From a virus (taxonomy: Duplodnaviria; Heunggongvirae; Uroviricota; Caudoviricetes): a stretch of DNA of 64,000 bases. A model generated the notes under the pieces. It did no database searches and had not been told where the DNA came from. It saw only the letters and a program-made list of their open reading frames with translations. Both the position numbers and the translations under genes were made by a program. Positions 1-64,000 of this stretch are shown piece after piece; position 1 is the first letter of the stretch; each line of letters starts with the position of its first letter. Location of the stretch: IMG/VR virus record IMGVR_UViG_3300028888_000051, positions 163,384-227,383 of that record. One strand, written 5' to 3'.

Positions 1-14
1 ATAGTATAAATAAA

Positions 15-2039
15 ATGAGTCGTGAACAAGAAAAAGATGCACGTAGAATGAATGATATTAAATTAGTTAAAAATATTTTTGGTGATGGACCTAATATGGT
101 ATATAATGATTTACATTCTTATATGGGTCAATTTGCTAATAATGAAAAAGCATATAAAGATGCTATTGAACAATTAAAACAAAATAAAGCTGAAAAAAAT
201 AAGGAAAATACAGATAAAGAACAAACAAAAACAGAAGCTTTTGATGATAATCAATTAGATAATGATGAAGTATGGTATTTAGAATATCAAACTAATATTC
301 CGGGAGAAACTTCTTATCTAAATAAAGCTTGGAGAGAAGCTGATTTACTTTCTGATAATTTAGATCAAGCTGCTAAATTTATTTCTCGTGATAATGCAAT
401 GACTGAATTACAAGAATTATATGCATCTAAACAAACTTCTTTTCCATTTAAACCGATAATTGGAGGAGCTTTTGAAGAATGTGGAGCATGTGCTACAACA
501 AATGCGAGTTTAGGTTCAGCTGTACAATATGTTAGTAATAAGAAAAAAGAAGAAAGTTTCGATGAAGAAAAATTAACTGAAGATCAAAGACTTGATGTAA
601 AAGATCGCTCAAAATTAAACAAAGAACTAATTAAAATAGCTAATATTAAAGATTTTGCTGGTAACGTTATTGGCAAAGCAGGTAAAACATTCCAAGAATA
701 TGCTGATAATAATGAATTAGGCTTTAATTATGATGAAAACGGTAATATAATATTTAACCAAAATGATAAAACATTAAGAGTTGCGGATGAATTGGCTAAT
801 CGTAGAATAGCTTTAGATTATGTTACTAATCAACCAATAGGTATGATTGACACTATTGGTAAAGTAAGAGATTTACATGGTAAACAAATTGGCTATTCAG
901 ATACTCGTGAAGCTGCAAAAAATCGTGGTATAGATTTAGATAAGCTTGACATAATATCTACTCATGATGATAATTGGCAATATACACAAAAAGCAGGTTC
1001 ACATTGGCGTAATGATGCAAATGCTATAAAATTTATGGATAAAGAAGGTAACATTAGAGATAAATATGCAGATGCTTGGCAAACTATAGCGAAAGATAAT
1101 AAAAAATTAAGAGATAATCCAGAATTATTACAAACAATGTTTGGTGGTTATTTCGAAAAAGGACAAATCTTAGATCCAAAATCATTTAAACAGCGTGTAT
1201 TAGAAATAAATGATACTTTTGGATTAGAATTAAATCCTGATGAACCAATGATTCCAAGTCAAATGAAAGCAGGTGGAAAACAACAGCAGGAATTTTATAA
1301 ATGGCGTGATAATTACTATAAACCTTTATTTAATGCTTCTCGTAGAAAAAATAAAGCTGCTGATAAAATTAATGCTGATAGAGAAAATTTTAGTAAAGAA
1401 CAAGATGAGTGGAGAGCTTCAGCTAATGATCGTGCTGAACAAGAACAAAGTATTCAGTATTTTATAAATGATATGCAAGATGCTAATAAACAATTTATGG
1501 ATGGTAAAATAAGTGGAAAAGATTTAAAAAATAAATTTATGTCCATTGCCTCAAATGATGCTATTCCAACATATATTAAAAGTAAATTAGCTAAAGATAC
1601 TTATAATGCATTCGCTTCTTATGATGAAGATATGGCTGATATGTGGAAAGAATTGAATAATCAATATTTTACTCAACAAGAATCTGTATTAACTGAAGAT
1701 GATTCTCCTGCTGATTTTGCAGATGGTCCTATATCATCAAATATGACTGGAACTATATCAACTACAGATCAAACAATAGATCAAACAGATACAATTTCAG
1801 ATGGAATAGATGATTATGGATTAGAAGAACCTAATATGAGTGGAGGAGCCAGTTTCGGTGATATAAATATTAATGCTGGGCCAGGAGAAAATGATGAAGC
1901 TCCTATTCAATCTACTGAAAACAAAAGAATTATAGATGTATTAGTAAATGAAAATGATCCATCTCAAATTAAATTAAAAATAAAAGATATGGATACAAAT
2001 AAAATTGAATTAAAAGATTTATCTGAAATTGATGTTTAA
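15..2039 (+). CDS. hypothetical protein (674 aa), Asn/Asp/Glu/Lys-rich with acidic Thr/Asp-rich C-terminal part; possible virion or internal protein
   Basis: Long uninterrupted ORF with ATG at 15; ends 4 nt inside convergent ORF 2036..2410; no catalytic motif recognised by eye. Confidence 0.6.
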   Translation: MSREQEKDARRMNDIKLVKNIFGDGPNMVYNDLHSYMGQFANNEKAYKDAIEQLKQNKAEKNKENTDKEQTKTEAFDDNQLDNDEVWYLEYQTNIPGETSYLNKAWREADLLSDNLDQAAKFISRDNAMTELQELYASKQTSFPFKPIIGGAFEECGACATTNASLGSAVQYVSNKKKEESFDEEKLTEDQRLDVKDRSKLNKELIKIANIKDFAGNVIGKAGKTFQEYADNNELGFNYDENGNIIFNQNDKTLRVADELANRRIALDYVTNQPIGMIDTIGKVRDLHGKQIGYSDTREAAKNRGIDLDKLDIISTHDDNWQYTQKAGSHWRNDANAIKFMDKEGNIRDKYADAWQTIAKDNKKLRDNPELLQTMFGGYFEKGQILDPKSFKQRVLEINDTFGLELNPDEPMIPSQMKAGGKQQQEFYKWRDNYYKPLFNASRRKNKAADKINADRENFSKEQDEWRASANDRAEQEQSIQYFINDMQDANKQFMDGKISGKDLKNKFMSIASNDAIPTYIKSKLAKDTYNAFASYDEDMADMWKELNNQYFTQQESVLTEDDSPADFADGPISSNMTGTISTTDQTIDQTDTISDGIDDYGLEEPNMSGGASFGDININAGPGENDEAPIQSTENKRIIDVLVNENDPSQIKLKIKDMDTNKIELKDLSEIDV

Positions 2040-2410
2040 TCTTTTTTAGCTAATTTTTTATTTTCAATCATTTTAGTAAAAATAAATTTACCTATGTCTG
2101 CTGATAATCGGCAGACATATTCTTTCTGTAAACCAATCGTACTATTTGTTTTTAAATTTTTTATATAAAAATATCTAGAATTATAACTTAAATTAAACAC
2201 ATCTTTTTTATCATTTTTAATAAAATTAAATTCTAAAAGATCTTTTAACTTTTTATGTAAAATTAATAAATTTGTATAATTACCTATATGAAGTGTATAG
2301 TCTTTTTTACGTAAAGCGTAAGTATCGAATTTAACTATACTGTGTTTAGATTTATCAGCTTTAGTTTCAACTATACTAATATCATAATCTTTAGCTGCAG
2401 CCATTGTCAT
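2036..2410 (-). CDS. hypothetical protein (124 aa)
   Basis: ORF with AAAGGAG Shine-Dalgarno sequence (reverse strand of 2415-2425) and a TTCTATAT box about 30 nt upstream. Confidence 0.5.
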   Translation of the reverse strand: MTMAAAKDYDISIVETKADKSKHSIVKFDTYALRKKDYTLHIGNYTNLLILHKKLKDLLEFNFIKNDKKDVFNLSYNSRYFYIKNLKTNSTIGLQKEYVCRLSADIGKFIFTKMIENKKLAKKD

Positions 2411-2437
2411 ATTAAAATCTCCTTTTTAATTTCATCA

Positions 2438-2445
2438 TATAGAAT
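2438..2445 (-). promoter_or_regulatory. GTTCTA-type box (ATTCTATA on minus strand) upstream of 2036..2410
   Basis: Member of the recurrent TTCTA(T/A)A intergenic motif, about 30 nt from the start codon; coordinates by eye. Confidence 0.35.
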
Positions 2446-2587
2446 ATAAGTTTTAATAAAAAAGTAAATAATAATTTTTCCAAAGTTAAGAAATCGCCTA
2501 ACTACAAAGAATTTAGCTCGGCTAATCTTAGCTATACATTTTTTATTTTTAACAAAACAAAAAATATAATATAATAATATATAATTA

Positions 2588-2612
2588 ATAATATAATATA
2601 ATATAATATAAT
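2588..2612. repeat. (ATAAT)5 pentanucleotide microsatellite followed by an A8 run
   Basis: Five perfect tandem ATAAT units read directly in the 330-bp ORF-free divergent intergenic region 2411..2740. Confidence 0.8.
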
Positions 2613-2713
2613 AAAAAAAAACAAAAAATTATTTTAACTTTTGCATTAACACTAACTTTGGCTTTTTATTTTTAAAATTTTTTAAATTTAAATATTTATG
2701 TTTTTTTGAAATA

Positions 2714-2730
2714 AGTTCTAAATTCTAAAA
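2714..2730 (+). promoter_or_regulatory. tandem AGTTCTAAATTCTAAAA box immediately upstream of the RBS of 2741..3298
   Basis: Two overlapping TTCTAAA copies followed by GGAGA and ATG at 2741. Confidence 0.35.
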
Positions 2731-2740
2731 GGAGAAAATT

Positions 2741-3298
2741 ATGCAAATTTATGGTAATCCTAATTTATCTGATAAATTTTTTGTTTATTTAGAAGATAAT
2801 AGTATTAATTATGTAAGAGATTTTGAAACAGCTAAGGGTTATATTCAAAATCCAAATTATAAAAAATGGTTTGGAAAAACTTTATATTGTACAAATGAAG
2901 ATATAGTAAAAGCTTATGATGGTAAATTGTACTTAAAAAGCAAAGTTCCAGAAAATCCAAATGAAATAAAAATATATGATAATAAATCTTTTTTTATTAA
3001 TAATTGTAAAAAATATATTGAAAATACATTAAATGATTTGAGTATTGAATATGGTTATGTATCTTTTTATCAATTAATATCTTGGAAAGATTCAAAAATA
3101 TTAAAAAACAAACAATTAGCTGAAAAAATGTTAAATTATCGTGATAAATTATATAATTTCTATTCAAAAATATACAATAAACATAAAAAACAACTAGAAA
3201 ATACATCAGAATTATTAGATTTATCAAATATTTACACAGAATTTTTAGAAAATATTCCAAAATTTAAAAAAGTTAAAGAAAATGAAACAAACAATTAG
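2741..3298 (+). CDS. hypothetical protein (185 aa)
   Basis: ORF with strong AAAGGAGA RBS; overlaps the next gene by 17 nt. Confidence 0.55.
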   Translation: MQIYGNPNLSDKFFVYLEDNSINYVRDFETAKGYIQNPNYKKWFGKTLYCTNEDIVKAYDGKLYLKSKVPENPNEIKIYDNKSFFINNCKKYIENTLNDLSIEYGYVSFYQLISWKDSKILKNKQLAEKMLNYRDKLYNFYSKIYNKHKKQLENTSELLDLSNIYTEFLENIPKFKKVKENETNN

Positions 3299-4184
3299 AT
3301 TATATATAATACCTACTTATAAAAATCCTTATGTAGATGAATATTATCTATTTGATCAAAATAATAAAAATACACTAGATGTAGTATGGTTAGATAATGC
3401 TTTAATTGAATTAAAAAATAATTATAATATTTTACAAACAGAAATTTGTGGGGGAGAAATAACAGTATTATCTGATTTTTATTTTAATATTTTGTTTCAA
3501 TTAATAAAAATGAATTGTAATAAAATTATTGTATCTACAAATTTTATAGATTTTAATAAATCTATAATAAATCTTTGTGATATAATTAATGTAAAATATA
3601 ATTTTAATGGTTATAGTAAATATAAAACTATTGTTTATAACAATATAAAGGCAGCAATAGCTGAAAATAAAATTATTAATTTAAAATCACTAGATATATC
3701 TTGTAAAAACAATCATAAATTAATTATTGAAGACTTAAATAGATTAAAAATAAAATCTTGGGAAATTATTCCATATCATCAATCTATTTATTCAAAAGCT
3801 ATTCCATTAAATTATACTGAATATGAAGAATTAATAAGAAAATATTTATTTTCAGCAAAAGATATGAAGTTTGCTTTTCAAAATAAACTTCAATTAGATG
3901 AAATCTTACCAATAGATAACTATAATATTAAAAATATTTATATTACACCGAATAATAAATTTGCCATAACAGAATTTAACAAAAACAATAAATTTAAATT
4001 CGTTGAATATGATAATTTATCTAATTTACAGAAAAAAATAGAAGAAATGGAAAATTTACGTGATAATTTTTGTTATAATTGTGATTCTAAATTACGATGT
4101 CTAGCAAATAGATTAATAAATTTAAATTATACTGGTAAAAGTTGTAGTGGTTTTAAAGATTTAATAAAATATTATAACAAATAA
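3282..4184 (+). CDS. radical-SAM-like paralogue lacking the Cys triad (possible pseudo-enzyme)
   Basis: GGE motif (EICGGEIT) and the following STNF segment sit at the same distance from the N-terminus as in the four rSAM paralogues at 21.7-25.5 kb. CxxxCxxC is replaced by YKNPYVDE. Cys-rich C-terminus CYNCDSKLRC..SC. Confidence 0.35.
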   Translation: MKQTIRLYIIPTYKNPYVDEYYLFDQNNKNTLDVVWLDNALIELKNNYNILQTEICGGEITVLSDFYFNILFQLIKMNCNKIIVSTNFIDFNKSIINLCDIINVKYNFNGYSKYKTIVYNNIKAAIAENKIINLKSLDISCKNNHKLIIEDLNRLKIKSWEIIPYHQSIYSKAIPLNYTEYEELIRKYLFSAKDMKFAFQNKLQLDEILPIDNYNIKNIYITPNNKFAITEFNKNNKFKFVEYDNLSNLQKKIEEMENLRDNFCYNCDSKLRCLANRLINLNYTGKSCSGFKDLIKYYNK

Positions 4185-4205
4185 ATATCCTTATGGAGTA
4201 GATAG

Positions 4206-4772
4206 ATGAATTTTATGTCAGTAATTTTAGAAGAGCGGAAATTAACAGCAAAAGATACTAAAAAGTTTGGTTCAACTATAGAAAATTTAAAAAACATAAT
4301 AAAAAAAGAAAAAGTTAAAATTAGCAAAAATATTAAAAAAGTAGGTAATTCAATGTATTGTGTAAATGCTTTACCTTATATTGCAAGTACTAGAGATGTA
4401 TTAAAAAAACCAGATATTGTATGTTCTATACGTGTAAATTGGAAACAAAAATCATATATTGGTATGTCTACAAATGATATTATTAATGAATTAAAAGAAC
4501 AATGGTGTTGGTATACTTCTATTGTTGATGAAGAGCATAGTCGTAATAAATTTAAAAATAAAGATATTATTTGTGTTGTATTTGATTCAAAAGAACAAGC
4601 TGAAAAAAATATGGAAATTTTTAAAAAATTGTTTATGACAGCTATTGAACAAGATTGTGTAGAAGAATACAAAAAGTTTAAACAAAATCCAGATAAAAGA
4701 GTTCTTAGTTTTGATAAACTTGTAGATAATGCATATGAATTATACGAAAAAGTTGATAAAGGTGAATTATAA
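4206..4772 (+). CDS. hypothetical protein (188 aa)
   Basis: ORF preceded by GGAG; no motif recognised. Confidence 0.5.
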   Translation: MNFMSVILEERKLTAKDTKKFGSTIENLKNIIKKEKVKISKNIKKVGNSMYCVNALPYIASTRDVLKKPDIVCSIRVNWKQKSYIGMSTNDIINELKEQWCWYTSIVDEEHSRNKFKNKDIICVVFDSKEQAEKNMEIFKKLFMTAIEQDCVEEYKKFKQNPDKRVLSFDKLVDNAYELYEKVDKGEL

Positions 4773-4793
4773 TTTTAATTCAAGGAGATACTA

Positions 4794-5114
4794 ATGACAA
4801 AAGAAATTAAAATTTTAGTTAAAGGTAAATATGGTATTGGTAAAACTACATTTATAAATACTATACGAGATATTTTAAAAAAGAATAAAAAATTTAAAGA
4901 ATTATTTGAAGGTTATGAATTTGATGTTTATGAATTTACTACAGATGAAGAAAAAGAAAGTCAAGCGGCTACAAGTAAAAAATGGACCATTACAGAAGGT
5001 AAATTTGAAGAACAAGAATTTATGGTTGTAGCTTATAAAAAATCTTTTTTCAAAGGAATTTGGTTAGCTATAATTAAGATGTTTAAAGCAATTTTTAAAC
5101 TATTTATAAGATAA
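4794..5114 (+). CDS. small P-loop protein (106 aa) with hydrophobic C-terminus
   Basis: N-terminal Walker-A-like VKGKYGIGKTT; AAGGAGA RBS; C-terminal GIWLAIIKMFKAIFKLFI amphipathic/hydrophobic tail. Confidence 0.5.
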   Translation: MTKEIKILVKGKYGIGKTTFINTIRDILKKNKKFKELFEGYEFDVYEFTTDEEKESQAATSKKWTITEGKFEEQEFMVVAYKKSFFKGIWLAIIKMFKAIFKLFIR

Positions 5115-5115
5115 A

Positions 5116-5160
5116 TTGGAAATTTAAATAATATTTTTTGTTTATTTTAAGACTTCTATA
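5116..5160 (+). promoter_or_regulatory. bipartite TTGGAAA-N31-TTCTATA element upstream of the Rad50-like gene
   Basis: TGGAAA at 5117 and TTCTATA at 5154, the same 37-nt offset as at 8102/8139 and 20250/20287. Confidence 0.4.
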
Positions 5161-5195
5161 TTTGTGATAGTACAATTTAGAGGTCTTTTTATATT

Positions 5196-7061
5196 ATGAA
5201 ATTTAATATACGCCGGATAGAAATTGAAAATTTTAGAAGTATACAATCTAAGGTTACAATTAATATTAAACCTGGTCTATATTCTATTGAAGGTATAAAT
5301 AATGATGAAAAAACCAGTACGAATGGAGCGGGAAAATCTTCATTAATTTCAGCTTTATATTGGTGTTTAACTGGCAATGCTTTAACAAATGAAGCATTAG
5401 CCGATGATGTCATAAACGCTAAGGTTGGTAAGAATTGTAAAGTAAGTGTTTTTATTGAATCATTACAAGGTGATATAAAAATCACTAGGACAAGAGGAGA
5501 TTCTGAATTTGGTAATAATTTATTTCTTGAAATAGCAGATCAAGATTTAACTTGTCATAAAGTTGCGGATACTCAAACAAGAATTAATCAATTGTTTAAG
5601 ATTCCGTTTGATTTATTACATAGTACTATCATGATGACTCACGACATTAAGTCTGCTTTTTCTGAACTTACTCCACAACAACGTGTACAAACTTTAGAAA
5701 GTATACGTGATTATTCTATTTGGGATAAAGTTAGAGATGAAGCAAATAAAGATATCAAAATATATAACAAAGAAATACAGGAGCTTAATTTGAAATTAAG
5801 TAACATGAATGGTAGTAAGCAAACATATGAAAAAATGATTGCTGCTGCGGGAGAAAACTATAAAGTAGTTGTTAAATCTTTTGATAAAATCGAAATTGAT
5901 AATAAAATTAATAGTCTAATAGAAGAAAATAAAAACTATGCTATTGAAATAGCAAATTTAGAATCTGATATTAAGGAATTTAATAATTTTATTGAAAAAA
6001 ATACAGATAATTCTTTACAAAAAAGACTTAATGAGATTACTGATACTGCTAGCAATATTAAACTTTCACTTCAGAGTGCGGAATACGAACGGAAAGAGAA
6101 AGTAAAGGATATTGATATTATCAATGCTTGGTTTAAAAATGATAAATGTCCTACCTGCGGTCATTTATTGGATAGAACAGAAGAAGAAAAAGCTGTAAAA
6201 TCTAGCCATCGTGATGAATTAAATAAACAGCTCAATCTAATTGATGAAAAAGTAAAAAAATTAAATAATGATATTGCTTTAAAGCGAGAAGAGTGGGCAC
6301 AAGTAAATACTCAATTGAAGGTTAGTGAAAAAACTTTAACAGATTTTAGAGCTAAATTGAGTGAAAGTAATAATAAGATAAATATTCTTAAGAGTAAAGA
6401 GCTTGCAAATACGCGAGAGTTAGCTAAGCTTGAGTTAGAAAAAAATACTCACTCTTCTCAAGTAGATAAGTTAGACAAAGATATTATCTCTTATAAAAAA
6501 GAAATAGAGTCAATCTCAGCTGGCGAAGCTATCATCAATGAACAACTTAAGTTACTTGAAAATAAAAAAGAGTTATCTGATTACTTTTTTAAGTTACTTG
6601 GTAGTAAAGGTGAGTTAAGGCCTTATCTTTTAAAACAAGATATTTGTTATTTAAATAACTGTATGCAAACATATATACATCAATTTTTTGAAAATACTGA
6701 AGTTGAATTACGTTTAGAAGGTCCAAATATAGAGATTTTAATAAATAGTAATGGTATTAAGAAAAAAGTAACAAGCTTATCGGGTGGTGAAAAAAAGCGC
6801 CTTAATATTGCTATTCAACTTGGTCTATATGATTTAATACAAGCTACTTCACAAGTATGTTTTAATGTACTTTGGTTAGATGAAATTGAATCAGAATTAG
6901 ATCAAGCAGGTGTAAATCAATTAATTAATATAATTGAAGATAAATCTAATGATGCTGAAACTGTATTTTGGATTACAAATCATCCAAACGTTAAGGAAAG
7001 TATTACAAATAAAATTATATGTACTAAATCTTTAGGTGTAACAACTATTGAGGAGAGATAA
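5196..7061 (+). CDS. Rad50/SbcC-type recombination ATPase (T4 gp46-like)
   Basis: Walker A NGAGKSS; long coiled coil with central zinc hook CPTCGH; ABC signature LSGGEKKR; Walker B LWLDEIE. Confidence 0.9.
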   Translation: MKFNIRRIEIENFRSIQSKVTINIKPGLYSIEGINNDEKTSTNGAGKSSLISALYWCLTGNALTNEALADDVINAKVGKNCKVSVFIESLQGDIKITRTRGDSEFGNNLFLEIADQDLTCHKVADTQTRINQLFKIPFDLLHSTIMMTHDIKSAFSELTPQQRVQTLESIRDYSIWDKVRDEANKDIKIYNKEIQELNLKLSNMNGSKQTYEKMIAAAGENYKVVVKSFDKIEIDNKINSLIEENKNYAIEIANLESDIKEFNNFIEKNTDNSLQKRLNEITDTASNIKLSLQSAEYERKEKVKDIDIINAWFKNDKCPTCGHLLDRTEEEKAVKSSHRDELNKQLNLIDEKVKKLNNDIALKREEWAQVNTQLKVSEKTLTDFRAKLSESNNKINILKSKELANTRELAKLELEKNTHSSQVDKLDKDIISYKKEIESISAGEAIINEQLKLLENKKELSDYFFKLLGSKGELRPYLLKQDICYLNNCMQTYIHQFFENTEVELRLEGPNIEILINSNGIKKKVTSLSGGEKKRLNIAIQLGLYDLIQATSQVCFNVLWLDEIESELDQAGVNQLINIIEDKSNDAETVFWITNHPNVKESITNKIICTKSLGVTTIEER

Positions 7062-7064
7062 TTA

Positions 7065-8099
7065 ATGAAAATAATGGTTTTTGGAGATATACATTTTCAT
7101 AATTCACATCGTTTTTCAAATATTGAACCTCAAGGATATACAACTAGAGAAATTGAACAATATAATTGTGCAAATACATTAATTAAAATAGCCAAAGAAG
7201 AAAATATTGATAAAGTTGTATTTTTAGGTGATGCTTGGCAAGCTGTTGGAGATACAATTTCTGCTGAAACGCAATCAATTATGATTGAATTTTTTGCTCA
7301 ATTGAGAAGATATTTACCAAATTTAGCAGTAATTCTTGGTAATCATGATTTAATTAATAATGATCCAACTATAAATAAACTTAATTTTCTTAAATATATG
7401 CCTCCAATTGAATTTTTTTCAAAACCTGAGGTAAAAAATGAGTTTGTTTATATGCCTTATTGTTTAAATGACGATGAAGCTATTCGTTTTTTAGAAAATA
7501 TTTCAGAAAAACAAAATAAAATAGTTTTTTCACATTTAGAATTAGGAGGAATAAATTTGGGTAATGGTATTTTTACTCAAAAAGGCGTTCCATTAGATTT
7601 ACTTAAACAATTTAAAATGACTTTACAAGGACACTATCATTCAGGTGGAAGTTATGGTCATAAAATTCAAATAGCTGGTTCTACACAAAGGCTTTCTTTT
7701 AAAGATAAAGGTATTTCACGTAATAATATTATTATTTATAATACTGATACTGATAAAATTATTAGAAAAAGTTTTGAAAGTCCAGATTGGTTAGTATTTG
7801 ATGATGATAACATAGAGAATATTCTTAAAATAGACAATAATAATTACGTTAAGGTTGATTTAACCAGTGATATTTTATTAACATCTGAAATAAAAACTAA
7901 ATTAGAACAAGTAAAAAATAAAACAGTACATATAGATTTAACACGTATATCTATAAATAAACAAATTACAGAAGAAATATCAGAAAAAGAAGATAATTTA
8001 GATGTAATAAGAAAATTTATTATTAAATCTAATAATACAGATGATAAAAAAGAACAATTAATACAAGAAGGAGTAAGATTATTAAATAAAATTAGTTAA
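7065..8099 (+). CDS. Mre11/SbcD-type nuclease (T4 gp47-like)
   Basis: Calcineurin-like phosphoesterase motifs GDIH, LGDAW, GNHD, SHLE, GHYH; directly follows the Rad50-like gene. Confidence 0.9.
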   Translation: MKIMVFGDIHFHNSHRFSNIEPQGYTTREIEQYNCANTLIKIAKEENIDKVVFLGDAWQAVGDTISAETQSIMIEFFAQLRRYLPNLAVILGNHDLINNDPTINKLNFLKYMPPIEFFSKPEVKNEFVYMPYCLNDDEAIRFLENISEKQNKIVFSHLELGGINLGNGIFTQKGVPLDLLKQFKMTLQGHYHSGGSYGHKIQIAGSTQRLSFKDKGISRNNIIIYNTDTDKIIRKSFESPDWLVFDDDNIENILKIDNNNYVKVDLTSDILLTSEIKTKLEQVKNKTVHIDLTRISINKQITEEISEKEDNLDVIRKFIIKSNNTDDKKEQLIQEGVRLLNKIS

Positions 8100-8100
8100 A

Positions 8101-8145
8101 TTGGAAAATTTATTTAAATATTTTATGGATTATTTAACTTCTATA
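8101..8145 (+). promoter_or_regulatory. bipartite TTGGAAAA-N31-TTCTATA element upstream of the gp32-like gene
   Basis: Same spacing and sequence classes as 5116..5160. Confidence 0.4.
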
Positions 8146-8202
8146 AAATGTAAAGTTTAATTTTTTGAATATAAACATGTTTATTTAAAAGGAAAATGTA
8201 AA

Positions 8203-9027
8203 ATGGAAAAAAGTTATAATGAAGAATGGATGAAAGATATTTTAAGTAGGAGTAAAGAAGCAATGGATGATTCATCTGGTTCATATCCTTCAACTGAATG
8301 GGTACAATATAAAAAAGGTTTCAAAAAGAGTATTACTTTTAAATTGATGCCTGCAAATAGTAAAGAAAACAATGTTTTTAGTCATATAGTTGCTCAACAT
8401 TGGATTCAAACATCAGATGGTAAAACAAAAAGATTCGTTTGTCCAGAAGAAACTGTACATTTGAAAGGTCAACATGTAAAATGCCCAGTTTGTGAAGCTA
8501 AACGTAAATTAAAAGCATTAGGTTTTACTGATGAGCAATTGAGTGTTGAAGGTAAATTTGGTTTAGTACCTGTATTTGATCCTAAATTTACTTCTAATGC
8601 AAAAGTTGTAGTTCTTCAGTCTGATGAAAAACAAGATTGGGATAGAGCTCATATTTCTGTATTACAACAGAATGGTACTTTCATGACTGTTTGGTTAGCT
8701 CAAAAATATGCTAGTAACGAAATTCCTAATTTTACTGAATTAGCATCTAGTAATCCTATTAAATTTTCTCGTCCAACAGATTCAGGTAAATGGGAACGTG
8801 AATTTAGTTTTAATGTATTTAATCCTTCTAGTGATGTTTTAGCAAAATTAAAAGAAGAAAATGAAGCATTAACTTTACCTGATTTGTGGAAAATGCCTTC
8901 AGATCAAGAGTTTATTGAAATTAGTCAATTGATGGAAGATATGCAAAAAAATTATCTTGCTGCTAGAGATACAATGACTAATACTTCTACTGATACTTCT
9001 ACTGTAGAGGATGACATTCCATTCTAA
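8203..9027 (+). CDS. gp32-like single-stranded DNA-binding protein with bacterial-SSB-like DDIPF C-terminal tip
   Basis: Collinear with T4 gp32 by eye (ITFKLMPANSKEN..; zinc site H..C..CPVCEA). Acidic Thr/Ser/Asp tail ends in VEDDIPF. Confidence 0.8.
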   Translation: MEKSYNEEWMKDILSRSKEAMDDSSGSYPSTEWVQYKKGFKKSITFKLMPANSKENNVFSHIVAQHWIQTSDGKTKRFVCPEETVHLKGQHVKCPVCEAKRKLKALGFTDEQLSVEGKFGLVPVFDPKFTSNAKVVVLQSDEKQDWDRAHISVLQQNGTFMTVWLAQKYASNEIPNFTELASSNPIKFSRPTDSGKWEREFSFNVFNPSSDVLAKLKEENEALTLPDLWKMPSDQEFIEISQLMEDMQKNYLAARDTMTNTSTDTSTVEDDIPF

Positions 9028-9044
9028 GTCATCCTAATTGTGGT

Positions 9045-9088
9045 GGTGTGGCTGGTTTTTTACATGAGAGTTTCCTTCCAGCCACACC
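9045..9088 (+). promoter_or_regulatory. G+C-rich perfect 11-bp inverted repeat (GGTGTGGCTGG / CCAGCCACACC, 22-nt loop) abutting the RBS of the HNH gene
   Basis: Read directly; the 3' arm is followed immediately by AGAGGAA and ATG 9101; composition is atypical for this genome. Confidence 0.5.
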
Positions 9089-9100
9089 AGAGGAATTTAA

Positions 9101-9538
9101 ATGTTAAAAAAAGTACCTTTAAAAAATAAAAATAATCAATTGAAAAAAACACCTTTAAAATCTAATTCAAAAGGATTAAAGGTGAATTCTTTTTTAAAGA
9201 AAAATAAGGAAACAACACTTAATAATAATTCAGAATTAAATAAACAAAACGAAAAAGCAAAAAAGAAATGGGAAAAGGTTCGCAATCAAGTATTAGAACG
9301 AGATAATTATAAATGTGTGGTTTGTGGAAAACCTGCAACTCAAGTACATCATATTCATCTTAGAAGTAAACGTAAAGATTTATTATATGAAATGAATAAT
9401 TTAATAAGTTTATGTGATAGACATCATTTTCATAAAAGTAATGAAAAATATGAAGAACAAAATGAAGTTATTGCTAAAGCTAAACATATAACTATTGAAG
9501 AATTGTTAAAATTTGCAGAAACAAGAAGTGAGGAATAA
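9101..9538 (+). CDS. free-standing HNH endonuclease
   Basis: CVVCGKPATQVHHIHLRS...NNLISLCDRHH = CxxC + HNH core; basic Lys/Asn-rich N-terminus. Confidence 0.8.
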   Translation: MLKKVPLKNKNNQLKKTPLKSNSKGLKVNSFLKKNKETTLNNNSELNKQNEKAKKKWEKVRNQVLERDNYKCVVCGKPATQVHHIHLRSKRKDLLYEMNNLISLCDRHHFHKSNEKYEEQNEVIAKAKHITIEELLKFAETRSEE

Positions 9539-9541
9539 GTT

Positions 9542-9952
9542 ATGAAAGAAGTGATTGTTTGGAAAGATTTTCAAGAAAATCATAAATGTCAATTGAGATT
9601 GGTAGACAGTCATTATGGTTTAGGTACTTATTTCAAAACTTGGAAAGAAGGATATTACAGTACAATTAAAGGTATAAATGTAGATTTTATAGTCTATGTA
9701 TATACTGGATATCCTTGTGGAGCTTCAGAAAAACATTATTGTAAAGAAAAAGAAACTTATGAAAAATATTTAGGTAAATGTTACAGTATTGAAGAATTGT
9801 ATGAAGATGCTGAATCTTTCGGATTCAATAGAGAACAAGTAGATGCTTTTATAAGTCAAGAAGAAAAAAGATGGGTTTATGATGATAATGGTCGTTTAAT
9901 AGAATTTAATGATGGCTGGAGTTGGAATGCTAATCAATTAGAAAAGGAATAG
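9542..9952 (+). CDS. hypothetical protein (136 aa)
   Basis: Tightly packed ORF (3-nt spacer on both sides). Confidence 0.5.
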   Translation: MKEVIVWKDFQENHKCQLRLVDSHYGLGTYFKTWKEGYYSTIKGINVDFIVYVYTGYPCGASEKHYCKEKETYEKYLGKCYSIEELYEDAESFGFNREQVDAFISQEEKRWVYDDNGRLIEFNDGWSWNANQLEKE

Positions 9953-9955
9953 ATT

Positions 9956-10408
9956 ATGGAAGAGTTTGATATTGAAAAGGTAGAAGCTTTAGATTATGAA
10001 GCCATTAAACAACAATTATATCTTATTTTTAAAGAAGAGAAGGATGTAGTTGCTTTTGTAAATTTTTTACAAAATGTTCAAAAATTTGCTAGTTTATCTA
10101 CAGATAAGCGTCATATGAATCTTGTTAATCTTGCATATTTTCGTTCTCAAATTCAACTTTATGAAAAAAAGATTCAGTCTCTGATAGATAAAAAAAAGAA
10201 TGAACAAACACGAGCTGCTATTAAAAAAGCTAAAGGTATTGGTGAAAAATTAACAGAAAGTGTTATTTTATATCATACTGAAGAAAATGAAATATTAGAT
10301 AGTTTAAATGAATTACATAATCTTGTATATGCTTGGTCTTTATATATGAGTGATTTATACTTTATTTGTGGTCAAACTAATAAAAATTTGGGAGATTTAA
10401 ATATATAA
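9956..10408 (+). CDS. hypothetical protein (150 aa)
   Basis: Tightly packed ORF. Confidence 0.5.
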   Translation: MEEFDIEKVEALDYEAIKQQLYLIFKEEKDVVAFVNFLQNVQKFASLSTDKRHMNLVNLAYFRSQIQLYEKKIQSLIDKKKNEQTRAAIKKAKGIGEKLTESVILYHTEENEILDSLNELHNLVYAWSLYMSDLYFICGQTNKNLGDLNI

Positions 10409-10516
10409 GATTATTTACTATTTGGAAATTTAATTTCTCAATGATTTTACAAATTAAAGTTTTTAAATTAATTTATTATTCATAAGTGTATTTTAATAAA
10501 AAGGGAATTATCATAG

Positions 10517-11551
10517 ATGCTAAATGGAATTAAAAAAGCTAAAATTTCTAAGCGCACAAATAGAAAGCAAAATTTTAAAAAGTTTATAGAATCTAATTAT
10601 ACTGATATTCAAGCTTTTTTAAATGCATGTCATAATGATGAAGATTTGCTTATTTATACATGTCTTAAGCCAAATGAATTACAAGAAATTATTGAAAAAA
10701 TTAAACCATTAAAAACATTAGAAGAAAAGATAGATTATTTAGTTAATAATCAGCCAATTATGAATTCTGATCCAGAACGATTTGATAGATGTGTACAATC
10801 ACTTGTAATGTATCTTAAAGGATATATTGAATATAATGGATATAAATTAGCTAATTCTAATGGTAATTATGAAGACCAGGCAGCTGAATTTTATCTTAAA
10901 TATGTAAAAATTTGTAATTTTTATCGTACTCGTTGGTTTTATCCAGAAACATTAAAAAAAGCATCAACTGTACAATATAATCCAATGCTTTATAAAGAGT
11001 TTTTATATATTATAAGACTTTCTATTTCTGGTGATAGAAAGCATAAAGCTTTTTTAGCAACACAAGATGAAAATGCTTCAATTTTTAAATTATCACTTGA
11101 TTCTAAGATAGATGATGGTAAAGGTGAAAAAAGATTAGGAGATGTTGTTCCAGATACACAGCATAGTATTGAATATACTCAAAATATAACAGAAGTGAAT
11201 AATATTTTAACAAAAGCATTAAGATTAATTAAAGAATATCCAGATGCTGTAAAAAACTATAGTAAAATAAAAGAGTTTTACGAAAAACAAGATCCAATAG
11301 GATTTGATAAAAAAACAGTATTACTCGGAAAAATATTTTTATATAAAGCTGGTTTAGTCAGTCCAAAAATTTTACAATTTATAAAATCATTATCTTCAAC
11401 ATATAAATTAAGATATAATATTTCACAAGCACGTATTAATGCACAGATTCAAGAACAAAAGAAGATAATGACAGGAAAACCAATAAAAAAAGTAAAGACT
11501 GAAGATTTGACTTATAAAGAATTAATTTTTAAGAAAAGAGGAGAGCTATAA
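10517..11551 (+). CDS. hypothetical protein with sigma-70-like features (candidate phage sigma factor)
   Basis: YEDQAAEFYLKYVKICNFY resembles region 2.1/2.2. FKLSLDSKIDDGKGEKRLGDVVPD resembles the SLD..(acidic)..LGD..D linker before region 4. By-eye match only. Confidence 0.35.
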   Translation: MLNGIKKAKISKRTNRKQNFKKFIESNYTDIQAFLNACHNDEDLLIYTCLKPNELQEIIEKIKPLKTLEEKIDYLVNNQPIMNSDPERFDRCVQSLVMYLKGYIEYNGYKLANSNGNYEDQAAEFYLKYVKICNFYRTRWFYPETLKKASTVQYNPMLYKEFLYIIRLSISGDRKHKAFLATQDENASIFKLSLDSKIDDGKGEKRLGDVVPDTQHSIEYTQNITEVNNILTKALRLIKEYPDAVKNYSKIKEFYEKQDPIGFDKKTVLLGKIFLYKAGLVSPKILQFIKSLSSTYKLRYNISQARINAQIQEQKKIMTGKPIKKVKTEDLTYKELIFKKRGEL

Positions 11552-11552
11552 T

Positions 11553-12092
11553 ATGACTAAAGTAAATATGATTGTTGCTATTGGTCCAGATAATATAATT
11601 GGATATAGTAATAAATTAGCTTGGCATTCAAAAAAAGATCTTGAGCATTTTAAAAATATAACTTTAAATAGACCAGTAATATTTGGAACAACAACTTTTT
11701 TTGGTTTACCTAAATATCCATTACCAAATAGATTAAATATTGTATTAGATAATAGTGAATATAAAGTATTTAATATCAATGCCATAAATGATAATAAAGG
11801 TGGTTGGATTGAAGCAACTTCAGTTGAAAGTGCCTTAGAATTTTGTAAAAATTTTGATAATATATTTATTTGTGGAGGAGCATCTATTTATAAATATTGT
11901 TTAGAAAAAAATTTAATAGATTGTGCATATATAACAAAAGTGAATTGTAAATTAGAAAATAGAGATGATTATATAAAATTTCCATTTGATATTAATAGAT
12001 ATTTAAATTATGAAAAATGGGATGCTAAATTAGAAGAAACAGTTTTTGATGAAGAAATTCAATTAGAATTCTGGAAATATATTAAAAAATAA
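11553..12092 (+). CDS. folA: dihydrofolate reductase
   Basis: MIVAIGPDNIIGYSNKLAWHSKKDLEHFKNIT, IFGTTTF and ICGGASIYKY match DHFR signature regions. Confidence 0.85.
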   Translation: MTKVNMIVAIGPDNIIGYSNKLAWHSKKDLEHFKNITLNRPVIFGTTTFFGLPKYPLPNRLNIVLDNSEYKVFNINAINDNKGGWIEATSVESALEFCKNFDNIFICGGASIYKYCLEKNLIDCAYITKVNCKLENRDDYIKFPFDINRYLNYEKWDAKLEETVFDEEIQLEFWKYIKK

Positions 12093-12096
12093 TCTA

Positions 12097-12110
12097 TAAG
12101 TTCTAAATAA
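12097..12110 (+). promoter_or_regulatory. TAAGTTCTAAATAA box, copy 1
   Basis: 14-nt string identical to 12251..12264; lies just after the folA stop. Confidence 0.3.
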
Positions 12111-12132
12111 TGTCAATTGTTTTATAATTGAT

Positions 12133-12184
12133 AGAAGAGTAATTAAGGTTTCCCCCTCCTTTCCCTGATTACTCTTCTTTTTTA
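12133..12184 (+). terminator. rho-independent-type terminator after folA
   Basis: 11-bp perfect stem AGAAGAGTAAT/ATTACTCTTCT with a C-rich 24-nt loop, followed by a T-run. Confidence 0.6.
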
Positions 12185-12250
12185 TATTATTATAGTCTTA
12201 TATACAGTTATTTTTGCATAGTTTTCTTATTTAATCTAAAAATAATCTTC

Positions 12251-12264
12251 TAAGTTCTAAATAA
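12251..12264 (+). promoter_or_regulatory. TAAGTTCTAAATAA box, copy 2, upstream of 12300..13250
   Basis: Identical 14-mer, about 40 nt upstream of ATG 12300. Confidence 0.4.
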
Positions 12265-12299
12265 ACAAGTAACATTTATAAAATTTTAAGTATGTTAAA

Positions 12300-13250
12300 A
12301 TGATAGTTGGACAAAAAAGAATAATACATCGTTTTATACGACCAATAGCTGATTATGAAGAAGGTGGAATTTATTATAATCAAGTTATACCTATTGATAC
12401 ACAAGCTTATGCACATTATCCTAAAGAATATGGTAGAGATTATAATTTATGGTATGTATTTGGCGATGGTGTTCATACCTATACTGAAATTAGAGACGGT
12501 AAAGGTCTTGTTGATACAGCTAAAGAATATCCAATCTTTACACAAGAATATATAGAATCATTTGTTACGTTTGATAAATTATATGAAATACTAGATGAAG
12601 AACTCGTTGCCGAAAATATAAAATATCAAAATGAATATGATGATTATAAAAACGTTAAAGAAGGTTTAGATGCACTTCTTTATAAAGAGCCTATTGTTAC
12701 ATTATCTGGTGGTAACATATATGAAAAAGGAACTGTAGTAGATACAGTTAATTTAACTTGGGAAATAACAAAACCAGTTCGTTCACAAATATTGTTACCA
12801 GATATTGGAGATATAGATAGTAATTTAAGAGAATATACAATTGAAAATGCAAATATTTCTGAAGATACAACATTTAGTTTAATCGTAAACGATGGACAAA
12901 CAGCAACAATTGGTGAAACATCAATTATTTTTAAAAAATATATTTATTATGGTAGTTCAGCTACATTAAATTTAACGAATGAAGAAATATTAACTTTTTC
13001 AAAAAGTTTTGAAACAATTACAGAAAATTTAATAACTTTTGATTGTTCTGGTGGAAAGTATTTATATATAGTTATTCCAACAGAATATTTGAATAATATT
13101 ATACTTAAAATAAATGGATTTATTTTCAATGATGTTACAAAATCTGAAATAAATCTTATAAATGAAAGTGGATATGAATCAAGCTATGTGATTTTAAAAT
13201 CGAATAATATTCAAACATATAGTAATCTTAAAATGGAGTATTGTATATGA
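12300..13250 (+). CDS. putative tail/baseplate-associated structural protein (316 aa)
   Basis: Heads an operon ending in a tail fibre gene; overlaps the next ORF by 10 nt; no specific motif. Confidence 0.45.
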   Translation: MIVGQKRIIHRFIRPIADYEEGGIYYNQVIPIDTQAYAHYPKEYGRDYNLWYVFGDGVHTYTEIRDGKGLVDTAKEYPIFTQEYIESFVTFDKLYEILDEELVAENIKYQNEYDDYKNVKEGLDALLYKEPIVTLSGGNIYEKGTVVDTVNLTWEITKPVRSQILLPDIGDIDSNLREYTIENANISEDTTFSLIVNDGQTATIGETSIIFKKYIYYGSSATLNLTNEEILTFSKSFETITENLITFDCSGGKYLYIVIPTEYLNNIILKINGFIFNDVTKSEINLINESGYESSYVILKSNNIQTYSNLKMEYCI

Positions 13251-13696
13251 GTGATCTTTTGGGAACAAATATAGCAACCGGCATAGTTCCTTTTACTACA
13301 GAAGATGTATACCCTACACATTACTCTGAATATGGAAAAGGTGGCTGGAAACAAGTAGCTACAATAGTAGAACGAGATGCAATTTCATTAGAAAGACGTG
13401 AACTTGGAATGGTAGTATATGTTTTAGAGGAAAATAAAACTTATACACTAAAAGAAGGTCTATCAAATGAATATTGGGTTTTAATGATGCCAGTAAACAG
13501 CGGTGGTACATATATTCATACACAAGGTATTGCTTCTGCAACATGGGTTATTGAACACAATCTAGAAAAGTATCCTAGTATTACAGTAGTTACATCTTCT
13601 GGAACAATTGTTGAAGGAGATGTAGCATATAATAGTAAAAATGTTATCACCGTAACATTTAATGGAGCTTTTAAAGGAAAAGCCTACTTAAACTAA
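13241..13696 (+). CDS. putative tail-associated protein (151 aa)
   Basis: C-terminal W.IEHNL..YPSITVV...G..V.GDV.Y...N.ITV.F pattern common in phage fibre-adjacent beta-sandwich proteins (from memory). Confidence 0.45.
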   Translation: MYMSDLLGTNIATGIVPFTTEDVYPTHYSEYGKGGWKQVATIVERDAISLERRELGMVVYVLEENKTYTLKEGLSNEYWVLMMPVNSGGTYIHTQGIASATWVIEHNLEKYPSITVVTSSGTIVEGDVAYNSKNVITVTFNGAFKGKAYLN

Positions 13697-13755
13697 TTTA
13701 TTAATATTGTATGTGCAATATTAATTAAACTTAAACAAAATGGAGAAAAAGACAA

Positions 13756-15501
13756 ATGTCTAAAAAGTTTTTAGTTGATATTGACCTTAACGGTAATGAA
13801 TTGCAAAATGCCGTAATACAAAATCTGGCTTCTGCTCCTGAAAATCCAAAAGAAGGTCAACATTATTTTAATACTGTAGATGAGGTAGAATATTATTGGA
13901 ATGGCACACAGTGGATTAATGTTGCTGGTGATTATACATTTAAAAATGGTATTGAACAAGTTTCTGGCACACGTGATGTTCAGATTAAAGTAGCCACTGG
14001 TAATGCTGCTGGTAATATTGCAATTACTGCTAATACAGATGGTTTAGCGGCAACAGTTGCAGATGCTTCAACTACTACAAAGGGTATTATTGAAATAGCA
14101 ACTGATCAAGAAGCTGCTACAGGTACTAGTGAAGTTTTAGCAGTTAATCCAAAACAATTGGCAACAAAAGTTGATAAATTGACTTCTGGACCAACTGCCG
14201 GTACATATACTAAAGTAACAGTTAATAGTGAAGGTCAGGTTACTGCTGGTACAACTATTACCTTATCTGATGTTACTGATATCACTGCAACTGCTGCTGA
14301 AGTTAATATTTTAGATGGTATTACAGCAAATACATCTGAATTAAATATTTTAGATGGGGCCACTTTAACTACAACTGAATTAAACTATGTTGATGGTGTT
14401 ACTTCATCAATTCAAGATCAATTAGATAGCAAAGTTGCAAAAAATGCTGATATTACAGCTTCTACGACTGGTAAAACAATAATTACATATGATGCAAAAG
14501 GTCTTGTTACTGGTGGATCAGAAATTAGTATTGATAGCAATTCAACAAATTATTTAGAATTTGATACAATAAATCATAATATTAAAGCTAAAGTTGATAC
14601 TACAGTTACAGATCAATCAACCAAATTAGTAACATCTGGAGCAGTTTATACGGCTATTACAAATGCTTTAGTCGGTGGTGTTATTTATCAAGGTACTTGG
14701 GATATTACATCAGCTACTGATTTTTCTGGTATTACTCTTCCTGTTAAAAAAGGATATTTATATTATGTAATTGGTACAGGTCCTAAAACTATTGGTGGAA
14801 TCGAATGGAATGCTGGTGACTATTTATTAGTTAATGATGATGTTGATGTAGGTGGATCATTAAGTGGAAAAATTGAAAAAATTGATAACTCTGAAGCCGC
14901 TGATATTGTAAGATTAAATGCCATTCAAACTTTAACTAATAAAACAATTGATGCTGATGATAATATAATTTCTGATTTAACGACTACTAATTTAAAATCT
15001 GGTGTATTACAAACAAGTATTCGTGATGCTTTGACTGCAACTGATACTTCTTTGGCTTCAGAAAAAGCAATTCGCACAGAATTGGATACAAAACAAGATA
15101 AAGTTACTACAGCTGTTGAAAATAATTTAGCCATATGGAATGCTTCGGGTAATACAAAAGATTCAGGTAAAGCATTTGTAACAAGTATTGGTCCTTCTAG
15201 TGGAACTGGAGCAGCTACTGATAATCAAATTCCAACAGCTTTAGCTACTAGATCTGCAGTTGATACAGCGATAAGTAATAGTAAAACAACAATTAGTTGT
15301 CCAACATTAACTGCTTCTTCTGGTGTTGCTACATGGTCAATAACAGGTTTAGCAAGTGATCCTTATGCAATTACTATATTAGATTCATTAAATAATGAAG
15401 TTATTGCAGATATAACTTATGGAACTAAAGCAGCTACTATTATGTTTAATACAACAACAAATATTGAAGCTGATAGTTTTGTTGCAAAAATACTCATGTA
15501 A
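13756..15501 (+). CDS. tail fibre protein (581 aa)
   Basis: TTKGIIEIATDQEAATGTSEVLAVNPKQL fibre motif; triple (S/A)ELN(I/Y)(L/V)DG repeats; Thr/Ser/Gly/Ala-rich. Confidence 0.75.
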   Translation: MSKKFLVDIDLNGNELQNAVIQNLASAPENPKEGQHYFNTVDEVEYYWNGTQWINVAGDYTFKNGIEQVSGTRDVQIKVATGNAAGNIAITANTDGLAATVADASTTTKGIIEIATDQEAATGTSEVLAVNPKQLATKVDKLTSGPTAGTYTKVTVNSEGQVTAGTTITLSDVTDITATAAEVNILDGITANTSELNILDGATLTTTELNYVDGVTSSIQDQLDSKVAKNADITASTTGKTIITYDAKGLVTGGSEISIDSNSTNYLEFDTINHNIKAKVDTTVTDQSTKLVTSGAVYTAITNALVGGVIYQGTWDITSATDFSGITLPVKKGYLYYVIGTGPKTIGGIEWNAGDYLLVNDDVDVGGSLSGKIEKIDNSEAADIVRLNAIQTLTNKTIDADDNIISDLTTTNLKSGVLQTSIRDALTATDTSLASEKAIRTELDTKQDKVTTAVENNLAIWNASGNTKDSGKAFVTSIGPSSGTGAATDNQIPTALATRSAVDTAISNSKTTISCPTLTASSGVATWSITGLASDPYAITILDSLNNEVIADITYGTKAATIMFNTTTNIEADSFVAKILM

Positions 15502-15526
15502 GAGTAATCTTTGTTTTTGTTATTTC

Positions 15527-15556
15527 AAGAGAGTCATATTTCAGACTCTCTTTTTA
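15527..15556 (+). terminator. rho-independent-type terminator after the tail fibre gene
   Basis: Stem AAGAGAGTC/GACTCTCTT, 8-nt loop, T-run. Confidence 0.65.
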
Positions 15557-15567
15557 TTATAATATAA

Positions 15568-15586
15568 AAGTTCTATAAAATAAATA
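15568..15586 (+). promoter_or_regulatory. AAGTTCTATAAAATAAATA box upstream of the prohead protease gene
   Basis: GTTCTA box fused to a TATAAATA-like string; about 45 nt upstream of ATG 15627. Confidence 0.45.
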
Positions 15587-15626
15587 TGTTTAAACAGTTT
15601 TTAATTAATAAAATTAGGATCCTATA

Positions 15627-18611
15627 ATGTCAGAAAAACAATTACTTATCGAATCTTCTGATTTTAATCTTACTTGTAATTTATCAGAAAAAGACAGAGA
15701 AAATTTAACTGAATCTTTAAAAATTTCTGCAGGTAAACATGGTAATTTGATTGTCAAAAATATTCCATGTACAATACTTGATAGACGTAATCAAAATGGA
15801 CGTATATATCCTACAGCTTTAATGCAAAAAGCAATTAATGAAGCTATGCCAAAAATGAAAGCTAAAATGTTAGTGTGTTCTGCTTCTGAGCATCCTTCTG
15901 GAAGTTTTTGTGAACCAGCTAATATTTCACACGCTGTTATTAATGCATATATAAAAAATGTTGAAATTGAAGTTGAAGGTAAAAAAGAAAGACATAATGT
16001 ACTTTTTAATGATTGGGAAGTATTAAATGAAAAAAGTCAAGTTGCAGCTCATGTTCAGCAATTAATTTTATCTGGATTTGGTATAGGTACATCTATTCGT
16101 TCACTAGGTTCTTGTGATCCAGATGGTACAGTAACAGAATTAGAATATTTAGGAACTGATATTGTAGGACAACCTTCATCTTCTACTTATGTTAATATGC
16201 CAATTAATGAATCAGTAGAAGTAACAACAATTCCTTTAACAGAAACTTATGTTGTATCAGCTTCTGCTACAAATGTTGTAAGAGATTTAGATTCTGCATT
16301 AGCATTATCTCAACAAATTGATTCTGCTAATTTTGGTACTGTAAAAAAGACTTCTACAAAACTTGATTCTGAGGTTGATCCTAAAACGGGTGCAGAAACA
16401 ACAATGGTTACATTAGAAACTGAAACAGAAGATGAAGTATCAGAATTAGATCAAGCATTAATGATGGCTAAACAAGCCATGTTAAATGGAAAAGCTGATA
16501 TTGATTCTGTTACAATAGAAAATATTAAAGAAGAACAACCAAAAGAATCTGTTGAAAACAAAGATGATGAAAAAGCATTAAATGAAGAGAATAAAATAAC
16601 AGAAAATCATTTTGCTCCTTTACCTCATATTACTTCAATTACAAATCATATTTTATTGAATTATCCAAAAGAAAGCGAAGCTTATAAAGTAGCTTTACAT
16701 ATTCAAAATGATTTAATTACTAATAGATTAAAAGATAGACAAGCAGCTTTAGAAGAATTAAAAAAATATGTAGATATAACTAAAGACGAATATGTACCTG
16801 AATCTGTTATGAATGAAGTAGGTGTTGATAAGTTAATGGATGAAATTCGTAACATTATGTATAATGAAGGTTTGTCTCTTGAACAGGCTTGTCGTAAATA
16901 TTGTGAACATCATGAAAATATTCCATATGAATATGTATTGGAATATATGAGAACAAATCCAGTTACTGAATCAATTACAGAAGCTAAAGAAGAAAAGCAA
17001 GAAGATCCAAATGAAGGTAAGCAATATGTTTTGAAAACTTCTCAGGGTTTTGTTGCTATGGATGGTAATGCTATTTCATTTGTAGATAATCCTAAAGAAG
17101 CTATTCATTTTATTAAGGGTAAAGAAGAATCAGGAGTTGTTCATTTATCTGGAATTAATAAAATTCTTGAAACAATGGGTATATATGATGTACAAAAATA
17201 TTTTAAAAAAGGTACAACAGATATTTCCGCACCAAATGATATAAATATACAAAATGCCAAAAATGCAGGCATCGAAGTTAAAGAGTGTGGTAATATAGAT
17301 ATGCCAATGACTGAAGATAATGGCTCAAATACACGTTTTAAAGCTACTGTAAAAATTACTGATGAAAATGGAGAGTCTTCTGAAGATATTCCTGTTTCAG
17401 CAATTGATATGGAAGGTATTAATGCTGAAATTTCTAATCTTTATGATATGAAAAAACAAAAAGGTAATCCAGTTATCACTGTTACAGATACTACTTCTGG
17501 TCAACAATTTACATATAATCCAGAGTCTCGTCAAATTGAATTAATGAATATACAAACTGAAGCGAGTGGTGATTTAGAGCAAGATGGAAATAAACTTTCT
17601 ATGGAAATTGATGATAACAATAAAGTAGAAAAAGAATTTAATTCACCGGTACAAGCCGCAGTTGCAAAAGCAGGTATTGAAGCAGGCAAACTTGGTGGTG
17701 ATGTTCTTTTGAGTGAAGATGATGAAGATTCAGATACAGCTAAATGTGCATGGTGTGGTGAAGAATTTGAAAAATCTGCATTACGTAAAGAGAAAGATTT
17801 AGGTTATCTTTGTAACACTTGTGCAAAAGGAATTCAATCAAGAGAAGGTTCATTAACATTTGAAGAAGATTTAGCAAATGATCCACATATTTATAATCAA
17901 GGAAAAGATGAAATAGATAATGGTCAAGAACCTAATATGAATAAAATTGCGGATTCTATTCGCTATATTGCTAAAAAAACTGATTGCTCACTAAAAGATG
18001 CAATGGATATCTATGAAAAGATTACAGGTTTTAAATTTGATGAAAAAGATTCTATTTCAGAAGAAGTTCATAGACCAAATTATGAAGATATAGAACCAGG
18101 ATGGTATGCAGGAGCTCAAAATATTGGTGTTACTGGACCTTATGAATCAAAAGAAACATTGCTTGCAGATTTAGGTGAAGTAGCAGATAAAATTGATATT
18201 GAATATATTTCACCAGAAGATTTAGGGCTTGCTGCTGAATCATCTAAAATAGATGAAGTATTATATAATAAACCTAGTAAGGCTTCTGATCCATTAATTA
18301 AAACACCATTAGAAGAAGATGATGATGAATCTCCAGCGGTAAATATTTTATTTAAAAATATTGATTGGAATACTAAAGACTTTATGAATTCTATGATGGC
18401 TAATATGGAAAATGATGATCCTGTTAATATAGAAGATATAAAGTCAAAAGTAAAAGATTTACCAGATGAAGCAACTATTACTGTTAAAGTTAATGAAATA
18501 CCTTTATCTGATGATAGTTTACTTGAAAAATTTTTATTTGATAAACTTGGTAAAAAGTATGCCATGAAAGTAAATAATGCAGAAATGGCAAATATAAGTT
18601 GGGCAGTATAA
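15627..18611 (+). CDS. T4 gp21-like prohead core protease fused to a roughly 800-aa acidic extension
   Basis: N-terminus aligns by eye with T4 gp21 (MSEKQLLIES; NQNGRIYP; SASEHP; GTSIRSLGS). The remainder is Glu/Asp-rich with an internal CAWCG..CNTC zinc ribbon. Confidence 0.75.
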   Translation: MSEKQLLIESSDFNLTCNLSEKDRENLTESLKISAGKHGNLIVKNIPCTILDRRNQNGRIYPTALMQKAINEAMPKMKAKMLVCSASEHPSGSFCEPANISHAVINAYIKNVEIEVEGKKERHNVLFNDWEVLNEKSQVAAHVQQLILSGFGIGTSIRSLGSCDPDGTVTELEYLGTDIVGQPSSSTYVNMPINESVEVTTIPLTETYVVSASATNVVRDLDSALALSQQIDSANFGTVKKTSTKLDSEVDPKTGAETTMVTLETETEDEVSELDQALMMAKQAMLNGKADIDSVTIENIKEEQPKESVENKDDEKALNEENKITENHFAPLPHITSITNHILLNYPKESEAYKVALHIQNDLITNRLKDRQAALEELKKYVDITKDEYVPESVMNEVGVDKLMDEIRNIMYNEGLSLEQACRKYCEHHENIPYEYVLEYMRTNPVTESITEAKEEKQEDPNEGKQYVLKTSQGFVAMDGNAISFVDNPKEAIHFIKGKEESGVVHLSGINKILETMGIYDVQKYFKKGTTDISAPNDINIQNAKNAGIEVKECGNIDMPMTEDNGSNTRFKATVKITDENGESSEDIPVSAIDMEGINAEISNLYDMKKQKGNPVITVTDTTSGQQFTYNPESRQIELMNIQTEASGDLEQDGNKLSMEIDDNNKVEKEFNSPVQAAVAKAGIEAGKLGGDVLLSEDDEDSDTAKCAWCGEEFEKSALRKEKDLGYLCNTCAKGIQSREGSLTFEEDLANDPHIYNQGKDEIDNGQEPNMNKIADSIRYIAKKTDCSLKDAMDIYEKITGFKFDEKDSISEEVHRPNYEDIEPGWYAGAQNIGVTGPYESKETLLADLGEVADKIDIEYISPEDLGLAAESSKIDEVLYNKPSKASDPLIKTPLEEDDDESPAVNILFKNIDWNTKDFMNSMMANMENDDPVNIEDIKSKVKDLPDEATITVKVNEIPLSDDSLLEKFLFDKLGKKYAMKVNNAEMANISWAV

Positions 18612-18614
18612 AAC

Positions 18615-18625
18615 AGTTCTAATTT
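18615..18625 (+). promoter_or_regulatory. AGTTCTAATTT box upstream of the scaffold-like gene
   Basis: GTTCTA box about 50 nt upstream of ATG 18673. Confidence 0.35.
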
Positions 18626-18672
18626 AATAGTAAATAATTTTTATTAATCTAGATTTTAAGGAAAAACATATT

Positions 18673-19386
18673 ATGACAAAAGAAGAATTTTTACGTCTTT
18701 TAAGTGAATCTGAAGTTAAAAATGCTGAAGATACGCTTTCTAATATTGAAACAAAAGAAGTTAAAGATGTTGAGCCTGCTGAAGGTATTAAAGGTTTAGA
18801 TTCTGAATTACCTACACAGAAAGATATCGAAAAAGAAGTAGCAAAAGATGAGGGTCCGGTTGTTCCAGCTGATAAAGATGGTGTTTCTAAAAACGGTGGT
18901 GAATGTGACTGTTTAGAAGCTGGTAAAATTGAAGCAGAACGCAAAAAAGAAGATAATAGCATGAAAGATGTTATTAACGTTTCTAGTCGTAAAGTTGAAG
19001 AAAATAGTGAAGTAAGTAATGAATTGTTAGCTCAACTGAAAGAAGCTGCTGCTCGTGAAGAAGCTATGAAAAATCAAATTACTGAAATGAAAAAACTTTG
19101 TGAAGAAGCTTTATTAGCTCAAGAAGCAGACTTAGTAAAGACTCACGCAAAAGAAATGAAAAAAGTATTTGAAGCAGTAATTGCTGAAGGCGAAAAATTT
19201 GAAAAAACTTTAACTGAATCTTCTGCTAAAAATGAAAAATTATATAAGAAAGCTCAAAAGATGTATGAAAGCTCTGCAAAATTAAATAAAATTTTGTTAG
19301 AAGCAGTAAAGAAATCTCAACCTGAACAAAAAATGGTTCGTTATCAATCTGCTACTGCAAGAGCTATGGCTTCTTTGCGTAAGTAA
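18673..19386 (+). CDS. prohead scaffold-like protein (gp22-like, 237 aa)
   Basis: Highly charged Glu/Lys/Ala-rich predicted coiled coil directly after the prohead protease gene. Confidence 0.55.
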   Translation: MTKEEFLRLLSESEVKNAEDTLSNIETKEVKDVEPAEGIKGLDSELPTQKDIEKEVAKDEGPVVPADKDGVSKNGGECDCLEAGKIEAERKKEDNSMKDVINVSSRKVEENSEVSNELLAQLKEAAAREEAMKNQITEMKKLCEEALLAQEADLVKTHAKEMKKVFEAVIAEGEKFEKTLTESSAKNEKLYKKAQKMYESSAKLNKILLEAVKKSQPEQKMVRYQSATARAMASLRK

Positions 19387-19416
19387 TATATTAAATATAT
19401 TGCATTTTATTTTCTT

Positions 19417-19450
19417 AAAAAAGGATCGGTTATTTTATCGATCCTTTTTT
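19417..19450 (+). terminator. rho-independent terminator
   Basis: Stem AAAAAAGGATCG/CGATCCTTTTTT with a 10-nt loop; T-run. Confidence 0.75.
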
Positions 19451-19472
19451 AAACTAATTTAAGGTATAATGT

Positions 19473-20246
19473 ATGTTTATAAAAATAATTAAATTCATGT
19501 TTAGTTGGTTTAATAAAAAAGAAAAGATCGAAGAATCAAAACCTGTTGAAGTACAAGAAAAACAGGAATCAAAACCAATTACAGTATCAATTGAAAAAGA
19601 AAATGAAAAAATTAAATTAACATGGTTATTTTTACGTGAAACATTATATAAAGTTAATAATAATCTTAATAAGAATGATTGTGATTATTATTATGAAGCT
19701 TTAAATAAAATACTTCCTCAATATGAAATTAATACTAAACTCAGAGTTTGTCATTTTTTGGCACAAATTTTACATGAAAGTGGGCATTTAAAATATAAAT
19801 CTGAAAATTTAAATTATTCTGCGAAAGCTTTACGTTCTGTTTTTGGCAAATATTTTAAAACAGATGAAATCGCAAAAGCATATGAAAGAAAGCCAGAAAA
19901 AATTGCTAATAGAGTATATGCTAATCGCATGGGTAATCGTAATGAAGCGAGTGGTGATGGGTATAAATTTCGTGGGCGTGGACTTATTCAACTCACTGGA
20001 GCTAACAATTATAAGATTTGTGGACAAGATTTAGGTTTAGACTTAGTAAAAAATCCAGATTTAATTATATCTGATCCAGAAATTTGTGTAAAAACAGCTT
20101 GTTGGTTCTGGAATAAGAACAAATTAAATGAATTAGCAGATAAAGATGATATAAATGCTATAACAAAATGTATTAATGGTGGCTTAAATGGAATCGATGA
20201 TCGCCGTAAAATATTAAATTTAGCTAAAGATAAAATAAATATATAA
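19473..20246 (+). CDS. endolysin, glycoside hydrolase family 19 (chitinase-like lysozyme)
   Basis: FLAQILHESGHLKYKSENLNYS and YKFRGRGLIQLTGANNY are GH19/COG3179-type signatures. About 60-aa Lys/Glu-rich N-terminal extension. Confidence 0.8.
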   Translation: MFIKIIKFMFSWFNKKEKIEESKPVEVQEKQESKPITVSIEKENEKIKLTWLFLRETLYKVNNNLNKNDCDYYYEALNKILPQYEINTKLRVCHFLAQILHESGHLKYKSENLNYSAKALRSVFGKYFKTDEIAKAYERKPEKIANRVYANRMGNRNEASGDGYKFRGRGLIQLTGANNYKICGQDLGLDLVKNPDLIISDPEICVKTACWFWNKNKLNELADKDDINAITKCINGGLNGIDDRRKILNLAKDKINI

Positions 20247-20249
20247 AAA

Positions 20250-20294
20250 TGGAAAAATTTTGAGCTATTTTTTTAAAATATATAAATTCTAATA
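20250..20294 (+). promoter_or_regulatory. bipartite TGGAAAAA-N31-TTCTAAT element
   Basis: Same 37-nt offset as at 5117/5154 and 8102/8139. Confidence 0.35.
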
Positions 20295-20336
20295 TAGAGA
20301 AATAGTTTATGTATAATAAAGGAAATAATTATAACT

Positions 20337-20813
20337 ATGGCGAATAGATTTATACCAGATGATTATGATCATAATTTAGAAAACGAACTATTTGATGAAG
20401 AATGGTACACTAAAGTTTCTAATGCTATAAATTATACTTTTGACATATTAGAAAATAATAATAAAAGAATTGTTATCAATAAAGAAACTATTGCAAAAGC
20501 TATTATTGATTATAATATAGAAAAAAAACTCAGTGAAAATATTGATAATTTACCAATTCCTACTTTATTAGATTGGTCTAAAGCAAATAGTGTACAAATA
20601 TTTGATGAATTTGCTTCTATAGTATGTCTTTGTAATAAAAATGATAAATTTAAAAGACATGTTGTTAAAATAATATGTAATAATAATAAATCAGCTATCG
20701 AACAATTTAAATTTTGGGAAAAAGTTAATAATGAAGAAAAAAATAATACAATAATTTTAGATAAAATTCAAAAAAATAATACAATAATTTGTATTATCAA
20801 AAGAAGGACTTAA
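20337..20813 (+). CDS. hypothetical protein (158 aa)
   Basis: ORF downstream of the bipartite element. Confidence 0.5.
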   Translation: MANRFIPDDYDHNLENELFDEEWYTKVSNAINYTFDILENNNKRIVINKETIAKAIIDYNIEKKLSENIDNLPIPTLLDWSKANSVQIFDEFASIVCLCNKNDKFKRHVVKIICNNNKSAIEQFKFWEKVNNEEKNNTIILDKIQKNNTIICIIKRRT

Positions 20814-20818
20814 ATTTT

Positions 20819-21715
20819 ATGTCAAATGAATTAGTATTAAATTCAGAATGGACGCCTTTTTTAATAGAAAACAGAGCTTCTATTACATTTGATAAATTTT
20901 TAGATTTAATTAAACAATTAGATAACAATAGTTCACCAAATTTATGGACAAAATGGAAAAATTATGCTAATCAAGTAGTTATAGAAACACCAAATTACTA
21001 TTTTAAGTTATATGAAGATGATTATTTATGTGGTTCATTTTGGTCATTAATTCGCTCTACTTTAGGAGAGATATATACAAAATATTTTAATATTTTGTGG
21101 GATGTTAATATTATAAAGCAAAATAGTAAAATATATACACTCGAAAGACGTCAAAAATTAAATGTATGTATACCGAATTCAATTTTATATACTGATTTAC
21201 TTCTTAATTGGTCAAATACACTTAAAAAACTAGAAAATGAACTTTTATTATCAGAAATATGTCAACAACTTAAACCATATATTCCAGAATTAGCAGAACT
21301 TAAGTTGATACGTAATTGTATAAATAAATATGCAGATTATGCTATTACTGAAGATAATAATATTGTACTTTTAGATGATTCCGATTGGTTTATAGCTATG
21401 GTTGATAAAAACGGTAAATGGTTAAATTCAAAATTTAAAGGTTATAATATAATTTCTAGTTTAGGAGAAACAATTTTTGCTCCAGAGGGTTATTTTGATA
21501 AAGGAAATATAACTAAACATGAAGAATTTACAAATAAATGGCAAATTTATATGGAAAATATTAAAACTACAGAAATAGAAGGAATTTTATTTGATCAACG
21601 TGAACAAATGCTCAAAGATAATATATCTTTGATATTTAATCAAAAACTTTTGCCTAATCAAAATATAAAATCTTTTGATTCAGTAGGTGATTTACTTAAA
21701 ATTGGTTTTGAATAA
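20819..21715 (+). CDS. hypothetical protein (298 aa from the internal ATG)
   Basis: Track ORF starts at 20789 inside the upstream gene. ATG at 20819 (MSNELVL) follows the upstream stop and is the more likely start. The 3' end overlaps the convergent rSAM gene by 20 nt. Confidence 0.5.
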   Translation: MSNELVLNSEWTPFLIENRASITFDKFLDLIKQLDNNSSPNLWTKWKNYANQVVIETPNYYFKLYEDDYLCGSFWSLIRSTLGEIYTKYFNILWDVNIIKQNSKIYTLERRQKLNVCIPNSILYTDLLLNWSNTLKKLENELLLSEICQQLKPYIPELAELKLIRNCINKYADYAITEDNNIVLLDDSDWFIAMVDKNGKWLNSKFKGYNIISSLGETIFAPEGYFDKGNITKHEEFTNKWQIYMENIKTTEIEGILFDQREQMLKDNISLIFNQKLLPNQNIKSFDSVGDLLKIGFE

Positions 21716-22742
21716 ATTCTCTATCACAGATAACACATTCATCAGAATCTATATAGGCGCAATAATTTAGTTGATGTCCACATTTAGCTGTAAGAAATTC
21801 TAAGCAATTACCTTCTTTTTCATTTAATTCATTTCGTGTATGTTTATTTCTATGATTTAATTGCATACGATGATTATCATCTGATTCATTGAAATTTCTA
21901 TACAAATCATCTGCACGATAAATTATATTAAAAAGTTTATCATATAAACCTGGGCAATCTTCTTTAAATTTAATTAAAAATTTTAAAAAATCTTCTCTTT
22001 TTGGAAAAAAACCCGGTAATCTTTTTTCCATTAATTGTTTAGCTTCCATGTATTGTTCAATTTTTGATAAGTTTTCATGAATAGGTTTAATTCCACCTGG
22101 AGAAGGTTGTTTAAAAAACATAGAAGTATGATATTTATTCATAAAATCATTAAAAGAAAATTCACCATTCAGATATTTGGTAATTATATCTTGAGTTAAA
22201 ATGGTACAAGTGTTAAAATTTAATGTTGGATATTTTTCATGTAAATTTAACATGTTATTTGACCAATTTTCTTGCATTTTTGGTAAATGAAAACGACCGA
22301 TCGTATCATAAGATGTAACAAGCCATACTTGATTTATTAATTCTGGTTTTCCGGCTTGAATATACATTTTTTTCATAATATCCAAAGAAGTATATAAATC
22401 TTTTTGTGAACCTATTGTAAGGGTACACATAATCCATACTTCACGTATTTTACCTGAAATTTGTAATTCTGCAGTTTTTTGCATAAGATTAAAAAATTTA
22501 TTTTTGACTTCATCTACATCAAGTTGACCTTGAAAAAATTCTCCACCTATATAAGATACTGTGTTATATGGAATCATTTTTTTGTTATCAGATAAAAAAT
22601 TATAAGCATCATCAAGTGCCTTAATTTTTAATTCTGTTGGTGTAAAGCTATTACTGTTTGCATTATAACAAAATACACATTTTTGATTACATTGATGCCA
22701 TAATTCAAACTGTAAACTCTTTTTTTCATTTATATCCATCAT
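21696..22742 (-). CDS. radical SAM enzyme, paralogue D (348 aa)
   Basis: CNQKCVFC (CxxxCxxC) at residues 18-25; YIGGEFF; C-terminal CGHQLNYCAYIDSDECVICD. Confidence 0.8.
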   Translation of the reverse strand: MMDINEKKSLQFELWHQCNQKCVFCYNANSNSFTPTELKIKALDDAYNFLSDNKKMIPYNTVSYIGGEFFQGQLDVDEVKNKFFNLMQKTAELQISGKIREVWIMCTLTIGSQKDLYTSLDIMKKMYIQAGKPELINQVWLVTSYDTIGRFHLPKMQENWSNNMLNLHEKYPTLNFNTCTILTQDIITKYLNGEFSFNDFMNKYHTSMFFKQPSPGGIKPIHENLSKIEQYMEAKQLMEKRLPGFFPKREDFLKFLIKFKEDCPGLYDKLFNIIYRADDLYRNFNESDDNHRMQLNHRNKHTRNELNEKEGNCLEFLTAKCGHQLNYCAYIDSDECVICDREFIQNQF

Positions 22743-23659
22743 TAGTCTCCTATCATTTCTAAAAAGTTTTCAACATCACTTCTTGGATGTATGTTAGAAT
22801 CAAAATATCCATAATTGTTTTCATCACAATAGGTATTCTTTTTATTTTCTGAATTATGTCTATCATTCATAATATAAAAATCTTTATCGTCAAATGAAGA
22901 ATAACATGTATCACTATGATTTACAATATTTATAAAATTTTCTAAATCATCTTTTGTAAACATTTTTGTTTCATAAGTATATTGTAAAAATTTAAGAAAG
23001 GTTTCTCTTCTCGGAAAAAAATTAGATAAAATTTTATTTTCGAAATCTTCAACATTTTTACATAGATGACCATAACCAGTCATTGGTAGCATATAATTTG
23101 TAAAGCAATTATAATTTTCATTGAATTCTTTTAAATTTAAACGATTAGACAACACTGCTTCTAACATAGCTTGAGTAACAATCATTTCAACATGAAGTTT
23201 TAAATTTGGATAATTTTTATGTAAAAATAACATATTATTTTGCCAATTTTTTAAAGTGTTATTATTAAATCTACCAATTATATCCCAAGAAGTACAAATC
23301 ATAAATTGATTCTGAAAGTTCTTTATATATTCACAAAATTCTAATAATTCAGAATTATCATCAAACATTAAAGCTGTTGTAATAAGACAGCGTTTAGCTA
23401 TTCCCATTTTAATTTTATTTATAAAACAGTCTATAATTTTATAAAAGTATTTTTTAACTTCAGCTGTATCTATTTCACCATTAAAAAATTCTCCACCGAT
23501 TATACCAAAATCAGAATATTTATCAGCTTCTTTTGTATTAAGAATATCTAAAACTTTTTTCATACATTTAACTTTATCTCTATGTCTAGGTATACCGTTA
23601 TTATAGCAAAATTTACATCCAAATGAACATTGTTTCCATAATTCAAATTGTAAAAACAT
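22742..23659 (-). CDS. radical SAM enzyme, paralogue C (305 aa), C-terminal Cys module degenerate
   Basis: CSFGCKFC; IIGGEFF; C-terminus YCDENNYGYFDSN lacks the EC..CD part. Confidence 0.8.
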   Translation of the reverse strand: MFLQFELWKQCSFGCKFCYNNGIPRHRDKVKCMKKVLDILNTKEADKYSDFGIIGGEFFNGEIDTAEVKKYFYKIIDCFINKIKMGIAKRCLITTALMFDDNSELLEFCEYIKNFQNQFMICTSWDIIGRFNNNTLKNWQNNMLFLHKNYPNLKLHVEMIVTQAMLEAVLSNRLNLKEFNENYNCFTNYMLPMTGYGHLCKNVEDFENKILSNFFPRRETFLKFLQYTYETKMFTKDDLENFINIVNHSDTCYSSFDDKDFYIMNDRHNSENKKNTYCDENNYGYFDSNIHPRSDVENFLEMIGD

Positions 23660-23660
23660 A

Positions 23661-24584
23661 TTACTCTCCTAGTATAAGTAAATCACAAAGCATACATTCA
23701 TCTGAATCTGCATAACATCTATATAATTCACTATGACCACATTCGGTAATATTTTCTTTACCATCAGATAAAATTGGTTGTTGAGTTATATCATTATTTT
23801 TATTACGTAAACCAGTATATTTATAAATCGCCGAAGCGTTAGTTGAACTATACATATTAGTATATATCTGTGGAAAGTTTTCTTTCAAATATATACAAAA
23901 ATTAAGAAAATCTTCACGTTTGAAGAAAAAGTCATTTAATTTAAAACCAGAATGTATTGGATGAGGATATAAAAAACAAAAATTACATCCTTTTAGTTCT
24001 TCTTCTAAAAAATATTTAAAATCAAATTTGTTAGACATAATATCATCAATAAGATATTGAGTTAAAATCATTTGAACTCCAACTGCATAATTATATCTAT
24101 CTCTAAATTTTTTGATATTTTCTAAAGCTAATAATCTTTTTTCTTCTGAAGGATATCTATATTTTATATCATAAGAAAAATTTACATCTATAAATCGCAT
24201 GTCTCCTGTTTTTTCTTTGATTCTGTCTATAACACGAAATAAAAATGCTGGATCATACATTCCATTAGTTACAGTTGAATAGCGACATCTATAAGAAGTA
24301 CTAACTAATAATATTTTATTTATGATGTCATCTATTAAAAGCATAAATTCATCTTGTATATCTTTATCGGTTATAAAATACAATTCACCACCTAAAAGAG
24401 ATATACCATCAGCAAATTTATCTTTCCAATCAATATAATCCAAATTTTTTCTTATTTTATGTATTTCTTCAATAAGTCTAGATTTATCCCAAACTTCACG
24501 ATTTTTTCGTAAACAGAATTTACAGTTATTGTTACAATTTGGCCAAAGTGAATATTGATTCATATAATGTTTAATTTCTAACAT
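23661..24584 (-). CDS. radical SAM enzyme, paralogue B (307 aa)
   Basis: CNNNCKFC; LLGGELY; C-terminal CGHSELYRCYADSDECMLCD. Confidence 0.8.
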   Translation of the reverse strand: MLEIKHYMNQYSLWPNCNNNCKFCLRKNREVWDKSRLIEEIHKIRKNLDYIDWKDKFADGISLLGGELYFITDKDIQDEFMLLIDDIINKILLVSTSYRCRYSTVTNGMYDPAFLFRVIDRIKEKTGDMRFIDVNFSYDIKYRYPSEEKRLLALENIKKFRDRYNYAVGVQMILTQYLIDDIMSNKFDFKYFLEEELKGCNFCFLYPHPIHSGFKLNDFFFKREDFLNFCIYLKENFPQIYTNMYSSTNASAIYKYTGLRNKNNDITQQPILSDGKENITECGHSELYRCYADSDECMLCDLLILGE

Positions 24585-25451
24585 TTACATTTTCTCCATT
24601 ATTTCTTTTAGCACTTTACAATCACAAACAAAACATTCATTTGAATCAGAATAACATTTTTTAAAATTTTCTGAATGACCACATTTACTTTTATTTGATG
24701 AGATATCAACTAGTTTTCCATTTTCAGATTTTTGTAAAATAATATTTTGATTTAAAAGAAAATTATTACAATATTCTGTACCATAACCTGGAAGTTGTTC
24801 ATTAAGTTTTAGAATAGTTTTAAAAACAGTTTCTCTTGTTGGAGCTTTTATGTCTTTTCCAAATTTTATATAGGGTATTGTATTTACTTTAACGTTATAG
24901 TTATTTTCATACTCAGCTATGTTAAATTTTTCAGATAATACATCATTACAAAAACTTCTGGTTAAAATAATATTGACATATATAAGTAACTCAGGAAATA
25001 AATTTCTAATTTCAGTGAGATTAAAATAAAATTGTTTCATAGAAAAAGAATTAGAAAATCTTCCATCTCCATCACCAGAAGTAGTAAAATGTATTCTATT
25101 TTCTAATTTATAATCTTTTATCATATTTAATATTGGTAAAAGAAGTTCATGAATATCATATAAAATATTTGTATTAATATAACATAATTCAATTTCATTT
25201 TTTAACATTTTTTCACAAGTTAATTTGAATAATTTAAATAATTGTGAATTTATTATTGTATTTTTTTCTGCAAATATTTCACCACCAACGAATAGTATAT
25301 GTGTATCAGTTAAGTCTTTTACTGCATTATATATTAATTTTATCGATTCAAGTTGTTCTTCATGAGTTTGTTGTTTTTCTCTTTTTTGCCAGCAAAATTT
25401 ACAATTATTTGGACAATTATTCCAAAGAATGAATTCATGTATAGGTAACAT
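24585..25451 (-). CDS. radical SAM enzyme, paralogue A (288 aa)
   Basis: CPNNCKFC; FVGGEIF; C-terminal CGHSENFKKCYSDSNECFVCDC; first gene of the four-gene operon. Confidence 0.8.
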   Translation of the reverse strand: MLPIHEFILWNNCPNNCKFCWQKREKQQTHEEQLESIKLIYNAVKDLTDTHILFVGGEIFAEKNTIINSQLFKLFKLTCEKMLKNEIELCYINTNILYDIHELLLPILNMIKDYKLENRIHFTTSGDGDGRFSNSFSMKQFYFNLTEIRNLFPELLIYVNIILTRSFCNDVLSEKFNIAEYENNYNVKVNTIPYIKFGKDIKAPTRETVFKTILKLNEQLPGYGTEYCNNFLLNQNIILQKSENGKLVDISSNKSKCGHSENFKKCYSDSNECFVCDCKVLKEIMEKM

Positions 25452-25474
25452 TTTAACTCCTCTTTAATTTATAT

Positions 25475-25500
25475 TTTAGAACTGAAATGAGTTCTATATA
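25475..25500. promoter_or_regulatory. divergent pair of GTTCTA boxes (TTTTAGAAC ... GAGTTCTATATA)
   Basis: The minus-strand copy faces the rSAM operon (start 25451). The plus-strand copy lies about 30 nt before ATG 25526. Confidence 0.45.
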
Positions 25501-25525
25501 TCATATAAAAAATAAAGGAGAAGTT

Positions 25526-26029
25526 ATGGAAAATATTAAACAATTAACTAAAGATGAAAAAATAGAAAAATTACGTGCTTATATGAAAGGTGAAATTTTA
25601 GATAATGATTTAGCCTTTAATGTATTTTTATTATTGTGTCCACCAAAAAATTTTGGTCAAGATTTTTTTGAACATGAAAAAGTAATGTATTCATCTATTA
25701 TTGAAATATGCTCTATAACAGGTTTATTAAAACAAGATATGATTGATTTTTGTAGTCAATTATTAGGTATATATGAAGCTTGTTTTAGATATTGTGTACC
25801 AATTAAAACAGAAAAACAAGAAACTAATGTACCAGAACAATATTTAAAAATTTTTGCATTATTAGATTTTCAAAGAATAGCCAAATTGTATGAAAAATAT
25901 GAGGCAGCTAATATAAATTGTAAGTATGGAGATGCTTATAAAGTAATTTATCCGTTTATGAGACAGTTTAATTTCTATGAAGATTTAATGTGTGAAAACG
26001 GATTTGAATTTGGAGATAATTGTGACTAA
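25526..26029 (+). CDS. hypothetical protein (167 aa from the revised start)
   Basis: Track start 25487 lies inside the promoter-like box. ATG 25526 (MENIKQL) has an AAAGGAG RBS at the right distance. Confidence 0.55.
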   Translation: MENIKQLTKDEKIEKLRAYMKGEILDNDLAFNVFLLLCPPKNFGQDFFEHEKVMYSSIIEICSITGLLKQDMIDFCSQLLGIYEACFRYCVPIKTEKQETNVPEQYLKIFALLDFQRIAKLYEKYEAANINCKYGDAYKVIYPFMRQFNFYEDLMCENGFEFGDNCD

Positions 26030-26816
26030 TAGTACAACAAATATTGATTCTAATGAAAAAATAACTTATGCTGTATTAACAACAAAATTTTTAGAATGGT
26101 TAAAAGCAAGTTGTAAAAATATAGGTACAGCATATGCATCAGATGTACCAGATGCAATGAAAAGTACAACATATCATAAAGATTATACCGGTACTATATC
26201 TGTTCCAGCTGATTGTAAGCCAAAATCAGCAAGTAGAAACACAAATTATAAAATGAGTATGAATATAAATAATACTTCATTACCAAATAGTTTTCCATTA
26301 GTTACTATCTCTGATATTGAAACAGATTTCAATAATTTTATGCAAGCTAGAGGTATATATACTAAATCAGATACTCCAGTTATAGCAACTGGTTTATTGG
26401 CTTTTTGGAATAATGTTGCATCATTTTGTTCAGCACGTATATATAATGTAGCTGGATTAAATGCTACAAAGGCATTACGTATGTATAAAAAATTAGGAAA
26501 AACAGTAGCTGAAATACAAGCTGCAGATAGTGGAAATAATCCATATTATAAAAAAGTTTCTACTATGACTCAAGGGTTTGTTCCAAATTCTTCACAAGGT
26601 AATTGTTTTAATAAAAATGATGTTACAAAATTATTAGATGAATTAGAAACAATTATTGGAGAGACAAATAGATTATATACTGTCACGTATGTTTTTTCAA
26701 ATAGTTTATGGTCATCATCTTGCTGTTCAAGTTCTTGTTCTTCTAGTTCATCATCTAGCTCAAGTAGTAGTTCATCATCTAGTTCAATGTTTATAGGATA
26801 TATGAAATTATATTAA
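26022..26816 (+). CDS. hypothetical protein with Ser/Cys-rich C-terminal tail; paralogue of 27969..28670
   Basis: GTG at 26022 follows GGAGA and aligns its N-terminus with the paralogue. Shared blocks IETDFNNF and GLLAFWNNV. Tail WSSSCCSSSCS(16)MFIGYMKLY. Confidence 0.6.
   Translation: MTNSTTNIDSNEKITYAVLTTKFLEWLKASCKNIGTAYASDVPDAMKSTTYHKDYTGTISVPADCKPKSASRNTNYKMSMNINNTSLPNSFPLVTISDIETDFNNFMQARGIYTKSDTPVIATGLLAFWNNVASFCSARIYNVAGLNATKALRMYKKLGKTVAEIQAADSGNNPYYKKVSTMTQGFVPNSSQGNCFNKNDVTKLLDELETIIGETNRLYTVTYVFSNSLWSSSCCSSSCSSSSSSSSSSSSSSSSMFIGYMKLY
26744..26781 (+). repeat. two 15-nt direct repeats (TAGTTCATCATCTAG) within the poly-Ser coding tract
   Basis: Copies at about 26744-26758 and 26767-26781, read directly. 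Confidence 0.6.
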
Positions 26817-26879
26817 AAATATTCTTTAATTGCTATATATAAATTAAGTTCAATAATATAAATCATTGGAGTTTATATT

Positions 26880-27920
26880 ATGAAAGACAAAAATTTAATA
26901 ATTAAAGAATGGTTTGATATAGATGGTTTTTCAGTTAATGAATTACAAATATTAAAAGCTCATCGTCCAGAAGTAATAAAAAATTATAATATCGATTTAG
27001 AAAAATCAATGATAGATAGATTTTCTAAATTATTACCTTATAGTCATATAAATTATGGCACACATGAAATTTCTTTTTTTGAACATGCTACAGATATAAT
27101 AAATTGTTTATTTTCACAAAAAGTTGATGATAATACTTTAGTTATTGTATCTAATAATGAGCATGAAAATGTAATAAAAAATTATACACAATGCAAGAAT
27201 ATTTATGTTTTAGATTTTGATACTGAAATAATACCATGTAAATTAGATAATTTATATGCAGAATGCAGTAAATATAGAAAAGTATTTGTATATATAATAG
27301 GCACACAAGTTTCAAATGGAATAATTACACCACAATTATTTTTTGAAACATTAAAAACTTGGCTAGTATCAAATCAAAAAGAGCATGTAATGATAATTGA
27401 TGATGTGCATGGCTTATTTATAGTACCTAGAGATTATACTATATTTGATTACATCATTTATACATGTCATGCTTTAATTACACAATTTGATATGGGAATT
27501 TTAATTGCAAAGAGACCTTCTGAATTAGTAGGATATCATTATTTAAATTGGGGAATGGCTTATTTAGATGCTATAGAAATAATATTTAATCATTTAATAA
27601 AATTTTATAATTTCAAAAATATAATGTGCCAATATTTTGAAGAAGAAATTGCTGAAAAAAAGTTGACATTAAATTCTAATACAGCTCCACATATTTTTGC
27701 ACCAGAAATTCATAGACTTAGATTAAATAAAAATGATTTTGATGAGATATTTTATGAATTAAAAAAGTATGATATGCGTATTGAGGGAGGATTTGATGAA
27801 AATGGTAAATGTAATTCTAGATTATATCTTCGAATAAGAGAAGGGCAATACTTTACACATCCAGAAAGATTAATTCCAGGTTTAGAAATAGCTAAGTCAA
27901 TTTTTAGTACAATAGAATAA
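26880..27920 (+). CDS. class-V aminotransferase / cysteine-desulfurase-like fold protein, canonical PLP lysine apparently absent
   Basis: Ordered by-eye matches to NifS/IscS-type blocks: HRPEV, SNNEHENV, GTQVSNGIITP, IIDDVHG, YTCHA...GILIAKR (HA where HK is expected). Confidence 0.35.
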   Translation: MKDKNLIIKEWFDIDGFSVNELQILKAHRPEVIKNYNIDLEKSMIDRFSKLLPYSHINYGTHEISFFEHATDIINCLFSQKVDDNTLVIVSNNEHENVIKNYTQCKNIYVLDFDTEIIPCKLDNLYAECSKYRKVFVYIIGTQVSNGIITPQLFFETLKTWLVSNQKEHVMIIDDVHGLFIVPRDYTIFDYIIYTCHALITQFDMGILIAKRPSELVGYHYLNWGMAYLDAIEIIFNHLIKFYNFKNIMCQYFEEEIAEKKLTLNSNTAPHIFAPEIHRLRLNKNDFDEIFYELKKYDMRIEGGFDENGKCNSRLYLRIREGQYFTHPERLIPGLEIAKSIFSTIE

Positions 27921-27933
27921 AGTTCTAAATTTA
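27921..27933 (+). promoter_or_regulatory. AGTTCTAAATTTA box upstream of 27969..28670
   Basis: Starts right after the upstream stop codon, about 40 nt before the ATG. Confidence 0.4.
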
Positions 27934-27968
27934 TATTAATATAAACAAATAATTTTAATGGTAATATT

Positions 27969-28670
27969 ATGGCAATTGATCCTACAAATACACTTACATA
28001 TAATGAATTAAAAACTGATACTTTAAATTGGATAAAAACTATTCCACAAAATGTTGGTTCATATAAAAGTACTGTACATGCATCTTTAAGAGATCCAAAT
28101 TGGAGTAAAACATTAACTCAATATAATTATAATTGGGAATATAGATATACATATAATAAACAAGGAAATCCAACAAAAGCTGATAGATATCGTACACATA
28201 TTGATTTGATTGCCAAAATAAATACAGCTACAATTATTCCAGTAGTAACAGCAACACAAATTGAAACAGATTTTAATAATTTTTTAACTACAGCTAATAT
28301 TAATTCACGTTTAAATGGAATAGTTACAACATCTGGACTTTTAAATTTTTGGGATAATGTAGTATGTTTTTTATATAAACATTTGGTTAGTGTTTCTAGT
28401 AATGATGCACCAAATGGTGTTTTAATGTATTGGTCAACTTCAACATATAATTATAAATATGTTACTAAATTATCAGATAACTATACTACAGTACCAAGTG
28501 AAACAAAAATTACAGCACAAGATATGTTAGATATGTTAACCACATTAGAAGAAACTTATAATTTTGCACATCGAACACATATTGTTACTTATTCGATAAC
28601 AAAAACGACAACTGTTACAAAATTAGCTACTGGTGTTGCACCTGGTACTTATGAATCACCTGAATCATAA
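27969..28670 (+). CDS. hypothetical protein with Thr-rich C-terminal tail; paralogue of 26022..26816
   Basis: Shares IETDFNNF, GLLNFWDNV and the ..L..LE(E)T.....H/Y.VTY.. blocks; ends TKTTTVTKLATGVAPGTYESPES. Confidence 0.6.
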   Translation: MAIDPTNTLTYNELKTDTLNWIKTIPQNVGSYKSTVHASLRDPNWSKTLTQYNYNWEYRYTYNKQGNPTKADRYRTHIDLIAKINTATIIPVVTATQIETDFNNFLTTANINSRLNGIVTTSGLLNFWDNVVCFLYKHLVSVSSNDAPNGVLMYWSTSTYNYKYVTKLSDNYTTVPSETKITAQDMLDMLTTLEETYNFAHRTHIVTYSITKTTTVTKLATGVAPGTYESPES

Positions 28671-28674
28671 AATT

Positions 28675-29259
28675 TTAAAATTCTTTTGTTTGTAACCAGT
28701 GTTTTCTACAAACAGATTTATACACTATATTATCTTTTTCGATTCCTATAACTTTATTTGAAGTATCTGGTTTTCTATTTACATAACGTAAATGATGTGT
28801 TGCTTTATTTGTACAATCTGGTTTTTCACATAACATTTCTATTTCTTGTATTTCATCTGCAAATTCAATAAAAGCTTTTGTACCTTCAAAAAGATTTCCA
28901 TTAATATCATTTTTTAGACCATATGCAATAATATTTATATTTTGTTGTTCAATTAACTTTGAAATAAAAATTACATCATCACGAGTAAAAAATTGTGCTT
29001 CATCAATAATAATTATTTTATCATAATTTATATTGTTTAATTCATTTTCAAAATTTTCAATATAATAAGCAGGTATTTTTTCTTTAATCAGTCTAGAAGT
29101 AGTATATCCCCAACCTTTTTGATTTCCATCTCGTGTATCTATAACTGGTTTTATTATAATAGGATTCATGTTTTTATATTTGTACATTTGATATGTTTTT
29201 ATTGCATTTACTGATTTACCTGCATTCATACATCCATAATAAAACTTTAATTTTGTCAT
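28675..29259 (-). CDS. tdk: thymidine kinase
   Basis: P-loop YGCMNAGKS; IIIDEAQFF; C-terminal zinc-site pattern C..C...H / C..H typical of type II TK. Confidence 0.85.
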   Translation of the reverse strand: MTKLKFYYGCMNAGKSVNAIKTYQMYKYKNMNPIIIKPVIDTRDGNQKGWGYTTSRLIKEKIPAYYIENFENELNNINYDKIIIIDEAQFFTRDDVIFISKLIEQQNINIIAYGLKNDINGNLFEGTKAFIEFADEIQEIEMLCEKPDCTNKATHHLRYVNRKPDTSNKVIGIEKDNIVYKSVCRKHWLQTKEF

Positions 29260-29280
29260 TTTAAAATTATCCTAATAAAA

Positions 29281-29324
29281 AATAAACACGCATATATAGA
29301 ATTCCTATAATACACGTGTTTATT
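29281..29324 (-). terminator. 10-bp perfect inverted repeat (AATAAACACG/CGTGTTTATT) with U-run on the minus strand; the loop carries an ATTCTATAT box
   Basis: Lies between the end of 29363..30163 and the start of tdk. The loop contains the TTCTATA motif about 35-43 nt from the tdk ATG. Confidence 0.5.
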
Positions 29325-29362
29325 AAAAAATTAAAAGTCAAGAGACAAGTTTTGTTTAACAC

Positions 29363-30163
29363 CTAAGAAAATAACTTTACAAGCTTTTGCCAGAATGTAT
29401 CTGGATTTTTAACTTTTGCAACTATTACCTCTTCTTTTTTATTTTTAATAATAGATTGGCCAGAGAGTAAATAGTTTTTAAGATCATCATACTCAGCATT
29501 ATACCTCGCTTTATATTCTGGATACTTGATCTTTCTATATGTATATAATTTTTCTAAAAATTTTTCTTTCGTAAGAATATTTTTATTAAAACATATACTT
29601 TGGAAGATTTTATAAGCACCACCTTGTCCATGTTGTATAATAGTAGACTTAACTGCTGCTTGAATAGCATTATCTTCAGAAGCCCAAGATGTTAATTTAT
29701 TAAAATTACTATTGCCGTTTTTATCCATACGAATATAAACAGGAATTATTTCTTTTTTTAATAAAAAATTATCATATGAATTTCTAAAAGATTTTTCAGT
29801 AGCTATTTTCTTCCATATATTTATAAAATTTTTATTACCAGCATATGCAGCTCTATAACCACCTGCTTGTATTAATATATCATAATACTTATAATTATTA
29901 TCTTTTAAATATGTTAAAAAGAAATCAAAAGTAGATGGTAAATTGTTCTTTCTCCAAGTAGATATTTGCCACTTTCCATAAGAATAACCACCATATCCAT
30001 CCTTACTTATTGCTTGATACCCTAATTTACCACATTCATATTTTGCTACAATATCATGCTTTGTATGAAGAGCATCATAATTTGTTTTGGCTTGAACTGT
30101 TACTATATTTCCAAAAATAACTAAAGTTATATAATAACTTAACCAAAAGATTTGTTTAATCAT
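29363..30163 (-). CDS. secreted protein, possibly lysozyme-like glycoside hydrolase
   Basis: N-terminal signal peptide (hydrophobic core, VQA cleavage-like site). DGYGGYSYGKWQIS resembles muramidase/VgrG3-type motifs (weak, from memory). Confidence 0.35.
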   Translation of the reverse strand: MIKQIFWLSYYITLVIFGNIVTVQAKTNYDALHTKHDIVAKYECGKLGYQAISKDGYGGYSYGKWQISTWRKNNLPSTFDFFLTYLKDNNYKYYDILIQAGGYRAAYAGNKNFINIWKKIATEKSFRNSYDNFLLKKEIIPVYIRMDKNGNSNFNKLTSWASEDNAIQAAVKSTIIQHGQGGAYKIFQSICFNKNILTKEKFLEKLYTYRKIKYPEYKARYNAEYDDLKNYLLSGQSIIKNKKEEVIVAKVKNPDTFWQKLVKLFS

Positions 30164-30233
30164 ATCTTAAATCCTAGTATCACTTGCCTCTTAGTTTGCT
30201 TGTTCAACTATTTTCATCAATAAAGATTAACTT

Positions 30234-30246
30234 TATATAGAACTAT
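30234..30246 (-). promoter_or_regulatory. AAATAGTTCTATA box (minus strand) upstream of 29363..30163
   Basis: GTTCTA box about 75 nt from the start codon. Confidence 0.3.
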
Positions 30247-30336
30247 TTAAAATTAATGTAAAGCCTTAAGTTAAAAAAACTATATTTTGTAAATAGTTAT
30301 CTAGAAACAAACTCTTATATATTTCTAAATAAAAAT

Positions 30337-30348
30337 AAGTTCTATAAA
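30337..30348 (+). promoter_or_regulatory. AAGTTCTATAAA box (preceded by TTTCTAAAT) upstream of the fibre cassette
   Basis: Two adjacent TTCTA motifs at about 30322 and 30340; 105-130 nt before ATG 30454. Confidence 0.3.
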
Positions 30349-30453
30349 TCAATGATTAATTTATTTAATTTCAATTTATTCATAGCTAAAAATTTATTTA
30401 TTATAAAATAATTAGTTAAATATAACTTTAACTTAAAGGATAAAATAATTACC

Positions 30454-31914
30454 ATGAGTACTACTGATACAGATGTTCAAAATTTAGTTGTTAATAAACT
30501 TACTCTTTCAAAATATACAGAATTAAAAAAAGCGGGTACAGTAAGTGCAACTGAATCTTATGAAATTACAGATATTGATTCAAAGATTTTAGATTTTTAT
30601 GGTACGTGTACTACAGCCGCAGGAACACAAGCTAAGGTAGTTACTTGTCCCGGATTTATTTTACAAGAAGGTATATCAATAAGAGTTAAATTTACAAATA
30701 ATCAAGATTATAATGGTGTACCTACTTTAAACGTTAATGGAACAGGAGCAAAAAATATTGTATCAAAGTCTGGTACAAATGCATTTAGATATTGTTGGAT
30801 GGCAGGTGAAGTTGTTGCTTTTACTTATGATGGTACAAATTGGATTATGCAAGATGGTGGAATTGCAACAACTACATATTATGGTACAACAAGATTACAA
30901 ACTTCTACAACTTCTACTAGTACAAGTTTAGCAGCAACTCCAGCTTCAATAAACAATTTAGTTCAAAATATGATTGAACCATATGATATTTATTCTACTT
31001 CAAGTACTTATGCTATTGGTGATAGAGTAAGATATAATAACAATGCTTGGGAATGTAATACAGCTATTAGTACAGCAGAAGCCTGGACTCAAGCTCATTG
31101 GACAATGTTAGATCCTATCCAAATACAATTGGATGATAAACAAGAAACACTTACTTCTGGTACAAATATAAAAACAATTAATGGTAATTCAATATTAGGT
31201 TCTGGAAATTTAATTATTGAAGGAACTGGAGGTAATGCTACTTGGGGTAGTATTAATGGTACTATTTCTAATCAAACGGACTTAGTTCATTCTGTTGCTG
31301 GAGCAATAAATAGTTATTGTGCAACAAATGGATCAACAAATGATAAACCATACAAAAAAATTGCTGAATGGATATTAACTGGAACATATCAATCAGTTAT
31401 TGTACCTTTTTTATATTGTTTTACAAATGTCGATGCAGCAAGTGCTTTATATTTAGGAAAAATAAATTCAAGGGTTGATGCAACTGCTGGTACTTCAAGT
31501 CAAGCAACTTCGAATATTGTATTGGAAACTTTTCCAATTGATATTCAAAATGAAAAAATTACTTTTTATTTATTATCTAAAAATAATACACCAAGTGCAG
31601 ATAGTGTTACCTATCAATTATGGATTTACATTAATAATACATATAGAGGTGTAGCAATTTTACCATTACGACAAGGAACAGGAGGATCAGGATATAATAT
31701 TTCTAATATTACATGGGGTAATAATTTAGTAGAAGCTAGTGCTTTACCTAGTGAATATGTTGCAAAAAGTCAAACATTAGCTTCTTTACATGCTTTAACT
31801 CCTACCACCAGTGATAATTCTACTAACGTGGCAACAACAGCTTTTGTAAAAAATCAAGGGTATTTATCTACGATGACATATGATTCATCTACAGAAACTT
31901 TAGCTTGGAGTTAA
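30454..31914 (+). CDS. tail fibre protein (486 aa)
   Basis: Thr/Ser/Gly/Asn-rich; conserved TSDNSTNVATTAFV motif near the C-terminus. Confidence 0.7.
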   Translation: MSTTDTDVQNLVVNKLTLSKYTELKKAGTVSATESYEITDIDSKILDFYGTCTTAAGTQAKVVTCPGFILQEGISIRVKFTNNQDYNGVPTLNVNGTGAKNIVSKSGTNAFRYCWMAGEVVAFTYDGTNWIMQDGGIATTTYYGTTRLQTSTTSTSTSLAATPASINNLVQNMIEPYDIYSTSSTYAIGDRVRYNNNAWECNTAISTAEAWTQAHWTMLDPIQIQLDDKQETLTSGTNIKTINGNSILGSGNLIIEGTGGNATWGSINGTISNQTDLVHSVAGAINSYCATNGSTNDKPYKKIAEWILTGTYQSVIVPFLYCFTNVDAASALYLGKINSRVDATAGTSSQATSNIVLETFPIDIQNEKITFYLLSKNNTPSADSVTYQLWIYINNTYRGVAILPLRQGTGGSGYNISNITWGNNLVEASALPSEYVAKSQTLASLHALTPTTSDNSTNVATTAFVKNQGYLSTMTYDSSTETLAWS

Positions 31915-31921
31915 AATATGA

Positions 31922-33181
31922 ATGTATAAATCAAGTTTTATTGGTATTTTAAGAAATTTACCACAGAATTTTACTCCAAATATCATTTGTGAATCTGCTA
32001 GTACAGAAGTACCTTATATTTTTGATTATACTGCAAATTATACAGATAATAATTGTTGGGATATTACATTAAATGTAAGACAAGATACTACTAATGCTAT
32101 TAATACCTCAACACCAATCTGGGGGCCGTTTACATTTATTATTACTGCAACAAATTATGCTCCCGCAATTTTAACTAGTTCAACGTATGAAGGAGTTTTT
32201 GATATTAAAATGGAACAATATGTTACAAGAATTTTAAATGAAAAAACTAATACTGGATATGTAATAAAAGACACAGAAGCTAGAAATAATATTACTACAT
32301 TAGATAGTAATGCAGTACATAAAACTGGTAATGAAACCATTAGTGGGACTAAGACATTTACCGATTCTATAGCGTCCCACAGTGGAGTTGATGAAACAAG
32401 CAGTTCTGCACAAGAAAAAGACTTTATTAAATTATACGATAATCAAACCAATACCGGATTTATTAGACAATATTGGTCGACAACACAAAACCAATTAAGA
32501 ATTAGAAATTTAGCAAGACACGGTGAAGCTGCAGGGGCTTGGGGAGATATACAGCAGATAATTGATGCTAACGGGAATTATAGAGTAAATATTGATTGTG
32601 CCGGAACATTAACCAATATGGCTCTCACAAGTGCTACAGGTAGCTCAACCGCCACTGATGTACCTACAAAAGGATGGGTAAATAACCCTGCTACAAGTAC
32701 GAATGTCGTGCATAGAACTGGTAATGAAACTATTGGCGGACAAAAAACTTTTACAGCTCAAGTTACTAAAACAAATAGCTCGACTGGAGCAGATACAATT
32801 TTTGTAAATAAAAATACAGCAATAACAAAAGGAACAGCTCCTAGTACAAATGTTGAATCAAGATGGAGATTAACAGATTCTTCTTCTGGAGATAGTAATT
32901 CTGCTTTGATAGCAGGTGTAGATTTTCAATATGATACAAGTAATAGAACATCTGCTTTTTTACAAGTAGGTAAACCAGAAGCAGGTTCAACAAGTACTGC
33001 CCGTATGGGTATTTTTTATCCAGCTACAGGTAATCCATATACAGAAGCTCCAACTCCTGCAACTTCTGATAACTCAACAAAAATAGCAACAACAGCATTT
33101 GTAAATAGTCACATACAGCAAGTAAGTGCACTTCCTGCTTCTCCGCTTTCTAATGTTTTATATGTAATACCAGAGGAATAG
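31922..33181 (+). CDS. tail fibre protein (419 aa)
   Basis: Two copies of (A/V)VH(K/R)TGNETI(S/G)G.KTFT; PTPATSDNSTKIATTAFVNS near the C-terminus. Confidence 0.7.
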   Translation: MYKSSFIGILRNLPQNFTPNIICESASTEVPYIFDYTANYTDNNCWDITLNVRQDTTNAINTSTPIWGPFTFIITATNYAPAILTSSTYEGVFDIKMEQYVTRILNEKTNTGYVIKDTEARNNITTLDSNAVHKTGNETISGTKTFTDSIASHSGVDETSSSAQEKDFIKLYDNQTNTGFIRQYWSTTQNQLRIRNLARHGEAAGAWGDIQQIIDANGNYRVNIDCAGTLTNMALTSATGSSTATDVPTKGWVNNPATSTNVVHRTGNETIGGQKTFTAQVTKTNSSTGADTIFVNKNTAITKGTAPSTNVESRWRLTDSSSGDSNSALIAGVDFQYDTSNRTSAFLQVGKPEAGSTSTARMGIFYPATGNPYTEAPTPATSDNSTKIATTAFVNSHIQQVSALPASPLSNVLYVIPEE

Positions 33182-33184
33182 AAG

Positions 33185-33847
33185 ATGCCAGTATATTTCG
33201 GAAACAGTAATAAAATAAAAGAAATGTATTATGGAAGGACTAAGATAAAAGAAGCTTATTATGGTTCTACGTTAGTTTATAAGAGTACACATTATAAACC
33301 AAATGAGGTAATCTATGAATCATCAACAGCTGGAAGCACTACACTTAATTTATTAGATAATGGTAAATATGAAGTCATTTGTATTGCAGGCGGAGGTGGT
33401 GGTAAGCAATTTAAATATGGTTCTGATATTACTGATCCAATAATTAATTACGGTGGTGGTTCAGGTTCTGGATTTGATTGTATTTTACAATTAACAAGTG
33501 GAAGTTATACAGTGACTGTAGGTGCAGCAGGTGTTAGAAATACGGATCACTCAACAACTTCATCTGGTTCTGGTGGCAATTCACGATTTGGAACATCTTA
33601 TGCTTATGGTGGAGGTGGTGGTAAATATAATGCAGTTGGACCAAAAGGAGAGGCTCCAAGTATAACTTACACAATAATATCTACTACTTTTAATAAAGCC
33701 GGTAATAACGGAACTAGAGATGTTGGTTCGACTGCCGCAGGTGGTGCTTCTGTTTATGATAATACAGCAACCGGCTATGGTGCAGGTGGTAGAAGCAATC
33801 AAAATGGCCATGCAGGTTATGTAAAAGTTATTTATAAAGGAAGTTAA
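33185..33847 (+). CDS. glycine-rich fibre-associated protein (220 aa)
   Basis: GGGGGK, GGGSGSG and GGGGGK runs ending in GHAGYVKVIYKG, a pattern seen in phage glycine-rich tail proteins. Confidence 0.55.
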   Translation: MPVYFGNSNKIKEMYYGRTKIKEAYYGSTLVYKSTHYKPNEVIYESSTAGSTTLNLLDNGKYEVICIAGGGGGKQFKYGSDITDPIINYGGGSGSGFDCILQLTSGSYTVTVGAAGVRNTDHSTTSSGSGGNSRFGTSYAYGGGGGKYNAVGPKGEAPSITYTIISTTFNKAGNNGTRDVGSTAAGGASVYDNTATGYGAGGRSNQNGHAGYVKVIYKGS

Positions 33848-33936
33848 ACAATTGTAAAAAAGTATATCAAAAGATTGTGTTTAATATACAAAAAACAGTG
33901 GATAGAAAACTAAAAAGTTTTAAGGATTTTTAATAA

Positions 33937-34911
33937 ATGGCCAATTATGTTAGTAAATTTTTAAATAATGATATAGAATATACATTAAAAGATTCGAACG
34001 CCGTTCATAAAACAGGTGATGAAAGTATTGCAGGTGATAAAACTTTTACTGGGTATATTAAAGGTCAAGCAGCTAATTATACAAACCATGCGATGAAACT
34101 CGGCACTAATGGTGTCGATTATATGGATTTCTATGAGTATGGCGGTTTATGGAATTTCTACAAGTCGAGAAGCGGAACTAATACCCTAGTGGCTAAGATT
34201 GCAGAATTGACAACTTCTACAAATGATGAAACGCTTGCTACCACAAATTGGGTTAATAGTAAAGGCTATGCATTAGATAGCGATGTTGTTAAAACTAGTG
34301 GTAGTCAGACCGTTGACGGGATTAAGAATTTTACAAGTGGTATTAATATAGGTGATTCAACAGAATACAGAGCACAACTTTACAAATTATCTGGAGGTTC
34401 TGGCAACCTTGCACTTGCAATTAATAAACAAGATAATTCTGGTTGGTTATCAAGCATAGTGTTGAATAAAGATGGAACAATCAATATCAATCCAAGCACT
34501 AGCGTAACCGCTCCAACACCTGCAACAAGCGACAACTCTACTAAAATTGCAACAACAGCATTTGTAAATAGTAGAGTACAAAATCTTTCTTGTGATTTTT
34601 CCTCTACTGGAAAAACGACACTATCTTTAGCTCTTAATACCCCATACGCCTTTGCTGTAAGTGGTTATCTAGTTATTACCATAAACGTAAAAGGGCAAAC
34701 AGACCCTACTGTTACTGTGTTAATGTCAAACACCAGTAATGCTTCTTCATCTTCATTTAAAGTGTGTAGTATAAGTAGTAATGGTGGAACGGCAGAACAC
34801 AATAATATACCGTTTTCAATATATGTAGAAAAAGGGCAGAGTATATATCTACATAAAACTGGTGGTGGTTCTGCTACTGTGGAAGACGCTTTTATTTTCG
34901 CAACAAGATAG
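33937..34911 (+). CDS. tail fibre protein (324 aa), G+C-richer module
   Basis: AVHKTGDESIAGDKTFTG and APTPATSDNSTKIATTAFVNS motifs followed by a distinct roughly 115-aa C-terminal domain. Confidence 0.7.
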   Translation: MANYVSKFLNNDIEYTLKDSNAVHKTGDESIAGDKTFTGYIKGQAANYTNHAMKLGTNGVDYMDFYEYGGLWNFYKSRSGTNTLVAKIAELTTSTNDETLATTNWVNSKGYALDSDVVKTSGSQTVDGIKNFTSGINIGDSTEYRAQLYKLSGGSGNLALAINKQDNSGWLSSIVLNKDGTININPSTSVTAPTPATSDNSTKIATTAFVNSRVQNLSCDFSSTGKTTLSLALNTPYAFAVSGYLVITINVKGQTDPTVTVLMSNTSNASSSSFKVCSISSNGGTAEHNNIPFSIYVEKGQSIYLHKTGGGSATVEDAFIFATR

Positions 34912-34921
34912 GAGATTTTAA

Positions 34922-35536
34922 ATGATAGAAGAAATTTTAGAAGAAAAATCACCAAAAGAGCAAGGGGAAGAAAAGCTTGCTAAAATGCTTGAACAACACC
35001 CCGAACTTAAAAACTATGCAAAGTTTATGGTGAATGATGAAGGCGAAATTGTATATAAAGTAATCATAGAGCCTAGTAAATTTGACATCGCCTTTGATGA
35101 TTATTTCTTTTTGAAAAATCACCCAGAAGATGAAAATGCTAAGTTTATTGATGACTTTTATGAATACGTTTACAACCTTGTATCTAAGTGGTGTGAAGAG
35201 AATAAGGATTATACTATTGACTGTTGGCAAAACCACTACACTGTTCGCAAGAGTGATGAGGTTGAAAAAATCCATTATGAGTCTATGAGTGAAGATGAGA
35301 AAAAATCATATGATGAAAGAAAACTACAAGAAAAGATAGATTCTAAACGTGCTGAACGTGATAATTTACTCACTATGGTTGTTGACCCAATTGTTACAAA
35401 TCCACTACGTTGGGAAGAACTTTCAGACGCTGAGAAGTCAAAATATCGTGCTTATCGGTTGTATTTATTAGATATTCCACAGCAAGAGGAATTTCCTGAT
35501 ATTGAGATTAAGTCTTTCGAGGAGTTTAACGCATGA
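34922..35536 (+). CDS. tail fibre assembly chaperone (Tfa-like)
   Basis: C-terminal RDNLLTMVVDPIVTNPLRWEELSDAEKSKYRAYRLYLLDIPQQEEFPD matches the lambda/P2/Mu Tfa pattern; immediately follows a fibre gene. Confidence 0.6.
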   Translation: MIEEILEEKSPKEQGEEKLAKMLEQHPELKNYAKFMVNDEGEIVYKVIIEPSKFDIAFDDYFFLKNHPEDENAKFIDDFYEYVYNLVSKWCEENKDYTIDCWQNHYTVRKSDEVEKIHYESMSEDEKKSYDERKLQEKIDSKRAERDNLLTMVVDPIVTNPLRWEELSDAEKSKYRAYRLYLLDIPQQEEFPDIEIKSFEEFNA

Positions 35537-36171
35537 TTTGGTTATACAGTATTATAAGTGCACTTACTTTTAGAATAAGAGGCGGGTTAAGAATACTATT
35601 TACAGATAAGAAATTTCCTCTATGCAAATGGTGGTTTGCAACAGCTTTTGCTACATTAGCTTGGTTTTTGAAATATAATAATTTTACTTTTGAAAGTTTT
35701 AATTATTGGTTAGTGTTATTAATAGCAAGTAGATTATCTACACAAATGGCTGGTTGGGGTGAATATTGTGGTTGTGTACTTGGTATAGGCAAACCTAATC
35801 CAGAAAGAAAAGACTTCCCTAAAGTAGATGATTTTCTAGACAATCTTAAATGGGATGCTCATGATATTAAAATATGGAAATGGACAATTCATATTCCAGC
35901 TTTTAATTTATTAGATCATCCTATTTTATTCGGATGGTTAGGCTTATCAGCTAGAGGTTTATATTTATCATTTATTATTGGATTAGCCTTAAATTCTGTA
36001 ATATTTATGCTTTGTGGAATTATGATGGGTACAATTTATTGGTTATGTGGATTATTTGCACGCAAAGTACTAAAGAAAATGGATAAAACAGGATGGAATA
36101 TTTCTGAATGGGTATTTGGAGGTTATCTTGGCTTATTCTTATATATTTGTATTAAAATAACTATATTTTAA
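35533..36171 (+). CDS. polytopic membrane protein (212 aa)
   Basis: Five or six hydrophobic segments; 4-nt overlap with the tfa-like gene. Confidence 0.55.
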   Translation: MIWLYSIISALTFRIRGGLRILFTDKKFPLCKWWFATAFATLAWFLKYNNFTFESFNYWLVLLIASRLSTQMAGWGEYCGCVLGIGKPNPERKDFPKVDDFLDNLKWDAHDIKIWKWTIHIPAFNLLDHPILFGWLGLSARGLYLSFIIGLALNSVIFMLCGIMMGTIYWLCGLFARKVLKKMDKTGWNISEWVFGGYLGLFLYICIKITIF

Positions 36172-36199
36172 ATCTGTTAGTATTAATTATATATAAAAT

Positions 36200-36226
36200 A
36201 AAAGGTACTCATAGTAAGTACCTTTT
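36200..36226. terminator. bidirectional terminator between convergent operons
   Basis: Stem AAAAGGTACT/AGTACCTTTT, 7-nt loop, A-run before and T-run after. Confidence 0.75.
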
Positions 36227-36250
36227 ATTATTTTTATCTATTAAAATTTT

Positions 36251-37018
36251 TTATTTTACACTGTTTATAAATGGAATTGGAGCTGAGCCATAAATATTTA
36301 CTGGTAATTTTCCATCCCATTTTTGTACAGCTTCATAAGCAACTAAATTTTGATTTTTACTTAGGGCTTCAGAACGAATAGCCATTGACTTAGCCTCTGC
36401 TTCAGCAGCAAGAACTTTTTGTTTAGCTTCTTCTTGGACTTCAGCTGTTCTATTCCTTGCTTCTTCAGCCTTTTGTGTTGCTACAACTTTAGCTTCAATT
36501 GCTCTTTCAAAAGCATCTGTATATTCAATATTATTTAAAGAAACTGAACTTATTTTTATATAAAAAGCTGTCAAAGTTGTATTTAAATCTCTTTTAATTT
36601 CATCTGTAGCTTTTTCACGATTAGCAACAAGATTTGCAGCATCCCATTTACCAATCACATCTTTAACAACAGCCTCAGCATTAGGACGTAATACTTTTTC
36701 TTCATAATTTTTACCAATTTCACGATGTAAATTAATAATATTATCTAAATCAAGACGATAATTGAGAGTAATTTTCATATTAGCCGTTTGAATATCTTTT
36801 GTATAGGTCTCTATTTCCATTGTATATTTTTGAGTTTTACCTTCATATTCAATTACATTACCACCAAATGGCATATAAAAATATAAACCTTCTTCTAATG
36901 GCTTTTCTGAAGTAATTTCACCCCACATTGTCTTCAAACCACGATTACCTGTATCAATTTGCTCACCACATCCAGTTAATGAGCAAACAATAAATAAAAC
37001 AGTAAAAATTTTTTTCAT
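36251..37018 (-). CDS. SPFH/band-7 (prohibitin-like) lipoprotein
   Basis: Lipobox SLTGC after a signal peptide; SPFH core; Ala/Glu-rich coiled coil QKAEEARNRTAEVQEEAKQKVLAAEAEAK; WDGKLP ending typical of the prohibitin/HflKC class. Confidence 0.8.
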   Translation of the reverse strand: MKKIFTVLFIVCSLTGCGEQIDTGNRGLKTMWGEITSEKPLEEGLYFYMPFGGNVIEYEGKTQKYTMEIETYTKDIQTANMKITLNYRLDLDNIINLHREIGKNYEEKVLRPNAEAVVKDVIGKWDAANLVANREKATDEIKRDLNTTLTAFYIKISSVSLNNIEYTDAFERAIEAKVVATQKAEEARNRTAEVQEEAKQKVLAAEAEAKSMAIRSEALSKNQNLVAYEAVQKWDGKLPVNIYGSAPIPFINSVK

Positions 37019-37034
37019 TTGTATCCCCTTTAAT

Positions 37035-37229
37035 TTATTTATCTTTTTGTGAATAAAGTTTATTTATTATCTTTTTTCTACCATTACTAGTTAAAAATAA
37101 TATTGGTGAAAAAAGAATAATAAGTAATTTTGTTTTTGGTTTAAACATTCGATTAAATTGCATAATAATTATAAATGCCCATATTGTAATAAAATAAGCA
37201 CATAAAATACGTAAAATTAAAATACTCAT
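37035..37229 (-). CDS. small membrane protein (64 aa, two hydrophobic segments)
   Basis: Sits directly upstream of the SPFH gene in the same operon. Confidence 0.5.
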   Translation of the reverse strand: MSILILRILCAYFITIWAFIIIMQFNRMFKPKTKLLIILFSPILFLTSNGRKKIINKLYSQKDK

Positions 37230-37244
37230 TTATTATTTTCTCCT

Positions 37245-37871
37245 TTAAAATCCAGTAGCAACTAAAACTAAAGCATTTTCTTTAACTTCAACTGGTATTT
37301 CACCAATTGTATGATATTTAAGTGTATGTAATTCATAATAAGCATTAAATTTTCTTTCAGCAATTACATGATAACCGTTAATTGTTTCAAATGTTGCTTT
37401 ATAATATTTATCACAAAGATTAATAACTTTATCTAATAAAGCTTTACTTTTACTATCTATATCAAATAACCAATATCTACTCTTTTTATCAGAAGAAGTA
37501 TCTTTCATACAATTACTTGTTAATAATTTTGCATAATTTTTTGCTGAAAATTCAATTCTTTGATTACATAAAGCTGGATCTAATAATTTAGTTATATCAT
37601 CACGTAAAGTAACCATAGATTTAATATATGATTTTCTATCAGTACACATATAAAGTCTACATTTATTATCTTCTATTACTTTTTTCATTTCAGGTATGTA
37701 CCAATATAAATCTTTAATACTAGATATTACCCAAGTTTGTATGATTTTACTTTCTTTTTCTAAATAAATTTTTGGATCATCTTTTCTACGCTTTAAAGCA
37801 ATAAAAAAGTAATAAGAATGACCAATATTGTATTTCATTATGAAATCTAATTTATCAAAGTTATTAATCAT
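37245..37871 (-). CDS. hypothetical protein (208 aa) with DxD and G-Y-H motifs
   Basis: YWLFDIDSK ... TINGYHVIA is reminiscent of AEP primase-polymerase motifs I/II; unverified. Confidence 0.45.
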   Translation of the reverse strand: MINNFDKLDFIMKYNIGHSYYFFIALKRRKDDPKIYLEKESKIIQTWVISSIKDLYWYIPEMKKVIEDNKCRLYMCTDRKSYIKSMVTLRDDITKLLDPALCNQRIEFSAKNYAKLLTSNCMKDTSSDKKSRYWLFDIDSKSKALLDKVINLCDKYYKATFETINGYHVIAERKFNAYYELHTLKYHTIGEIPVEVKENALVLVATGF

Positions 37872-37882
37872 TAAAGGTCTCT

Positions 37883-38470
37883 TTATTGATGGTTTTTAAC
37901 TATTTCATCAGTAACACCATAATCAATTGCTTCTTCTGCTGACATCCAAAAATCACGTTCACAATCTTTTTTAACTTGATTAATATCTTTATTTGTAGCA
38001 TTAGCGATCATTTGCATTAACATATCTTGTAATCTGCTAACTTCTTCTAATGTAATTTTCATATCATGAACATTTGCTTGCATACCACTACTAACAGAAT
38101 GAAGCATATATCTAGCATGAGGCATTATTTTACGCATACCTTTTGTACCAGATAATGCAATCATAGCATCCATAGAGGCAACTTCACCTGATACAATAGT
38201 TGATACAGGACATGAAATCATATTCATAGTATCAATAATCTGTAAACCAGCTGTTACACTTCCACCTGGTCCACTAACAATCATTGTAATAGGTTTATCT
38301 TTATCTTCTGCTTCTAAATATAAAAGTTGAGCAACAACACTTTCGGCTAATTCATCATCAACTTTACCACAACATAAAATTAATCTATCACGAATTAATC
38401 TTGAAGTAATATCAACTTGACGTTCGTTACCATTAGAATCTTTATAAATAACTGATGGAATTCCTATCAT
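37883..38470 (-). CDS. clpP: ATP-dependent Clp protease proteolytic subunit
   Basis: GPGGSVTAGLQIIDTM, GEVASMDAM (catalytic Ser context), MLHSVSSG (His) and WMSAEEAIDYGVTDEI are collinear with ClpP. Confidence 0.85.
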   Translation of the reverse strand: MIGIPSVIYKDSNGNERQVDITSRLIRDRLILCCGKVDDELAESVVAQLLYLEAEDKDKPITMIVSGPGGSVTAGLQIIDTMNMISCPVSTIVSGEVASMDAMIALSGTKGMRKIMPHARYMLHSVSSGMQANVHDMKITLEEVSRLQDMLMQMIANATNKDINQVKKDCERDFWMSAEEAIDYGVTDEIVKNHQ

Positions 38471-38491
38471 TTTATATATTTTCCTTTCTTT

Positions 38492-39310
38492 TTAATTTGC
38501 TTTGAAACATCTTTTATTAAAACCTTTAGGCATAAGACCTTTATAAAAATTTTCACCTATGTGAGTTTTTTTACCATGTTTTACTATAGAATCAATTGTA
38601 CCATTTGATATATAATATTCACAAGGTGTTTGTTCATGTGTAACATACATCTTAACTAATTTATGAGTTAAAAATTGCATAGTACTCCAAAGAGATACAC
38701 ATTTATAAACACTTCCGCCGCCTTTACCGGCTTCACGACGAGCTCTGTTTTTAACTCCTCCTGATTCACAAAAGTATTGTACTTTAATTTTCCATTCGCC
38801 TTTTTCATTTAAACTAAATACTTCACCGTCTTCTCGTATTACATATTTAGTTTTTTTACCAACATAGGCTAAAATCGTGTGTTTTAAACCATTTATTGTA
38901 AAGCAATCCACTACACTAATATTATTATATTTTGTAGTTTGATGTCCAGTATATTTATTCAATTTAACGGTTTCTATTTCACCTGTTTCTTTATCAGTTA
39001 TTTTTTTGTTAATAACATATTTAATATCTAATGTATCATGTTCAGTGTTATTAATATCTTTTTTATCTTTTTGATAAATAAGACATGCATATACACCGTT
39101 ATCTATTTCTATATATGAAAAATTAATACGTTTATCCCAAGATGTAATAATTTTTCTTAAATCTTCTAAAAATTGTTCTCGCTCAATCTGAGAAAAAGTT
39201 ATAAAAGATATACCAGGAACTAACCAATCTTTGGAATTAATTTTAATTTCATGAGCAAAAGTATCTTTACCTAAATTAGTTAAAATTAAGTCTCTCAAAT
39301 CTCGTTGCAT
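38492..39310 (-). CDS. hypothetical protein (272 aa); C-terminal part weakly HNH_3/AP2-like
   Basis: SVYKCVSLWSTMQFLTHKLVKMYV resembles the Y..V.L....F.VH.LV pattern of homing-endonuclease DNA-binding modules (weak). Confidence 0.45.
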   Translation of the reverse strand: MQRDLRDLILTNLGKDTFAHEIKINSKDWLVPGISFITFSQIEREQFLEDLRKIITSWDKRINFSYIEIDNGVYACLIYQKDKKDINNTEHDTLDIKYVINKKITDKETGEIETVKLNKYTGHQTTKYNNISVVDCFTINGLKHTILAYVGKKTKYVIREDGEVFSLNEKGEWKIKVQYFCESGGVKNRARREAGKGGGSVYKCVSLWSTMQFLTHKLVKMYVTHEQTPCEYYISNGTIDSIVKHGKKTHIGENFYKGLMPKGFNKRCFKAN

Positions 39311-39365
39311 TTAAAATTCCTTTCTTAATTAAATTAAACTATGTATTTAATATAGTATTTAATTT

Positions 39366-39782
39366 TTATTTTGTAAAGCCGTTAAATGTTATTTTATCAT
39401 TTTTATATAGCATTAAATATTGTTGTTTAGCTAATAAAAGATTTTCATTGTCTTCTTCAGTTGCTTGTTTAGTAGAAAGATTAATATTTAATAATTTTTT
39501 AATATTTCTAATATATCTATCTTCTTCCAATCGTAAATTTATCCATCTTTCTTCATCTGTAGAAAAAATACAAACAATTTCATTATCTGTCTTATTATTA
39601 AATCTAACATTTTTTATAAAGCTTAAAGCTCTTTTTATACCAAATATATGTCCTTCAGATTCTTCCGTATTTACTACTCTAAAAGCTGATTGAAAACATA
39701 TTTCATTATTTTCATTAAGCATTACTATACCAACATCATTACTCGTATAATGTTTATTTATTGCTGTATATATTTTTAACAT
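39366..39782 (-). CDS. hypothetical protein (138 aa), possibly a degenerate RNase H-like fold
   Basis: MLKIYTAIN..VGIVM..EESEGHIFGIKRAL loosely follows the RNase HI order, but the first catalytic Asp position is Ala. Confidence 0.4.
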   Translation of the reverse strand: MLKIYTAINKHYTSNDVGIVMLNENNEICFQSAFRVVNTEESEGHIFGIKRALSFIKNVRFNNKTDNEIVCIFSTDEERWINLRLEEDRYIRNIKKLLNINLSTKQATEEDNENLLLAKQQYLMLYKNDKITFNGFTK

Positions 39783-39849
39783 ATGATTAATTCCTATAAT
39801 TAATTGATATAATTAATATAAATATATACTTTAGATAGTAAAGCCATTT

Positions 39850-40407
39850 TTAAATATTATTTTCTTGTAATTTAAATAATGTGTAATATTCTATTGGATT
39901 ATCATGACCATAAAAATATAATATATTAAAAGATTTATCTTTTCTTATTCCTTTTAGTCCTTCGTATTTATAGCCATAATAATCTGTTAACTTTTTATCT
40001 ATTTCAGAGGTCATAAGATCATCAGTTAAAACTAAAAAATTTTTTATTATTTTGGCATCAGATAAGTATTCTTTATCTTTAACATAAGAGCTTAAACATA
40101 TCATATAAGCTTCTACTGGAATTTGCATTTGTTGTATTTCTTTTATAATTATTGGATCATTGATTATAAAACTATCAAAATTAACAAATTCTATAGATTC
40201 TTTTAATTTTTTATATGAAGAAGATTCTGCGAGGGCAGTGTCTATCCATGGTTCAGTATCTCCTTTCACACAATTAAACATTTGAAAAGCTACAGAATTT
40301 TTGTAATAACCAACGTCAATCCATTCATAGTCTTTTTGTAAAGGAAAATGTTCTTTTAACCATTTAATGCCATTTAAACCAAAAGTTTTTTCATTTAGAG
40401 AATACAT
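39850..40407 (-). CDS. hypothetical protein (185 aa)
   Basis: ORF in the minus-strand operon; overlaps the upstream gene by 17 nt. Confidence 0.5.
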   Translation of the reverse strand: MYSLNEKTFGLNGIKWLKEHFPLQKDYEWIDVGYYKNSVAFQMFNCVKGDTEPWIDTALAESSSYKKLKESIEFVNFDSFIINDPIIIKEIQQMQIPVEAYMICLSSYVKDKEYLSDAKIIKNFLVLTDDLMTSEIDKKLTDYYGYKYEGLKGIRKDKSFNILYFYGHDNPIEYYTLFKLQENNI

Positions 40408-40981
40408 CTATTTCTCCAGCTAATTTGAGATAAGTATATATTTCTTTAGCGTTATCTGTAAAATTGAAATGAGTATATTTTGAATTTTTTGTAAAACTTA
40501 TACCTGCTTTTGATAATTTATCAATTATAATATCATTTAAAATATTATTTTTAATACAAATTTTTTTAAATGCTACTTGTGGAAGTTTTAAATTACCTAT
40601 TTTATTATCAGGTGTTTTATATGTATAAATTAAATATACTATATAATTAAGTATAATATGTTTATAAGTGTCTGTATCTATTTTACGTTTTCTAAAATAA
40701 TTTATTAAAGAAGGTTTAAATTCATAATATTGTTCATTTATATTACTAAAAGTTTCAATTTTTAGTTGTTTATAATACTTTTTATTTATTGTTTGAAATA
40801 ATTTTTCATTAAAAATTCTAAAATAAAATCTATTATACTTATTATCTATTGTTTCAAATGATGATATTTCAAAAAATTCATTTTTCTGTAATAAATATTT
40901 ATATTTTCGCTCTAAATATTTCAGAGCTAATACATATATATTTGATATTTCTAAATTTACGTGTAACATTTTTACTCTCAT
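40391..40981 (-). CDS. hypothetical protein (196 aa)
   Basis: ORF in the minus-strand operon downstream of glyA. Confidence 0.5.
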   Translation of the reverse strand: MRVKMLHVNLEISNIYVLALKYLERKYKYLLQKNEFFEISSFETIDNKYNRFYFRIFNEKLFQTINKKYYKQLKIETFSNINEQYYEFKPSLINYFRKRKIDTDTYKHIILNYIVYLIYTYKTPDNKIGNLKLPQVAFKKICIKNNILNDIIIDKLSKAGISFTKNSKYTHFNFTDNAKEIYTYLKLAGEIDVFSK

Positions 40982-41027
40982 TAATTAAATGTATTATAAC
41001 AAAATAATCAATGAGAGTAAAACCTTT

Positions 41028-42377
41028 TTAAGCTATAATATTATCTGGTCCATTATTAATTGATAAATCATATTTTTGTTTATAAAAAGGACCTACTTTA
41101 TTTAGCATTTTTTTAACCGTAGAGTGAATACTTTCATTTTCTAAATCAATTATGCCTTCAGGAACCTCTTGCTTACCACGAAGTAAAATACGAGCAATAA
41201 GTTGACCTAATTCAAAGCACATAGATTCATCAAAACCCCGAGTTGTAATCGCTGGAGTACCAATTCTAATTGCAGAAGATTCAGATGGTTTAGTATCACC
41301 CGGCATCATGTTTTTATTACAAATAATATGATATGATGTTAATAAGTCTTCAGCCTGTTTACCATTTATACCAGAATTTCTAAGGTCTACTAATACCATA
41401 TGATTTTCTGAGCCATTACTAATGAATCCTATTTTATTTTCTTTATCGAAATCTCTTATACCATTGATAAGTGCTTGCATATTACAATATACTTGTTCTA
41501 TATAATCTTTAAATTCTGGTTTGAGAGCTTCAATAAAACATTGTGCTTTAGCAGCAACAAGTGCTTCATTTGGACCACCTTGAATTTTTGGAAAACACCC
41601 ACTGTTAATTTTACTACAAAGTTTTTGGTCATTCCAAAGAATTATACCACCACGAGGTCCTCTTAAAGTTTTGTGTGTTGTAGAAGTGATCACATCACAC
41701 CATTTAGTTGGATCATATTTATCTTTCCATAAATGAGCAGCAATAAATCCCATTACATGAGCTGAATCAGACATAAGATAACATTTTGTTTCTTCATCCC
41801 TACCAAGATTATATACATCTACCAATTTCCTTATATATTCATAATTAATTCGTTTAGAATAAGCTGAAGCTCCAACAACTAACATTCTTGGATGATATTG
41901 AAGTAATTTTTGTTTAATTTCTTCATAATTCAATTCACCATTTTCATCAAGACCATAATATACAGGATTATATATATGACCTGTTAATGAAGCTTTAGAG
42001 TAGTGTGTCAAATGTCCGCCATATTCTATGCCCATTCCAAGTACTGTATCACCTGGTTTTAAAAGACCTGCATATACAGCTTGATTAGCCTGAGAGCCAG
42101 AATGAGGTTGAACACAAGCAAAATTTACATTAAATAATTCTTTAGCTTTTTCTATAGCATAATTTTCTACTTCATTTATTACTTCACATCCAGCATAATG
42201 ACGTCCCTGTTTAGAAACTTCATTTGGAAATCCTTCTGCATACTTTACAGATAAATGACTTCCCAAAAGATCAAGAATATCTTGACTTGGATAGTTTTCT
42301 GAAGCTATTAATTCAATACCATCATTAAGACGATTTGTCTCTTTGCTTTCTAATTGTTGTAATTTTTGATCAATCAT
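41028..42377 (-). CDS. glyA: serine hydroxymethyltransferase
   Basis: LIASENY, YAEGFP, VQPHSGSQAN, GGHLTH and TTHKTLRGPRGG (PLP-Lys context) are all present in order. Confidence 0.95.
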   Translation of the reverse strand: MIDQKLQQLESKETNRLNDGIELIASENYPSQDILDLLGSHLSVKYAEGFPNEVSKQGRHYAGCEVINEVENYAIEKAKELFNVNFACVQPHSGSQANQAVYAGLLKPGDTVLGMGIEYGGHLTHYSKASLTGHIYNPVYYGLDENGELNYEEIKQKLLQYHPRMLVVGASAYSKRINYEYIRKLVDVYNLGRDEETKCYLMSDSAHVMGFIAAHLWKDKYDPTKWCDVITSTTHKTLRGPRGGIILWNDQKLCSKINSGCFPKIQGGPNEALVAAKAQCFIEALKPEFKDYIEQVYCNMQALINGIRDFDKENKIGFISNGSENHMVLVDLRNSGINGKQAEDLLTSYHIICNKNMMPGDTKPSESSAIRIGTPAITTRGFDESMCFELGQLIARILLRGKQEVPEGIIDLENESIHSTVKKMLNKVGPFYKQKYDLSINNGPDNIIA

Positions 42378-42391
42378 TTATATCTCCTTTT

Positions 42392-42493
42392 CTATTTTCT
42401 TAAATACGTATACCATAACAATAATCCACAAGCACATGATAAACATAATGCTAGAACAAATATTCCTAAGTTATTTGTTATATCTTCTATCAT
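42392..42493 (-). CDS. small membrane peptide (33 aa), not in the ORF track
   Basis: Hand translation MIEDITNNLGIFVLALCLSCACGLLLWYTYLRK. ATGA start/stop overlap with the upstream small ORF; ends 15 nt before glyA. Confidence 0.35.
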   Translation of the reverse strand: MIEDITNNLGIFVLALCLSCACGLLLWYTYLRK

Positions 42494-42618
42494 TCTTCTT
42501 TTATATTTAAATCAATATCATCATTTTCAATTAACTCTTTAATACGTCTGGCAATAGTATATCTACCATATCCTAATACTCTATCTATAATAATATTTAT
42601 GTTATATCTTTTAGTCAT
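42490..42618 (-). CDS. small protein (42 aa), possible helix-turn-helix, not in the ORF track
   Basis: Hand translation MTKRYNINIIIDRVLGYGRYTIARRIKELIENDDIDLNIKEE; 8-nt overlap with 42611..42826. Confidence 0.35.
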   Translation of the reverse strand: MTKRYNINIIIDRVLGYGRYTIARRIKELIENDDIDLNIKEE

Positions 42619-42826
42619 TTAGAACTCTATCTTCTATTAGAGTATTTTTTAATTTATTAAGCTCTTGTTTTAGTTCATCTAAAGTCAAATTTTTATCATT
42701 AGTCATATTAATTCTACCAAGATGCTTATACCAAGTGATTAACAAACCTGTTTCAGTGTCTAAAATGTAAAAATCATCCTCATATCTAGTTAAAATAAAC
42801 TCATAACTATTATACCCAGATGTCAA
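42611..42826 (-). CDS. hypothetical protein (71 aa), TTG start
   Basis: The TTG start overlaps the TGA stop of the upstream 34-aa ORF (TTGA), consistent with translational coupling. Confidence 0.45.
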   Translation of the reverse strand: MTSGYNSYEFILTRYEDDFYILDTETGLLITWYKHLGRINMTNDKNLTLDELKQELNKLKNTLIEDRVLND

Positions 42827-42927
42827 TAAATCAAAAGTTTACCATATTGTTCATTTGTAAATACTTCATTAAAAGTATTACAAAAATCTTCTCTTTCAAA
42901 ATGATACTGTTCCATGCTATCAAACAT
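42823..42927 (-). CDS. small protein (34 aa), not in the ORF track
   Basis: Hand translation MFDSMEQYHFEREDFCNTFNEVFTNEQYGKLLIY; AAGGAAG RBS right after the stop of the QueC-like gene. Confidence 0.35.
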   Translation of the reverse strand: MFDSMEQYHFEREDFCNTFNEVFTNEQYGKLLIY

Positions 42928-42943
42928 TATTTTCTTCCTTTCA

Positions 42944-43663
42944 TCATAAAGCGAAAAATTCCCACTTCTTCTTTTTACAATACTCTAATGCACTATTATG
43001 TAAATTGCAAGAAGAACAATTGTTACATGGTTTTTTATCAACACAACCTGGAGATTGACAATATGAACAATATTTTAATATTTTATGCTCATGTAAATAC
43101 CACAAAATATATTTCTTTTCAACCCACTCAAATGGTAAATATAAACTAGCATTAGCTTTACTCATTGAGTTTATAGTTTCAAAAAGATTATTAAATTTAT
43201 CTATAAAGTGCCATATATCATCATTTTTTATATATCCACATGAGATTAAACGGTTATTACCCCTAATTAAATTCGATATCATACTTAAAAACAATTGTGG
43301 CTGACTAATACCTCCTCCATTACAATAATCATCACAATCACCATTTTCTTTAATTTCAAATGTAATGTGATTAACTAATATTTTTTGCTTTTTAAATATC
43401 TTAAGTAATTGTTTTTGAGCAATTATATCAGCAGGATAACTTCCGAATCGGTCATAATTTATAGAAACAAGATTGATAGTTTTATGGAACTTTTCCCACA
43501 AATATAATACTAAAGCTGTAGAATCACATCCACCACTCCATAAAACAAAAATGTCTGAAATATTTTCTGGTATTTTTATATAATTACTATACAAATCATT
43601 TACCCAATTAAAAAATTCTGAACCGATTATATCTTCTCGTATATCCATGACTTTCCTATTCAA
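42944..43663 (-). CDS. QueC-like PP-loop ATP pyrophosphatase (7-cyano-7-deazaguanine synthase family, divergent)
   Basis: SGGCDS PP-loop motif near the N-terminus. C-terminal Cys cluster CSYCQSPGC...CNNCSSCNLH sits where QueC has its zinc site. Length 239 aa. Confidence 0.5.
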   Translation of the reverse strand: MNRKVMDIREDIIGSEFFNWVNDLYSNYIKIPENISDIFVLWSGGCDSTALVLYLWEKFHKTINLVSINYDRFGSYPADIIAQKQLLKIFKKQKILVNHITFEIKENGDCDDYCNGGGISQPQLFLSMISNLIRGNNRLISCGYIKNDDIWHFIDKFNNLFETINSMSKANASLYLPFEWVEKKYILWYLHEHKILKYCSYCQSPGCVDKKPCNNCSSCNLHNSALEYCKKKKWEFFAL

Positions 43664-43750
43664 TATTAATCTTTTTCTTTTGTTTCAAATCAACCGTGTT
43701 TTAAAGCAAATTTACTAAAAGTAATTAGAATATTTTGTGTTAGTATTTCT

Positions 43751-43996
43751 TCATTCTCTATCTTTATGGACTGCTTTTATTGCTTGGTTATATAACCACT
43801 CTTTATAGCCATCTATACTCATCGAATAAAAGTTTCCTAGACGAGTATTTATAGAGTATTGTTTATTGTTATACTTAAAAGATACATCTATTCCTTTATT
43901 TAAATCTTCCCAAGTTGCATTATCAGGAATAGCATCCCAAAAACTATCAATGATGTTGTAGATTTGAAAGTGTTCATCTTCGTAGTCTTTAGTCAT
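43751..43996 (-). CDS. hypothetical protein (81 aa)
   Basis: Member of the minus-strand chain of small ORFs; 4-nt overlap with the upstream ORF. Confidence 0.45.
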   Translation of the reverse strand: MTKDYEDEHFQIYNIIDSFWDAIPDNATWEDLNKGIDVSFKYNNKQYSINTRLGNFYSMSIDGYKEWLYNQAIKAVHKDRE

Positions 43997-44199
43997 TTCA
44001 ATACCTCATCTATTTTGGTTAAAAGTTCTGCTTTGTTTTTAAAAATATCTACATACCAACAAACTGGTCTTCTACACTCTTTCAGAAGTTCTTTGAGCTG
44101 TTTGTTTTCTAAAATAATTTTATCAATATCCTTTATAATAATAGTTCGTTTAAGTTGTGATTCTTTAAGTATTGCCATATAATCATCTACATCAGTCAT
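43993..44199 (-). CDS. hypothetical protein (68 aa)
   Basis: Member of the small-ORF chain. Confidence 0.45.
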   Translation of the reverse strand: MTDVDDYMAILKESQLKRTIIIKDIDKIILENKQLKELLKECRRPVCWYVDIFKNKAELLTKIDEVLK

Positions 44200-44230
44200 T
44201 CTTCATTCTCCAAACGTGCTTTTAAAATAT

Positions 44231-44533
44231 TTAATCCTTATCTAAAAATTTCTTTTCTGTTTGCATTCTTTCTGGAATTATTTTCCATAATTTATTAATC
44301 GCATACGAAGTAAATGCATCAATAACTTTAGCAGTTTGCTTTTTAGTATCAATGACATAAATATCATCTTTTATTTTTACGTATAAAATATTTTCATTAG
44401 TCATTTCATATATAAAGTATCCTTTTTTAAGATATCCTAAAGCTTCTTCAAAATTTACGGTAAAATTAAAATCTATTTTTAGATCATTACCCCAAATAAG
44501 AACTTTAAATAACCACCAAAATAATTTAATCAT
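44231..44533 (-). CDS. hypothetical protein (100 aa)
   Basis: Member of the small-ORF chain; 8-nt overlap with the upstream ORF. Confidence 0.45.
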   Translation of the reverse strand: MIKLFWWLFKVLIWGNDLKIDFNFTVNFEEALGYLKKGYFIYEMTNENILYVKIKDDIYVIDTKKQTAKVIDAFTSYAINKLWKIIPERMQTEKKFLDKD

Positions 44534-44951
44534 CTTGTTTGTCCTTTATATGTGTGATTGATATGCTCCAACCTTTATTTTCTAATTCGACATGATAACT
44601 TTCCCAATATTCTCTATCTGTTTCACGAGTCGATTTATCAGTAATTTTTCCTTTTAATACATTATCATTAATAAGTATTTCTATATTATCATTCAGATTC
44701 ATTTGTTTTAACTCCAACATTACTTCATTTTGAATATTATTAACATCAGTCTCGTTTTCAAAGATTTCGGTAGATTGATTTATTTTTTCTTTTAACTCAT
44801 TATTTTCTTCTTTTAATTCTTTTATTTCATTTTTCTCTTTTGTACAAGAACAATTACTATGACCAATTGTATATCCTAAAAGGAAACCTGCATTTGCATT
44901 AAAAGAAATTGTCATCAAAACTGTTAAAGTTATTAATAGTTTAATCATCAT
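44526..44951 (-). CDS. secreted coiled-coil protein (141 aa)
   Basis: Signal peptide MMIKLLITLTVLMTISFNANA followed by a Glu/Lys/Asn-rich helix. Confidence 0.5.
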   Translation of the reverse strand: MMIKLLITLTVLMTISFNANAGFLLGYTIGHSNCSCTKEKNEIKELKEENNELKEKINQSTEIFENETDVNNIQNEVMLELKQMNLNDNIEILINDNVLKGKITDKSTRETDREYWESYHVELENKGWSISITHIKDKQDD

Positions 44952-45325
44952 CTATTTCTTTCAATCCTATTAGCTAGCTTCTTGATTTCTTTGCATACAT
45001 CATCATAATTTATACTTTTACTTTTTAAACACAAAATCAAGTAGTCTTGATTTCTATTAATATTGTTTTCTATTTCGAAACGCCAATTATAAAAGGGATT
45101 TAAGTAATTAAAACAAAAATCACGTATAATATCTAAATTCTTAACAGCCATATAGATTTCACATGGTGTTTTTCCATGTCCACAACAACACGAAAGTGTT
45201 TTTATACCACTCAATGTATTTAAAATAAAAATTAAATTATGTAATTCTTTATCTATTTCTTTATAAGGAATATTTATATTATCTATTTTATCAAATTCTA
45301 TTTTTTGCATAATATTAATCCTCAA
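44948..45325 (-). CDS. hypothetical Cys-cluster protein (125 aa)
   Basis: LSCCCGHGKTPC motif; 4-nt overlap with the downstream ORF. Confidence 0.45.
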   Translation of the reverse strand: MRINIMQKIEFDKIDNINIPYKEIDKELHNLIFILNTLSGIKTLSCCCGHGKTPCEIYMAVKNLDIIRDFCFNYLNPFYNWRFEIENNINRNQDYLILCLKSKSINYDDVCKEIKKLANRIERNR

Positions 45326-45551
45326 ACCAACAACCTGTTTCTTCAGCTAATTCTAAAAATCTTTTTGTTATTTTTAAAGCTTTTTTCACTTCTAATACAT
45401 CATATTCATTAGCTAGAATTTCCTCAGGATGTAAGGATTCTTCTGTTTGATATATCATTTGCTCAACACTACAAACTTTAAATGGAATAATTTGGCCAAG
45501 CTCTTCATTATATCCAATATTTTCTTTTAACTTATATTCATCTTCTAACAT
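45315..45551 (-). CDS. small acidic protein (78 aa)
   Basis: Glu-rich; 1-nt overlap with the upstream ORF. Confidence 0.45.
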   Translation of the reverse strand: MLEDEYKLKENIGYNEELGQIIPFKVCSVEQMIYQTEESLHPEEILANEYDVLEVKKALKITKRFLELAEETGCWFED

Positions 45552-45832
45552 TATTTCACCTCACAAGAAATCGGTTTGCCATTAAAATCCAAATTATTCG
45601 CTAATCTTGAAGCCCCTTCTATATATTCTTTTCCATCAATACAAACTATTTTATATTGATACATAGAATTTGTTTTAAGATATTCTATTTTTTCTTGACA
45701 TTTAGAATCATTTGTATGAGCACATGGATTATCACAACCTGTTATCAATAAACATATAAATAATATTCCGATAAAAATATTATCGAACCATCCATATTTT
45801 AGTCTTTTTCTTAAATATTCTTCATTGAACAT
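45551..45832 (-). CDS. putative lipoprotein (93 aa)
   Basis: Hydrophobic segment ending in lipobox LITGC. Confidence 0.5.
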   Translation of the reverse strand: MFNEEYLRKRLKYGWFDNIFIGILFICLLITGCDNPCAHTNDSKCQEKIEYLKTNSMYQYKIVCIDGKEYIEGASRLANNLDFNGKPISCEVK

Positions 45833-46049
45833 TTTCTAATTCCTTTTCAATAAATTCGTCACAAGCTCTTTTCATATGAAACTGACTTCTTTTATTAGTT
45901 GGTAAATATACAATTTCATCGTCTTTTATAACAAACATTATTGTTTTATTTATACCTATATCTAATTTATGCTTAGGAATAGTATAGTATATCTTATAAC
46001 CTTCTTTTTCACTTAATAGATCAAATATTAGCTTTTGTTGAAGATTCAT
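45822..46049 (-). CDS. hypothetical protein (75 aa)
   Basis: Member of the small-ORF chain; abuts the upstream ORF. Confidence 0.45.
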   Translation of the reverse strand: MNLQQKLIFDLLSEKEGYKIYYTIPKHKLDIGINKTIMFVIKDDEIVYLPTNKRSQFHMKRACDEFIEKELENVQ

Positions 46050-46262
46050 TTATTCATCCCTATATCTTAAACGGTTATAATCAATCCATTTACTGTTTTC
46101 TTGTTTAACCATACAGCCTTGAATCGGTCCATATGACCATTCCATTTCTTGCATAATAGCTTTAGATTTACATTTATAGGCATTAAACCCTACGGTAAAA
46201 GCAGAAAATATTATTAAACATATTATTGTAACAATTACTACTATCCATTCATCTTTATCCAT
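46050..46262 (-). CDS. small membrane protein (70 aa)
   Basis: One N-terminal transmembrane segment WIVVIVTIICLIIFSAFTVGF. Confidence 0.5.
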   Translation of the reverse strand: MDKDEWIVVIVTIICLIIFSAFTVGFNAYKCKSKAIMQEMEWSYGPIQGCMVKQENSKWIDYNRLRYRDE

Positions 46263-46272
46263 TTTATTTCTC

Positions 46273-46800
46273 CTAAGTTATATTTAAGTGATCTATAAAT
46301 GGCCAATCTTCATTATCGTATGTGATAACAAATGGCCAATTTAAAAGCATACCAATACGTTTTATTGGAAATTCTTTTTGTAATTCATCAAAAATTAATT
46401 GATTCTTTTTGTGTACTTTATTTAAATAATACCACCATTCTTGTGGCAACCACATTCTAGCATTAGGCATTGTAACTCTTGTATCATCTTCAAACAAATA
46501 ATGATCTCTATCAAAATACAAACCCATTTTATCATAGGATGTATGTCCTTTAGTATCTGTATAAGGTAAATGTATACAAAGTTCTGGTCTAATATTAGAA
46601 TATTCTTTTATAATAACAATATGACCTTTTACTTTTAAATTATCTAAAAATCTTTTTATTTGTTCGATTAAAAGATGACAAGCTATTTTACGAGCATCTA
46701 TAATATGATGTTCTTCCCAGTCCCAATCTTTTTGTTTACCAGCATATTTTAAAGCATTTTCATATATTTCTTTTGCTGCTATTTCATTATATTGACTCAT
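46273..46800 (-). CDS. hypothetical protein (175 aa)
   Basis: Member of the minus-strand chain. Confidence 0.5.
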   Translation of the reverse strand: MSQYNEIAAKEIYENALKYAGKQKDWDWEEHHIIDARKIACHLLIEQIKRFLDNLKVKGHIVIIKEYSNIRPELCIHLPYTDTKGHTSYDKMGLYFDRDHYLFEDDTRVTMPNARMWLPQEWWYYLNKVHKKNQLIFDELQKEFPIKRIGMLLNWPFVITYDNEDWPFIDHLNIT

Positions 46801-46803
46801 ATC

Positions 46804-47268
46804 TTAAAATCCTCTTTCATTAAAATATGTTATCAGCTTTTCCCACACTTCATCAGATTCCGTATTGTCATCATTTAAATCAAATGTTATTTTTCTTATT
46901 TCCTCTATATCCAAAGCGTTTATATCACAAGGATTATATGAACAAATACCATAATTGATTTCTTCTTTTCTTGTATATGCTTGTCTTATTGGTTTAAATT
47001 CTTCATAAGTAAGAAATTTTAATTTAAATCCATTTCTATCTACAAAACAATCCTTTTCAGCACTCCACTCAGCTTTCTTTGTTTCATACCTTGTAAACCA
47101 ACTTTCACTTCTAAATCCATTCCATTTATGAGAAAAATCAAATGTTTCATAATATTCATGATCTATTAATAGACTTTTAGGCATAACTGGAATTACAAAA
47201 CATTCTTCTTTAGTAATATGATTTTTCTTTTTATATTCAATATATTTGTTTTTTAACCATTTAAACAT
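46804..47268 (-). CDS. hypothetical protein (154 aa)
   Basis: Member of the minus-strand chain; 1-nt overlap with the upstream ORF. Confidence 0.5.
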   Translation of the reverse strand: MFKWLKNKYIEYKKKNHITKEECFVIPVMPKSLLIDHEYYETFDFSHKWNGFRSESWFTRYETKKAEWSAEKDCFVDRNGFKLKFLTYEEFKPIRQAYTRKEEINYGICSYNPCDINALDIEEIRKITFDLNDDNTESDEVWEKLITYFNERGF

Positions 47269-47684
47269 TATTCTTTATCCTTGTTTTCTTTAATGTTCAT
47301 GTCTTTTTCGGTTAAAATGATCATTTTTCCATTTTCTGGACTAATTTGCAATACAGCTTGTCTGATGATACAATCGTTACCTAAACTTTGCGGAATATTA
47401 TACCACCAGTCAATAACGCTTTGACAATCTTCTTCATCAAAATCTCTCAAATCACCAAATAAAGCAATAGTTCGCATATAATCAGAAGCGTCATCATCAG
47501 CTCTATCTATGAACTCTATATCAATACTTCCTTCTGATCCTGTTGGTAAATTACCATTATCATTTGGATGATACCAAGTATTTCTCACAAAGATTTTAGA
47601 GAAATCAGTTTTGCTGTTTGGTTGTAAAATCATTTTCATATCGTCTACTCTGATACAGCCTGTAATATGTGTCCAAATGCTCAT
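47268..47684 (-). CDS. hypothetical protein (138 aa)
   Basis: Member of the minus-strand chain; 1-nt overlap with the upstream ORF. Confidence 0.5.
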   Translation of the reverse strand: MSIWTHITGCIRVDDMKMILQPNSKTDFSKIFVRNTWYHPNDNGNLPTGSEGSIDIEFIDRADDDASDYMRTIALFGDLRDFDEEDCQSVIDWWYNIPQSLGNDCIIRQAVLQISPENGKMIILTEKDMNIKENKDKE

Positions 47685-48028
47685 TATTTTGTTTCCTTAT
47701 ATCCTTCAAAATTCCAAAAATCTATCATATTTTCACCATGTAAATATTCAATAGCAAATTTAGGAAAGTGACACCAAGTATTGTCATCAAGCATAATGGC
47801 TATGTCATTCTCATCACTTCTTTTTCTTGCAAACAATTTTGAAGATTCACACCAACCAATTATTTTGCTCTTTATAAATTCCTTGTTTTCGTACATATCA
47901 TAAAAATTTGTACAAAATTCACGATTCCAATTTTCAAAAAGAAATTTATTACTTGATAATTTCGGAATACTATTACTCATACTTTTACTTTCAAATGTGA
48001 TAAAATATACATAACATGTATAATTCAA
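47684..48028 (-). CDS. hypothetical protein (114 aa), first gene of the minus-strand chain
   Basis: Faces the 350-bp divergent intergenic region 48029..48380. Confidence 0.5.
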   Translation of the reverse strand: MNYTCYVYFITFESKSMSNSIPKLSSNKFLFENWNREFCTNFYDMYENKEFIKSKIIGWCESSKLFARKRSDENDIAIMLDDNTWCHFPKFAIEYLHGENMIDFWNFEGYKETK

Positions 48029-48302
48029 ACATACTTTCTATAAGTCCAGCCATACATAAAGCTCCTGAATCTTTTATGATTTCTTTAAATCCAAAAGATT
48101 TTAGCCATAAATTTACCATTAAAACTAAAAATCCAATCATTAAAAACCTTACAAATGTGAATAATTTACTTTTAAATACAAAATATAATAAACATTTTGA
48201 ATTGTAAAACCATATTTTAATAAAAGTTTTATTTATGATATGAATATATTAAGAGGTCAAAAATAATACTTAAAATTTTTTAAAATATTATTATAATTAA
48301 CT

Positions 48303-48312
48303 GGTTCTAATT
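48303..48312 (+). promoter_or_regulatory. GGTTCTAATT box upstream of 48381..48791
   Basis: GTTCTA box about 70 nt upstream of the ATG. Confidence 0.3.
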
Positions 48313-48380
48313 AATAGTTATCAAGTTCCACTAATTTAATATTTCTATTTTATTTAACATTTAACTATTAAGATATAAAA

Positions 48381-48791
48381 ATGGATATAACAAATAAACC
48401 AAAATTAGATCCAGAGATAAAAGTAGAATTATTAATAAAATTAGCTTTTGGTATATCAATGGATGAATTAGCAAAAGAATATGATTTAACTCGTGCTAAA
48501 ATAATAAATTTACGTAAAAACAATTATTTAATGTATAATGATTTTTTAGAGCATTGGAAAATTGATAAAGAGGTAGCAGTATTAGGTCTAGTGCCAAAAT
48601 ATGAAAGAGCTTTATCTATTGTCAAAAAATTTTATAAAAATAAAATAAAAATAATATCTATTAATGATATTCTATATAATAATAAACCTTGTACTATGAA
48701 TAATATTATAGATATGGCTGATGAAATTCTTAAAAAAGATGATATTAATAATTTTAAATCAATGTCTATAAATTTAAAAAACAATTATTAA
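48381..48791 (+). CDS. putative helix-turn-helix DNA-binding protein (136 aa)
   Basis: N-terminal LIKLAFGISMDELAKEYDLTRAKIINLRKN resembles an HTH (sigma region 4 / small-terminase-like). Confidence 0.45.
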   Translation: MDITNKPKLDPEIKVELLIKLAFGISMDELAKEYDLTRAKIINLRKNNYLMYNDFLEHWKIDKEVAVLGLVPKYERALSIVKKFYKNKIKIISINDILYNNKPCTMNNIIDMADEILKKDDINNFKSMSINLKNNY

Positions 48792-48815
48792 AAATTAAAA
48801 AAGGAGAAAACTATA

Positions 48816-49232
48816 ATGTCTATTTCAGTAAAAAATGTAGACTTAACAGAAACAGAATATAATTCAGAATTAGACTGGGCAGCAGATAAAGGATATTGGA
48901 TGAATATGCTTGGTGGTATTCGTTATGATTATATTAGACACAAATATATCATGGCACCAATTAAATATTCTGATGTATCTCTTGAAGGAGAATCTATTAA
49001 ATTTGCTTCTGGACAGGAATTTCAAGTAATTTATGCATGTTTAGCAGCTGAATATAAAAATAAAAAAGAAGTAAGAGATGCTTGGTGGGAAAGGGCTCAA
49101 AAAGTTGTTGAAGATTTTAAAGAACAACAAAAAATTCAATCACATATTGATTCAACTAATACTGATTTGAAAAAATTACGTAAAGAAGGGGCTCTTTTAG
49201 ATAAAGAAGATATAACTGACGGAATGGAATAA
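48816..49232 (+). CDS. hypothetical protein (138 aa)
   Basis: AAGGAGAA RBS; tightly packed operon. Confidence 0.5.
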   Translation: MSISVKNVDLTETEYNSELDWAADKGYWMNMLGGIRYDYIRHKYIMAPIKYSDVSLEGESIKFASGQEFQVIYACLAAEYKNKKEVRDAWWERAQKVVEDFKEQQKIQSHIDSTNTDLKKLRKEGALLDKEDITDGME

Positions 49233-49234
49233 TA

Positions 49235-49522
49235 ATGGTGGCAACAGCAGGTAAAGTAAAATCGATATCAGAAGATACAGGTTTATCAGAAGCCAATGTT
49301 GCTGCTGTATTATATTTATATCTTACATATTGTCTTCAGGAAGCTTTGATTGATGGACAAACAAGAACATTATTTGGTACACTTAAAATTAATCAAAATA
49401 ATCGTTTTGAATTAGAAACCGATAAGCAAGGTCTTATTGATTTAATAGATAAACGAGATATCAAATTAATTTATAAAATAGCTGAAAATGGACCAGATGC
49501 TTCAATATTTGGAAATTTATAA
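49235..49522 (+). CDS. hypothetical protein (95 aa), possibly HU/IHF-like
   Basis: ISEDTGLSEANVAAVL...EALIDGQTRTLFGTLKI follows the HU N-terminal helix-helix-strand pattern, but the Arg/Pro beta-arm is not evident. Confidence 0.3.
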   Translation: MVATAGKVKSISEDTGLSEANVAAVLYLYLTYCLQEALIDGQTRTLFGTLKINQNNRFELETDKQGLIDLIDKRDIKLIYKIAENGPDASIFGNL

Positions 49523-49761
49523 TGCCAAAAGTATATTCAAATAAGCATATTGAAGAAGATATTAAAAATTTAATTGAAGAAACATTTAATACTTGCTTAT
49601 CTAATAGAGAAGAAATATACTGGTTAATTACTTTATTGCGTGGATTTATGAAAGTACCAAACAAAAATACAAAATTAACTCCAGATAATATGCAATTAAA
49701 TAAATGGCAATATGAAATGACTCCAATTATTGAGAGTTTCATGAAAAAGTGGAAGTTGTAA
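49522..49761 (+). CDS. hypothetical protein (79 aa)
   Basis: ATGA-type overlap with the upstream ORF. Confidence 0.45.
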   Translation: MPKVYSNKHIEEDIKNLIEETFNTCLSNREEIYWLITLLRGFMKVPNKNTKLTPDNMQLNKWQYEMTPIIESFMKKWKL

Positions 49762-50253
49762 ATGGCTGAGCATAAAAAAAGAGGCACATATGAATTAACA
49801 TCTGAAGAATTAGCATCATCTGAAATGGTATTTATTGCCTGTACTTTATTAGAAAGTCGTGGTTATCCAGGATTTATGGAAATGCTAAATGTTTTGGACA
49901 ATCCTTCACTTGTAATAAAATTAATTCGTCTTTTTTATGGTATGACTATAAAATTTCCATCGATACAAGAATTTCAAGATTGTCTAAAAGCTTCAGAATA
50001 TATATTTACAGATTTTCATAAAAAAGTAAATGACATGCTTGTTGTAAAACCACTAGATATACGTAATCATATGCATATAACAGAGGAAGAAGAAGATAAA
50101 TTACTAAAATTATTTGATGAATGGGTACTTTATATGCATAAAGCTGGTTATCCAATTGAAAAATTGATGCATATTAATAGAAATATAACAAAAAAACGTA
50201 TTGAATCAGTTGTAACAGGTAAAAGAGCAAAAAAGAGTAAAAAGATTAGCTAG
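49762..50253 (+). CDS. hypothetical protein (163 aa)
   Basis: Abuts the upstream ORF; basic C-terminus. Confidence 0.5.
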   Translation: MAEHKKRGTYELTSEELASSEMVFIACTLLESRGYPGFMEMLNVLDNPSLVIKLIRLFYGMTIKFPSIQEFQDCLKASEYIFTDFHKKVNDMLVVKPLDIRNHMHITEEEEDKLLKLFDEWVLYMHKAGYPIEKLMHINRNITKKRIESVVTGKRAKKSKKIS

Positions 50254-50264
50254 TTCTATAATAT
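50251..50264 (+). promoter_or_regulatory. TAGTTCTATAATAT box overlapping the stop codon of 49762..50253
   Basis: About 30 nt upstream of ATG 50290. Confidence 0.4.
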
Positions 50265-50289
50265 AGTTTAAAATTTAAGGATATATACA

Positions 50290-50967
50290 ATGGATTTTAA
50301 AGATACTCCTAAGATTTGGGTTGAAGATACAAATGAAAATGAAATATATGATAATACAACTCAACTTATGCCAATAGAAGAGACTATTCCTTTGCCCACT
50401 ATTCAAGAACAGCATGATATGTTAGCAGAAAGTACATTATCTGAAGAAGATAAGGGAATTTTAGGTGGTATAATTGAGGTTAATAAAGTTTGTCAATTGT
50501 TAGACCAAATTAAAATGGCTGAAACCGCTGATAAACGTCAAGCAGTATTAAATGTATATGCTGAAAATTTTATAATGTCTCATTTACGTAATAATATAAG
50601 AGCAGAAACACTTAAAGATAAATTATTACAAAGATTAGCAGATCATATTGATGATTTAGATTTAGAATTAACTTCTAGAATTTTCTTAGATCTACAACAA
50701 ACTATGGCTCCAGATGTTGCAATTATGAATGCTCGTTCACAAGGAGACAGTGGTATGAATGCTGCAATGGGTAATGGACCGAGTATTAATTTAACAGTTA
50801 ATAATGCAACTACTGAAGGTGCTAGTATAACTAATAATACATTAGCTGTAAATAATAATCCACAACAATTAAAAGACGTTACATCATTAAATTATGCTAT
50901 GAAAAATATGCAAAAAATTCAAATGCCTAGACAAAAATCTGAGCTTATAATAAATCAAAATGAATAA
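50290..50967 (+). CDS. hypothetical protein (225 aa)
   Basis: AAGGA RBS; acidic N-terminus, Asn-rich C-terminus. Confidence 0.5.
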   Translation: MDFKDTPKIWVEDTNENEIYDNTTQLMPIEETIPLPTIQEQHDMLAESTLSEEDKGILGGIIEVNKVCQLLDQIKMAETADKRQAVLNVYAENFIMSHLRNNIRAETLKDKLLQRLADHIDDLDLELTSRIFLDLQQTMAPDVAIMNARSQGDSGMNAAMGNGPSINLTVNNATTEGASITNNTLAVNNNPQQLKDVTSLNYAMKNMQKIQMPRQKSELIINQNE

Positions 50968-50991
50968 ATTTGTTAACGAAAGGAAAATATT

Positions 50992-51210
50992 ATGTATGAA
51001 AAATTAATAGATCTTAAAGATAATTTTTTATTTTGTATTGCAACTACATTTGTTGGAATTTTAATTATGATAATAGCTAGTGTTATTATAATTATAACAC
51101 TTCCAATGTATTATTTATTTTGGATAAATCCAGTATTTGAAATTTATCAAAATTTAATTTGGAAAATATATGATATATTATTTCAAATTGGATCAGATGA
51201 TGAAATTTAA
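50992..51210 (+). CDS. small membrane protein (72 aa, two hydrophobic segments); holin-like topology
   Basis: FLFCIATTFVGILIMIIASVIIIITLPMYYLFWINPVF; AAAGGAAA RBS. Confidence 0.45.
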   Translation: MYEKLIDLKDNFLFCIATTFVGILIMIIASVIIIITLPMYYLFWINPVFEIYQNLIWKIYDILFQIGSDDEI

Positions 51211-54200
51211 ATTAAGTCTTGCAATTCTTCAGAAGATTGATCTATAAAATTTGAATAATCATTTACTTTTTCTTTTATTTGATTAGAAGAAATATATTCA
51301 TATTGCGGAAAATCTGAATAATTAAGCTGTGCATTATATATAAAACCAACAATTACATCAGCTAAATCTTTTAATTCAGTAGTTCGAGTTACTTTTCCTC
51401 TATCAAAAACAAGAGCCGATAATTCTTTTCTGAGTTTTGGACATATTCCTACTTTTACCTGTCCTAATTCCATTAAAGTAGATGCATTAACATAAGGTTC
51501 AAGTTTTATATCGACTGAAACTTTATTTACTACTTCGAAACATCCCGATTTAGCTAAATTTTGTTGAAAAATTTCTCCATTCCATTGATCGCTTGATACT
51601 GTATGAATTAGCATATTACGTTCAATTACTAAATTTATTAAAAAAGTTTCTATTGCATGTATATCTATTTTATTTCTTGCATTCACAGCTATAAGTAAAT
51701 CAACTACATATATTGTTTCATTTTCTTTTTTATTTTCATTATAACGCCATTCTTTATGACCAATACATATACCAGCATCACATTGTCCAGAATCACCACC
51801 TCCTGCTAAATCTACATGACAATAACGTTTTGCAAAAGGAGCTCTTTTAAATATCCATCTACCATCTGTTAATTGTTCCCATAAATTATATTCATCTAGT
51901 AAAGCTAATATATCATTATTATCACTTATATCAGCTTTAATATTAAATTCTGGAGGCAATTCAGCATCTTCAATTTTTGATATATCTTTAAAGACTGTAC
52001 TGTTATCTACAGTTGTCATTCCTGCAATATCTTGAATAGACTGATCTAATTGTAATTCAAATTTTTCTTTATATACAGTTGGAACATTTATTACTTCACA
52101 TCCAATGGGTGGTATATAATTTCCATCTTCTAAAGCTTTCAATTCACCAGGATCGGTAAATATTTTAGAAGGAATTGAGCCATTACCAACAAGAACAGGA
52201 AATGTAGAGCCATCACCTAAAAACTCAGGATCTTCTTTAACTTCCCAAAGCCGAGGCATAAGAATAAGAATAGATGGATCATTTTTTGGCAATCGACGTA
52301 TGTATTCACCAATAGGACTATTTGTTGTACGAGCTGATGATACAACTGACTGAAATACTAAAGGACTTCCTTGAAAACGTGAACTAAAACGATTATCAAC
52401 TGAATTAAGAAGTGCCAAAGCTTCATCTACACCTTTTTCATTGATCTCATCCATAAAGCTATTTACTATATTCAAACCTATAGTATGAGTTATACCTGAA
52501 CCAGATGTAATAATAATATTGTCTGGAAAATATATCGTGCCTGTCGATTTTTCCACATTAAATGGTATTGGACAATGTGGATCCGATAAATCAAAATTTT
52601 CAAAAGATTGCATTCGCATAACTCTTTGAAAACACGGCATTGTTTCCATAAGTTTAACAAATGGTAATAAATTTGTTTCATAAACTTGTTTTAAAGTCAT
52701 AGAAATAATAACATTTGCTATTGTTGCATCACTATCTATATTAAATACTGCTCTAGGATAACGTAAACATAATATACGATATAAAACATATAAAAAAGCT
52801 TTACGAGCAATTGTTGACTTACCACAATTATGTGCAATTATACCAGCCTTTAAAGCAAAATTATGATTTTTTTCTGTAGTTATATCATAAACTTGTTGTT
52901 TACCTATATATTCTATAGAAATTATTTTATGATTGTATATTTTTTTACGCTTGTAATTTTCTTTAGCCCCTAAAGTAGGATCATACCAAGGCTCTCTTGT
53001 ATGAATAAATGCTAATAATTCAATGTATTTTTGATTTTCTTTTCCATGGAATCTTGCAATAGTAGCTAATACTTGTTTAGCCAATATAATTGCTTTTTCT
53101 TCAGGACTTTTGTTGGCTTTTAAATTACGCATATTTTCAGCCATTTTTTTAGAAATATTTCTAGCCTTTTCTGTTTTATTTCTTTCTATTAAAGTTTTAC
53201 TTGCTCTTTGTCTATATTCTTCACTATGTGGACCATTCCAACCGGCAAGCGAAGCTTTTCTTTGGTGTTCTGAATCTTGATGTAGTTTATTCCATCCAAT
53301 TTTTCTTTTTGCTTCTATCTCTTCATAATCTAAGCGAGCTTTATAGGTAATATGACTTTTTATTCCTTTTTGTCTTCTGTATTCTTTAAATTCATCACCT
53401 CTAATTGAAGCATTATATTCTTTCCATCTTCTACCTCCAACTTTAGCGTGATATTCCCAATGATATTTGTGAGGTATAATAGCTAAATTTTGAGGTCTAT
53501 CATCTAATTTATTAAAATTTTTATGGTGAACAACTTGTCCAGTTTTATATAAAGTTTTCCATTTACCTACTATTTGATATCTTTTTTCCCATTTTTCAGT
53601 AGTATTATTTTTTATTTGAATATATCCTTTATCACTAATTTTTGAATAATAAGGCATCATAGATTCACCAGATTTTAATCCAGTATCTATACTTTTCCAT
53701 TTATTTTTTCTTGTTAAAAATCTATGATCTGATGTACATTTAATTATTTCACCATTGTCTAAAGTTATTTTATACACATCTTTTATACCACTACAAAATA
53801 CATTAATTATCTTATCTGGTTCCCAAGTTTTATTAAATGTATTAAATGATAATACCCATTCATTATTATAATTATTAAGTAATTCATAAATTGTTTTATT
53901 ACCATTTAAAGTAGCTACTATCGTATCACCGGTTAAGCAACCAATACTTCCACCAAATATAGTTTTTCTTACTGGTGAGCCTTCCCTAAACATATATTCA
54001 AGTTGTTGTCGCCAATAAGGATATAATGTAGCATTACTATTATACATATAAAATTTACCAGATAAAAATTCTTCAATATTAGGCATAGGTCGTCTATATA
54101 AAAGATTATCAATTTGATCTGTTAAATCAGAATCCTGATTTGTTAATGTCAAATATAAAGCAATACGTTTTTGTATTTCTTGTTGCTTTTTAAATTCATC

Positions 54201-54344
54201 TGGCATATAATGCTCTTCATAATATGCTAAAATGTCTATAAAATCTTGTGACATAATAACATTTTGAAGTTCATTTGCATTATTAAATGAAACTATTGGA
54301 AGATTTTCTAATTTTTTTGCAATATCAGTAGGAAGTTGTTCCAT
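51207..54344 (-). CDS. terL: terminase large subunit, interrupted by an intein in the Walker A motif
   Basis: The exteins join to FGGSIG|CGKST (P-loop). Walker B-like SFMDEINE. Nuclease-domain pattern CHVDLAGGGD...DAGICIGH. Confidence 0.85.
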   Translation of the reverse strand: MEQLPTDIAKKLENLPIVSFNNANELQNVIMSQDFIDILAYYEEHYMPDEFKKQQEIQKRIALYLTLTNQDSDLTDQIDNLLYRRPMPNIEEFLSGKFYMYNSNATLYPYWRQQLEYMFREGSPVRKTIFGGSIGCLTGDTIVATLNGNKTIYELLNNYNNEWVLSFNTFNKTWEPDKIINVFCSGIKDVYKITLDNGEIIKCTSDHRFLTRKNKWKSIDTGLKSGESMMPYYSKISDKGYIQIKNNTTEKWEKRYQIVGKWKTLYKTGQVVHHKNFNKLDDRPQNLAIIPHKYHWEYHAKVGGRRWKEYNASIRGDEFKEYRRQKGIKSHITYKARLDYEEIEAKRKIGWNKLHQDSEHQRKASLAGWNGPHSEEYRQRASKTLIERNKTEKARNISKKMAENMRNLKANKSPEEKAIILAKQVLATIARFHGKENQKYIELLAFIHTREPWYDPTLGAKENYKRKKIYNHKIISIEYIGKQQVYDITTEKNHNFALKAGIIAHNCGKSTIARKAFLYVLYRILCLRYPRAVFNIDSDATIANVIISMTLKQVYETNLLPFVKLMETMPCFQRVMRMQSFENFDLSDPHCPIPFNVEKSTGTIYFPDNIIITSGSGITHTIGLNIVNSFMDEINEKGVDEALALLNSVDNRFSSRFQGSPLVFQSVVSSARTTNSPIGEYIRRLPKNDPSILILMPRLWEVKEDPEFLGDGSTFPVLVGNGSIPSKIFTDPGELKALEDGNYIPPIGCEVINVPTVYKEKFELQLDQSIQDIAGMTTVDNSTVFKDISKIEDAELPPEFNIKADISDNNDILALLDEYNLWEQLTDGRWIFKRAPFAKRYCHVDLAGGGDSGQCDAGICIGHKEWRYNENKKENETIYVVDLLIAVNARNKIDIHAIETFLINLVIERNMLIHTVSSDQWNGEIFQQNLAKSGCFEVVNKVSVDIKLEPYVNASTLMELGQVKVGICPKLRKELSALVFDRGKVTRTTELKDLADVIVGFIYNAQLNYSDFPQYEYISSNQIKEKVNDYSNFIDQSSEELQDLI
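52827..53939 (-). mobile_element. class-1 intein (371 aa) with HNH endonuclease domain
   Basis: Starts CLTGDTIV; block B CTSDHRF; HNH core VVHHKNFNKLDDRPQNLAIIPHKYHWEYH; ends VYDITTEKNHNFALKAGIIAHN followed by the +1 Cys. Coordinates derived from residues 136-506 of the track ORF. Confidence 0.8.
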
Positions 54345-54380
54345 TAATGTAATTATCCCTCTAAACTTTTTTAGATATTA

Positions 54381-54390
54381 TATAGAACAT
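54381..54390 (-). promoter_or_regulatory. ATGTTCTATA box (minus strand) upstream of terL
   Basis: About 40 nt from the terL start at 54344. Confidence 0.4.
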
Positions 54391-54410
54391 AATCAAAAGT
54401 AAATATATAA

Positions 54411-54476
54411 AGTTCTATTTAAAATAGAAAAGTATTAACAGAAAAAAGAACTTAAAATAGCATTGTTCTAATTTAT
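54411..54476 (+). promoter_or_regulatory. two GTTCTA boxes (AGTTCTATTTAAAATAG and TTGTTCTAATTTATAAAG) upstream of the tail tube gene
   Basis: At about 54411 and 54464; ATG at 54527. Confidence 0.4.
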
Positions 54477-54526
54477 AAAGAATTAATCCCCTATTAAGAC
54501 ATTATATTTATAAGGAATAATAACAC

Positions 54527-55084
54527 ATGTTAAAGCCATTAAGTGCCGTTAGAAATCTTAAAGACCCATTAAAACAATTTGTATGTAACTTTAGTTTAGC
54601 ATTTCCGGCAAATAGCCCATTAAATCAATATATTGATACAGAAGATCTTATTTTACGTGCAACTAGTTATGGTTTACCAGGTTTTAAAGCTGATGAAACA
54701 GTAGTTACTTGGTCTGGTTTTGAAAGACATTATGGTGGTAAACAAACACGTCAAGGTAGTTGGCAATGTACAATTGTTGAAGTATGGGATGCTCGTATTA
54801 CAGAAATATTTAAACAATGGTTTAATGCATACCATCGTTATAAAGAAGGTACAATCGCATTATTAGAATCATATACAGGTACAGTTAATTTAGCATTAGT
54901 TGATCCTGATGTATATGATCCAAAACCAGATGGAATTGGTAAATATGATTTACGTTTATATGACGTATTTCCTGTATCTTGTGATATGCCAACTATTGAC
55001 GCTTCTAGTTCAGAGACTATTAATATTAATATTAATTTGAATTACAACTACTTCTTAGCAGGCAGTGAAATAGATGGTCAATAA
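54527..55084 (+). CDS. tail tube protein (T4 gp19-like)
   Basis: Pattern F.CNFSL..P......L.LRA.S..LPG......V.W.G......G...R.G.W..T..E.WD..I...F..W.N resembles the gp19 family (from memory); size 185 aa. Confidence 0.5.
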   Translation: MLKPLSAVRNLKDPLKQFVCNFSLAFPANSPLNQYIDTEDLILRATSYGLPGFKADETVVTWSGFERHYGGKQTRQGSWQCTIVEVWDARITEIFKQWFNAYHRYKEGTIALLESYTGTVNLALVDPDVYDPKPDGIGKYDLRLYDVFPVSCDMPTIDASSSETINININLNYNYFLAGSEIDGQ

Positions 55085-55114
55085 TTAGACTTTTACATTT
55101 TGTTATTCTTTTTG

Positions 55115-55145
55115 AGGGACTTGAAATATAGTCCCTTATTTATTT
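55115..55145 (+). terminator. rho-independent-type terminator after the tail tube gene
   Basis: Stem AGGGACT/AGTCCCT, 8-nt loop, T-rich tail. Confidence 0.6.
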
Positions 55146-55149
55146 TTAC

Positions 55150-55161
55150 GGTTTTACATTT
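55150..55161 (+). repeat. GGTTTTACATTT direct repeat, left copy
   Basis: Identical 12-mer at 57170..57181; a related CTTTTACATTTT at 55090..55101. Confidence 0.6.
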
Positions 55162-55170
55162 TTTATATTT

Positions 55171-55189
55171 AGTTCTATTATATATAAAG
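55171..55189 (+). promoter_or_regulatory. AGTTCTATTATATATAAAG box upstream of the homing-endonuclease-like gene
   Basis: About 40 nt upstream of ATG 55218. Confidence 0.4.
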
Positions 55190-55217
55190 TTTAAATTAAT
55201 ATTGATAAAGTGAGAAT

Positions 55218-57167
55218 ATGAAAAATATTTGTAAAAATTGCGGCAAAGAATATGAATTTGAACCAAAGCATGGAACCTATAAATTTAAGTATTGTTCTCA
55301 AGAATGTAAACATGCCTTTGCGAAAAAAGATGAAGAACCACAATATAGGATTTGTGAATATTGTGGTAAAGAATATTGGTGGAGTAATTCGTTTAAAAAT
55401 TATAAAGAATATGTACATATAGATACAAAACGTTTTTGTTCTGCTGAGTGTAGTAAAAATTATAAAAAAGAAAAAATTAAACAAACATGTTTAAAAAAAT
55501 ATGGTGTTGAATATATTTCACAAACTGCAGATGTTAAAGAAAAAATGAAAAATGCATGGAAAAATAAATCAGAAAAAGAATTAAAATTGCGTCAAGAAAG
55601 TAGAAAGCAAACTAATTTAAAAAAATATGGTGTTGAACATGTATCTAAATTATCTGAAATTAAAGAAAAAGTAAAGCAAACAAATTTAAAAAAATTTGGT
55701 GCTGAATTTTATACACAAACAGATGAATATAAAGAAAAATATAAACAAACCAATCTTAAAAAGTATGGTGTAGAGCATTGTTCACAAGTACCAAAAATAG
55801 CAGAAAAAATAAAAAATAGTCTATTAAATAAATCTAAAGAAGAATGGGTTAAAATTATAGATAAGAGAAAGCATACTAATTTAGAGAAGTATGGTACAGA
55901 AAGTGCTTCTCAGAATAATGATATAAAACAAAAAGTAAAACAAACTAATTTAAAAAAATTTGGAAACGAAATAGCAATTCAATCAGATATTATACAATCT
56001 AAAATTAAACAAAATAATCTTGAAAAATATGGTGTAAAATATAGTATAGCATCTAATGAAGTACAAGAAAAAATTCGTACTACAAATTTGAAAAGATATA
56101 ATTATGAATATCCATTTCAATCTGAAGAATTAAGAAAAATTATGGAAGAAAATAGAAAAAAGACGAATCTTAAAAAATATGGTACAGAAAACATTAGTCA
56201 AGTTAAAGAATTTAAAGAAAAAGCAAAAAATACATGTTTGAAGAAATATGGTGTACCATATAATTGTATGACTGAAAATTGTTTAGAAGTAGGACATAGT
56301 ACTATATCTAAAATAAATTTGGCTTTTAAAAATAAATTAGATAAATTAAATATTCAAAATAAACTAGAATTTCATATTGATAAATGGAGTTATGATTTTT
56401 TATGTAATGATAAGTTTTTAATTGAAATTAATCCTAGCTATACACATAATTCATCTAATACTAAAAAACGATTGGAATTTATGAAGCCAAAAGATAAATA
56501 CTATCATTTTAACAAAACTAAATTAGCTTATGAAAATGGTTATCAGTGTATTCATATATGGGATTGGGATGATAAAGAAAAAATTTTAAATATACTTGTT
56601 GATAAAAAGAAAATATATGCTAGAAAATTAATATTAAAAAATGTATCAAATGAAGAATGTAATGAGTTTTTAAATTCATATCATTTACAAAATACATGTA
56701 AAGGACAAACTATTAGATTAGGTTTATATAAAGATAATGAATTGATACAATTAATGACATTTGGAAAAGCGAGATATACAAAAAATTATGAATATGAATT
56801 ATTAAGATTATGTACAAAAGCAGAATATAAAGTTATCGGAGGAGCAGAAAAATTATTTAAACATTTTTTAATTATATATAATCCAAAATCTATAATTTCT
56901 TATTGTGATAATTCAAAATTTTCAGGAGAAGTATACAAAAGATTAAATATGAATTTGAAAGATTATGGAACACCAAGAAAGCATTGGTATCATATAGAAA
57001 AAAATAAACATATTACAGAAGCACTTTTACTTCAAAGAGGTTATTCACAATTACACGGTGATAAAGAACATATAAAAGGTGAAAATAATGAAAAACTGAT
57101 GTTAGAAGCAGGATATGTAGAAATATATGATTCTGGTCAAAGTACATATGTTTGGCATAAAAACTAA
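55218..57167 (+). CDS. free-standing homing-endonuclease-like protein (649 aa): two Zn ribbons, ten tandem repeats, nuclease-like core, C-terminal domain
   Basis: CKNCG..CSQEC and CEYCG..CSAEC. Ten copies of K.TNLKKYG.E..SQ...(I/V)KEK.KQ. YDFLCNDKFLIEINPSYTHN resembles the DUF559/Vsr-like PD-(D/E)xK core. ARKL..KNVS..E...FL..YHLQ tail. Confidence 0.55.
   Translation: MKNICKNCGKEYEFEPKHGTYKFKYCSQECKHAFAKKDEEPQYRICEYCGKEYWWSNSFKNYKEYVHIDTKRFCSAECSKNYKKEKIKQTCLKKYGVEYISQTADVKEKMKNAWKNKSEKELKLRQESRKQTNLKKYGVEHVSKLSEIKEKVKQTNLKKFGAEFYTQTDEYKEKYKQTNLKKYGVEHCSQVPKIAEKIKNSLLNKSKEEWVKIIDKRKHTNLEKYGTESASQNNDIKQKVKQTNLKKFGNEIAIQSDIIQSKIKQNNLEKYGVKYSIASNEVQEKIRTTNLKRYNYEYPFQSEELRKIMEENRKKTNLKKYGTENISQVKEFKEKAKNTCLKKYGVPYNCMTENCLEVGHSTISKINLAFKNKLDKLNIQNKLEFHIDKWSYDFLCNDKFLIEINPSYTHNSSNTKKRLEFMKPKDKYYHFNKTKLAYENGYQCIHIWDWDDKEKILNILVDKKKIYARKLILKNVSNEECNEFLNSYHLQNTCKGQTIRLGLYKDNELIQLMTFGKARYTKNYEYELLRLCTKAEYKVIGGAEKLFKHFLIIYNPKSIISYCDNSKFSGEVYKRLNMNLKDYGTPRKHWYHIEKNKHITEALLLQRGYSQLHGDKEHIKGENNEKLMLEAGYVEIYDSGQSTYVWHKN
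55476..56282 (+). repeat. ten tandem coding repeats of about 23-43 codons inside 55218..57167
   Basis: Repeat cores TCLKKYGVEY, TNLKKYGVEH, TNLKKFGAEF, TNLKKYGVEH, TNLEKYGTES, TNLKKFGNEI, NNLEKYGVKY, TNLKRYNYEY, TNLKKYGTEN, TCLKKYGVPY. Confidence 0.8.
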
Positions 57168-57169
57168 AA

Positions 57170-57190
57170 GGTTTTACATTTCTATATAAA
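57170..57190 (+). promoter_or_regulatory. GGTTTTACATTT right repeat copy fused to a TTCTATATAAA box upstream of 57233..57601
   Basis: 12-mer identical to 55150..55161; the box is about 45 nt from ATG 57233. Confidence 0.45.
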
Positions 57191-57232
57191 TGATATATAT
57201 TTAATTAAGTATTAAATAGTGGCAAATATAAT

Positions 57233-57601
57233 ATGAATAGAATATATAATCTTGTACGTGATGATTTTAATTTAAATGATAGTAGTATTTTGTGTAGGCA
57301 AAGTACTTTATTTTGTATCTTAGAAGAAATAGCTACTAATGATTATTTTTCTGCTAAAGAATTTTTTATTAAACCTCAGGATGGTTATTATGGAAGTCGT
57401 GTCACATTAAGAAGAGAATCATGGGGTTATAAAATAGCAATAAAGCATAGTACTTTACCAGAAGATCCAACACAAACGTATAGACTTTATATGACTAGAA
57501 AAGAAATCGTAGAATTATATACATATTTTAAGTTATTTAATTTAAAAGTTATTAATCTTATTAATCATATTCATATTAATACTAGAGAGGCATATTTTTA
57601 A
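57233..57601 (+). CDS. hypothetical protein (122 aa)
   Basis: ORF following the promoter-like box; 1-nt overlap with the next gene. Confidence 0.5.
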   Translation: MNRIYNLVRDDFNLNDSSILCRQSTLFCILEEIATNDYFSAKEFFIKPQDGYYGSRVTLRRESWGYKIAIKHSTLPEDPTQTYRLYMTRKEIVELYTYFKLFNLKVINLINHIHINTREAYF

Positions 57602-58440
57602 TGAAAAATTTAAGAGAAATTGCTAATGATATAGCTGATAATCTAGGCATTTTAAGACCGACAGATAAACTTTTAAACAAAAATAGTTTATGGTATGATG
57701 TTTTATATAATACTTTAAAAACTTTAAATAAAGAATTTTCTGAAGAACTTGAATATTCTGAAACTATTGTTTTTGATAGTGAAACTTTTGAAGAAAAATG
57801 TATATTAGAAAAAGAAACAGATTATCCAGTTTTTGATGAATATTTATGTTTTTTATGTGGAATATATTTTTATTTACGTTATACAGCTCAGCCTTATGCT
57901 AAAGCTTGGGCTGAATATAATAATGAATTAGAAAAAAGAAAAGGTCCAAAAAAGCTTTGCTTGCAAGAAAATCATCTCTATAAGCATGGTACTAAACTTT
58001 ATTATGTTTCAGAATGGACATCTGGTAATGAAAAGGAGCTTGATGTTGAGGTATTTGAACAATGTAAGAAACCAAATGAAAATATTTATGAAGATACATT
58101 GTTTGATGATGATGTACAAATTAAAAGTGTTGAAGATTTTGAAAAATATATTGGAGACAGAAAGCTTGTTGATTTAGGTTTACTTGAAAATACAGTATAT
58201 AAATTCAAAGAGGTTCCAGGATTTGGACGTTGTACAAATAAAGTGCTTGTATATACATGTAGTTATGATAAAGATGATCTATGGAGAGCAAAATTAGAAA
58301 AACAAGAAATGCTTGAAATATTAGAAAAATGTAAACCTTTAATTACATCATATATTCAAGAGCTTTATTCAAAAAATGATGTGAATTATAAAGATTGGGA
58401 AAACGTACTTAAGGAGATAAATAAATGGATAAAAAAATAA
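57601..58440 (+). CDS. hypothetical protein (279 aa)
   Basis: Operon member. Confidence 0.5.
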   Translation: MKNLREIANDIADNLGILRPTDKLLNKNSLWYDVLYNTLKTLNKEFSEELEYSETIVFDSETFEEKCILEKETDYPVFDEYLCFLCGIYFYLRYTAQPYAKAWAEYNNELEKRKGPKKLCLQENHLYKHGTKLYYVSEWTSGNEKELDVEVFEQCKKPNENIYEDTLFDDDVQIKSVEDFEKYIGDRKLVDLGLLENTVYKFKEVPGFGRCTNKVLVYTCSYDKDDLWRAKLEKQEMLEILEKCKPLITSYIQELYSKNDVNYKDWENVLKEINKWIKK

Positions 58441-58856
58441 ATGTATGGATGTCTCCAAAGTGTGGTGAAAATTGTTCAATATCAATTAATAATAGTATAT
58501 TGTTTACATTATATGATCCTAAAGAAATGTTTTTAATTAATTTAGCTAATATAATTGAAATGAAAAATAATAATAAAGAACAAGAAATTAAAGATAATAC
58601 AATAATTACTCTTCAAAATATTAAAGATGATATACAAATAAAATATTGGTTATTAAATGAAGATAACAATATAGCAACAGCTTTTGTTGAAATGGTAATT
58701 AAACAAAAAAATTATAATGAACTTTATGATATGTATAGTTTATTTAAAATGAATAAAAATTATATAAATAAATATATAAATATTATAGAATCTGATAATT
58801 TTAAATATAATGAATTAAGACGGTTATTTCAAAATGGATGTCTTATTTTAAATTGA
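58425..58856 (+). CDS. hypothetical protein (143 aa)
   Basis: Operon member; 16-nt overlap with the upstream gene. Confidence 0.5.
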   Translation: MDKKINVWMSPKCGENCSISINNSILFTLYDPKEMFLINLANIIEMKNNNKEQEIKDNTIITLQNIKDDIQIKYWLLNEDNNIATAFVEMVIKQKNYNELYDMYSLFKMNKNYINKYINIIESDNFKYNELRRLFQNGCLILN

Positions 58857-58866
58857 GTTCTATGAA
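58855..58866 (+). promoter_or_regulatory. GAGTTCTATGAA box overlapping the stop of 58425..58856
   Basis: About 30 nt upstream of ATG 58893. Confidence 0.35.
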
Positions 58867-58892
58867 AAGTTAGTTAAGTTAAGGGTGATAAA

Positions 58893-59129
58893 ATGACAGA
58901 ACAAGAAGAAATTGAAGAAAAAATTAAACAAACAGCTATTAGAAATAATTTTGATTTATCTGATAATTTACATAAAATTGCTAAAGGTAAATTAATGTTT
59001 TTTGGAACAAAAATGTGGATGAAATGTCCATGTGATCCAGATAGTGATAGAGCTTGTATAAGTAAACATTGTAAACAAGATATTGAAAATGATGGTATTT
59101 GTCATTGTCAGTTATATAAAAAAAGATAA
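58893..59129 (+). CDS. small Cys-rich protein resembling the ferredoxin-thioredoxin reductase catalytic subunit
   Basis: CPC-x8-C-x4-C-x9-CHC-x-LY compares with the FTR CPC...CPC...CHC.LF arrangement (from memory). Confidence 0.4.
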   Translation: MTEQEEIEEKIKQTAIRNNFDLSDNLHKIAKGKLMFFGTKMWMKCPCDPDSDRACISKHCKQDIENDGICHCQLYKKR

Positions 59130-59155
59130 CTGATTAGAGTGTTATTTTTTATAAA

Positions 59156-59200
59156 TGGAAAAATAATTCAGTAGAATATTTTTATTACTTTTATTCTATA
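59156..59200 (+). promoter_or_regulatory. TGGAAAAATAATT ... GTAGAATA hairpin ... TTCTATATAAT element upstream of recA
   Basis: Shares ATAAATGGAAAAATAATT and GTAGAAT with the element at 60971..61034. Weak 7-bp stem TAGAATA/TATTCTA. Confidence 0.4.
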
Positions 59201-59231
59201 TAATACTTTTAATTATAAAAAGGAAATTAAA

Positions 59232-60326
59232 ATGGCTAAAAAAATAGAAAAAAAAGTTCAAAAGGAAAATTCTCGTGTAACTTCAGCATTATCATTACTT
59301 CGTAAAAAATTTGGTGATGATGCAGCAATGACTTTTAATGACATAGGTGTTACAAAAGTAGATGTAATTCCTTCTGGTTCTTTAAAATTAGACAAGATAT
59401 TAGGAATTGGTGGATGGCCACGTGGCAGAGTTACGCTTTTATGGGGTGATTATAGTTCTGGTAAATCAACGATATGTTTACAAGCCGTAGCTAATGCACA
59501 AAAAGAAAATTTAGTTTGTGCTTATGTTGATATGGAACATGCTTTAGATCCTATTTATGCTGAAGCACTAGGTTGTGATATGTCTGAATTAATTTTACTT
59601 CAACCAGATGGTGGTGAACAAGCACTAGAAGCTATTAAATTATTAGCACAAGAAAAAGCAGCTGATTTAATTATTCTTGATTCAATTGTTGCATGTGTAC
59701 CAGCAAGTGAATTAGATGGTGAATTATCTGATATGAATATTGGACGTCAAGCAAAGTTATTTAGTTCATTTTTTAAACAAGTTACTCCAGCACTTGAAAT
59801 AGCAAATTGTGCTTTAATTTGTACAAATCAAGTTCGCCAAGCTCCAGGTAAATATGGAGATGCATCTGTTTTACCTTGTGGAGAAGCTCAAAAATTCTTT
59901 GCTTCTATTATTTGCCGTACTCGTAGACAACAATCTCAAAAAGAAGAAAGTAAAGAAGGTGATATTATTGCAAATCAAATTAGTGTAACTACAGAAAAGA
60001 ATAAATTGGCCCCTCCATTCAGAAAAGCAGAATTAATGATTTATTATGGTAAAGGTTTTTCAGCAGATAATGAAATGTTAGATTTAGCTGTAGAATTTGG
60101 TATATTAACAAAAGCTGGAGCATTTTATAAATATAAAGGAGAAACTATTGGACAAGGATCTGCTAAAACTAAAATTTGGTTAGAAGAACATAAAGATATT
60201 AAAAATAATATAATGGAACAAGTTAAAGAAATTCTTATGAAGCCTAATAATGAAAAAATGATTTTAGAAAAAGAAGCAGAGTCAGAGTTAAATTATGATC
60301 CGGATACAGGTGAAATAATAGAATAA
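59232..60326 (+). CDS. recA: RecA recombinase (bacterial type)
   Basis: IPSGSLKLDKILGIGGWPRGRVTLLWGDYSSGKSTICLQ, AYVDMEHALDPIYAEALG, LIILDSIVA and CTNQVRQ are collinear with bacterial RecA. Confidence 0.9.
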   Translation: MAKKIEKKVQKENSRVTSALSLLRKKFGDDAAMTFNDIGVTKVDVIPSGSLKLDKILGIGGWPRGRVTLLWGDYSSGKSTICLQAVANAQKENLVCAYVDMEHALDPIYAEALGCDMSELILLQPDGGEQALEAIKLLAQEKAADLIILDSIVACVPASELDGELSDMNIGRQAKLFSSFFKQVTPALEIANCALICTNQVRQAPGKYGDASVLPCGEAQKFFASIICRTRRQQSQKEESKEGDIIANQISVTTEKNKLAPPFRKAELMIYYGKGFSADNEMLDLAVEFGILTKAGAFYKYKGETIGQGSAKTKIWLEEHKDIKNNIMEQVKEILMKPNNEKMILEKEAESELNYDPDTGEIIE

Positions 60327-60337
60327 GGAGAAATAAA

Positions 60338-60706
60338 ATGCTAGAATTTTTAAAAAAATTGTTAAGAATTGGCGAAAAATGTTATTGTGAAGGTATATGT
60401 CATTGTAAAAAGATTACATGTGATGGTCCAGATTTAGAAGAAGATTTTGATGAAACAATTACACGTAAAGATTATAAAATTACTATACCTTATAGTATAA
60501 ATGCAGAATTAAAAAAAGAAGGTATTTCGATTTCAGCTACAAAATATAATGGAAAACCTTCGTGTGTACAAATGTTTAAAGTAGTTGATGGAAAAGTAAA
60601 ATACATCGGTACATTAAAAACATATATGAACGTTAAATCTTTTAAAGATAACAACGTTTGTAATTTTAGTCGTGAAAACTTAATTTATAAAGAAAAGGAA
60701 AATTAA
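60338..60706 (+). CDS. hypothetical Cys-rich protein (122 aa)
   Basis: N-terminal CYCEGICHCKKITC cluster; lies between recA and the gapR-like gene. Confidence 0.5.
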   Translation: MLEFLKKLLRIGEKCYCEGICHCKKITCDGPDLEEDFDETITRKDYKITIPYSINAELKKEGISISATKYNGKPSCVQMFKVVDGKVKYIGTLKTYMNVKSFKDNNVCNFSRENLIYKEKEN

Positions 60707-60707
60707 A

Positions 60708-60965
60708 ATGACAGAACAAGTAGATGTTGAAGTCGGTGGTTTAAATACTGAAAGATTAAAATCTATTATTGAACGTATAGAAAATGTAGATAATGAGATT
60801 AATGCATTAAAAGAAGATAGAAAAGGTATAATGCTTGAAGCAAAATCTGCAGGTTTTGATACAAAAGCTATTACCCATGTTATTAAACAAAGAAAAAAGA
60901 ATAAAGCACAGCGAGATGAAGAGGAATTAGTTTTCGAAACCTATGAAAGAGCTGTTGGTTTATAA
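60708..60965 (+). CDS. gapR: GapR-like (DUF2312/UPF0335) DNA-binding protein
   Basis: LKSIIERIENVDNEINALKEDRKGIMLEAKSAGFDTKAITHVIKQRKKNKAQRDEEELVFETYERAVG is collinear with Caulobacter GapR as I recall it. Confidence 0.75.
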   Translation: MTEQVDVEVGGLNTERLKSIIERIENVDNEINALKEDRKGIMLEAKSAGFDTKAITHVIKQRKKNKAQRDEEELVFETYERAVGL

Positions 60966-60976
60966 TACATTATAAA

Positions 60977-61030
60977 TGGAAAAATAATTTAAATAATTTA
61001 GTAGAATCCATATAAAGTATGGATTCTATT
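60977..61030 (+). promoter_or_regulatory. TGGAAAAATAATT ... hairpin ... TTCTATTTTTATATTTA element upstream of polB
   Basis: Shares an 18-nt string with 59151..59168. The TTCTA box forms the 3' arm of the hairpin at 61002..61028. Confidence 0.4.
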
Positions 61031-61034
61031 TTTA
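61002..61034 (+). terminator. hairpin with T-run after the gapR-like gene
   Basis: Perfect 11-bp stem TAGAATCCATA/TATGGATTCTA, loop TAAAG, then TTTTT. Confidence 0.55.
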
Positions 61035-61059
61035 TATTTAAGTTAAAGGAGTCAATTTA

Positions 61060-64000
61060 ATGGAAAATATTATAAAGAATAGAAGTAAAGATGAATATAT
61101 TTGTACACTTGGTCCAAAATTATTATTAATTGCACTTAAACCTTTAGATAATGATAAAAAAGAAATATTTGATTCAATACAAGGTATTGAATATTTGAGT
61201 AATTGTTTCAAAAGTAAGTTTAAATCCGCAGAAACTCATGTTACATATTTATTAGATACTGATTCTAATTCTAATTTATTTCAAAATGGTTTTTATGATA
61301 TATTCAATTATTACAATAAAAAAGGTACTTTTGATCCTAAACAATTTATGATAGGATTTATAGGTCAAAAGTCTTTTGATGAATTCAAATATAAGTCTGA
61401 CTCCCTTGTATTTGATGGGGTATATAGTGTAGGGCTTCGTGAAATTACTTCAAGCATAAGAATTTATATATCTGGAATTAATGGAAATAAAGATTTTTAT
61501 GCTCCCTACATTATATTACCTGATGTAACTGAAGATTTTTCTAAAACTAATGTTTTATTAGATAATACAAAAATAGCCCAATCTATAACTACTTCACCAT
61601 ATAGTACAACAAAAGAAGTAATTGATCATTTTAAATTATTAATTGAAAAATATAATGCAGGTGATATAAAAGGGTTTAGATTTAATTCAAAAATAAATTT
61701 TGATTTACCTAAACCGAAAACCGAATATTTCAAAGTATATGATTATGGTACAACACATGAATTAGTTTATTGTCCTTCTGATATTATTTGTGAAAATGAT
61801 ACTTTAGAATTAAAAAATGAATTTAAAAAAAGTTTAATTGAATTATTTAAAACTGTACCAATTTGTGGAGATGATATAGAAAAAACACTTAGTTTATATA
61901 AATTTCCTGGACATGAACAAATAAAAATTGTTGAAGAAAAAGATATTATTCCTGATCCATATGAAATTATATTAGATAGACCTTATTTTAAAATCGTAGG
62001 AAGCAGAAATGGTACTCCTTCTAATTGGTATACTAAATGGAGAAATGAAGTATTCTATGGCTTAAATTTAGACAAAAAAACAATAAAGCGCGAAGGATAT
62101 GACGATAGTTTAAAATATGAATGGATTTATGATATAGAGGTTTTTAAAAATGATTGGCTGTTTGTTGCAAAATCAATAGATGGCGAAAGTAAAGTTGTTT
62201 GCTGGAATGATCCTATAAATTTAGCTAAATGGATTAAAAATAAAATTTTGATTGGTTTTAATAATGCTGGATATGATGATGCTGTTATTCATCATGCATT
62301 AGTTTATCCATATGCTGTAAAGGGTGCTTTAACAGTTAAAGAATTTTCTGATTTAATGATTTATGATGAATTAGATAATGTAAAAAGACGTCCTGAAATA
62401 AGAGAAGAATTTAAAAATCAAAGATTAGTTTTTGATCCTCCATTTTTGTCATGGGATTTAAGTTTTCATATGCCATTTGATATTAGACGTAATTCATTAA
62501 AAAAACTTACAATGTCTATACTCAATAAACGGAATTATGATTCAAATGTACCATTTGATACTCCTAGACCACTAACTAAAGAAGAGCGTAAAGAAGTAGA
62601 AAAGTATTGCGAAATGGACGTTGATAACACTCGTGATTTATTTTTACCAGATCCAGAAGATGTTAAGAAAAAAGAAGAAAATCCAAAATATAAAATGAGA
62701 GAATTTGCAAGAGATTCTTATGATATTAAATGGAATTTGATTGTTGAATATAAAATGACTGCAAAAACTCTTATTACAAAATCTTCATCTTTTGCTGGAA
62801 AAGTGTTATGTGGAGAAGACGCTAAACCAAATCTTCAAAATACCTTTAAGCTAGTAGATGGCAAAAGACAATATTATCTTATTCCAGAAATGGCATATAA
62901 AGAATTAGAAGGAACACCTGTTTTAAATTTTTATATTAAACATCAAAGTAATCCAGATTATATAAAAGAAAAATTTGAATATTATATGGGAGGAAATGAT
63001 GAAAGTCATAAATATCAATTTGGTTTTGGTGGACTTCATCAAGCTTTAGTTAATTTTGGATCTACTAATCTTTGTAATTTTGATGTAGCTAGCTTATATC
63101 CATCATTACTTATTCAATATAATCTAATGTCACGAGGTGCAGAAAAAAATCCAGATTCTTATAAAGAAGTGTATCATACACGTATAGCAGCTAAACATGA
63201 AGGTAAAACATTATTAAATCTTGGTTTAAAATTAGTATTAAATGGTGCTATAGGAGCAATGTTAAGTAACTATAATCCATTATATGATACTTGGTCTAAT
63301 TCGAGCATTTGTGTACATGGACAATTACTTTTATTTATTCTTTGCAAGCGTCTTTATGAAGCAGGATTTAATATTGTTCAAACTAATACAGATGGTATTA
63401 TGGTAGAGCGTAGAGAAGATATAGACTTTATGCCAATTTGTAAAAAATGGGAAGAAGAAACAAGACTTGTTCTCGAATATGATGACATTGCGATTTTACA
63501 ACAAAATAATGTTAACAACTATTATTGTCAATTTACAAATGGAAAGGTTAAGTCTAAAGGTTTTTATTTATCAAATGAAAAATATGGTAAAGCAACAAGT
63601 ATTATTCTTTGTAATATGGTAACAGGTAAACCATTATTAGAAGGAACAGAACCTAGAGACTATGTAATTTATAAACGTCATAGTATTGGTGAAATTTATG
63701 ATGGAAAAACTAATCAAAAATTAGAAGGTCGTAGTTTAGCATTTGTTGTTGGTTATCCAGAAGATTCTAGAACACAATCTTATTATAGTCGTAGTCGTAA
63801 TGAAAGAGAAGTAGTTAAAAAAGATGAAAATGGAAAAGCTATAGTAGATGAAAATGGAAATAATGTAATGGAAACAATAAATAGTATTTCTAAAATTAAT
63901 GGTTTTACTGAACATATGCTTTTGGTAGATGATACAAATACATTAACTTTTGATGAAATTAACACAAAAGAATATATAAATTTTGCTAAAAACTTACTTG
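61060..64000 (+). CDS. polB: family-B DNA polymerase with a roughly 345-aa extra N-terminal region (3'-truncated by the window edge; absent from the ORF track)
   Basis: Hand translation from ATG 61060 (RBS AAAGGAG) stays open to 64000. ExoI YDIEVF (codons 357-362), ExoII GFNNAGYDD, ExoIII YCEMDVDNT, motif A DVASLYPS, motif B KLVLNGAIGAM, motif C QTNTDGIMV. Confidence 0.85.
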   Translation, partial: MENIIKNRSKDEYICTLGPKLLLIALKPLDNDKKEIFDSIQGIEYLSNCFKSKFKSAETHVTYLLDTDSNSNLFQNGFYDIFNYYNKKGTFDPKQFMIGFIGQKSFDEFKYKSDSLVFDGVYSVGLREITSSIRIYISGINGNKDFYAPYIILPDVTEDFSKTNVLLDNTKIAQSITTSPYSTTKEVIDHFKLLIEKYNAGDIKGFRFNSKINFDLPKPKTEYFKVYDYGTTHELVYCPSDIICENDTLELKNEFKKSLIELFKTVPICGDDIEKTLSLYKFPGHEQIKIVEEKDIIPDPYEIILDRPYFKIVGSRNGTPSNWYTKWRNEVFYGLNLDKKTIKREGYDDSLKYEWIYDIEVFKNDWLFVAKSIDGESKVVCWNDPINLAKWIKNKILIGFNNAGYDDAVIHHALVYPYAVKGALTVKEFSDLMIYDELDNVKRRPEIREEFKNQRLVFDPPFLSWDLSFHMPFDIRRNSLKKLTMSILNKRNYDSNVPFDTPRPLTKEERKEVEKYCEMDVDNTRDLFLPDPEDVKKKEENPKYKMREFARDSYDIKWNLIVEYKMTAKTLITKSSSFAGKVLCGEDAKPNLQNTFKLVDGKRQYYLIPEMAYKELEGTPVLNFYIKHQSNPDYIKEKFEYYMGGNDESHKYQFGFGGLHQALVNFGSTNLCNFDVASLYPSLLIQYNLMSRGAEKNPDSYKEVYHTRIAAKHEGKTLLNLGLKLVLNGAIGAMLSNYNPLYDTWSNSSICVHGQLLLFILCKRLYEAGFNIVQTNTDGIMVERREDIDFMPICKKWEEETRLVLEYDDIAILQQNNVNNYYCQFTNGKVKSKGFYLSNEKYGKATSIILCNMVTGKPLLEGTEPRDYVIYKRHSIGEIYDGKTNQKLEGRSLAFVVGYPEDSRTQSYYSRSRNEREVVKKDENGKAIVDENGNNVMETINSISKINGFTEHMLLVDDTNTLTFDEINTKEYINFAKNLL

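Follow-up and report, generated by a model that had tools for sequence, protein, structure and literature searches.

A mosaic tail-fibre operon in a jumbo phage, with stretches probably derived from the fibre modules of smaller myoviruses

Introduction

The 64,000-nucleotide stretch of DNA analysed herein (the window) is part of the genome of a jumbo phage (~227 kb, ~26% GC). Its tail-fibre genes lie in a G+C-rich island, which the initial annotation ascribed to the recent horizontal acquisition of a receptor-binding tip and its chaperone. Is this island foreign, and if so, which parts and from what source? The tail-fibre operon (30454-36171) is a mosaic that mostly consists of resident DNA. 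We consider it likely that two stretches were recombined into it from the fibre modules of ~35-43 kb myoviruses and that the chaperone has the function proposed below. The features of the locus are listed in Table 1.

Table 1. Features of the tail-fibre locus (positions in the window)
Feature	Position	Strand	Remarks
GTTCTA box	30339..30344	+	closest copy ahead of 30454 (115 nt from the start); candidate promoter element
Fibre-like protein, 486 aa, CBM_5_12 match	30454..31914	+	resident; GC raised by amino acids only
Fibre 1, 419 aa, 2x BppL_N	31922..33181	+	resident apart from a single exchanged patch within the gene
Swapped internal patch of fibre 1	32360..32707	+	foreign-like codon usage; not alignable to L042
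Glycine-rich protein, 220 aa, PF21722	33185..33847	+	resident; within a 91% nt block common to L042
Spacer without GTTCTA box	33848..33936	.	resident; flanks nearly identical to L042
Fibre 2, 324 aa	33937..34911	+	resident 5' end, then mosaic shaft and predicted C1q/TNF-like tip
BppL_N-type motif SNAVHKTGDESIAGDKTF	33995..34049	+	repeat family D2; 78% nt identical to 32700-32754
Shaft segment common to myovirus contig L030	34022..34293	+	80% nt over 273 nt of the L030 fibre
Conserved 63-nt motif APTPATSDNSTKIATTAFVNS	34510..34572	+	shaft/tip boundary; 86% nt identical to fibre 1 33047-33109
Tip domain, aa 214-324 of fibre 2	34576..34908	+	predicted C1q/TNF-like beta jelly roll
Tail-fibre assembly chaperone, PF16778 (Phage_tail_APC), 204 aa	34922..35536	+	Pfam, PHROG, codon usage
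Multi-pass membrane protein, 212 aa	35533..36171	+	resident; right flank of the exchanged DNA
Bidirectional terminator-like hairpin	36197..36229	.	13-15 bp stem followed by a T-run, both strands

Results

Composition and codon usage of the island

The G+C content of 32300-35540 was 35.1%, against 26.4% for the window, and the increase noted in the initial annotation was, thus, real. Hand counts of 28/60 G+C at 34501-34560 and 8/60 at 40501-40560 were exact on recounting. Across all 3241-nt segments (mean 26.4%, sd 2.8%), the maximum was 35.2% (start 32345), and 35.1% was attained at only 0.07% of positions, all with starts between 32292 and 32353; therefore, the island is practically the window maximum. 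However, it did not hold together as one unit. G+C was raised throughout, but for two separate reasons: amino-acid composition and a synonymous shift.

The excess in 30454-33936 is due to fibre proteins rich in Ser, Thr, Gly, and Ala; GC2 was 0.47-0.52 and GC3 was normal. In the genes at 30454-33847, GC3 was 0.09-0.14 (background 0.120 +/- 0.040, 68 genes), and the observed GC of 0.31-0.36 was similar to the 0.32-0.35 expected from their amino acids under the genome's own codon usage (z -2.4 to +2.0). Respective values were GC2 0.468, GC3 0.090, and GC 0.309 (expected 0.319) for the fibre-like gene and GC2 0.516 and GC3 0.131 for the glycine-rich protein gene, in which Gly/Ser/Thr/Ala codons account for the high GC. 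A synonymous excess was limited to 32360-32707 (GC3 0.259, P=1e-5), 34021-34911 (GC3 0.236, P=2e-9), and 34922-35536 (GC3 0.288, P=8e-12), namely, a patch of ~350 bases in fibre 1 and ~34021-35536, comprising most of fibre 2 and the chaperone gene.

Among 71 genes, the chaperone gene (z 10.0) and fibre 2 (z 8.9) exceeded the amino-acid expectation the most. The chaperone gene also had the highest GC3 (z 4.2), while that of fibre 2 was 0.231 (z 2.8). A codon likelihood ratio (LLR) trained on the non-fibre genes of the smaller myovirus contigs L008, L010, L012, and L032 ranked the chaperone gene first (z 4.6) and fibre 2 second (+0.13 per codon) of the 71 genes in favouring these myoviruses. It was positive for the fibre 1 patch and resident-like for 30454-31914, 33185-33847, and 35533-36171 (-0.10 for the last). 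Consequently, the claim that the shift is strongest across 33937..35536 applies to GC3 and codon usage, but not to raw GC, which peaked (300-nt) at 33500-33799 (0.42) and 32450-32749 (0.40).

Without any transfer, the Gly/Ala/Ser/Thr-rich composition of fibre proteins may in principle explain the entire island, and this holds for 30454-33847 outside the patch, as the GC2, GC3, and expected GC values above indicate. However, it is highly improbable as a general explanation: the chaperone gene combined a low GC2 (0.224) with the highest GC3 in the window, it and fibre 2 both surpassed the amino-acid expectation, and it was 85% nt identical to a gene from another phage lineage. GC3 and the codon likelihood refuted this explanation for 34021-35536 and 32360-32707. 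Codon bias can also track expression levels, and fibre and chaperone genes are late structural and assembly genes. Nevertheless, translational selection acting on strongly expressed late genes, in place of a foreign origin, is extremely unlikely because other probable structural genes, fibre genes of this operon among them, had an ordinary GC3 (13756-15501, 0.089; 15627-18611, 0.093; 30454-31914, 0.090). Furthermore, the shift starts and stops within genes, exactly at the breakpoints of homology to L042, a sister strain.

Resident DNA and the boundaries of the exchanged stretches

L042 was 87-98% nt identical to the window over 29854-32359, 32708-33894, and 33864-34016. Identity was 94.6% for the fibre-like gene, the product of which shares 65% aa identity with L045, another relative. 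Identity across fibre 1 (PF18338, E 9e-12) was 97.6 and 91% on the two sides of the patch, the bounds of which were set independently by this comparison; the GC3 of the patch (0.259) was higher than those of its flanks (0.110 and 0.089; P=1e-5). At the patch position, L042 instead carries a segment that is 77% nt identical to window 33997-34252. The initial annotation placed the rise in G+C at ~32.3 kb; GC does climb there because of the patch, but no continuous foreign run follows, and 32708-34016 is resident (87-91% nt identity to L042).

The glycine-rich protein shares 40% aa identity (aa 1-116) with a homologue in L027, a distant relative. The spacer downstream of its gene lacks GTTCTA, as previously claimed. 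However, this absence is uninformative on origin because the spacer is resident DNA shared with L042; it is 93 nt shorter than that of L042, in which the additional 93 nt hold GGTTCTTGAATATATATGATAT. In the window, 19 of the 32 GTTCTA copies were in non-coding DNA (13.7% of the sequence), oriented with genes and 26-115 nt ahead of their starts. The motif behaves as expected of a genuine upstream box, and the copy nearest to 30454 may serve the entire operon (30454-36171).

On the right side, 81-83% nt identity to L045 extended from 35548 onward. The membrane protein gene (85% aa identity to L045) adjoins a Band_7 gene there too; Pfam and PHROG searches with its product did not yield a match. 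The hairpin is located between convergent genes and closes the operon.

In L042, a second fibre gene likewise begins at the position of fibre 2. Therefore, the second fibre is ancestral to the sub-lineage, and the event was a replacement, not an insertion. The L027 locus comprises a fibre, the Gly-rich protein, a different 146-aa acidic protein, and then the membrane protein, with neither a second fibre nor a PF16778 gene.

The window originates from metagenome assemblies, and its junctions lie in conserved motifs, at which mis-joins may arise. However, there is almost no chance that mis-assembly fused a jumbo and a smaller phage: an independent assembly from Logan (SRR9006805) matched 15.4 kb at 100% identity, the region was 99.93% identical in an ENA assembly, and the exact fibre protein was present on 4 contigs, 3 of which were longer than 200 kb.

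Mosaic structure of fibre 2

The open reading frames of fibre 2 and the chaperone were as initially described. Fibre 2 has no counterpart of the N-terminal domain (96 aa) of fibre 1 (the alignment begins at fibre 1 aa 97) and no recognisable baseplate-attachment domain; it can be aligned with the C-terminal ~380 residues of the L010 fibre, which is 578 aa long. It consists of at least three segments, each with a different nearest neighbour. The first ~28 codons are resident. Identity to L042 runs to 34016, with the L042 contig ending at ~34021; a match to L030 (80% nt) begins at 34022, and GC3 and LLR climb from ~34057. The BppL_N-type motif in fibre 2 is, thus, the probable left crossover zone. 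The shaft segment shares 74% aa identity with P0032. In L008 and L010, the inversion site (24 nt) of a tip switch comes immediately after the 63-nt motif; the present locus lacks this site. The tip, the presumed receptor-binding head, was considered to be unique (~115 aa). This was accurate within the window, in which the last ~111 aa of fibre 2 have no paralogue, but not elsewhere; relatives with 45-56% identity were found, and the tips ahead of homologous chaperones in L010, L008, and L032 were 53-56% aa identical.

Family of the chaperone

No other gene in the window is as clearly foreign as the chaperone gene. Its product matched PF16778 (E 8e-7; 29.3 bits, cut-off 26.6) and PHROG tail-fibre-assembly families, and 18 of the 19 members of its family matched PF16778 at E<=1, whereas only 1 matched PF02413 (E 0.07). 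The initial annotation regarded it as a lambda/P2-type Tfa chaperone, acquired recently and as one unit with the tip from enterobacterial-type temperate phages. The last ~30 residues (KYRAYRLYLLDIPQQEEFPDIE) do resemble those of lambda Tfa (WKKYRVLLNRVD...PDIEWP), lambda Tfa touches PF16778 (E 0.07), and sequence similarity of the C-terminal domains of such chaperones to Tfa proteins was reported in the Pam3 study (PMC9608196). However, this assignment is very unlikely and was rejected on family membership. The Pfam search did not detect PF02413, the lambda/P2 Tfa family, and hhalign against lambda Tfa gave a probability of 0.2%. A sequence search with lambda Tfa reached Mu TfaU (5yvq; E 8e-9), but a PDB search with the profile of the chaperone found nothing. 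Moreover, no enterobacterial phage was among the matches, and the parts of the module differ in age.

Relatives in smaller myoviruses

The chaperone gene was 85, 81, and 72% nt identical to those of L010, L044, and L008, respectively, and the region of 0.80-1.00 identity was sharply bounded (exactly 34921-35520). The L010 contig (~34% GC) belongs to a group of ~35-43 kb myoviruses with 34-38% GC and E217/Pam3-like baseplates. The non-fibre genes of L008, L010, L012, and L032 had a GC3 of 0.24-0.28. Synteny is conserved in this group: Wedge1, fibre, chaperone, membrane protein, holin, and endolysin follow in this order in L008, L010, L012, L030, and L032, and homologues of the membrane protein (37-59% aa) come after the chaperone in L008, L010, L011, and L012. 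The group is probably temperate because L031 and L032, the two contigs that extend far enough, both carry integrases. These relatives are uncultured and probably come from the gut or rumen. The sole isolated-phage relatives of the chaperone, annotated as tail fibre assembly proteins, were from marine Roseobacter podophages (SIO1-like), Aquamicrobium P14, and Vibrio pVa-21. Their similarity is confined to the C-terminal PF16778 half (aa ~94-199), at 35-52% identity; none has the N-terminal domain of the present chaperone, and they belong to other phage types and habitats. These results support the distal fibre 2 and chaperone DNA being compositionally foreign, with its nearest relatives in a different phage lineage.

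The opposite direction, in which the module arose in the lineage of the jumbo phage and reached the smaller myoviruses from there, is suggested by distant PF16778-like chaperones (~30% aa) in another jumbo-sized contig (L013). However, we regard it as highly doubtful because the codon usage of the module fits the smaller myoviruses genome-wide and stands apart from that of the jumbo phage. Furthermore, all six close chaperone/fibre relatives with a context that was read (L008, L010, L012, L030, L031, and L032) are in myovirus contigs with E217/Pam3-like baseplates.

The closest of the sampled donors reached 85% nt identity in the chaperone and 56% aa identity in the tip. Divergence from L010 was discordant (86% aa identity for the chaperone, 56% for the tip); therefore, the two may not have arrived together. 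Their linkage is loose: the chaperone of L044 is 78% identical, but no similarity was detectable in the accompanying tip. The horizontal origin proposed in the initial annotation is, thus, supported, although in the form of recurrent mosaic exchange and not of a single recent insertion, since chaperone and tip diverge unequally and fibre 2 has multiple segments.

Discussion

Two stretches of the operon were probably replaced: 32360-32707 inside fibre 1, and ~34021-35536, which comprises the shaft and tip of fibre 2 and the whole chaperone gene. The donor pool was probably the ~35-43 kb, 34-38% GC, probably temperate myoviruses with E217/Pam3-like baseplates. Crossovers would have occurred at short sequences conserved among the fibre genes, on the left at the BppL_N-type motif (33995-34049) and on the right at the junction with the membrane protein gene, which is located directly 3' of the chaperone in both lineages. 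The end of fibre 2 may form a trimeric C1q/TNF-like receptor-binding head, and its exchange may affect the host range. The PF16778 chaperone is probably trimeric at work; its variable N-terminal alpha/beta domain may grip the nascent tip, while its conserved C-terminal helical domain may drive trimerisation, as for Pam3 gp24/gp25.

Lambda Stf/Tfa, P2 H/G, and Mu S/U (PF02413, Caudo_TAP) are the classic cases of fibre-gene exchange among unrelated phages. The present locus similarly has a small acidic assembly protein directly 3' of the fibre, mosaic fibre C-termini, and a faint likeness in the last ~30 residues. However, its chaperone belongs to another Pfam family without profile-level homology, and its relatives are not enterobacterial. 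In Pam3, cryo-EM revealed a fibre with a TNF-like distal domain (gp24) followed by a chaperone (gp25) that binds the fibre through a variable N-terminal domain, has a conserved helical domain at its C-terminus, and plays a role in trimerisation (PMC9608196). The present locus has the same gene order and a similar two-domain chaperone and predicted TNF-like distal fibre domain, and source-type phages carry Pam3/E217-like baseplate genes (Pam3_gp18 and E217_GP41).

The Alteromonas phages A5 (podovirus), V22 (myovirus), and P24 (siphovirus) share modules of a fibre, its cognate downstream chaperone, and neighbouring small genes in spite of being unrelated, with fibre similarity centred on the C-terminus (35-60%) and a chaperone that is better conserved than the fibre (PMC10579305). 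Both features recur here; however, their chaperone is DUF4376, not PF16778 (PMC10579305). In the present case, the recipient is a jumbo phage, and the fibre itself is a patchwork. The strong contrast in GC (26% vs ~35%) points to the direction of transfer. The present case corresponds to the known shuffling of host-recognition genes among unrelated phages and does not represent a new kind of system.

Phage and fibre operon

The window has a G+C content of 26.4%. Its gene content (RecA, an SbcC-like ATPase, SHMT, ClpP, thymidine kinase, an intein-bearing 1045-aa protein, and a prohead-protease-like protein) and its match to a 227-kb ENA metagenome contig (99.93% identity, 21 kb) show that it is part of an uncultured jumbo phage. 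A Logan contig also matched the window (100% identity, 15.4 kb), and the possibility that a mosaic fibre locus arose by mis-assembly of the metagenome was contradicted. No match was found among 50,697 phage records by megablast with 30400-36200 or by tblastn with fibre 2 and fibre 1, and tblastn of the 994-aa protein returned distant prohead-protease-like matches only. Searches of IMG/VR with g30454, g33185, and a DNA pattern matching the beginning of fibre 2, and of JGI metagenomes with g33185, yielded no match. A Band_7 search of JGI metagenomes retrieved a single close relative (L014/L046), which was already known. As judged by sequence comparison, this is a jumbo lineage without a close isolated phage.

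Features of the fibre operon
Feature	Coordinates	Basis or position
Fibre-like gene g30454	30454-31914	ORF
Fibre 1	31922-33181	ORF; PF18338 (BppL_N) E 9.2e-12
Glycine-rich protein gene g33185	33185-33847	ORF
Fibre 2	33937-34911	ORF; PF18338 (BppL_N) match
Chaperone-like gene	34922-35536	ORF; PF16778 match
Membrane protein gene g35533	35533-36171	ORF
Bidirectional terminator	36197-36229	3' of g35533

Composition and codon usage

The initial annotation had described a G+C-richer island at 32300-35540, and this island exists. The interval has 35.1% G+C, which is close to the maximum of all 3241-nt windows (top 35.2%, mean 26.4%, sd 2.8%); the ORFs were as annotated, and the hand counts of G+C (28/60 and 8/60) were exact on recount. 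In a per-gene analysis, the genes across 30454-33847 had a GC2 of 0.47-0.52 and a GC3 of 0.09-0.14, and their observed GC was close to the amino-acid expectation under the window's own codon usage. The raised GC of this part is amino-acid composition. The GC of fibre 2 and the chaperone exceeded the amino-acid expectation with z values of 8.9 and 10.0, respectively, the two largest of 71 genes, and the explanation of the whole island by amino-acid composition was contradicted. Their GC3 values were 0.231 and 0.288 against a background of 0.120 +/- 0.040.

The non-fibre genes of smaller myovirus contigs served as the training set, against the window background, for a log-likelihood ratio of codon usage. 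The chaperone ranked first and fibre 2 second, and 30454-31914, 33185-33847, and 35533-36171 were classed as resident. Expression-driven bias, which might also shift codon usage, was contradicted. Sliding windows placed the codon shifts at ~32282-32700 and ~34057-35600. The first corresponds to a patch inside fibre 1 (32360-32707, limits from the comparison with sister strain L042) with a GC3 of 0.259 versus 0.110 and 0.089 in its flanks, and this patch accounts for the rise in GC that had been seen at 32.3 kb. Deviant composition was therefore confirmed for fibre 2, the chaperone, and the patch, whereas the rest of 30454-33847 has ordinary GC3.

Four small genes elsewhere in the window (43751-43996, 47268-47684, 47684-47980, and 49522-49761) also have raised GC3 (0.21-0.26), and the first two show codon usage like that of the smaller myoviruses (z 3.9 and 3.1). 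On these grounds, they may be further acquisitions. The SbcC/Rad50-like gene at 5196-7061 has GC above the amino-acid expectation (z 5.8) with a GC3 of just 0.159. The 1045-aa protein encoded at 51207-54344 carries an intein splicing domain and an HNH_3 endonuclease; L014 has an ORF of matching length (1044 aa). At 21696-25451, we noted four paralogous genes of ~290-350 aa arranged in tandem, one with a weak radical-SAM match; the array is expanded to approximately six copies in the distant relative L027 (L027:15183-20730).

Resident flanks

The sister strains L042 and L043, which come from the Logan assemblies DRR507843 and DRR595534, share 87-98% nucleotide identity with the window across 29854-32359, 32708-33894, and 33864-34016. 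Both differ from the window within 32360-32707, where L042 has a segment that is 77% identical to window 33997-34252. The start of the second fibre is present in both contigs, which end at the equivalent of 34021. The contig of another relative, L045 from SRR27279352 (~80-90% nucleotide identity), ends inside fibre 1.

On the right, the L045 homologue of g35533 (85% amino acid identity; 81-83% nucleotide identity from 35548) adjoins Band_7 as in the window. Since L045 keeps g35533 beside Band_7, this gene is resident and the right junction lies at ~35536-35548. We considered g35533 as part of the acquired module because 59% identical homologues (amino acids) follow the chaperone in the smaller myoviruses. 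We rejected this on account of its resident-like codon usage together with the similarity and position of the L045 copy. The product is a 212-aa multi-pass membrane protein without a Pfam or PHROG match. Its large, uncharacterised family (>168 homologues) lies directly 3' of fibre chaperones in the jumbo lineage and in the smaller myoviruses, and in the latter is upstream of holin and endolysin. In L045:1-5891, a block corresponding to window ~26836-35540 (26880-27920 through the fibre genes) is inverted, with one breakpoint at the chaperone/g35533 junction.

The locus of L027 (27% GC) encodes a fibre, a Gly-rich protein, a different 146-aa acidic protein, and a membrane protein; the second fibre and the PF16778 gene are both absent from it. 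The 146-aa and 189-aa proteins of L027 were rejected as homologues of the chaperone and the g35533 product because neither pairwise BLAST comparison reached significance (E 0.6 and 0.09, respectively); the L027 small proteins show a weak link only, via small proteins of L011 and L012.

The initial annotation had also read the spacer at 33848-33936 as a sign of acquisition because it lacks the GTTCTA box. The box is absent there, and the nearest copy upstream of the operon is at 30339. However, the spacer aligns end to end with L042 except for 93 nt exclusive to L042. It is thus resident DNA, and the missing box is no evidence of foreign origin. Within this extra DNA (L042:3917-4009, at window 33893-33894) is a near-box, GGTTCTTGAATATATATGATAT; loss of an internal fibre 2 promoter from the window is therefore possible. 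GTTCTA is not enriched in the window overall (32 copies versus 33 expected), and 19 of the 32 copies lie in the 13.7% non-coding DNA, gene-oriented and 26-115 nt before starts. An A/T-rich sequence follows GTTCTA at, for example, 2715, 12100, 12254, 15570, 18616, 27922, 30238(-), 30339, 48304, 54383(-), 54412, 54465, and 55172. GTTCTA is a plausible candidate for a phage-specific promoter box. A scan for sigma-70 promoters gave fewer matches than the shuffle expectation.

Patchwork structure of fibre 2

Fibre 2 is, by sequence, a patchwork. Resident DNA makes up its initial 84 nt and the spacer before it, with 87% nucleotide identity to L042, whose contig ends there. The following segment (34022-34293) has 80% nucleotide identity with the fibre of the smaller myovirus contig L030. 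Residues 113-213 are 55-58% identical to the homologous proteins P0038 and P0039. The tip (aa 214-324) shares 53-56% identity with its counterparts in L010, L008, and L032, whose fibres have a homologous chaperone directly after them, and 45-48% with P0031 and P0033. The C-terminal ~100 aa may form a C1q/TNF-like trimeric head with a jelly-roll fold.

Fibre 2 matches PF18338 in two stretches (E 4.2e-12; 45.6 bits, gathering score 25.8). It is alignable to fibre 1 only from aa 97 of fibre 1 onwards, and its alignment to the L010 fibre (578 aa) covers the final ~380 aa of the latter; it is without an attachment domain.

The myovirus contigs with the closest chaperone relatives carry an apparent invertible tail-fibre tip switch (L008:9228-9954 and L010:4983-5696). 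Inverted repeats of 24 nt (100% and 96% complementary), encoding NSRI(S/T)SVM right after the ...ATTxxVNS motif, flank both the tip in use and an alternative tip ORF on the reverse strand (L008 9625-9933, Gp53-like_C; L010 5374-5679). The window has neither this site nor an alternative tip. The switch in L008 and L010 lies exactly at the shaft/tip boundary. A 20-nt imperfect inverted repeat in the window (34587-34606 / 34938-34957) was rejected as a relic inversion site because its arms lie in AT-rich DNA and are no more than 85% complementary, there is no alternative tip, and it does not match the L008/L010 site.

Probable source of the acquired segments

Among 5.8 billion proteins, 28 homologues of the chaperone were found (identity up to 86%). 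The four relatives whose context was inspected (P0001, P0003, P0010, and P0012; contigs of at least 10 kb) all lie on contigs that have 34-38% GC and do not exceed 43 kb (34-43 kb for the three longest). Two fibre relatives (P0032 and P0033) are on the same contig type (up to 43 kb, 34-38% GC). On these smaller myovirus contigs, genes of the E217/Pam3 type (sheath, tube, Dit-like, sheath-initiator, baseplate-J, and Wedge1) come first, and fibre, chaperone, membrane protein, holin, and endolysin genes come after them. Integrase genes are present in L031 and L032, and the group is therefore probably temperate.

The genome-wide GC3 of the smaller myoviruses (0.24-0.28) matches that of the foreign segments of the window. 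The chaperone gene has 85, 81, and 72% nucleotide identity with L010, L044, and L008, respectively. The identity with L010 is confined to 34921-35640: it is 0.80-1.00 per 60-nt bin across 34921-35520 and ~0.5-0.6 outside. Besides the exchanged DNA, only the fibre motifs and the g35533 family are common to the window and the myovirus contigs. Thus, the nearest relatives are in otherwise unrelated phages with unshared flanks. Moreover, the composition and codon usage are off from the phage's own genome and match another lineage; transfer in the reverse direction was contradicted. A chaperone-profile search of genome contigs gave C-terminal-domain matches only, in rumen/gut Alphaproteobacteria, Bacteroidales, Flavobacterium, and other MAGs, from which the host was not identified.

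Chaperone family

The chaperone matches Pfam PF16778 (Phage_tail_APC) at aa 142-193 with 29.3 bits, above the curated gathering score of 26.6 (E 8e-7). This family is matched by 18 of 19 homologues at E<=1 (best 1.1e-7). Matches to PHROGs 4628, 4912, and 8746 are annotated as 'tail fiber assembly'. Residues R143, R146, L150, D155-P156, N160-P161-L162, R163, W164, Y178, R179, Y181, L182-L183, I185-P186, and F191-P192 are invariant or at least 90% conserved. In the AF2 model (pLDDT 92), the N-domain is alpha/beta and the C-domain is helical (helices at aa 111-183). Among isolates, SIO1-like Roseobacter podophages, Aquamicrobium P14, and Vibrio pVa-21 have a match, to the C-terminal half only.

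The gene had been assigned to the lambda/P2-type Tfa family, which our results did not support. The chaperone had no match at E<=0.1 to PF02413 (Caudo_TAP), to which lambda Tfa, P2 G, and Mu U belong, one of 19 family members touched it (E 0.072), and lambda Tfa as the positive control scored 2.8e-43. hhalign of the family alignment against lambda Tfa gave a probability of 0.2% (E 0.3) with 10 aligned columns covering the YR..L motif only. The chaperone profile matched nothing in the PDB, including Mu TfaU (5YVQ), which lambda Tfa itself finds at 8e-9, and fold searches with the chaperone model retrieved no solved fibre chaperone. The chaperone starts on the same strand 11 nt after the last base of fibre 2, directly downstream as with Tfa; however, this position is common to many unrelated chaperone families. 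There is nevertheless a reason for the Tfa impression: the final ~30 residues are similar to the C-terminus of Tfa, PF16778 is touched by lambda Tfa (E 0.07), and C-terminal similarity of such chaperones to Tfa was reported for Pam3 (PMC9608196). By sequence, the Tfa link is at most a superfamily-level hint.

A contig with a close chaperone relative (L044:3-464) encodes a chaperone 78% identical in amino acids to that of the window, preceded by a tip without detectable sequence similarity to the window's tip. Chaperone/tip pairing in this family is thus not strict.

Proposed mechanism and implications

The proposal of horizontal acquisition was right in substance, but the boundaries, chaperone family, and source need correction, as does the notion of a single recent module. 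Homologous recombination is the probable route of the exchange, the partners being phages that were co-infecting or resident. Short conserved fibre motifs may have served as anchors, namely, a BppL_N-type motif at 33995-34049 and a 63-nt motif, APTPATSDNSTKIATTAFVNS, at 34510-34572 (86% nucleotide identity to the fibre 1 copy); the shared gene downstream of the chaperone would be the right anchor. By analogy, the chaperone most likely acts on fibre 2 as Pam3 gp25 does: its N-domains would hold the tip, and its C-terminal helical bundle would trimerise it.

These results reveal no new mechanism. Fibre/chaperone mosaicism across unrelated phages is already well documented. It is familiar from lambda, P2, Mu, and T4. 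It was also described in the Alteromonas phages A5, V22, and P24 (PMC10579305). The present case is a clean, quantifiable exchange of a host-recognition module between an uncultured 227-kb, 26% GC jumbo phage as the recipient and a pool of ~35-43 kb, probably temperate, myoviruses as the source. Because of the compositional contrast, the direction, which we infer, and the breakpoints are readable to a few tens of bases. The ~110-aa tip and the chaperone are marked as units to swap in engineering. Furthermore, the exchange implies a host shared by both phage groups, which provides a handle for assigning a host to the jumbo phage.

We tentatively speculate, while regarding it as rather unlikely, that the jumbo phage repeatedly re-tools its receptor-binding fibres with tips and chaperones from the prophages or temperate phages of its bacteria, with recombination anchored portably on the fibre-shaft motifs and on the shared membrane-protein gene downstream. 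The tip-inversion switch of L008 and L010 would further allow that tips pass from phage to phage as units already cut for inversion. Were the phage to re-tool in this way, fibre 2, without a baseplate-attachment domain, would ride as a side branch on another fibre, and the 5-kb fibre operon would be a record of past host encounters.

Follow-up and report, generated by a model that had tools for sequence, protein, structure and literature searches.

A phage gene block joining ClpP, a putative primase-fold protein, and a small membrane protein–SPFH lipoprotein cassette

Four adjacent minus-strand genes in the window (the whole 64-kb stretch of phage DNA that was analysed) encode a ClpP-type protease subunit, a 208-aa protein, a 64-aa membrane protein, and an SPFH lipoprotein. 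The genes of this block probably came to lie side by side by chance, as three independent units that close an early/accessory gene run at its 3' end: ClpP, a putative primase-like enzyme, and a membrane-protein/SPFH cassette. The initial annotation of this DNA was correct in its gene and domain calls, in keeping ClpP apart from head maturation, and in linking the small peptide with SPFH, but its proposal that the proteins constitute a split NfeD–SPFH system did not hold.

Layout of the block and its occurrence in relatives

The block comprises, in the direction of transcription, the genes for ClpP (37883–38470; 195 aa; Pfam PF00574), the 208-aa protein (37245–37871), the small membrane protein (37035–37229; 64 aa), and SPFH (36251–37018; 255 aa), all on the minus strand and with coordinates that match the ORF list. 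Intergenic gaps within the block are 11, 15, and 16 nt, and 21 nt separates it from the gene upstream; the four genes, tightly packed and co-directional, are probably co-transcribed. The minus-strand run begins near 48028. At its other end, a bidirectional terminator-like hairpin (36197–36229; not assigned to one strand) with a stem of 13–15 pairs and T-rich tails on both strands sits between the SPFH gene and a convergent plus-strand gene of the tail-fibre cluster. Because of this hairpin and its T-runs, SPFH is taken as the final gene of the run, in keeping with the initial description of four consecutive genes closing a long operon. ClpP is surrounded by an SHMT gene and small unknown ORFs, which make up a non-structural cluster. 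The phage itself is AT-rich and jumbo-like and comes from a gut metagenome. Megablast of the block against GenBank phages returned zero matches, and none of six proteins scanned with PADLOC matched a defence system in any meaningful way.

The four genes are not co-conserved in related phages. The entire block was found elsewhere only in one relative (L016), which is ~88–93% identical. ClpP and the 208-aa protein occur without SPFH in L001/L002, where ClpP is 81% identical and no SPFH lies nearby, and again in L017–L020. Conversely, SPFH (86% identical) is accompanied by the peptide, with no ClpP nearby, in L003, and the 208-aa protein occurs without ClpP or SPFH in L021, L022, and L108–L111. 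ClpP was near SPFH in none of the loci L003–L015 (L003 and 12 further phage loci) and L023, and it was absent from the vicinity of SPFH in 79 of 80 bacterial loci. Lak megaphages have both ClpP and SPFH, and in Lak-B2 there was no ClpP within 20 kb of SPFH. This survey shows that the neighbourhoods are an ordinary mosaic.

ClpP, the 208-aa protein, and SPFH

ClpP matched the Pfam CLP_protease family over residues 14–193 of 195 at 208.6 bits (cut-off, 20.2; E = 9e-62), and its closest solved structure was that of H. pylori ClpP (PDB 2zl0; E = 3e-49). In the H. pylori alignment, the serine column of which was fixed by the S99A mutant entry 2zl3, the catalytic triad is kept as Ser in GEVASMDAM, His in YMLHS, and Asp in ERDFWM, bearing out the earlier description of a full-length ClpP with intact Ser and His contexts. 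Its scores lie below the NCBIfam equivalog cut-offs for ClpP (NF001368, 214.1 versus 249; TIGR00493, 193.9 versus 308.6), and it is therefore, as judged from profile matches, divergent, yet clearly of the ClpP type; identities to bacterial and jumbo-phage ClpPs are ~40–47%. Like cellular ClpP (MEROPS S14), it combines a match to the full-length ClpP fold with the Ser-His-Asp triad. Cellular-type ClpPs are also encoded by jumbo phages (Atu_ph07 gp676, Xanthomonas XaC1, Salmonella Munch, and Serratia BF; PMC6102473), and the present protein, whose gene likewise lies apart from the head genes, is an accessory ClpP of the sort already annotated in many of these phages. It differs from the cellular and jumbo-phage proteins in its divergence and in that the window shows neither a Clp ATPase nor ClpS; a search there with the ATPase of a relative (L019) as the query found no Clp unfoldase. 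Related contigs encode Hsp100 ATPases, one of them with an IGF loop at the ClpA/ClpC position. A signal peptide and a transmembrane (TM) segment are absent from ClpP. Presumably, ClpP is a catalytically competent, cellular-type subunit that would act in the cytoplasm with a Clp unfoldase, either host ClpX, ClpA, or ClpC or a phage Hsp100 as in the related contigs, and the two may break down proteins of the host or the phage in the course of infection.

The 208-aa protein belongs to an uncharacterised jumbo-phage family of at least 61 clusters, for which a confident predicted model has an archaeo-eukaryotic-primase (AEP)-like (prim-pol) fold with candidate active-site residues. D137 and D139, forming a DxD motif, and H168 are invariant in 38 family sequences, but E195, a candidate for the third acidic residue, varies. 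None of the Pfam AEP families matched these 38 members, and the family gave a sub-threshold Poly_A_pol_cat match across the DxD region. The family profile found no match among PDB sequences, nor did Foldseek of the protein against the PDB give anything significant. A back-translated pattern scan of IMG/VR yielded no relatives, whereas the protein database did, and tblastn against GenBank phages returned a single weak match. The nearest known systems are the RepB' primase of RSF1010 and the AEP domain of cyanophage S-2L PrimPol, from which the 208-aa protein differs in having no AEP profile match, helicase, or zinc domain, in the variable third acidic motif of its family, and in an activity that is putative. 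We regard it as a putative nucleotidyltransferase with no functional relation to either ClpP or SPFH; it may be a small primase-polymerase-fold enzyme of a nucleotide/DNA-RNA metabolism region, tied to ClpP solely through shared synteny near the SHMT gene. The family model is one of two by-products of the analysis with some value, the SPFH-linked small protein being the other.

SPFH matched Band_7 (PF01145) at 101.5 bits (cut-off, 23.6; E = 7e-29) and phrog_200 with E = 1.5e-52. Its best solved matches were prohibitin-2 (E = 2e-24) and prohibitin-1 (E = 2e-21), with stomatin reaching only 2e-6; the prohibitin-2 alignment spans residues 31–229, including the helical region, and the C-terminal motif, YEAVQKWDGKLP, is conserved. 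By these comparisons SPFH is of the prohibitin type. Its N-terminus, MKKIFTVLFIVCSLTGC, fits a PROSITE-style lipobox pattern with a predicted lipidation site at LTG/C, as the initial annotation of a prohibitin-like lipobox protein had it, and among its homologues some carry a lipobox and others a TM anchor. Export and lipid anchoring are predicted for the SPFH domain and coiled-coil, the lipoprotein signal placing the domain outside the cytoplasm. Prohibitin, HflK-HflC, and the p-prohibitins of class SPFH4 (Hinderhofer et al. 2009, PMC2636767) likewise have a Band_7 domain, an extended helical region behind it, and a conserved motif at the C-terminus, and the predicted extracytoplasmic side agrees with HflK/C and with the orientation proposed for SPFH4; the present protein differs in being phage-encoded and anchored by a lipobox rather than an N-terminal TM helix. 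A search of the literature turned up no experiments on what phage SPFH proteins do.

Alternative relationships among the four genes

Many phages use ClpP-fold (S14) prohead proteases, and the present ClpP matches PHROG families labelled head maturation protease (phrog_94, E = 3e-32), both of which speak for a prohead protease acting in capsid maturation. However, ClpP matches the cellular family far better and over its full length, N-terminal region included (214 bits on the cellular model versus 70.4 on the head-maturation model NF045542; cut-off, 120), and ClpP has neither a scaffold or capsid fusion nor head-gene neighbours, lying instead beside SHMT and small unknowns. Moreover, there is another candidate, a 994-aa ORF at 15627–18611 with a gp21/S77-like N-terminal domain; its match to phrog_207 (E = 1.3e-11) gives moderate support to the gp21-like protease previously assumed to be encoded elsewhere, although it reached only 16 bits on Pfam Peptidase_S77, under the cut-off. 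A role of ClpP in the head, already discounted by the initial annotation, is thus highly improbable. It is also unlikely that ClpP and the 208-aa protein make a functional pair, in which the latter would be a substrate, adaptor, or regulator or ClpP would control replication or priming factors, for which the control of the lambda O protein by ClpXP is a parallel. Their genes lie no more than ~1.2 kb apart in five lineages, with 208-aa proteins 44–88% identical, and this closeness survives a reversed order and the insertion of a radical-SAM or HNH gene; such proximity despite the changed order could mean more than synteny. Nevertheless, every ClpP-bearing case shares the same SHMT-anchored region, and the linkage is therefore explained by descent. 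The identities of the two proteins are, besides, discordant across relatives (81% for ClpP and 46% for the 208-aa protein in L001; 50% and 70%, respectively, in L017), pointing to independent exchange, and the six more distant family members mentioned above have no ClpP within 10 kb.

The initial annotation had combined ClpP, the 64-aa peptide, and SPFH into a split NfeD–SPFH system in which ClpP would be the NfeD-type protease at the membrane, acting on the SPFH scaffold or together with it; if true, this would have amounted to a novel phage machine for membrane proteolysis. The proposal accords with the adjacency and probable co-transcription of the genes, with the conservation of the four-gene block in L016, and with a weak match of ClpP to NfeD1b_N; long NfeD1b proteins carry a ClpP-class domain and may stem from a ClpP gene fusion (PMC2636767). 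That match is sub-threshold, however (PF25145; 16.8 bits versus a cut-off of 40), and is to be set against 208 bits for CLP_protease. The OB-fold domain of NfeD was found by Pfam in none of the four block proteins, and the 64-aa peptide is too short to contain it. SPFH is of the prohibitin type, not a stomatin (SPFH1), flotillin (SPFH2), or SPFH5, and for the prohibitin-type class SPFH4 no NfeD partner was found in the published survey (PMC2636767). The lipobox would put SPFH on the extracytoplasmic side, whereas ClpP has no segment for export or membrane insertion. Above all, the co-conservation of ClpP and SPFH ends at the close relative L016, and the split model is largely refuted by this test; we consider it very hard to sustain. 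The NfeD–SPFH operons (Pyrococcus PH1510-PH1511, E. coli YbbJ-QmcA/YbbK, and B. subtilis YuaF-FloT) do resemble the phage locus in having a membrane-protein gene immediately upstream of, and co-conserved with, that for SPFH. In the phage, however, the upstream protein has ~60 aa and lacks an OB-fold NfeD or protease domain, SPFH is not of the stomatin or flotillin type, and the nearby ClpP is a canonical soluble one that is not co-conserved with SPFH. Because the genes are tightly packed and the block is intact in at least one relative (L016), there is also a weaker possibility of a cooperation specific to this phage lineage, in which cytoplasmic ClpP and the cassette would be co-expressed for a joint purpose.

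The small membrane protein and the SPFH cassette

With the block read as a chance juxtaposition of independent units, the genes for the small membrane protein and for SPFH would be a two-gene cassette of the envelope. In the 64-aa ORF, a strong hydrophobic helix is joined by another hydrophobic segment that is shorter, making a hydrophobic hairpin followed by a basic C-terminal tail, ...LTSNGRKKIINKL. It is a real gene, as it is conserved in relatives at 49% and 44% identity and has homologues in bacteria, and the initial description of a two-helix membrane peptide stands. In L016 and L003, too, a homologue immediately precedes SPFH. Indeed, when an HMM built from three phage peptides was run against 18,813 ORF segments (E ≤ 0.01), every ORF retrieved, from bacterial and viral loci alike, immediately preceded an SPFH gene. 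Of 79 bacterial loci, 63 had a small ORF with two or more TM segments immediately in front of SPFH, compared with 9 of 513 control genes, and the HMM confirms that these ORFs are homologous. Neither the peptide nor its homologues matched a Pfam family even at E ≤ 1, where nine small membrane proteins gave only noise. These results indicate that the small protein is a conserved partner, linked strongly and specifically at the level of gene neighbourhood to SPFH genes of the prohibitin type, bacterial and phage alike; the SPFH4 survey (PMC2636767) does not report such a ~60-aa membrane protein ahead of SPFH.

To judge from prohibitin and HflK/C, the exported SPFH probably oligomerises into a ring or cage on the outside of the cytoplasmic membrane, and the small hairpin protein may be its integral-membrane partner or client. 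The cassette might then influence some process in the membrane, such as quality control of the FtsH type or how stable phage membrane proteins are. A broader proposal, which we put forward tentatively and hold to be somewhat doubtful, is that the ~60-aa hairpin protein, with its ...LFPxLxLTxKGRxKI motif, is a so far unrecognised partner dedicated to bacterial SPFH proteins of the prohibitin type (SPFH4) and a minimal functional counterpart of NfeD, that the cassette is common to gut Alphaproteobacteria and Melainabacteria and was captured by phages, and that the phage copy serves to take over a prohibitin/FtsH-like quality-control compartment. If true, the ~60-aa protein would fill the partner role for one major SPFH class reported without a partner; in any case, the idea that it is the partner bacterial prohibitins have been missing can be tested.

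A small membrane protein, MbpV, is also encoded next to the SPFH protein MbpS in Kayvirus (PMC7150955), an analogous pair: there the SPFH membrane protein and a small protein with an N-terminal TM segment and a basic C-terminus share one short interval, lysK-tgl. MbpS is stomatin-like and lies between the endolysin gene and tgl, whereas the SPFH described here is a prohibitin-type lipoprotein. A lysis-cassette role like that of the Kayvirus region receives no support from position, because the endolysin gene is 16 kb away.

The nearest cellular homologues of SPFH, at 62% identity, were from metagenome-assembled genomes (MAGs) of gut Alphaproteobacteria; the bacterial genome scan used the narrower SPFH alignment, the broader one being too divergent. 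The closest versions of the cassette being in this group, it was probably captured from a host lineage, and its likeness to gut Alphaproteobacteria provides a host lead for this uncultured jumbo-like gut phage.

Composition of the four-gene block

The window is AT-rich (26% GC) and phage-like in content, carrying genes for a large terminase, SbcCD-like nucleases, tail fibres, an endolysin and serine hydroxymethyltransferase (SHMT). An ORF listing of the window returned the four consecutive minus-strand ORFs of the initial annotation at exactly the coordinates claimed: ClpP (37883–38470, 195 aa), an unknown protein (37245–37871, 208 aa), a small membrane protein (37035–37229, 64 aa) and an SPFH protein (36251–37018, 255 aa). 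They are separated by gaps of 11–16 nt, with 21 nt to the next gene upstream. A hairpin with a 13–15 bp stem and T-rich tails on both strands (36197–36229) lies between the SPFH gene and the convergent plus-strand genes, and the block thus closes the minus-strand run that begins near 48028. A 212-aa ORF for a polytopic membrane protein (35533–36171, plus strand), which immediately follows the tail-fibre chaperone gene, converges on the SPFH gene and shares this terminator hairpin with it; it found no match in Pfam, PHROGs or PADLOC.

Co-conservation of the block genes

The initial annotation regarded ClpP, the small membrane protein and the SPFH protein as a split version of the NfeD–SPFH pairing, and the co-conservation that it had itself made decisive was not found for ClpP with SPFH across loci. 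The same four-gene block occurs in the related viral locus L016 (ClpP 90%, unknown 88%, small membrane protein 49% and SPFH 93% identical to the window). Other relatives carry parts of it: L017 (9400–10624) and L018 have no SPFH, and unrelated small genes come after their ClpP–208-aa gene pair (208-aa protein 70%, ClpP only 50%); L019 and L020 have SHMT–ClpP–(HNH)–208-aa gene, with an Hsp100 ATPase 2.5 kb downstream and no SPFH within 10 kb (208-aa protein 44%); L001 (6238–8588) and L002 have 208-aa gene–radical SAM–ClpP, convergent on the terminase, with no SPFH (ClpP 81%, 208-aa protein 46%); L003 has the small membrane protein and SPFH (86%), with neither ClpP nor the 208-aa gene in 8 kb upstream; and L021, L022 and L108–L111 have the 208-aa gene (34–41%) without ClpP or SPFH within 10 kb. 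ClpP was likewise absent near SPFH in a further 12 SPFH loci of phages (±8 kb) and in Lak-B2 (±20 kb), and 80 bacterial SPFH loci (±6 kb) contained one ClpP-like fragment, about 5 kb off on the opposite strand. The identities are discordant between L001, where ClpP is the closer to the window, and L017, where the 208-aa protein is; as judged from these values, they show that the two genes were exchanged independently among relatives. Together with the gene order of L001, reversed relative to the window and interrupted by a radical-SAM/SPASM gene, this discordance indicates recombinational exchange within the SHMT-anchored region. The adjacency of ClpP and SPFH in the window is lineage-specific mosaicism, and the three units of the block (ClpP, the 208-aa protein, and the small membrane protein with SPFH) evolve independently.

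The real co-conserved pair is the small membrane protein and SPFH. A hairpin ORF of about 60 aa lies directly upstream of a lipobox-type SPFH gene in L003, L004, L005, L008 and L016, and also in Erwinia phage S6 (gp044, annotated "membrane protein"). When an HMM built from the three closest phage peptides only was searched against 18,813 ORF segments from all loci, every match at E ≤ 0.01 was an ORF that directly precedes an SPFH gene, either in MAGs of gut Alphaproteobacteria (L032–L039) or in viral locus L008; the Bdellovibrionales locus L079 came next (E 0.023). On iteration, 14 loci were matched, with a common C-terminal tail motif (...LFPxLxLTxKGRxKI). Moreover, a small transmembrane (TM) ORF (50–95 aa, at least two TM segments, ending ≤150 nt upstream) precedes 63 of 79 bacterial SPFH genes, versus 9 of 513 other genes in the same loci. 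A Pfam search assigned no family to the small membrane protein. Gastranaerophilales have a second peptide type (63 aa, loop NLYQKYGKQ) at the same position upstream of SPFH.

The phage cassette of these two genes looks host-derived, since the closest cellular SPFH homologues (50–62% identity; GTDB loci L028–L041), flanked by housekeeping genes, lie in MAGs of uncultured Alphaproteobacteria from gut and rumen and then in Gastranaerophilales, and those of the peptide likewise. The GC content of L028–L041 is 33–43%, versus 26% in the phage. These cellular relatives provide a lead to the host of the uncultured phage. A similar arrangement is found in Kayvirus, where the small basic-tailed membrane protein MbpV adjoins the SPFH protein MbpS, with a function that is only speculative (PMC7150955).

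The SPFH protein and the NfeD pairing

The SPFH protein matched phrog_200, "lipoprotein" (E 1.5e-52), as well as Band_7 (E 7e-29). Genes of this type are frequent in phages: 494 phage records in GenBank gave a match. The N-terminus of the window protein, MKKIFTVLFIVCSLTGC, fits a PROSITE-style lipobox pattern, in agreement with the lipobox first annotated, and this predicts an exported SPFH domain with a lipid anchor. The best solved-structure matches were prohibitin-2 (E 2e-24) and prohibitin-1 (E 2e-21), stomatin being far weaker (2e-6), which assigns the protein, by similarity, to SPFH4, the prohibitin-like subgroup of prokaryotes in the survey by Hinderhofer et al. (PMC2636767). The survey found NfeD partners in SPFH5 and in the stomatin and flotillin types, none in SPFH3, SPFH4 and SPFH6–12, and argued that SPFH4 has a periplasmic orientation.

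The split pairing also lacks NfeD features. The window SPFH falls in the wrong subgroup; ClpP, considered as an NfeD-type protease, reached 16.8 bits with the NfeD1b_N model, whose cut-off is 40; and no NfeD OB-fold domain was detectable by Pfam in the four block proteins or the peptide homologues. Furthermore, signal sequences predict a cytoplasmic ClpP but an extracytoplasmic SPFH domain. At the sequence level, the block encodes a catalytically intact ClpP and a prohibitin-type SPFH protein that carries a lipobox and has a small membrane protein as its dedicated partner. Presumably, SPFH and the hairpin protein together form a prohibitin/HflK-C-like ring on the outer side of the cytoplasmic membrane; such a ring may modulate a process at the membrane, for example FtsH-type quality control or how stable phage membrane proteins are. 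Gene position gives no support for a lysis role of the block, because the endolysin (19473–20246, plus strand; phrog_181, E 6.7e-82) is 16 kb away, and a PADLOC scan gave no defence link.

ClpP and the 208-aa protein

ClpP matched Pfam CLP_protease end to end (E 9e-62). The NCBIfam subfamily model for cellular ClpP gave it 214 bits, and a ClpP-related head-maturation model (cut-off 120) only 70. Aligned with H. pylori ClpP, its best solved relative (E 3e-49), it retains the catalytic Ser, His and Asp, which confirms the annotated intact catalytic contexts, and its sequence has no signal peptide or TM segment. Full-length cellular-type ClpPs (40–47% identity) are annotated in jumbo phages such as XaC1, Atu_ph07, Munch and BF, and Atu_ph07 has seven Clp-family genes (PMC6102473). 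A candidate prohead protease lies elsewhere, in a 994-aa ORF (15627–18611, plus strand) whose first ~250 residues matched a head-maturation protease family, phrog_207 (E 1.3e-11), with a sub-threshold score for Peptidase_S77 of Pfam (T4 gp21 family); a long C-terminal extension follows. Collectively, these matches, scores, predicted localisation and the separate candidate argue that ClpP is an accessory cytoplasmic protease subunit and, as initially proposed, not the head protease.

Related jumbo-phage contigs encode two-ring Hsp100/Clp ATPases (L021, 18295–20562; L019, 13232–15397; L110, 18550–20696). That of L021 carries ...KRRIGFGSDD..., an IGF loop at the ClpA/ClpC ClpP-docking position, which is absent from that of L019, an ATPase that looks ClpB-like. 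Given these ATPases, one with an IGF loop, ClpP would act in the cytoplasm together with a Clp unfoldase supplied by the host or by a phage. A DnaJ_C gene adjoins the ATPase in L110, and L022 has GroEL and Hsp20 genes.

The 208-aa family comprises 61 clusters; all come from metagenomes, and their contigs reach 275 kb. An AlphaFold2 model from 38 homologues was confident (pLDDT 90.8), and the invariant residues include D137 and D139 (WLFDID strand) and H168 (NGYH), which resemble AEP motifs I and II. Neither Foldseek against PDB nor Pfam profiles gave anything significant; BFVD contained the same fold in uncharacterised phage proteins. One of these, from Campylobacter phage CP21 (I7JVR5; TM-score 0.79, 18% identity), widens the fold family past gut metagenomic phages to Campylobacter T4-like phages. 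Neighbours in distant relatives include RNA ligase, endonuclease V-like, metallophosphatase, dCMP deaminase, ThyX and dUTPase genes. The most plausible reading of the 208-aa protein is an enzyme acting on nucleic acids, and nothing evident links it to proteolysis or membranes. Phage ClpP and SPFH genes are both already known; modestly new are the putative primase-like fold of the 208-aa family and a small protein as the partner of SPFH genes of the prohibitin type.

Elsewhere in the window, dihydrofolate reductase (11553–12092, plus strand), SHMT (41028–42377, minus strand), an SbcC/SbcD-like nuclease pair (5196–8099, plus strand) and the endolysin jointly give the phage a folate/thymidylate metabolism set. 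The large terminase ORF (51207–54344, minus strand, 1045 aa) has HNH-endonuclease/intein-like insert matches mid-protein; its counterpart in L003 has 1044 aa, and the L001 frame is apparently interrupted near the contig end. Four consecutive minus-strand ORFs of ~290–350 aa each occupy 21696–25451, and the lengths of two L016 ORFs with weak Radical_SAM matches (288 and 307 aa) fit two of them.

Follow-up and report, generated by a model that had tools for sequence, protein, structure and literature searches.

A divergent QueC-like PP-loop protein with a putatively remodelled substrate pocket, from an apparently phage-restricted subfamily, in an uncultured jumbo phage

The characterised zinc-bearing enzymes of the QueC clade are three, QueC, Cap9 and QatC, and all of them act (QatC as proposed) on 7-carboxy-7-deazaguanine (CDG). 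The canonical QueC signature comprises SGGxDS, YxQxHxxE, VPxRN, YPDC, K165 and C(x)8CxxCxxC (Libby et al. 2026, PMC13329287), and mutagenesis of the E. coli enzyme found Y35, R99, Y131 (where an aromatic residue is required) and Y189 to be essential, the Y131F variant being partly active (PMC13329287). Structural work on QatBC (PMC13279940) adds that in Cap9 the residue Y115 stacks on the deazaguanine and D117 reads its Watson-Crick edge; in B. subtilis QueC their counterparts are Y129 and D131, from the Y-P-D of YPDC, whose Asp reads N1/N2 of the deazaguanine. The 2026 survey of PF06508 described no virus-dominated cluster (PMC13329287), so that the phage branch treated here is unmapped in the current family framework. 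As for phages, Cui et al. 2023 (PMC10516641) concluded that a DpdA-family protein is encoded by every one known to have 7-deazaguanine DNA, while Hutinet et al. 2019 set aside the phage QueC singletons of SP-15, SFP10, ECML-4 and Muddy, SP-15 and Muddy being singletons at the genome level, without deazaguanine pathway genes (PMC6884629).

The locus under study lies in a stretch of 64,000 nucleotides (the window), with a G+C content of ~26%, which corresponds to about 9.5-73.5 kb of a 227,378-bp ENA contig; 7 kb more on each side were covered, giving a total of ~78 kb. An initial annotation, made by reading the sequence, had called a minus-strand ORF (42944..43663, 239 aa counted from a TTG) a lone, divergent QueC-like PP-loop enzyme and had taken it as a hint of 7-deazaguanine DNA modification. 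The ORF is a real gene: comparison with four relatives of 85-89% amino-acid identity gave pairwise dN/dS values of 0.12-0.22, therefore it is a functional protein-coding gene. Its start, however, should be moved, since the full-length homologues are all 232-234 aa long and begin at an internal Met, and a Shine-Dalgarno-like AGGAAAG precedes the corresponding ATG; the gene most likely encodes a protein of 234 aa, with the TTG falling inside the leader. The features of the gene and of its product are collected in Table 1.

Table 1. Position of the QueC-like gene, of its start and stop signals and of the motifs of its product; all positions are those of the window.
Feature	Position	Strand	Evidence
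QueC-superfamily PP-loop ATP pyrophosphatase gene, 234 aa (most likely extent)	42944..43648	-	ORF, homologue starts, dN/dS, HMM scores
Stop codon TGA	42944-42946	-	
ATG start (most likely)	43646-43648	-	
Shine-Dalgarno-like AGGAAAG, 2 nt upstream of the ATG	43651..43657	-	sequence read directly
TTG start of the initial annotation, just upstream of AGGAAAG, inside the leader	43661-43663	-	
PP-loop SGGCDS, aa 38-43, ATP pyrophosphate-binding loop, inside the subfamily motif W-S-G-G-C-D-S-T	43520..43537	-	(nearly) invariant in 147 subfamily representatives and alignment A5
Remnant of QueC YxQxHxxE, INYDRFGSYPAD, aa 63-74	43427..43462	-	hhalign alignment, translation
GISQPQLF, aa 113-120, subfamily motif G-x-x-Q-P-x-x-W, in place of the QueC FVPGRN loop	43289..43312	-	
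GYIKNDDIWHFIDKF, aa 138-152, subfamily motif G-Y-I-[RK]-x-D-D-x-W-H-[YF]	43193..43237	-	
PFEWVEK, aa 172-178; K178 opposite conserved QueC K165 and Cap9 PF(x)4K	43115..43135	-	motif definitions PMC13329287
Cys cluster CSYCQSPGCVDKKPCNNCSSC, C194-x2-C197-x10-C208-x2-C211-x2-C214, presumed Zn site	43007..43069	-	
Further Cys C224, invariant in the window clade	42977-42979	-	

The relationship of the protein to QueC was assessed with several profiles. It scored 36.8 bits against the Pfam QueC model (PF06508; gathering score 22), a family also present in the precomputed annotation of its homologues, and matched PHROG 1550 ('QueC-like queuosine biosynthesis') with an E value of 1e-21, which places it in the QueC superfamily. 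In contrast, it obtained 23.2 bits on the QueC equivalog TIGR00364 (NCBIfam), where the cut-off is 150.3, and 12.1 bits on PRK11106 (vs 378). We also built two HMMs of our own. The canonical one derives from six proteins, namely E. coli QueC (a query sequence confirmed by a 100% tblastn match), two QueCs from PDB alignments, and the QueCs of three phages with proven or predicted deazaguanine systems, Skure, phiSM and immuto; canonical QueCs scored 288-393 bits on it, the three phage enzymes lying at 288-378, and the window protein 12.4. On a second HMM, representing the subfamily described below and built without the window protein's own clade, the order was inverted, with 199.6 bits for the window protein, 228 for SP-15 gp114 and 93-108 for the Ackermannviridae proteins of GR28A, 1.255.O (105 bits) and KWBSE43-6, and just 22-51 for canonical QueCs, the scores on both HMMs being bimodal. 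A single-sequence phmmer search of the window protein against the PDB returned noise and nothing more; hhalign of the subfamily against the canonical QueC alignment gave a probability of 98.4% and an E value of 5e-15 over 185 columns, and at the level of profiles the resemblance to QueC is far beyond chance. The description as a divergent QueC-like protein was thus borne out and so was the superfamily, but not a place among canonical QueCs: with its low canonical HMM and equivalog scores and the lost motifs detailed below, the protein is a QueC homologue that fails the tests defining a preQ0 synthase.

Two of the elements shared with QueC were found exactly as first described. The SGGxDS loop that, placed behind the first beta-strand of a Rossmann-like fold, defines the PP-loop (N-type) ATP pyrophosphatase superfamily is present, and a six-frame search found the SGGCDS of this protein to be the sole copy of SGGxDS in the window. 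The C-terminal cysteine cluster is present as well; C197, C208, C211 and C214 stand opposite the four zinc cysteines of QueC (3BL5, 2PG3 and E. coli QueC), with a spacing of x10 in the Cys motif versus x8 in QueC, and the four residues presumably bind zinc.

The substrate-recognition motifs are a different matter. Y35, Q37, H39, E42, V96-P97, R99-N100, Y131-P-D-C and Y189 are kept in all six canonical QueCs, phage ones included, whereas according to hhalign the window protein departs from YxQxHxxE, VPxRN, YPDC and Y189 alike. The YGQRH segment had been reported as missing, and indeed the stretch aligned to YxQxHxxE (Y65-D-R-F-G-S-Y-P) keeps just the tyrosine (Y65, equivalent to E. coli Y35), with Q37 changed to R, H39 to G and E42 to P. 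A six-residue deletion lies opposite FVPGRN, leaving R99 with no equivalent and the subfamily G-x-x-Q-P in its place. F148 stands opposite Y131, the P-D-C of YPDC is deleted and D133 has no counterpart; a weaker profile offered an alternative register pairing F148-I-D150 with Y-P-D, although subfamily members do not conserve D150. Finally, the essential Y189 is replaced by Q198, a position occupied by E in 130 of the 147 subfamily representatives. These correspondences come from profile alignments and from an AlphaFold2 (AF2) model (pLDDT 88, from a 54-sequence alignment, which replaced an earlier model of pLDDT 49 from six close homologues), and on this basis the substrate pocket of QueC is predicted to be remodelled in the window protein. 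With the VPxRN loop and P-D-C deleted and Y189 changed to Q, a role as preQ0 synthase is therefore very unlikely; the substrate, the acceptor or both are predicted to differ from those of QueC.

The positions lost from QueC are occupied by other motifs, which define a subfamily. When 1.84 billion cluster representatives were searched exhaustively with a profile, 900 relatives (representatives at 50% identity) were retrieved at E <1e-3 and 412 at E <1e-10, mostly of 190-300 aa; a word-indexed search of 5.8 billion proteins yielded just about ten close homologues. Alignment of the best 147 of the 900 gave the signature W-S-G-G-(C)-D-S-T; A-R78; G113-x-x-Q116-P-x-x-W120; G138-Y-I-[RK]-x-D143-D144-x-W146-H147-[YF]; P172-[LF]-E-W-x-x-K178; and C197-E...C208-G-x-C211-x-x-C214...H217. 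No invariant column of alignment A5 is lost in the window protein, which belongs to the subfamily, its clade departing from the majority at R78Q, W120F and E198Q and retaining Tyr65 where most members have His65. Members of PHROG 1550 share with it W-SGGxDST, G..QP..W, GYI.xDDxWH and P.EW..K, their C-E...CGxCxxC having E where the window protein has Q198. PHROG 1550 already covers the subfamily, and its function has been noted as obscure in the literature; what is new here is one divergent member.

The most conserved motif, GY[IV][RK]xD[DC]xWH, was then searched in 185,579 bacterial and archaeal species (one genome each), and detected just two relatives, one from Gemmata and one from a Phycisphaerae MAG, a count that refers to this one strict motif and passes over members departing from it. 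As judged from these searches the subfamily appears essentially phage-restricted, unlike QueC, which is ubiquitous in bacteria. Cultured carriers are Bacillus phage SP-15; the Ackermannviridae Vibrio phages YC, GR28A and 1.255.O, Serratia phage phiMAM1 and Taipeivirus KWBSE43-6; the jumbo phages of the PA1C-like group, Noxifer, RSF1/RSL2, FLC9, pVa-21 and pEa_SNUABM_54; Mycobacterium phages DS6A and Muddy (annotated 'ATPase'); and Saccharomonospora phage PIS136. Identity between the window protein and SP-15 gp114 or the Muddy, Ackermannviridae and jumbo-phage members is just 25-35%. The closest viral structural neighbours were the proteins of Muddy, Noxifer, YC and RSF1 and the closest solved structure was Cap9 (PDB 9NTO).

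Regarding the carrier of the gene, megablast of the 8 kb around it against 50,697 phage records gave no match. The phage lacks a close relative in culture, and it does not belong with the T4-like phages of Campylobacter. For its serine hydroxymethyltransferase (SHMT) and its RecA, identity to the nearest cultured relatives is just 44-46%. It is a jumbo phage, uncultured and low in GC, with a genome of about 227-244 kb. Pfam or PHROG scans of 67 window ORFs, including every ORF of at least 120 aa, revealed four tandem radical-SAM paralogues, thymidine kinase, SHMT, DHFR, ClpP and an SPFH protein, in addition to RecA, SbcCD-like proteins, a KAP-NTPase fragment, an intein-bearing MJ0330_N protein, and lysis and tail proteins; there were no tRNA genes in the window. 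The 7-kb flanks contain GroEL/ES, a second ClpP, glutaredoxin, dUTPase and a dNMP kinase.

The absence of a FolE, QueD, QueE or DpdA partner from the window, claimed in the initial annotation, was confirmed. No TGT/DpdA, PTPS/QueD, GTP cyclohydrolase I, QueE, QueF, Q-salvage protein or phosphoribosyltransferase was detected by Pfam or PHROG among the 67 window ORFs, and the DpdA, FolE, QueD, QueE, QueF and QueC sequences of Skure and phiSM, used as tblastn and phmmer queries, had no match of E <0.01 either in the window or in the flanking sequence from four close relatives. For DpdA in particular there was neither a PF01702 match nor similarity to the Skure or phiSM proteins at E <0.01, in a search that covered ~35% of the genome and was of lower sensitivity than the HHpred level needed for DpdA3/DpdA4. 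The recommended search beyond the window was extended to 7 kb on each side and found no Que genes there, so that in ~78 kb of the 227-kb genome Pfam, tblastn and phmmer detected no PTPS or QueE-like match and hence none of the queD or queE linkage known for canonical QueC.

It had also been suggested that one of the unusual radical-SAM paralogues might substitute for QueE. We rejected this candidate: the four proteins gave sub-threshold Radical_SAM and Fer4_12 matches, their best PDB relative was the peptide epimerase YydG (E 9e-6), with QueE absent from the PDB matches, and they share with the radical-SAM proteins of Campylobacter phage CP220 (first 50 kb) the CxxxCxxC region alone. They therefore resemble YydG-type enzymes.

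A similar picture was obtained for the subfamily as a whole. Among viral contigs, members were located at 43 loci, 24 of which lie on contigs of at least 100 kb; further metagenomic phage contigs carry them as well. BLAST clustering of the ORFs within 10 kb (1,381 ORFs, 51 loci) identified no conserved partner gene, as no neighbour family occurred in more than 4 of the 41 non-close loci, and a Pfam census of 138 flanking ORFs found no recurrent neighbour family, the maximum being two members (DNA methylase, DruA, radical SAM). The neighbours of the gene in SP-15, GR28A, KWBSE43-6 and 1.255.O are replication or hypothetical genes, with no Que gene among them. A sole lineage (loci L033 and L043/L044) has QueD and a phosphoribosyltransferase near the subfamily member, L043/L044 having additionally a Q-salvage protein and a radical-SAM protein, and in this lineage the D144 and H147 positions are changed. 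By their 10-kb flanks, then, subfamily members are usually solitary; the deazaguanine pathway genes of Flavobacterium phage immuto are dispersed, so that a lack of partners within 10 kb need not extend to the whole genome.

Taken together, the profile and model comparisons predict a PP-loop ATP pyrophosphatase that binds zinc, falls in the QueC/Cap9 structural clade and is a member of a phage-restricted subfamily. We favour, with a probability of roughly 60%, that it is a stand-alone ligase of this subfamily which neither makes preQ0 nor signals deazaguanine DNA. The fallback offered in the initial annotation, an amidotransferase for another substrate, is in this respect better supported than the DNA-modification hint, given the loss of the QueC substrate residues and the lack of partners in the ~78 kb covered. 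By analogy with the chemistry common to the characterised members of the clade, the SGGCDS loop would bind ATP, a carboxylate (or carbonyl) of the substrate would be adenylated with release of PPi, and an amine or ammonia would displace AMP to leave an amide; the enzyme would work without a conserved phage-encoded partner.

A deazaguanine carboxylate could still be the substrate, since QueC, Cap9 and, as proposed, QatC act on CDG, and this leads to the first of the alternatives: a Cap9/QatC-like phage enzyme that couples CDG to a phage or host protein at its N-terminal amine, or that drains CDG so that type IV CBASS and QatABCD are left unarmed, in a form of counter-defence. QatC provides a precedent for a remodelled pocket, because it likewise keeps the PP-loop and zinc motif while its QueC substrate-recognition residues are replaced. 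However, the residues that hold CDG in QueC and Cap9 are not conserved in the window protein according to the profile alignment. Cap9, the QueC-family ligase of type IV CBASS, has Y/FxQ(x)5E, RN and H(x)4YxDC, none of which is kept, so that the window protein does not match the full set identifying Cap9, to which CE(x)6CxxCxxCxD and a place beside CD-NTase and Cap10 also belong; moreover, Cap9 belongs to a defence island, whereas the window protein is phage-encoded and has no CD-NTase or Cap10 neighbour. QatC is an enzyme of about 400-466 aa with N- and C-terminal extensions, against 234 aa here, and we obtained no significant match to a QatC model and found no QatB or TatD-like QatD; the sole KAP-NTPase match in the window is a 106-aa ORF located 38 kb from the QueC-like gene. 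We regard a Cap9/QatC-like activity as unlikely for this protein. It is also quite improbable that the subfamily as a whole represents a viral counterpart of the Cap9/QatC deazaguanylation enzymes, with ATP-driven capture of host CDG followed by conjugation to a protein N-terminus or by formation of a dead-end amide; if true, the dead-end amide would starve type IV CBASS and QatABCD of their cofactor, a new metabolite-depleting counter-defence found mainly in large phages.

The headline of the initial annotation, 7-deazaguanine in the phage DNA, would require the protein to act either as a divergent QueC or as an ADG synthase comparable to the QueC* proposed for Campylobacter phages, the preQ0 or ADG obtained from host- or phage-made CDG then being put into phage DNA in place of G. 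The protein is, after all, a QueC homologue with intact ATP loop and zinc cluster; Y65 and F148 stand opposite the essential Y35 and Y131, Y131F being partly active (PMC13329287); one lineage of the subfamily adjoins QueD and a phosphoribosyltransferase; and pathway genes can be scattered in large phages, our search having covered ~78 kb of 227 kb. Nevertheless, R99, Y189 and the Asp of YPDC (D133) have no equivalents, while the QueCs of Skure, phiSM and immuto keep all the motifs and reach 288-378 bits on the canonical HMM, against 12 for the window protein. No DpdA, FolE, QueD, QueE or QueF was found in the ~78 kb, and DpdA is encoded by all phages with deazaguanine DNA (PMC10516641); SP-15 and Muddy carry the gene with no pathway genes (PMC6884629). 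Nor is there a detectable link to the Campylobacter systems, as no Campylobacter phage protein in a collection that includes CP220 was similar to subfamily members. The nucleoside content of one carrier is also available. In LC-MS of ViI and ViI-like phages, Vibrio phage 1.255.O among them, Lee et al. 2018 (PMC5889632) saw just one peak besides dA, dG, dC and dT, that of 5-NeOmdU; a low-level modification would have escaped this analysis. Phage 1.255.O encodes a subfamily member and has normal dG, therefore possession of the gene does not go with replacement of G in that phage. The gene by itself is not evidence of guanine replacement in the DNA of the present phage. We consequently disfavour deazaguanine DNA as an explanation, and regard a divergent QueC or QueC*-like enzyme serving it as improbable.

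A third alternative, a PP-loop enzyme of the TilS/TtuA/ThiI type adenylating a base carbonyl in phage or host tRNA, would fit the translation-related genes of large phages, but a protein of only 234 aa with no RNA-binding domain (THUMP, PUA or TilS C-terminal), a C-terminal Cys4 that fits the QueC clade better than the zinc fingers or Fe-S ligands of TtuA, and a window without tRNA genes make it decidedly unlikely. That the gene is a decaying or non-catalytic QueC remnant, as the loss of several QueC catalytic motifs might suggest, is hardly tenable and largely refuted already by conservation, given the dN/dS of 0.12-0.22, the intact PP-loop and four cysteines, and replacement motifs conserved in hundreds of phage homologues.

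These results bear on the annotation of phage genomes. Members of the subfamily automatically receive the labels '7-cyano-7-deazaguanine synthase' or 'QueC-like queuosine biosynthesis', which invite the inference of deazaguanine DNA, and for this subfamily such an inference is unsafe. A simple test separates the two groups: canonical QueC has YxQxH..E, VPxRN and YPDC, and the phage subfamily has W-SGGCDST, QP..W and DDxWH. For a subfamily of 900 representatives whose signature motif is almost absent from cellular genomes, function is a modest but real question, and one that the cultured carriers SP-15, Vibrio phage YC, the ViI-like phages and Muddy make directly testable.

A link to thymidine hypermodification was also considered, as SP-15 and the Ackermannviridae both hypermodify T. 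We found no paper tying a PP-loop enzyme to the pathways concerned, and many of the carriers are phages without known T modification.

The QueC-like subfamily to which the gene in the window belongs appears essentially restricted to viruses. When genomes representing 185,579 species of bacteria and archaea were scanned for its motif GY[IV][RK]xD[DC]xWH, only 2 carried it (L063, L064), those of a Gemmata sp. and a Phycisphaerae MAG, whereas phage contigs carrying the subfamily number in the hundreds.

The initial annotation had considered the gene a hint of 7-deazaguanine DNA modification. In one uncultured phage lineage (loci L043 and L033) a subfamily member is flanked by phosphoribosyltransferase and QueD (PTPS) genes. 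A radical-SAM enzyme and a protein of the Q-salvage type (DUF2419) are encoded close by; no DpdA was seen at these loci. This group of genes may represent a nucleotide-level 7-deazapurine pathway using the QueC-like subfamily. In another phage contig (L008) a DruA-like (Druantia) protein directly precedes the QueC-like gene, and a Mom-family DNA-modification gene lies 8 kb away. Downstream are genes for a nucleoside deoxyribosyltransferase and for a protein resembling dNMP kinases.

Regarding the radical-SAM paralogues of the window, one of which the annotation had suggested might substitute for QueE, the four proteins (348, 305, 307 and 288 aa) share 24-34% identity. All of them display CxxxCxxC and GGE and, towards the C-terminus, the motif C..Y.DS(D/N)EC..CD. 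Pfam gave sub-threshold matches only; the top PDB relative was the peptide epimerase YydG (E 9e-6), followed weakly by viperin-like enzymes, and QueE was absent from the matches.

The window also holds a folate and thymidylate gene set composed of serine hydroxymethyltransferase (SHMT), DHFR and thymidine kinase; shortly past the end of the window come genes for dUTPase and for a dNMP kinase (L056). SHMT is uncommon in phages; the closest phage matches of this one, at 43-46% identity, are from Aeromonas T4-like phages and one Enterococcus phage. The order QueC-like gene followed by SHMT is kept in close relatives.

Coordinates of features in the window and at related loci
Feature	Location	Strand	Remark
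MJ0330_N protein, second, 674-aa fragment	window 15-2039	+	cut by window start
KAP-NTPase fragment, 106 aa	window 4794-5114	+	adjoins SbcCD-like genes
DHFR	window 11553-12092	+	
Four radical-SAM paralogues	window 21696-25451	-	in tandem
Thymidine kinase	window 28675-29259	-	
266-aa protein, VgrG3-like C-terminal/Ntox47-related	window 29363-30163	-	
Span of the SPFH/Band-7 and ClpP genes of the next two rows	window 36251-38470	-	
SPFH/Band-7 protein	window 36251-37018	-	
ClpP	window 37883-38470	-	
SHMT	window 41028-42377	-	downstream of QueC-like gene, three small ORFs away
MJ0330_N protein, 1045 aa	window 51207-54344	-	intein-splicing domain
GapR-like DNA-binding protein	window 60708-60965	+	downstream of RecA
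Second ClpP, GroES, GroEL, glutaredoxin	L058 913-5603		<=7 kb upstream of window
QueC-like gene with phosphoribosyltransferase and QueD (PTPS) neighbours	L043 9212-19979; L033 8394-16803		one uncultured phage lineage
QueC-like gene neighbourhood	L008 1924-2700 and 8443-9630		296-kb phage contig

The two ClpP genes and those for SPFH, GroES, GroEL and glutaredoxin make up a proteostasis set that is unusual for a phage. The 266-aa protein is probably a lytic enzyme, and the second MJ0330_N protein reaches 976 aa when read in the full contig (L058).
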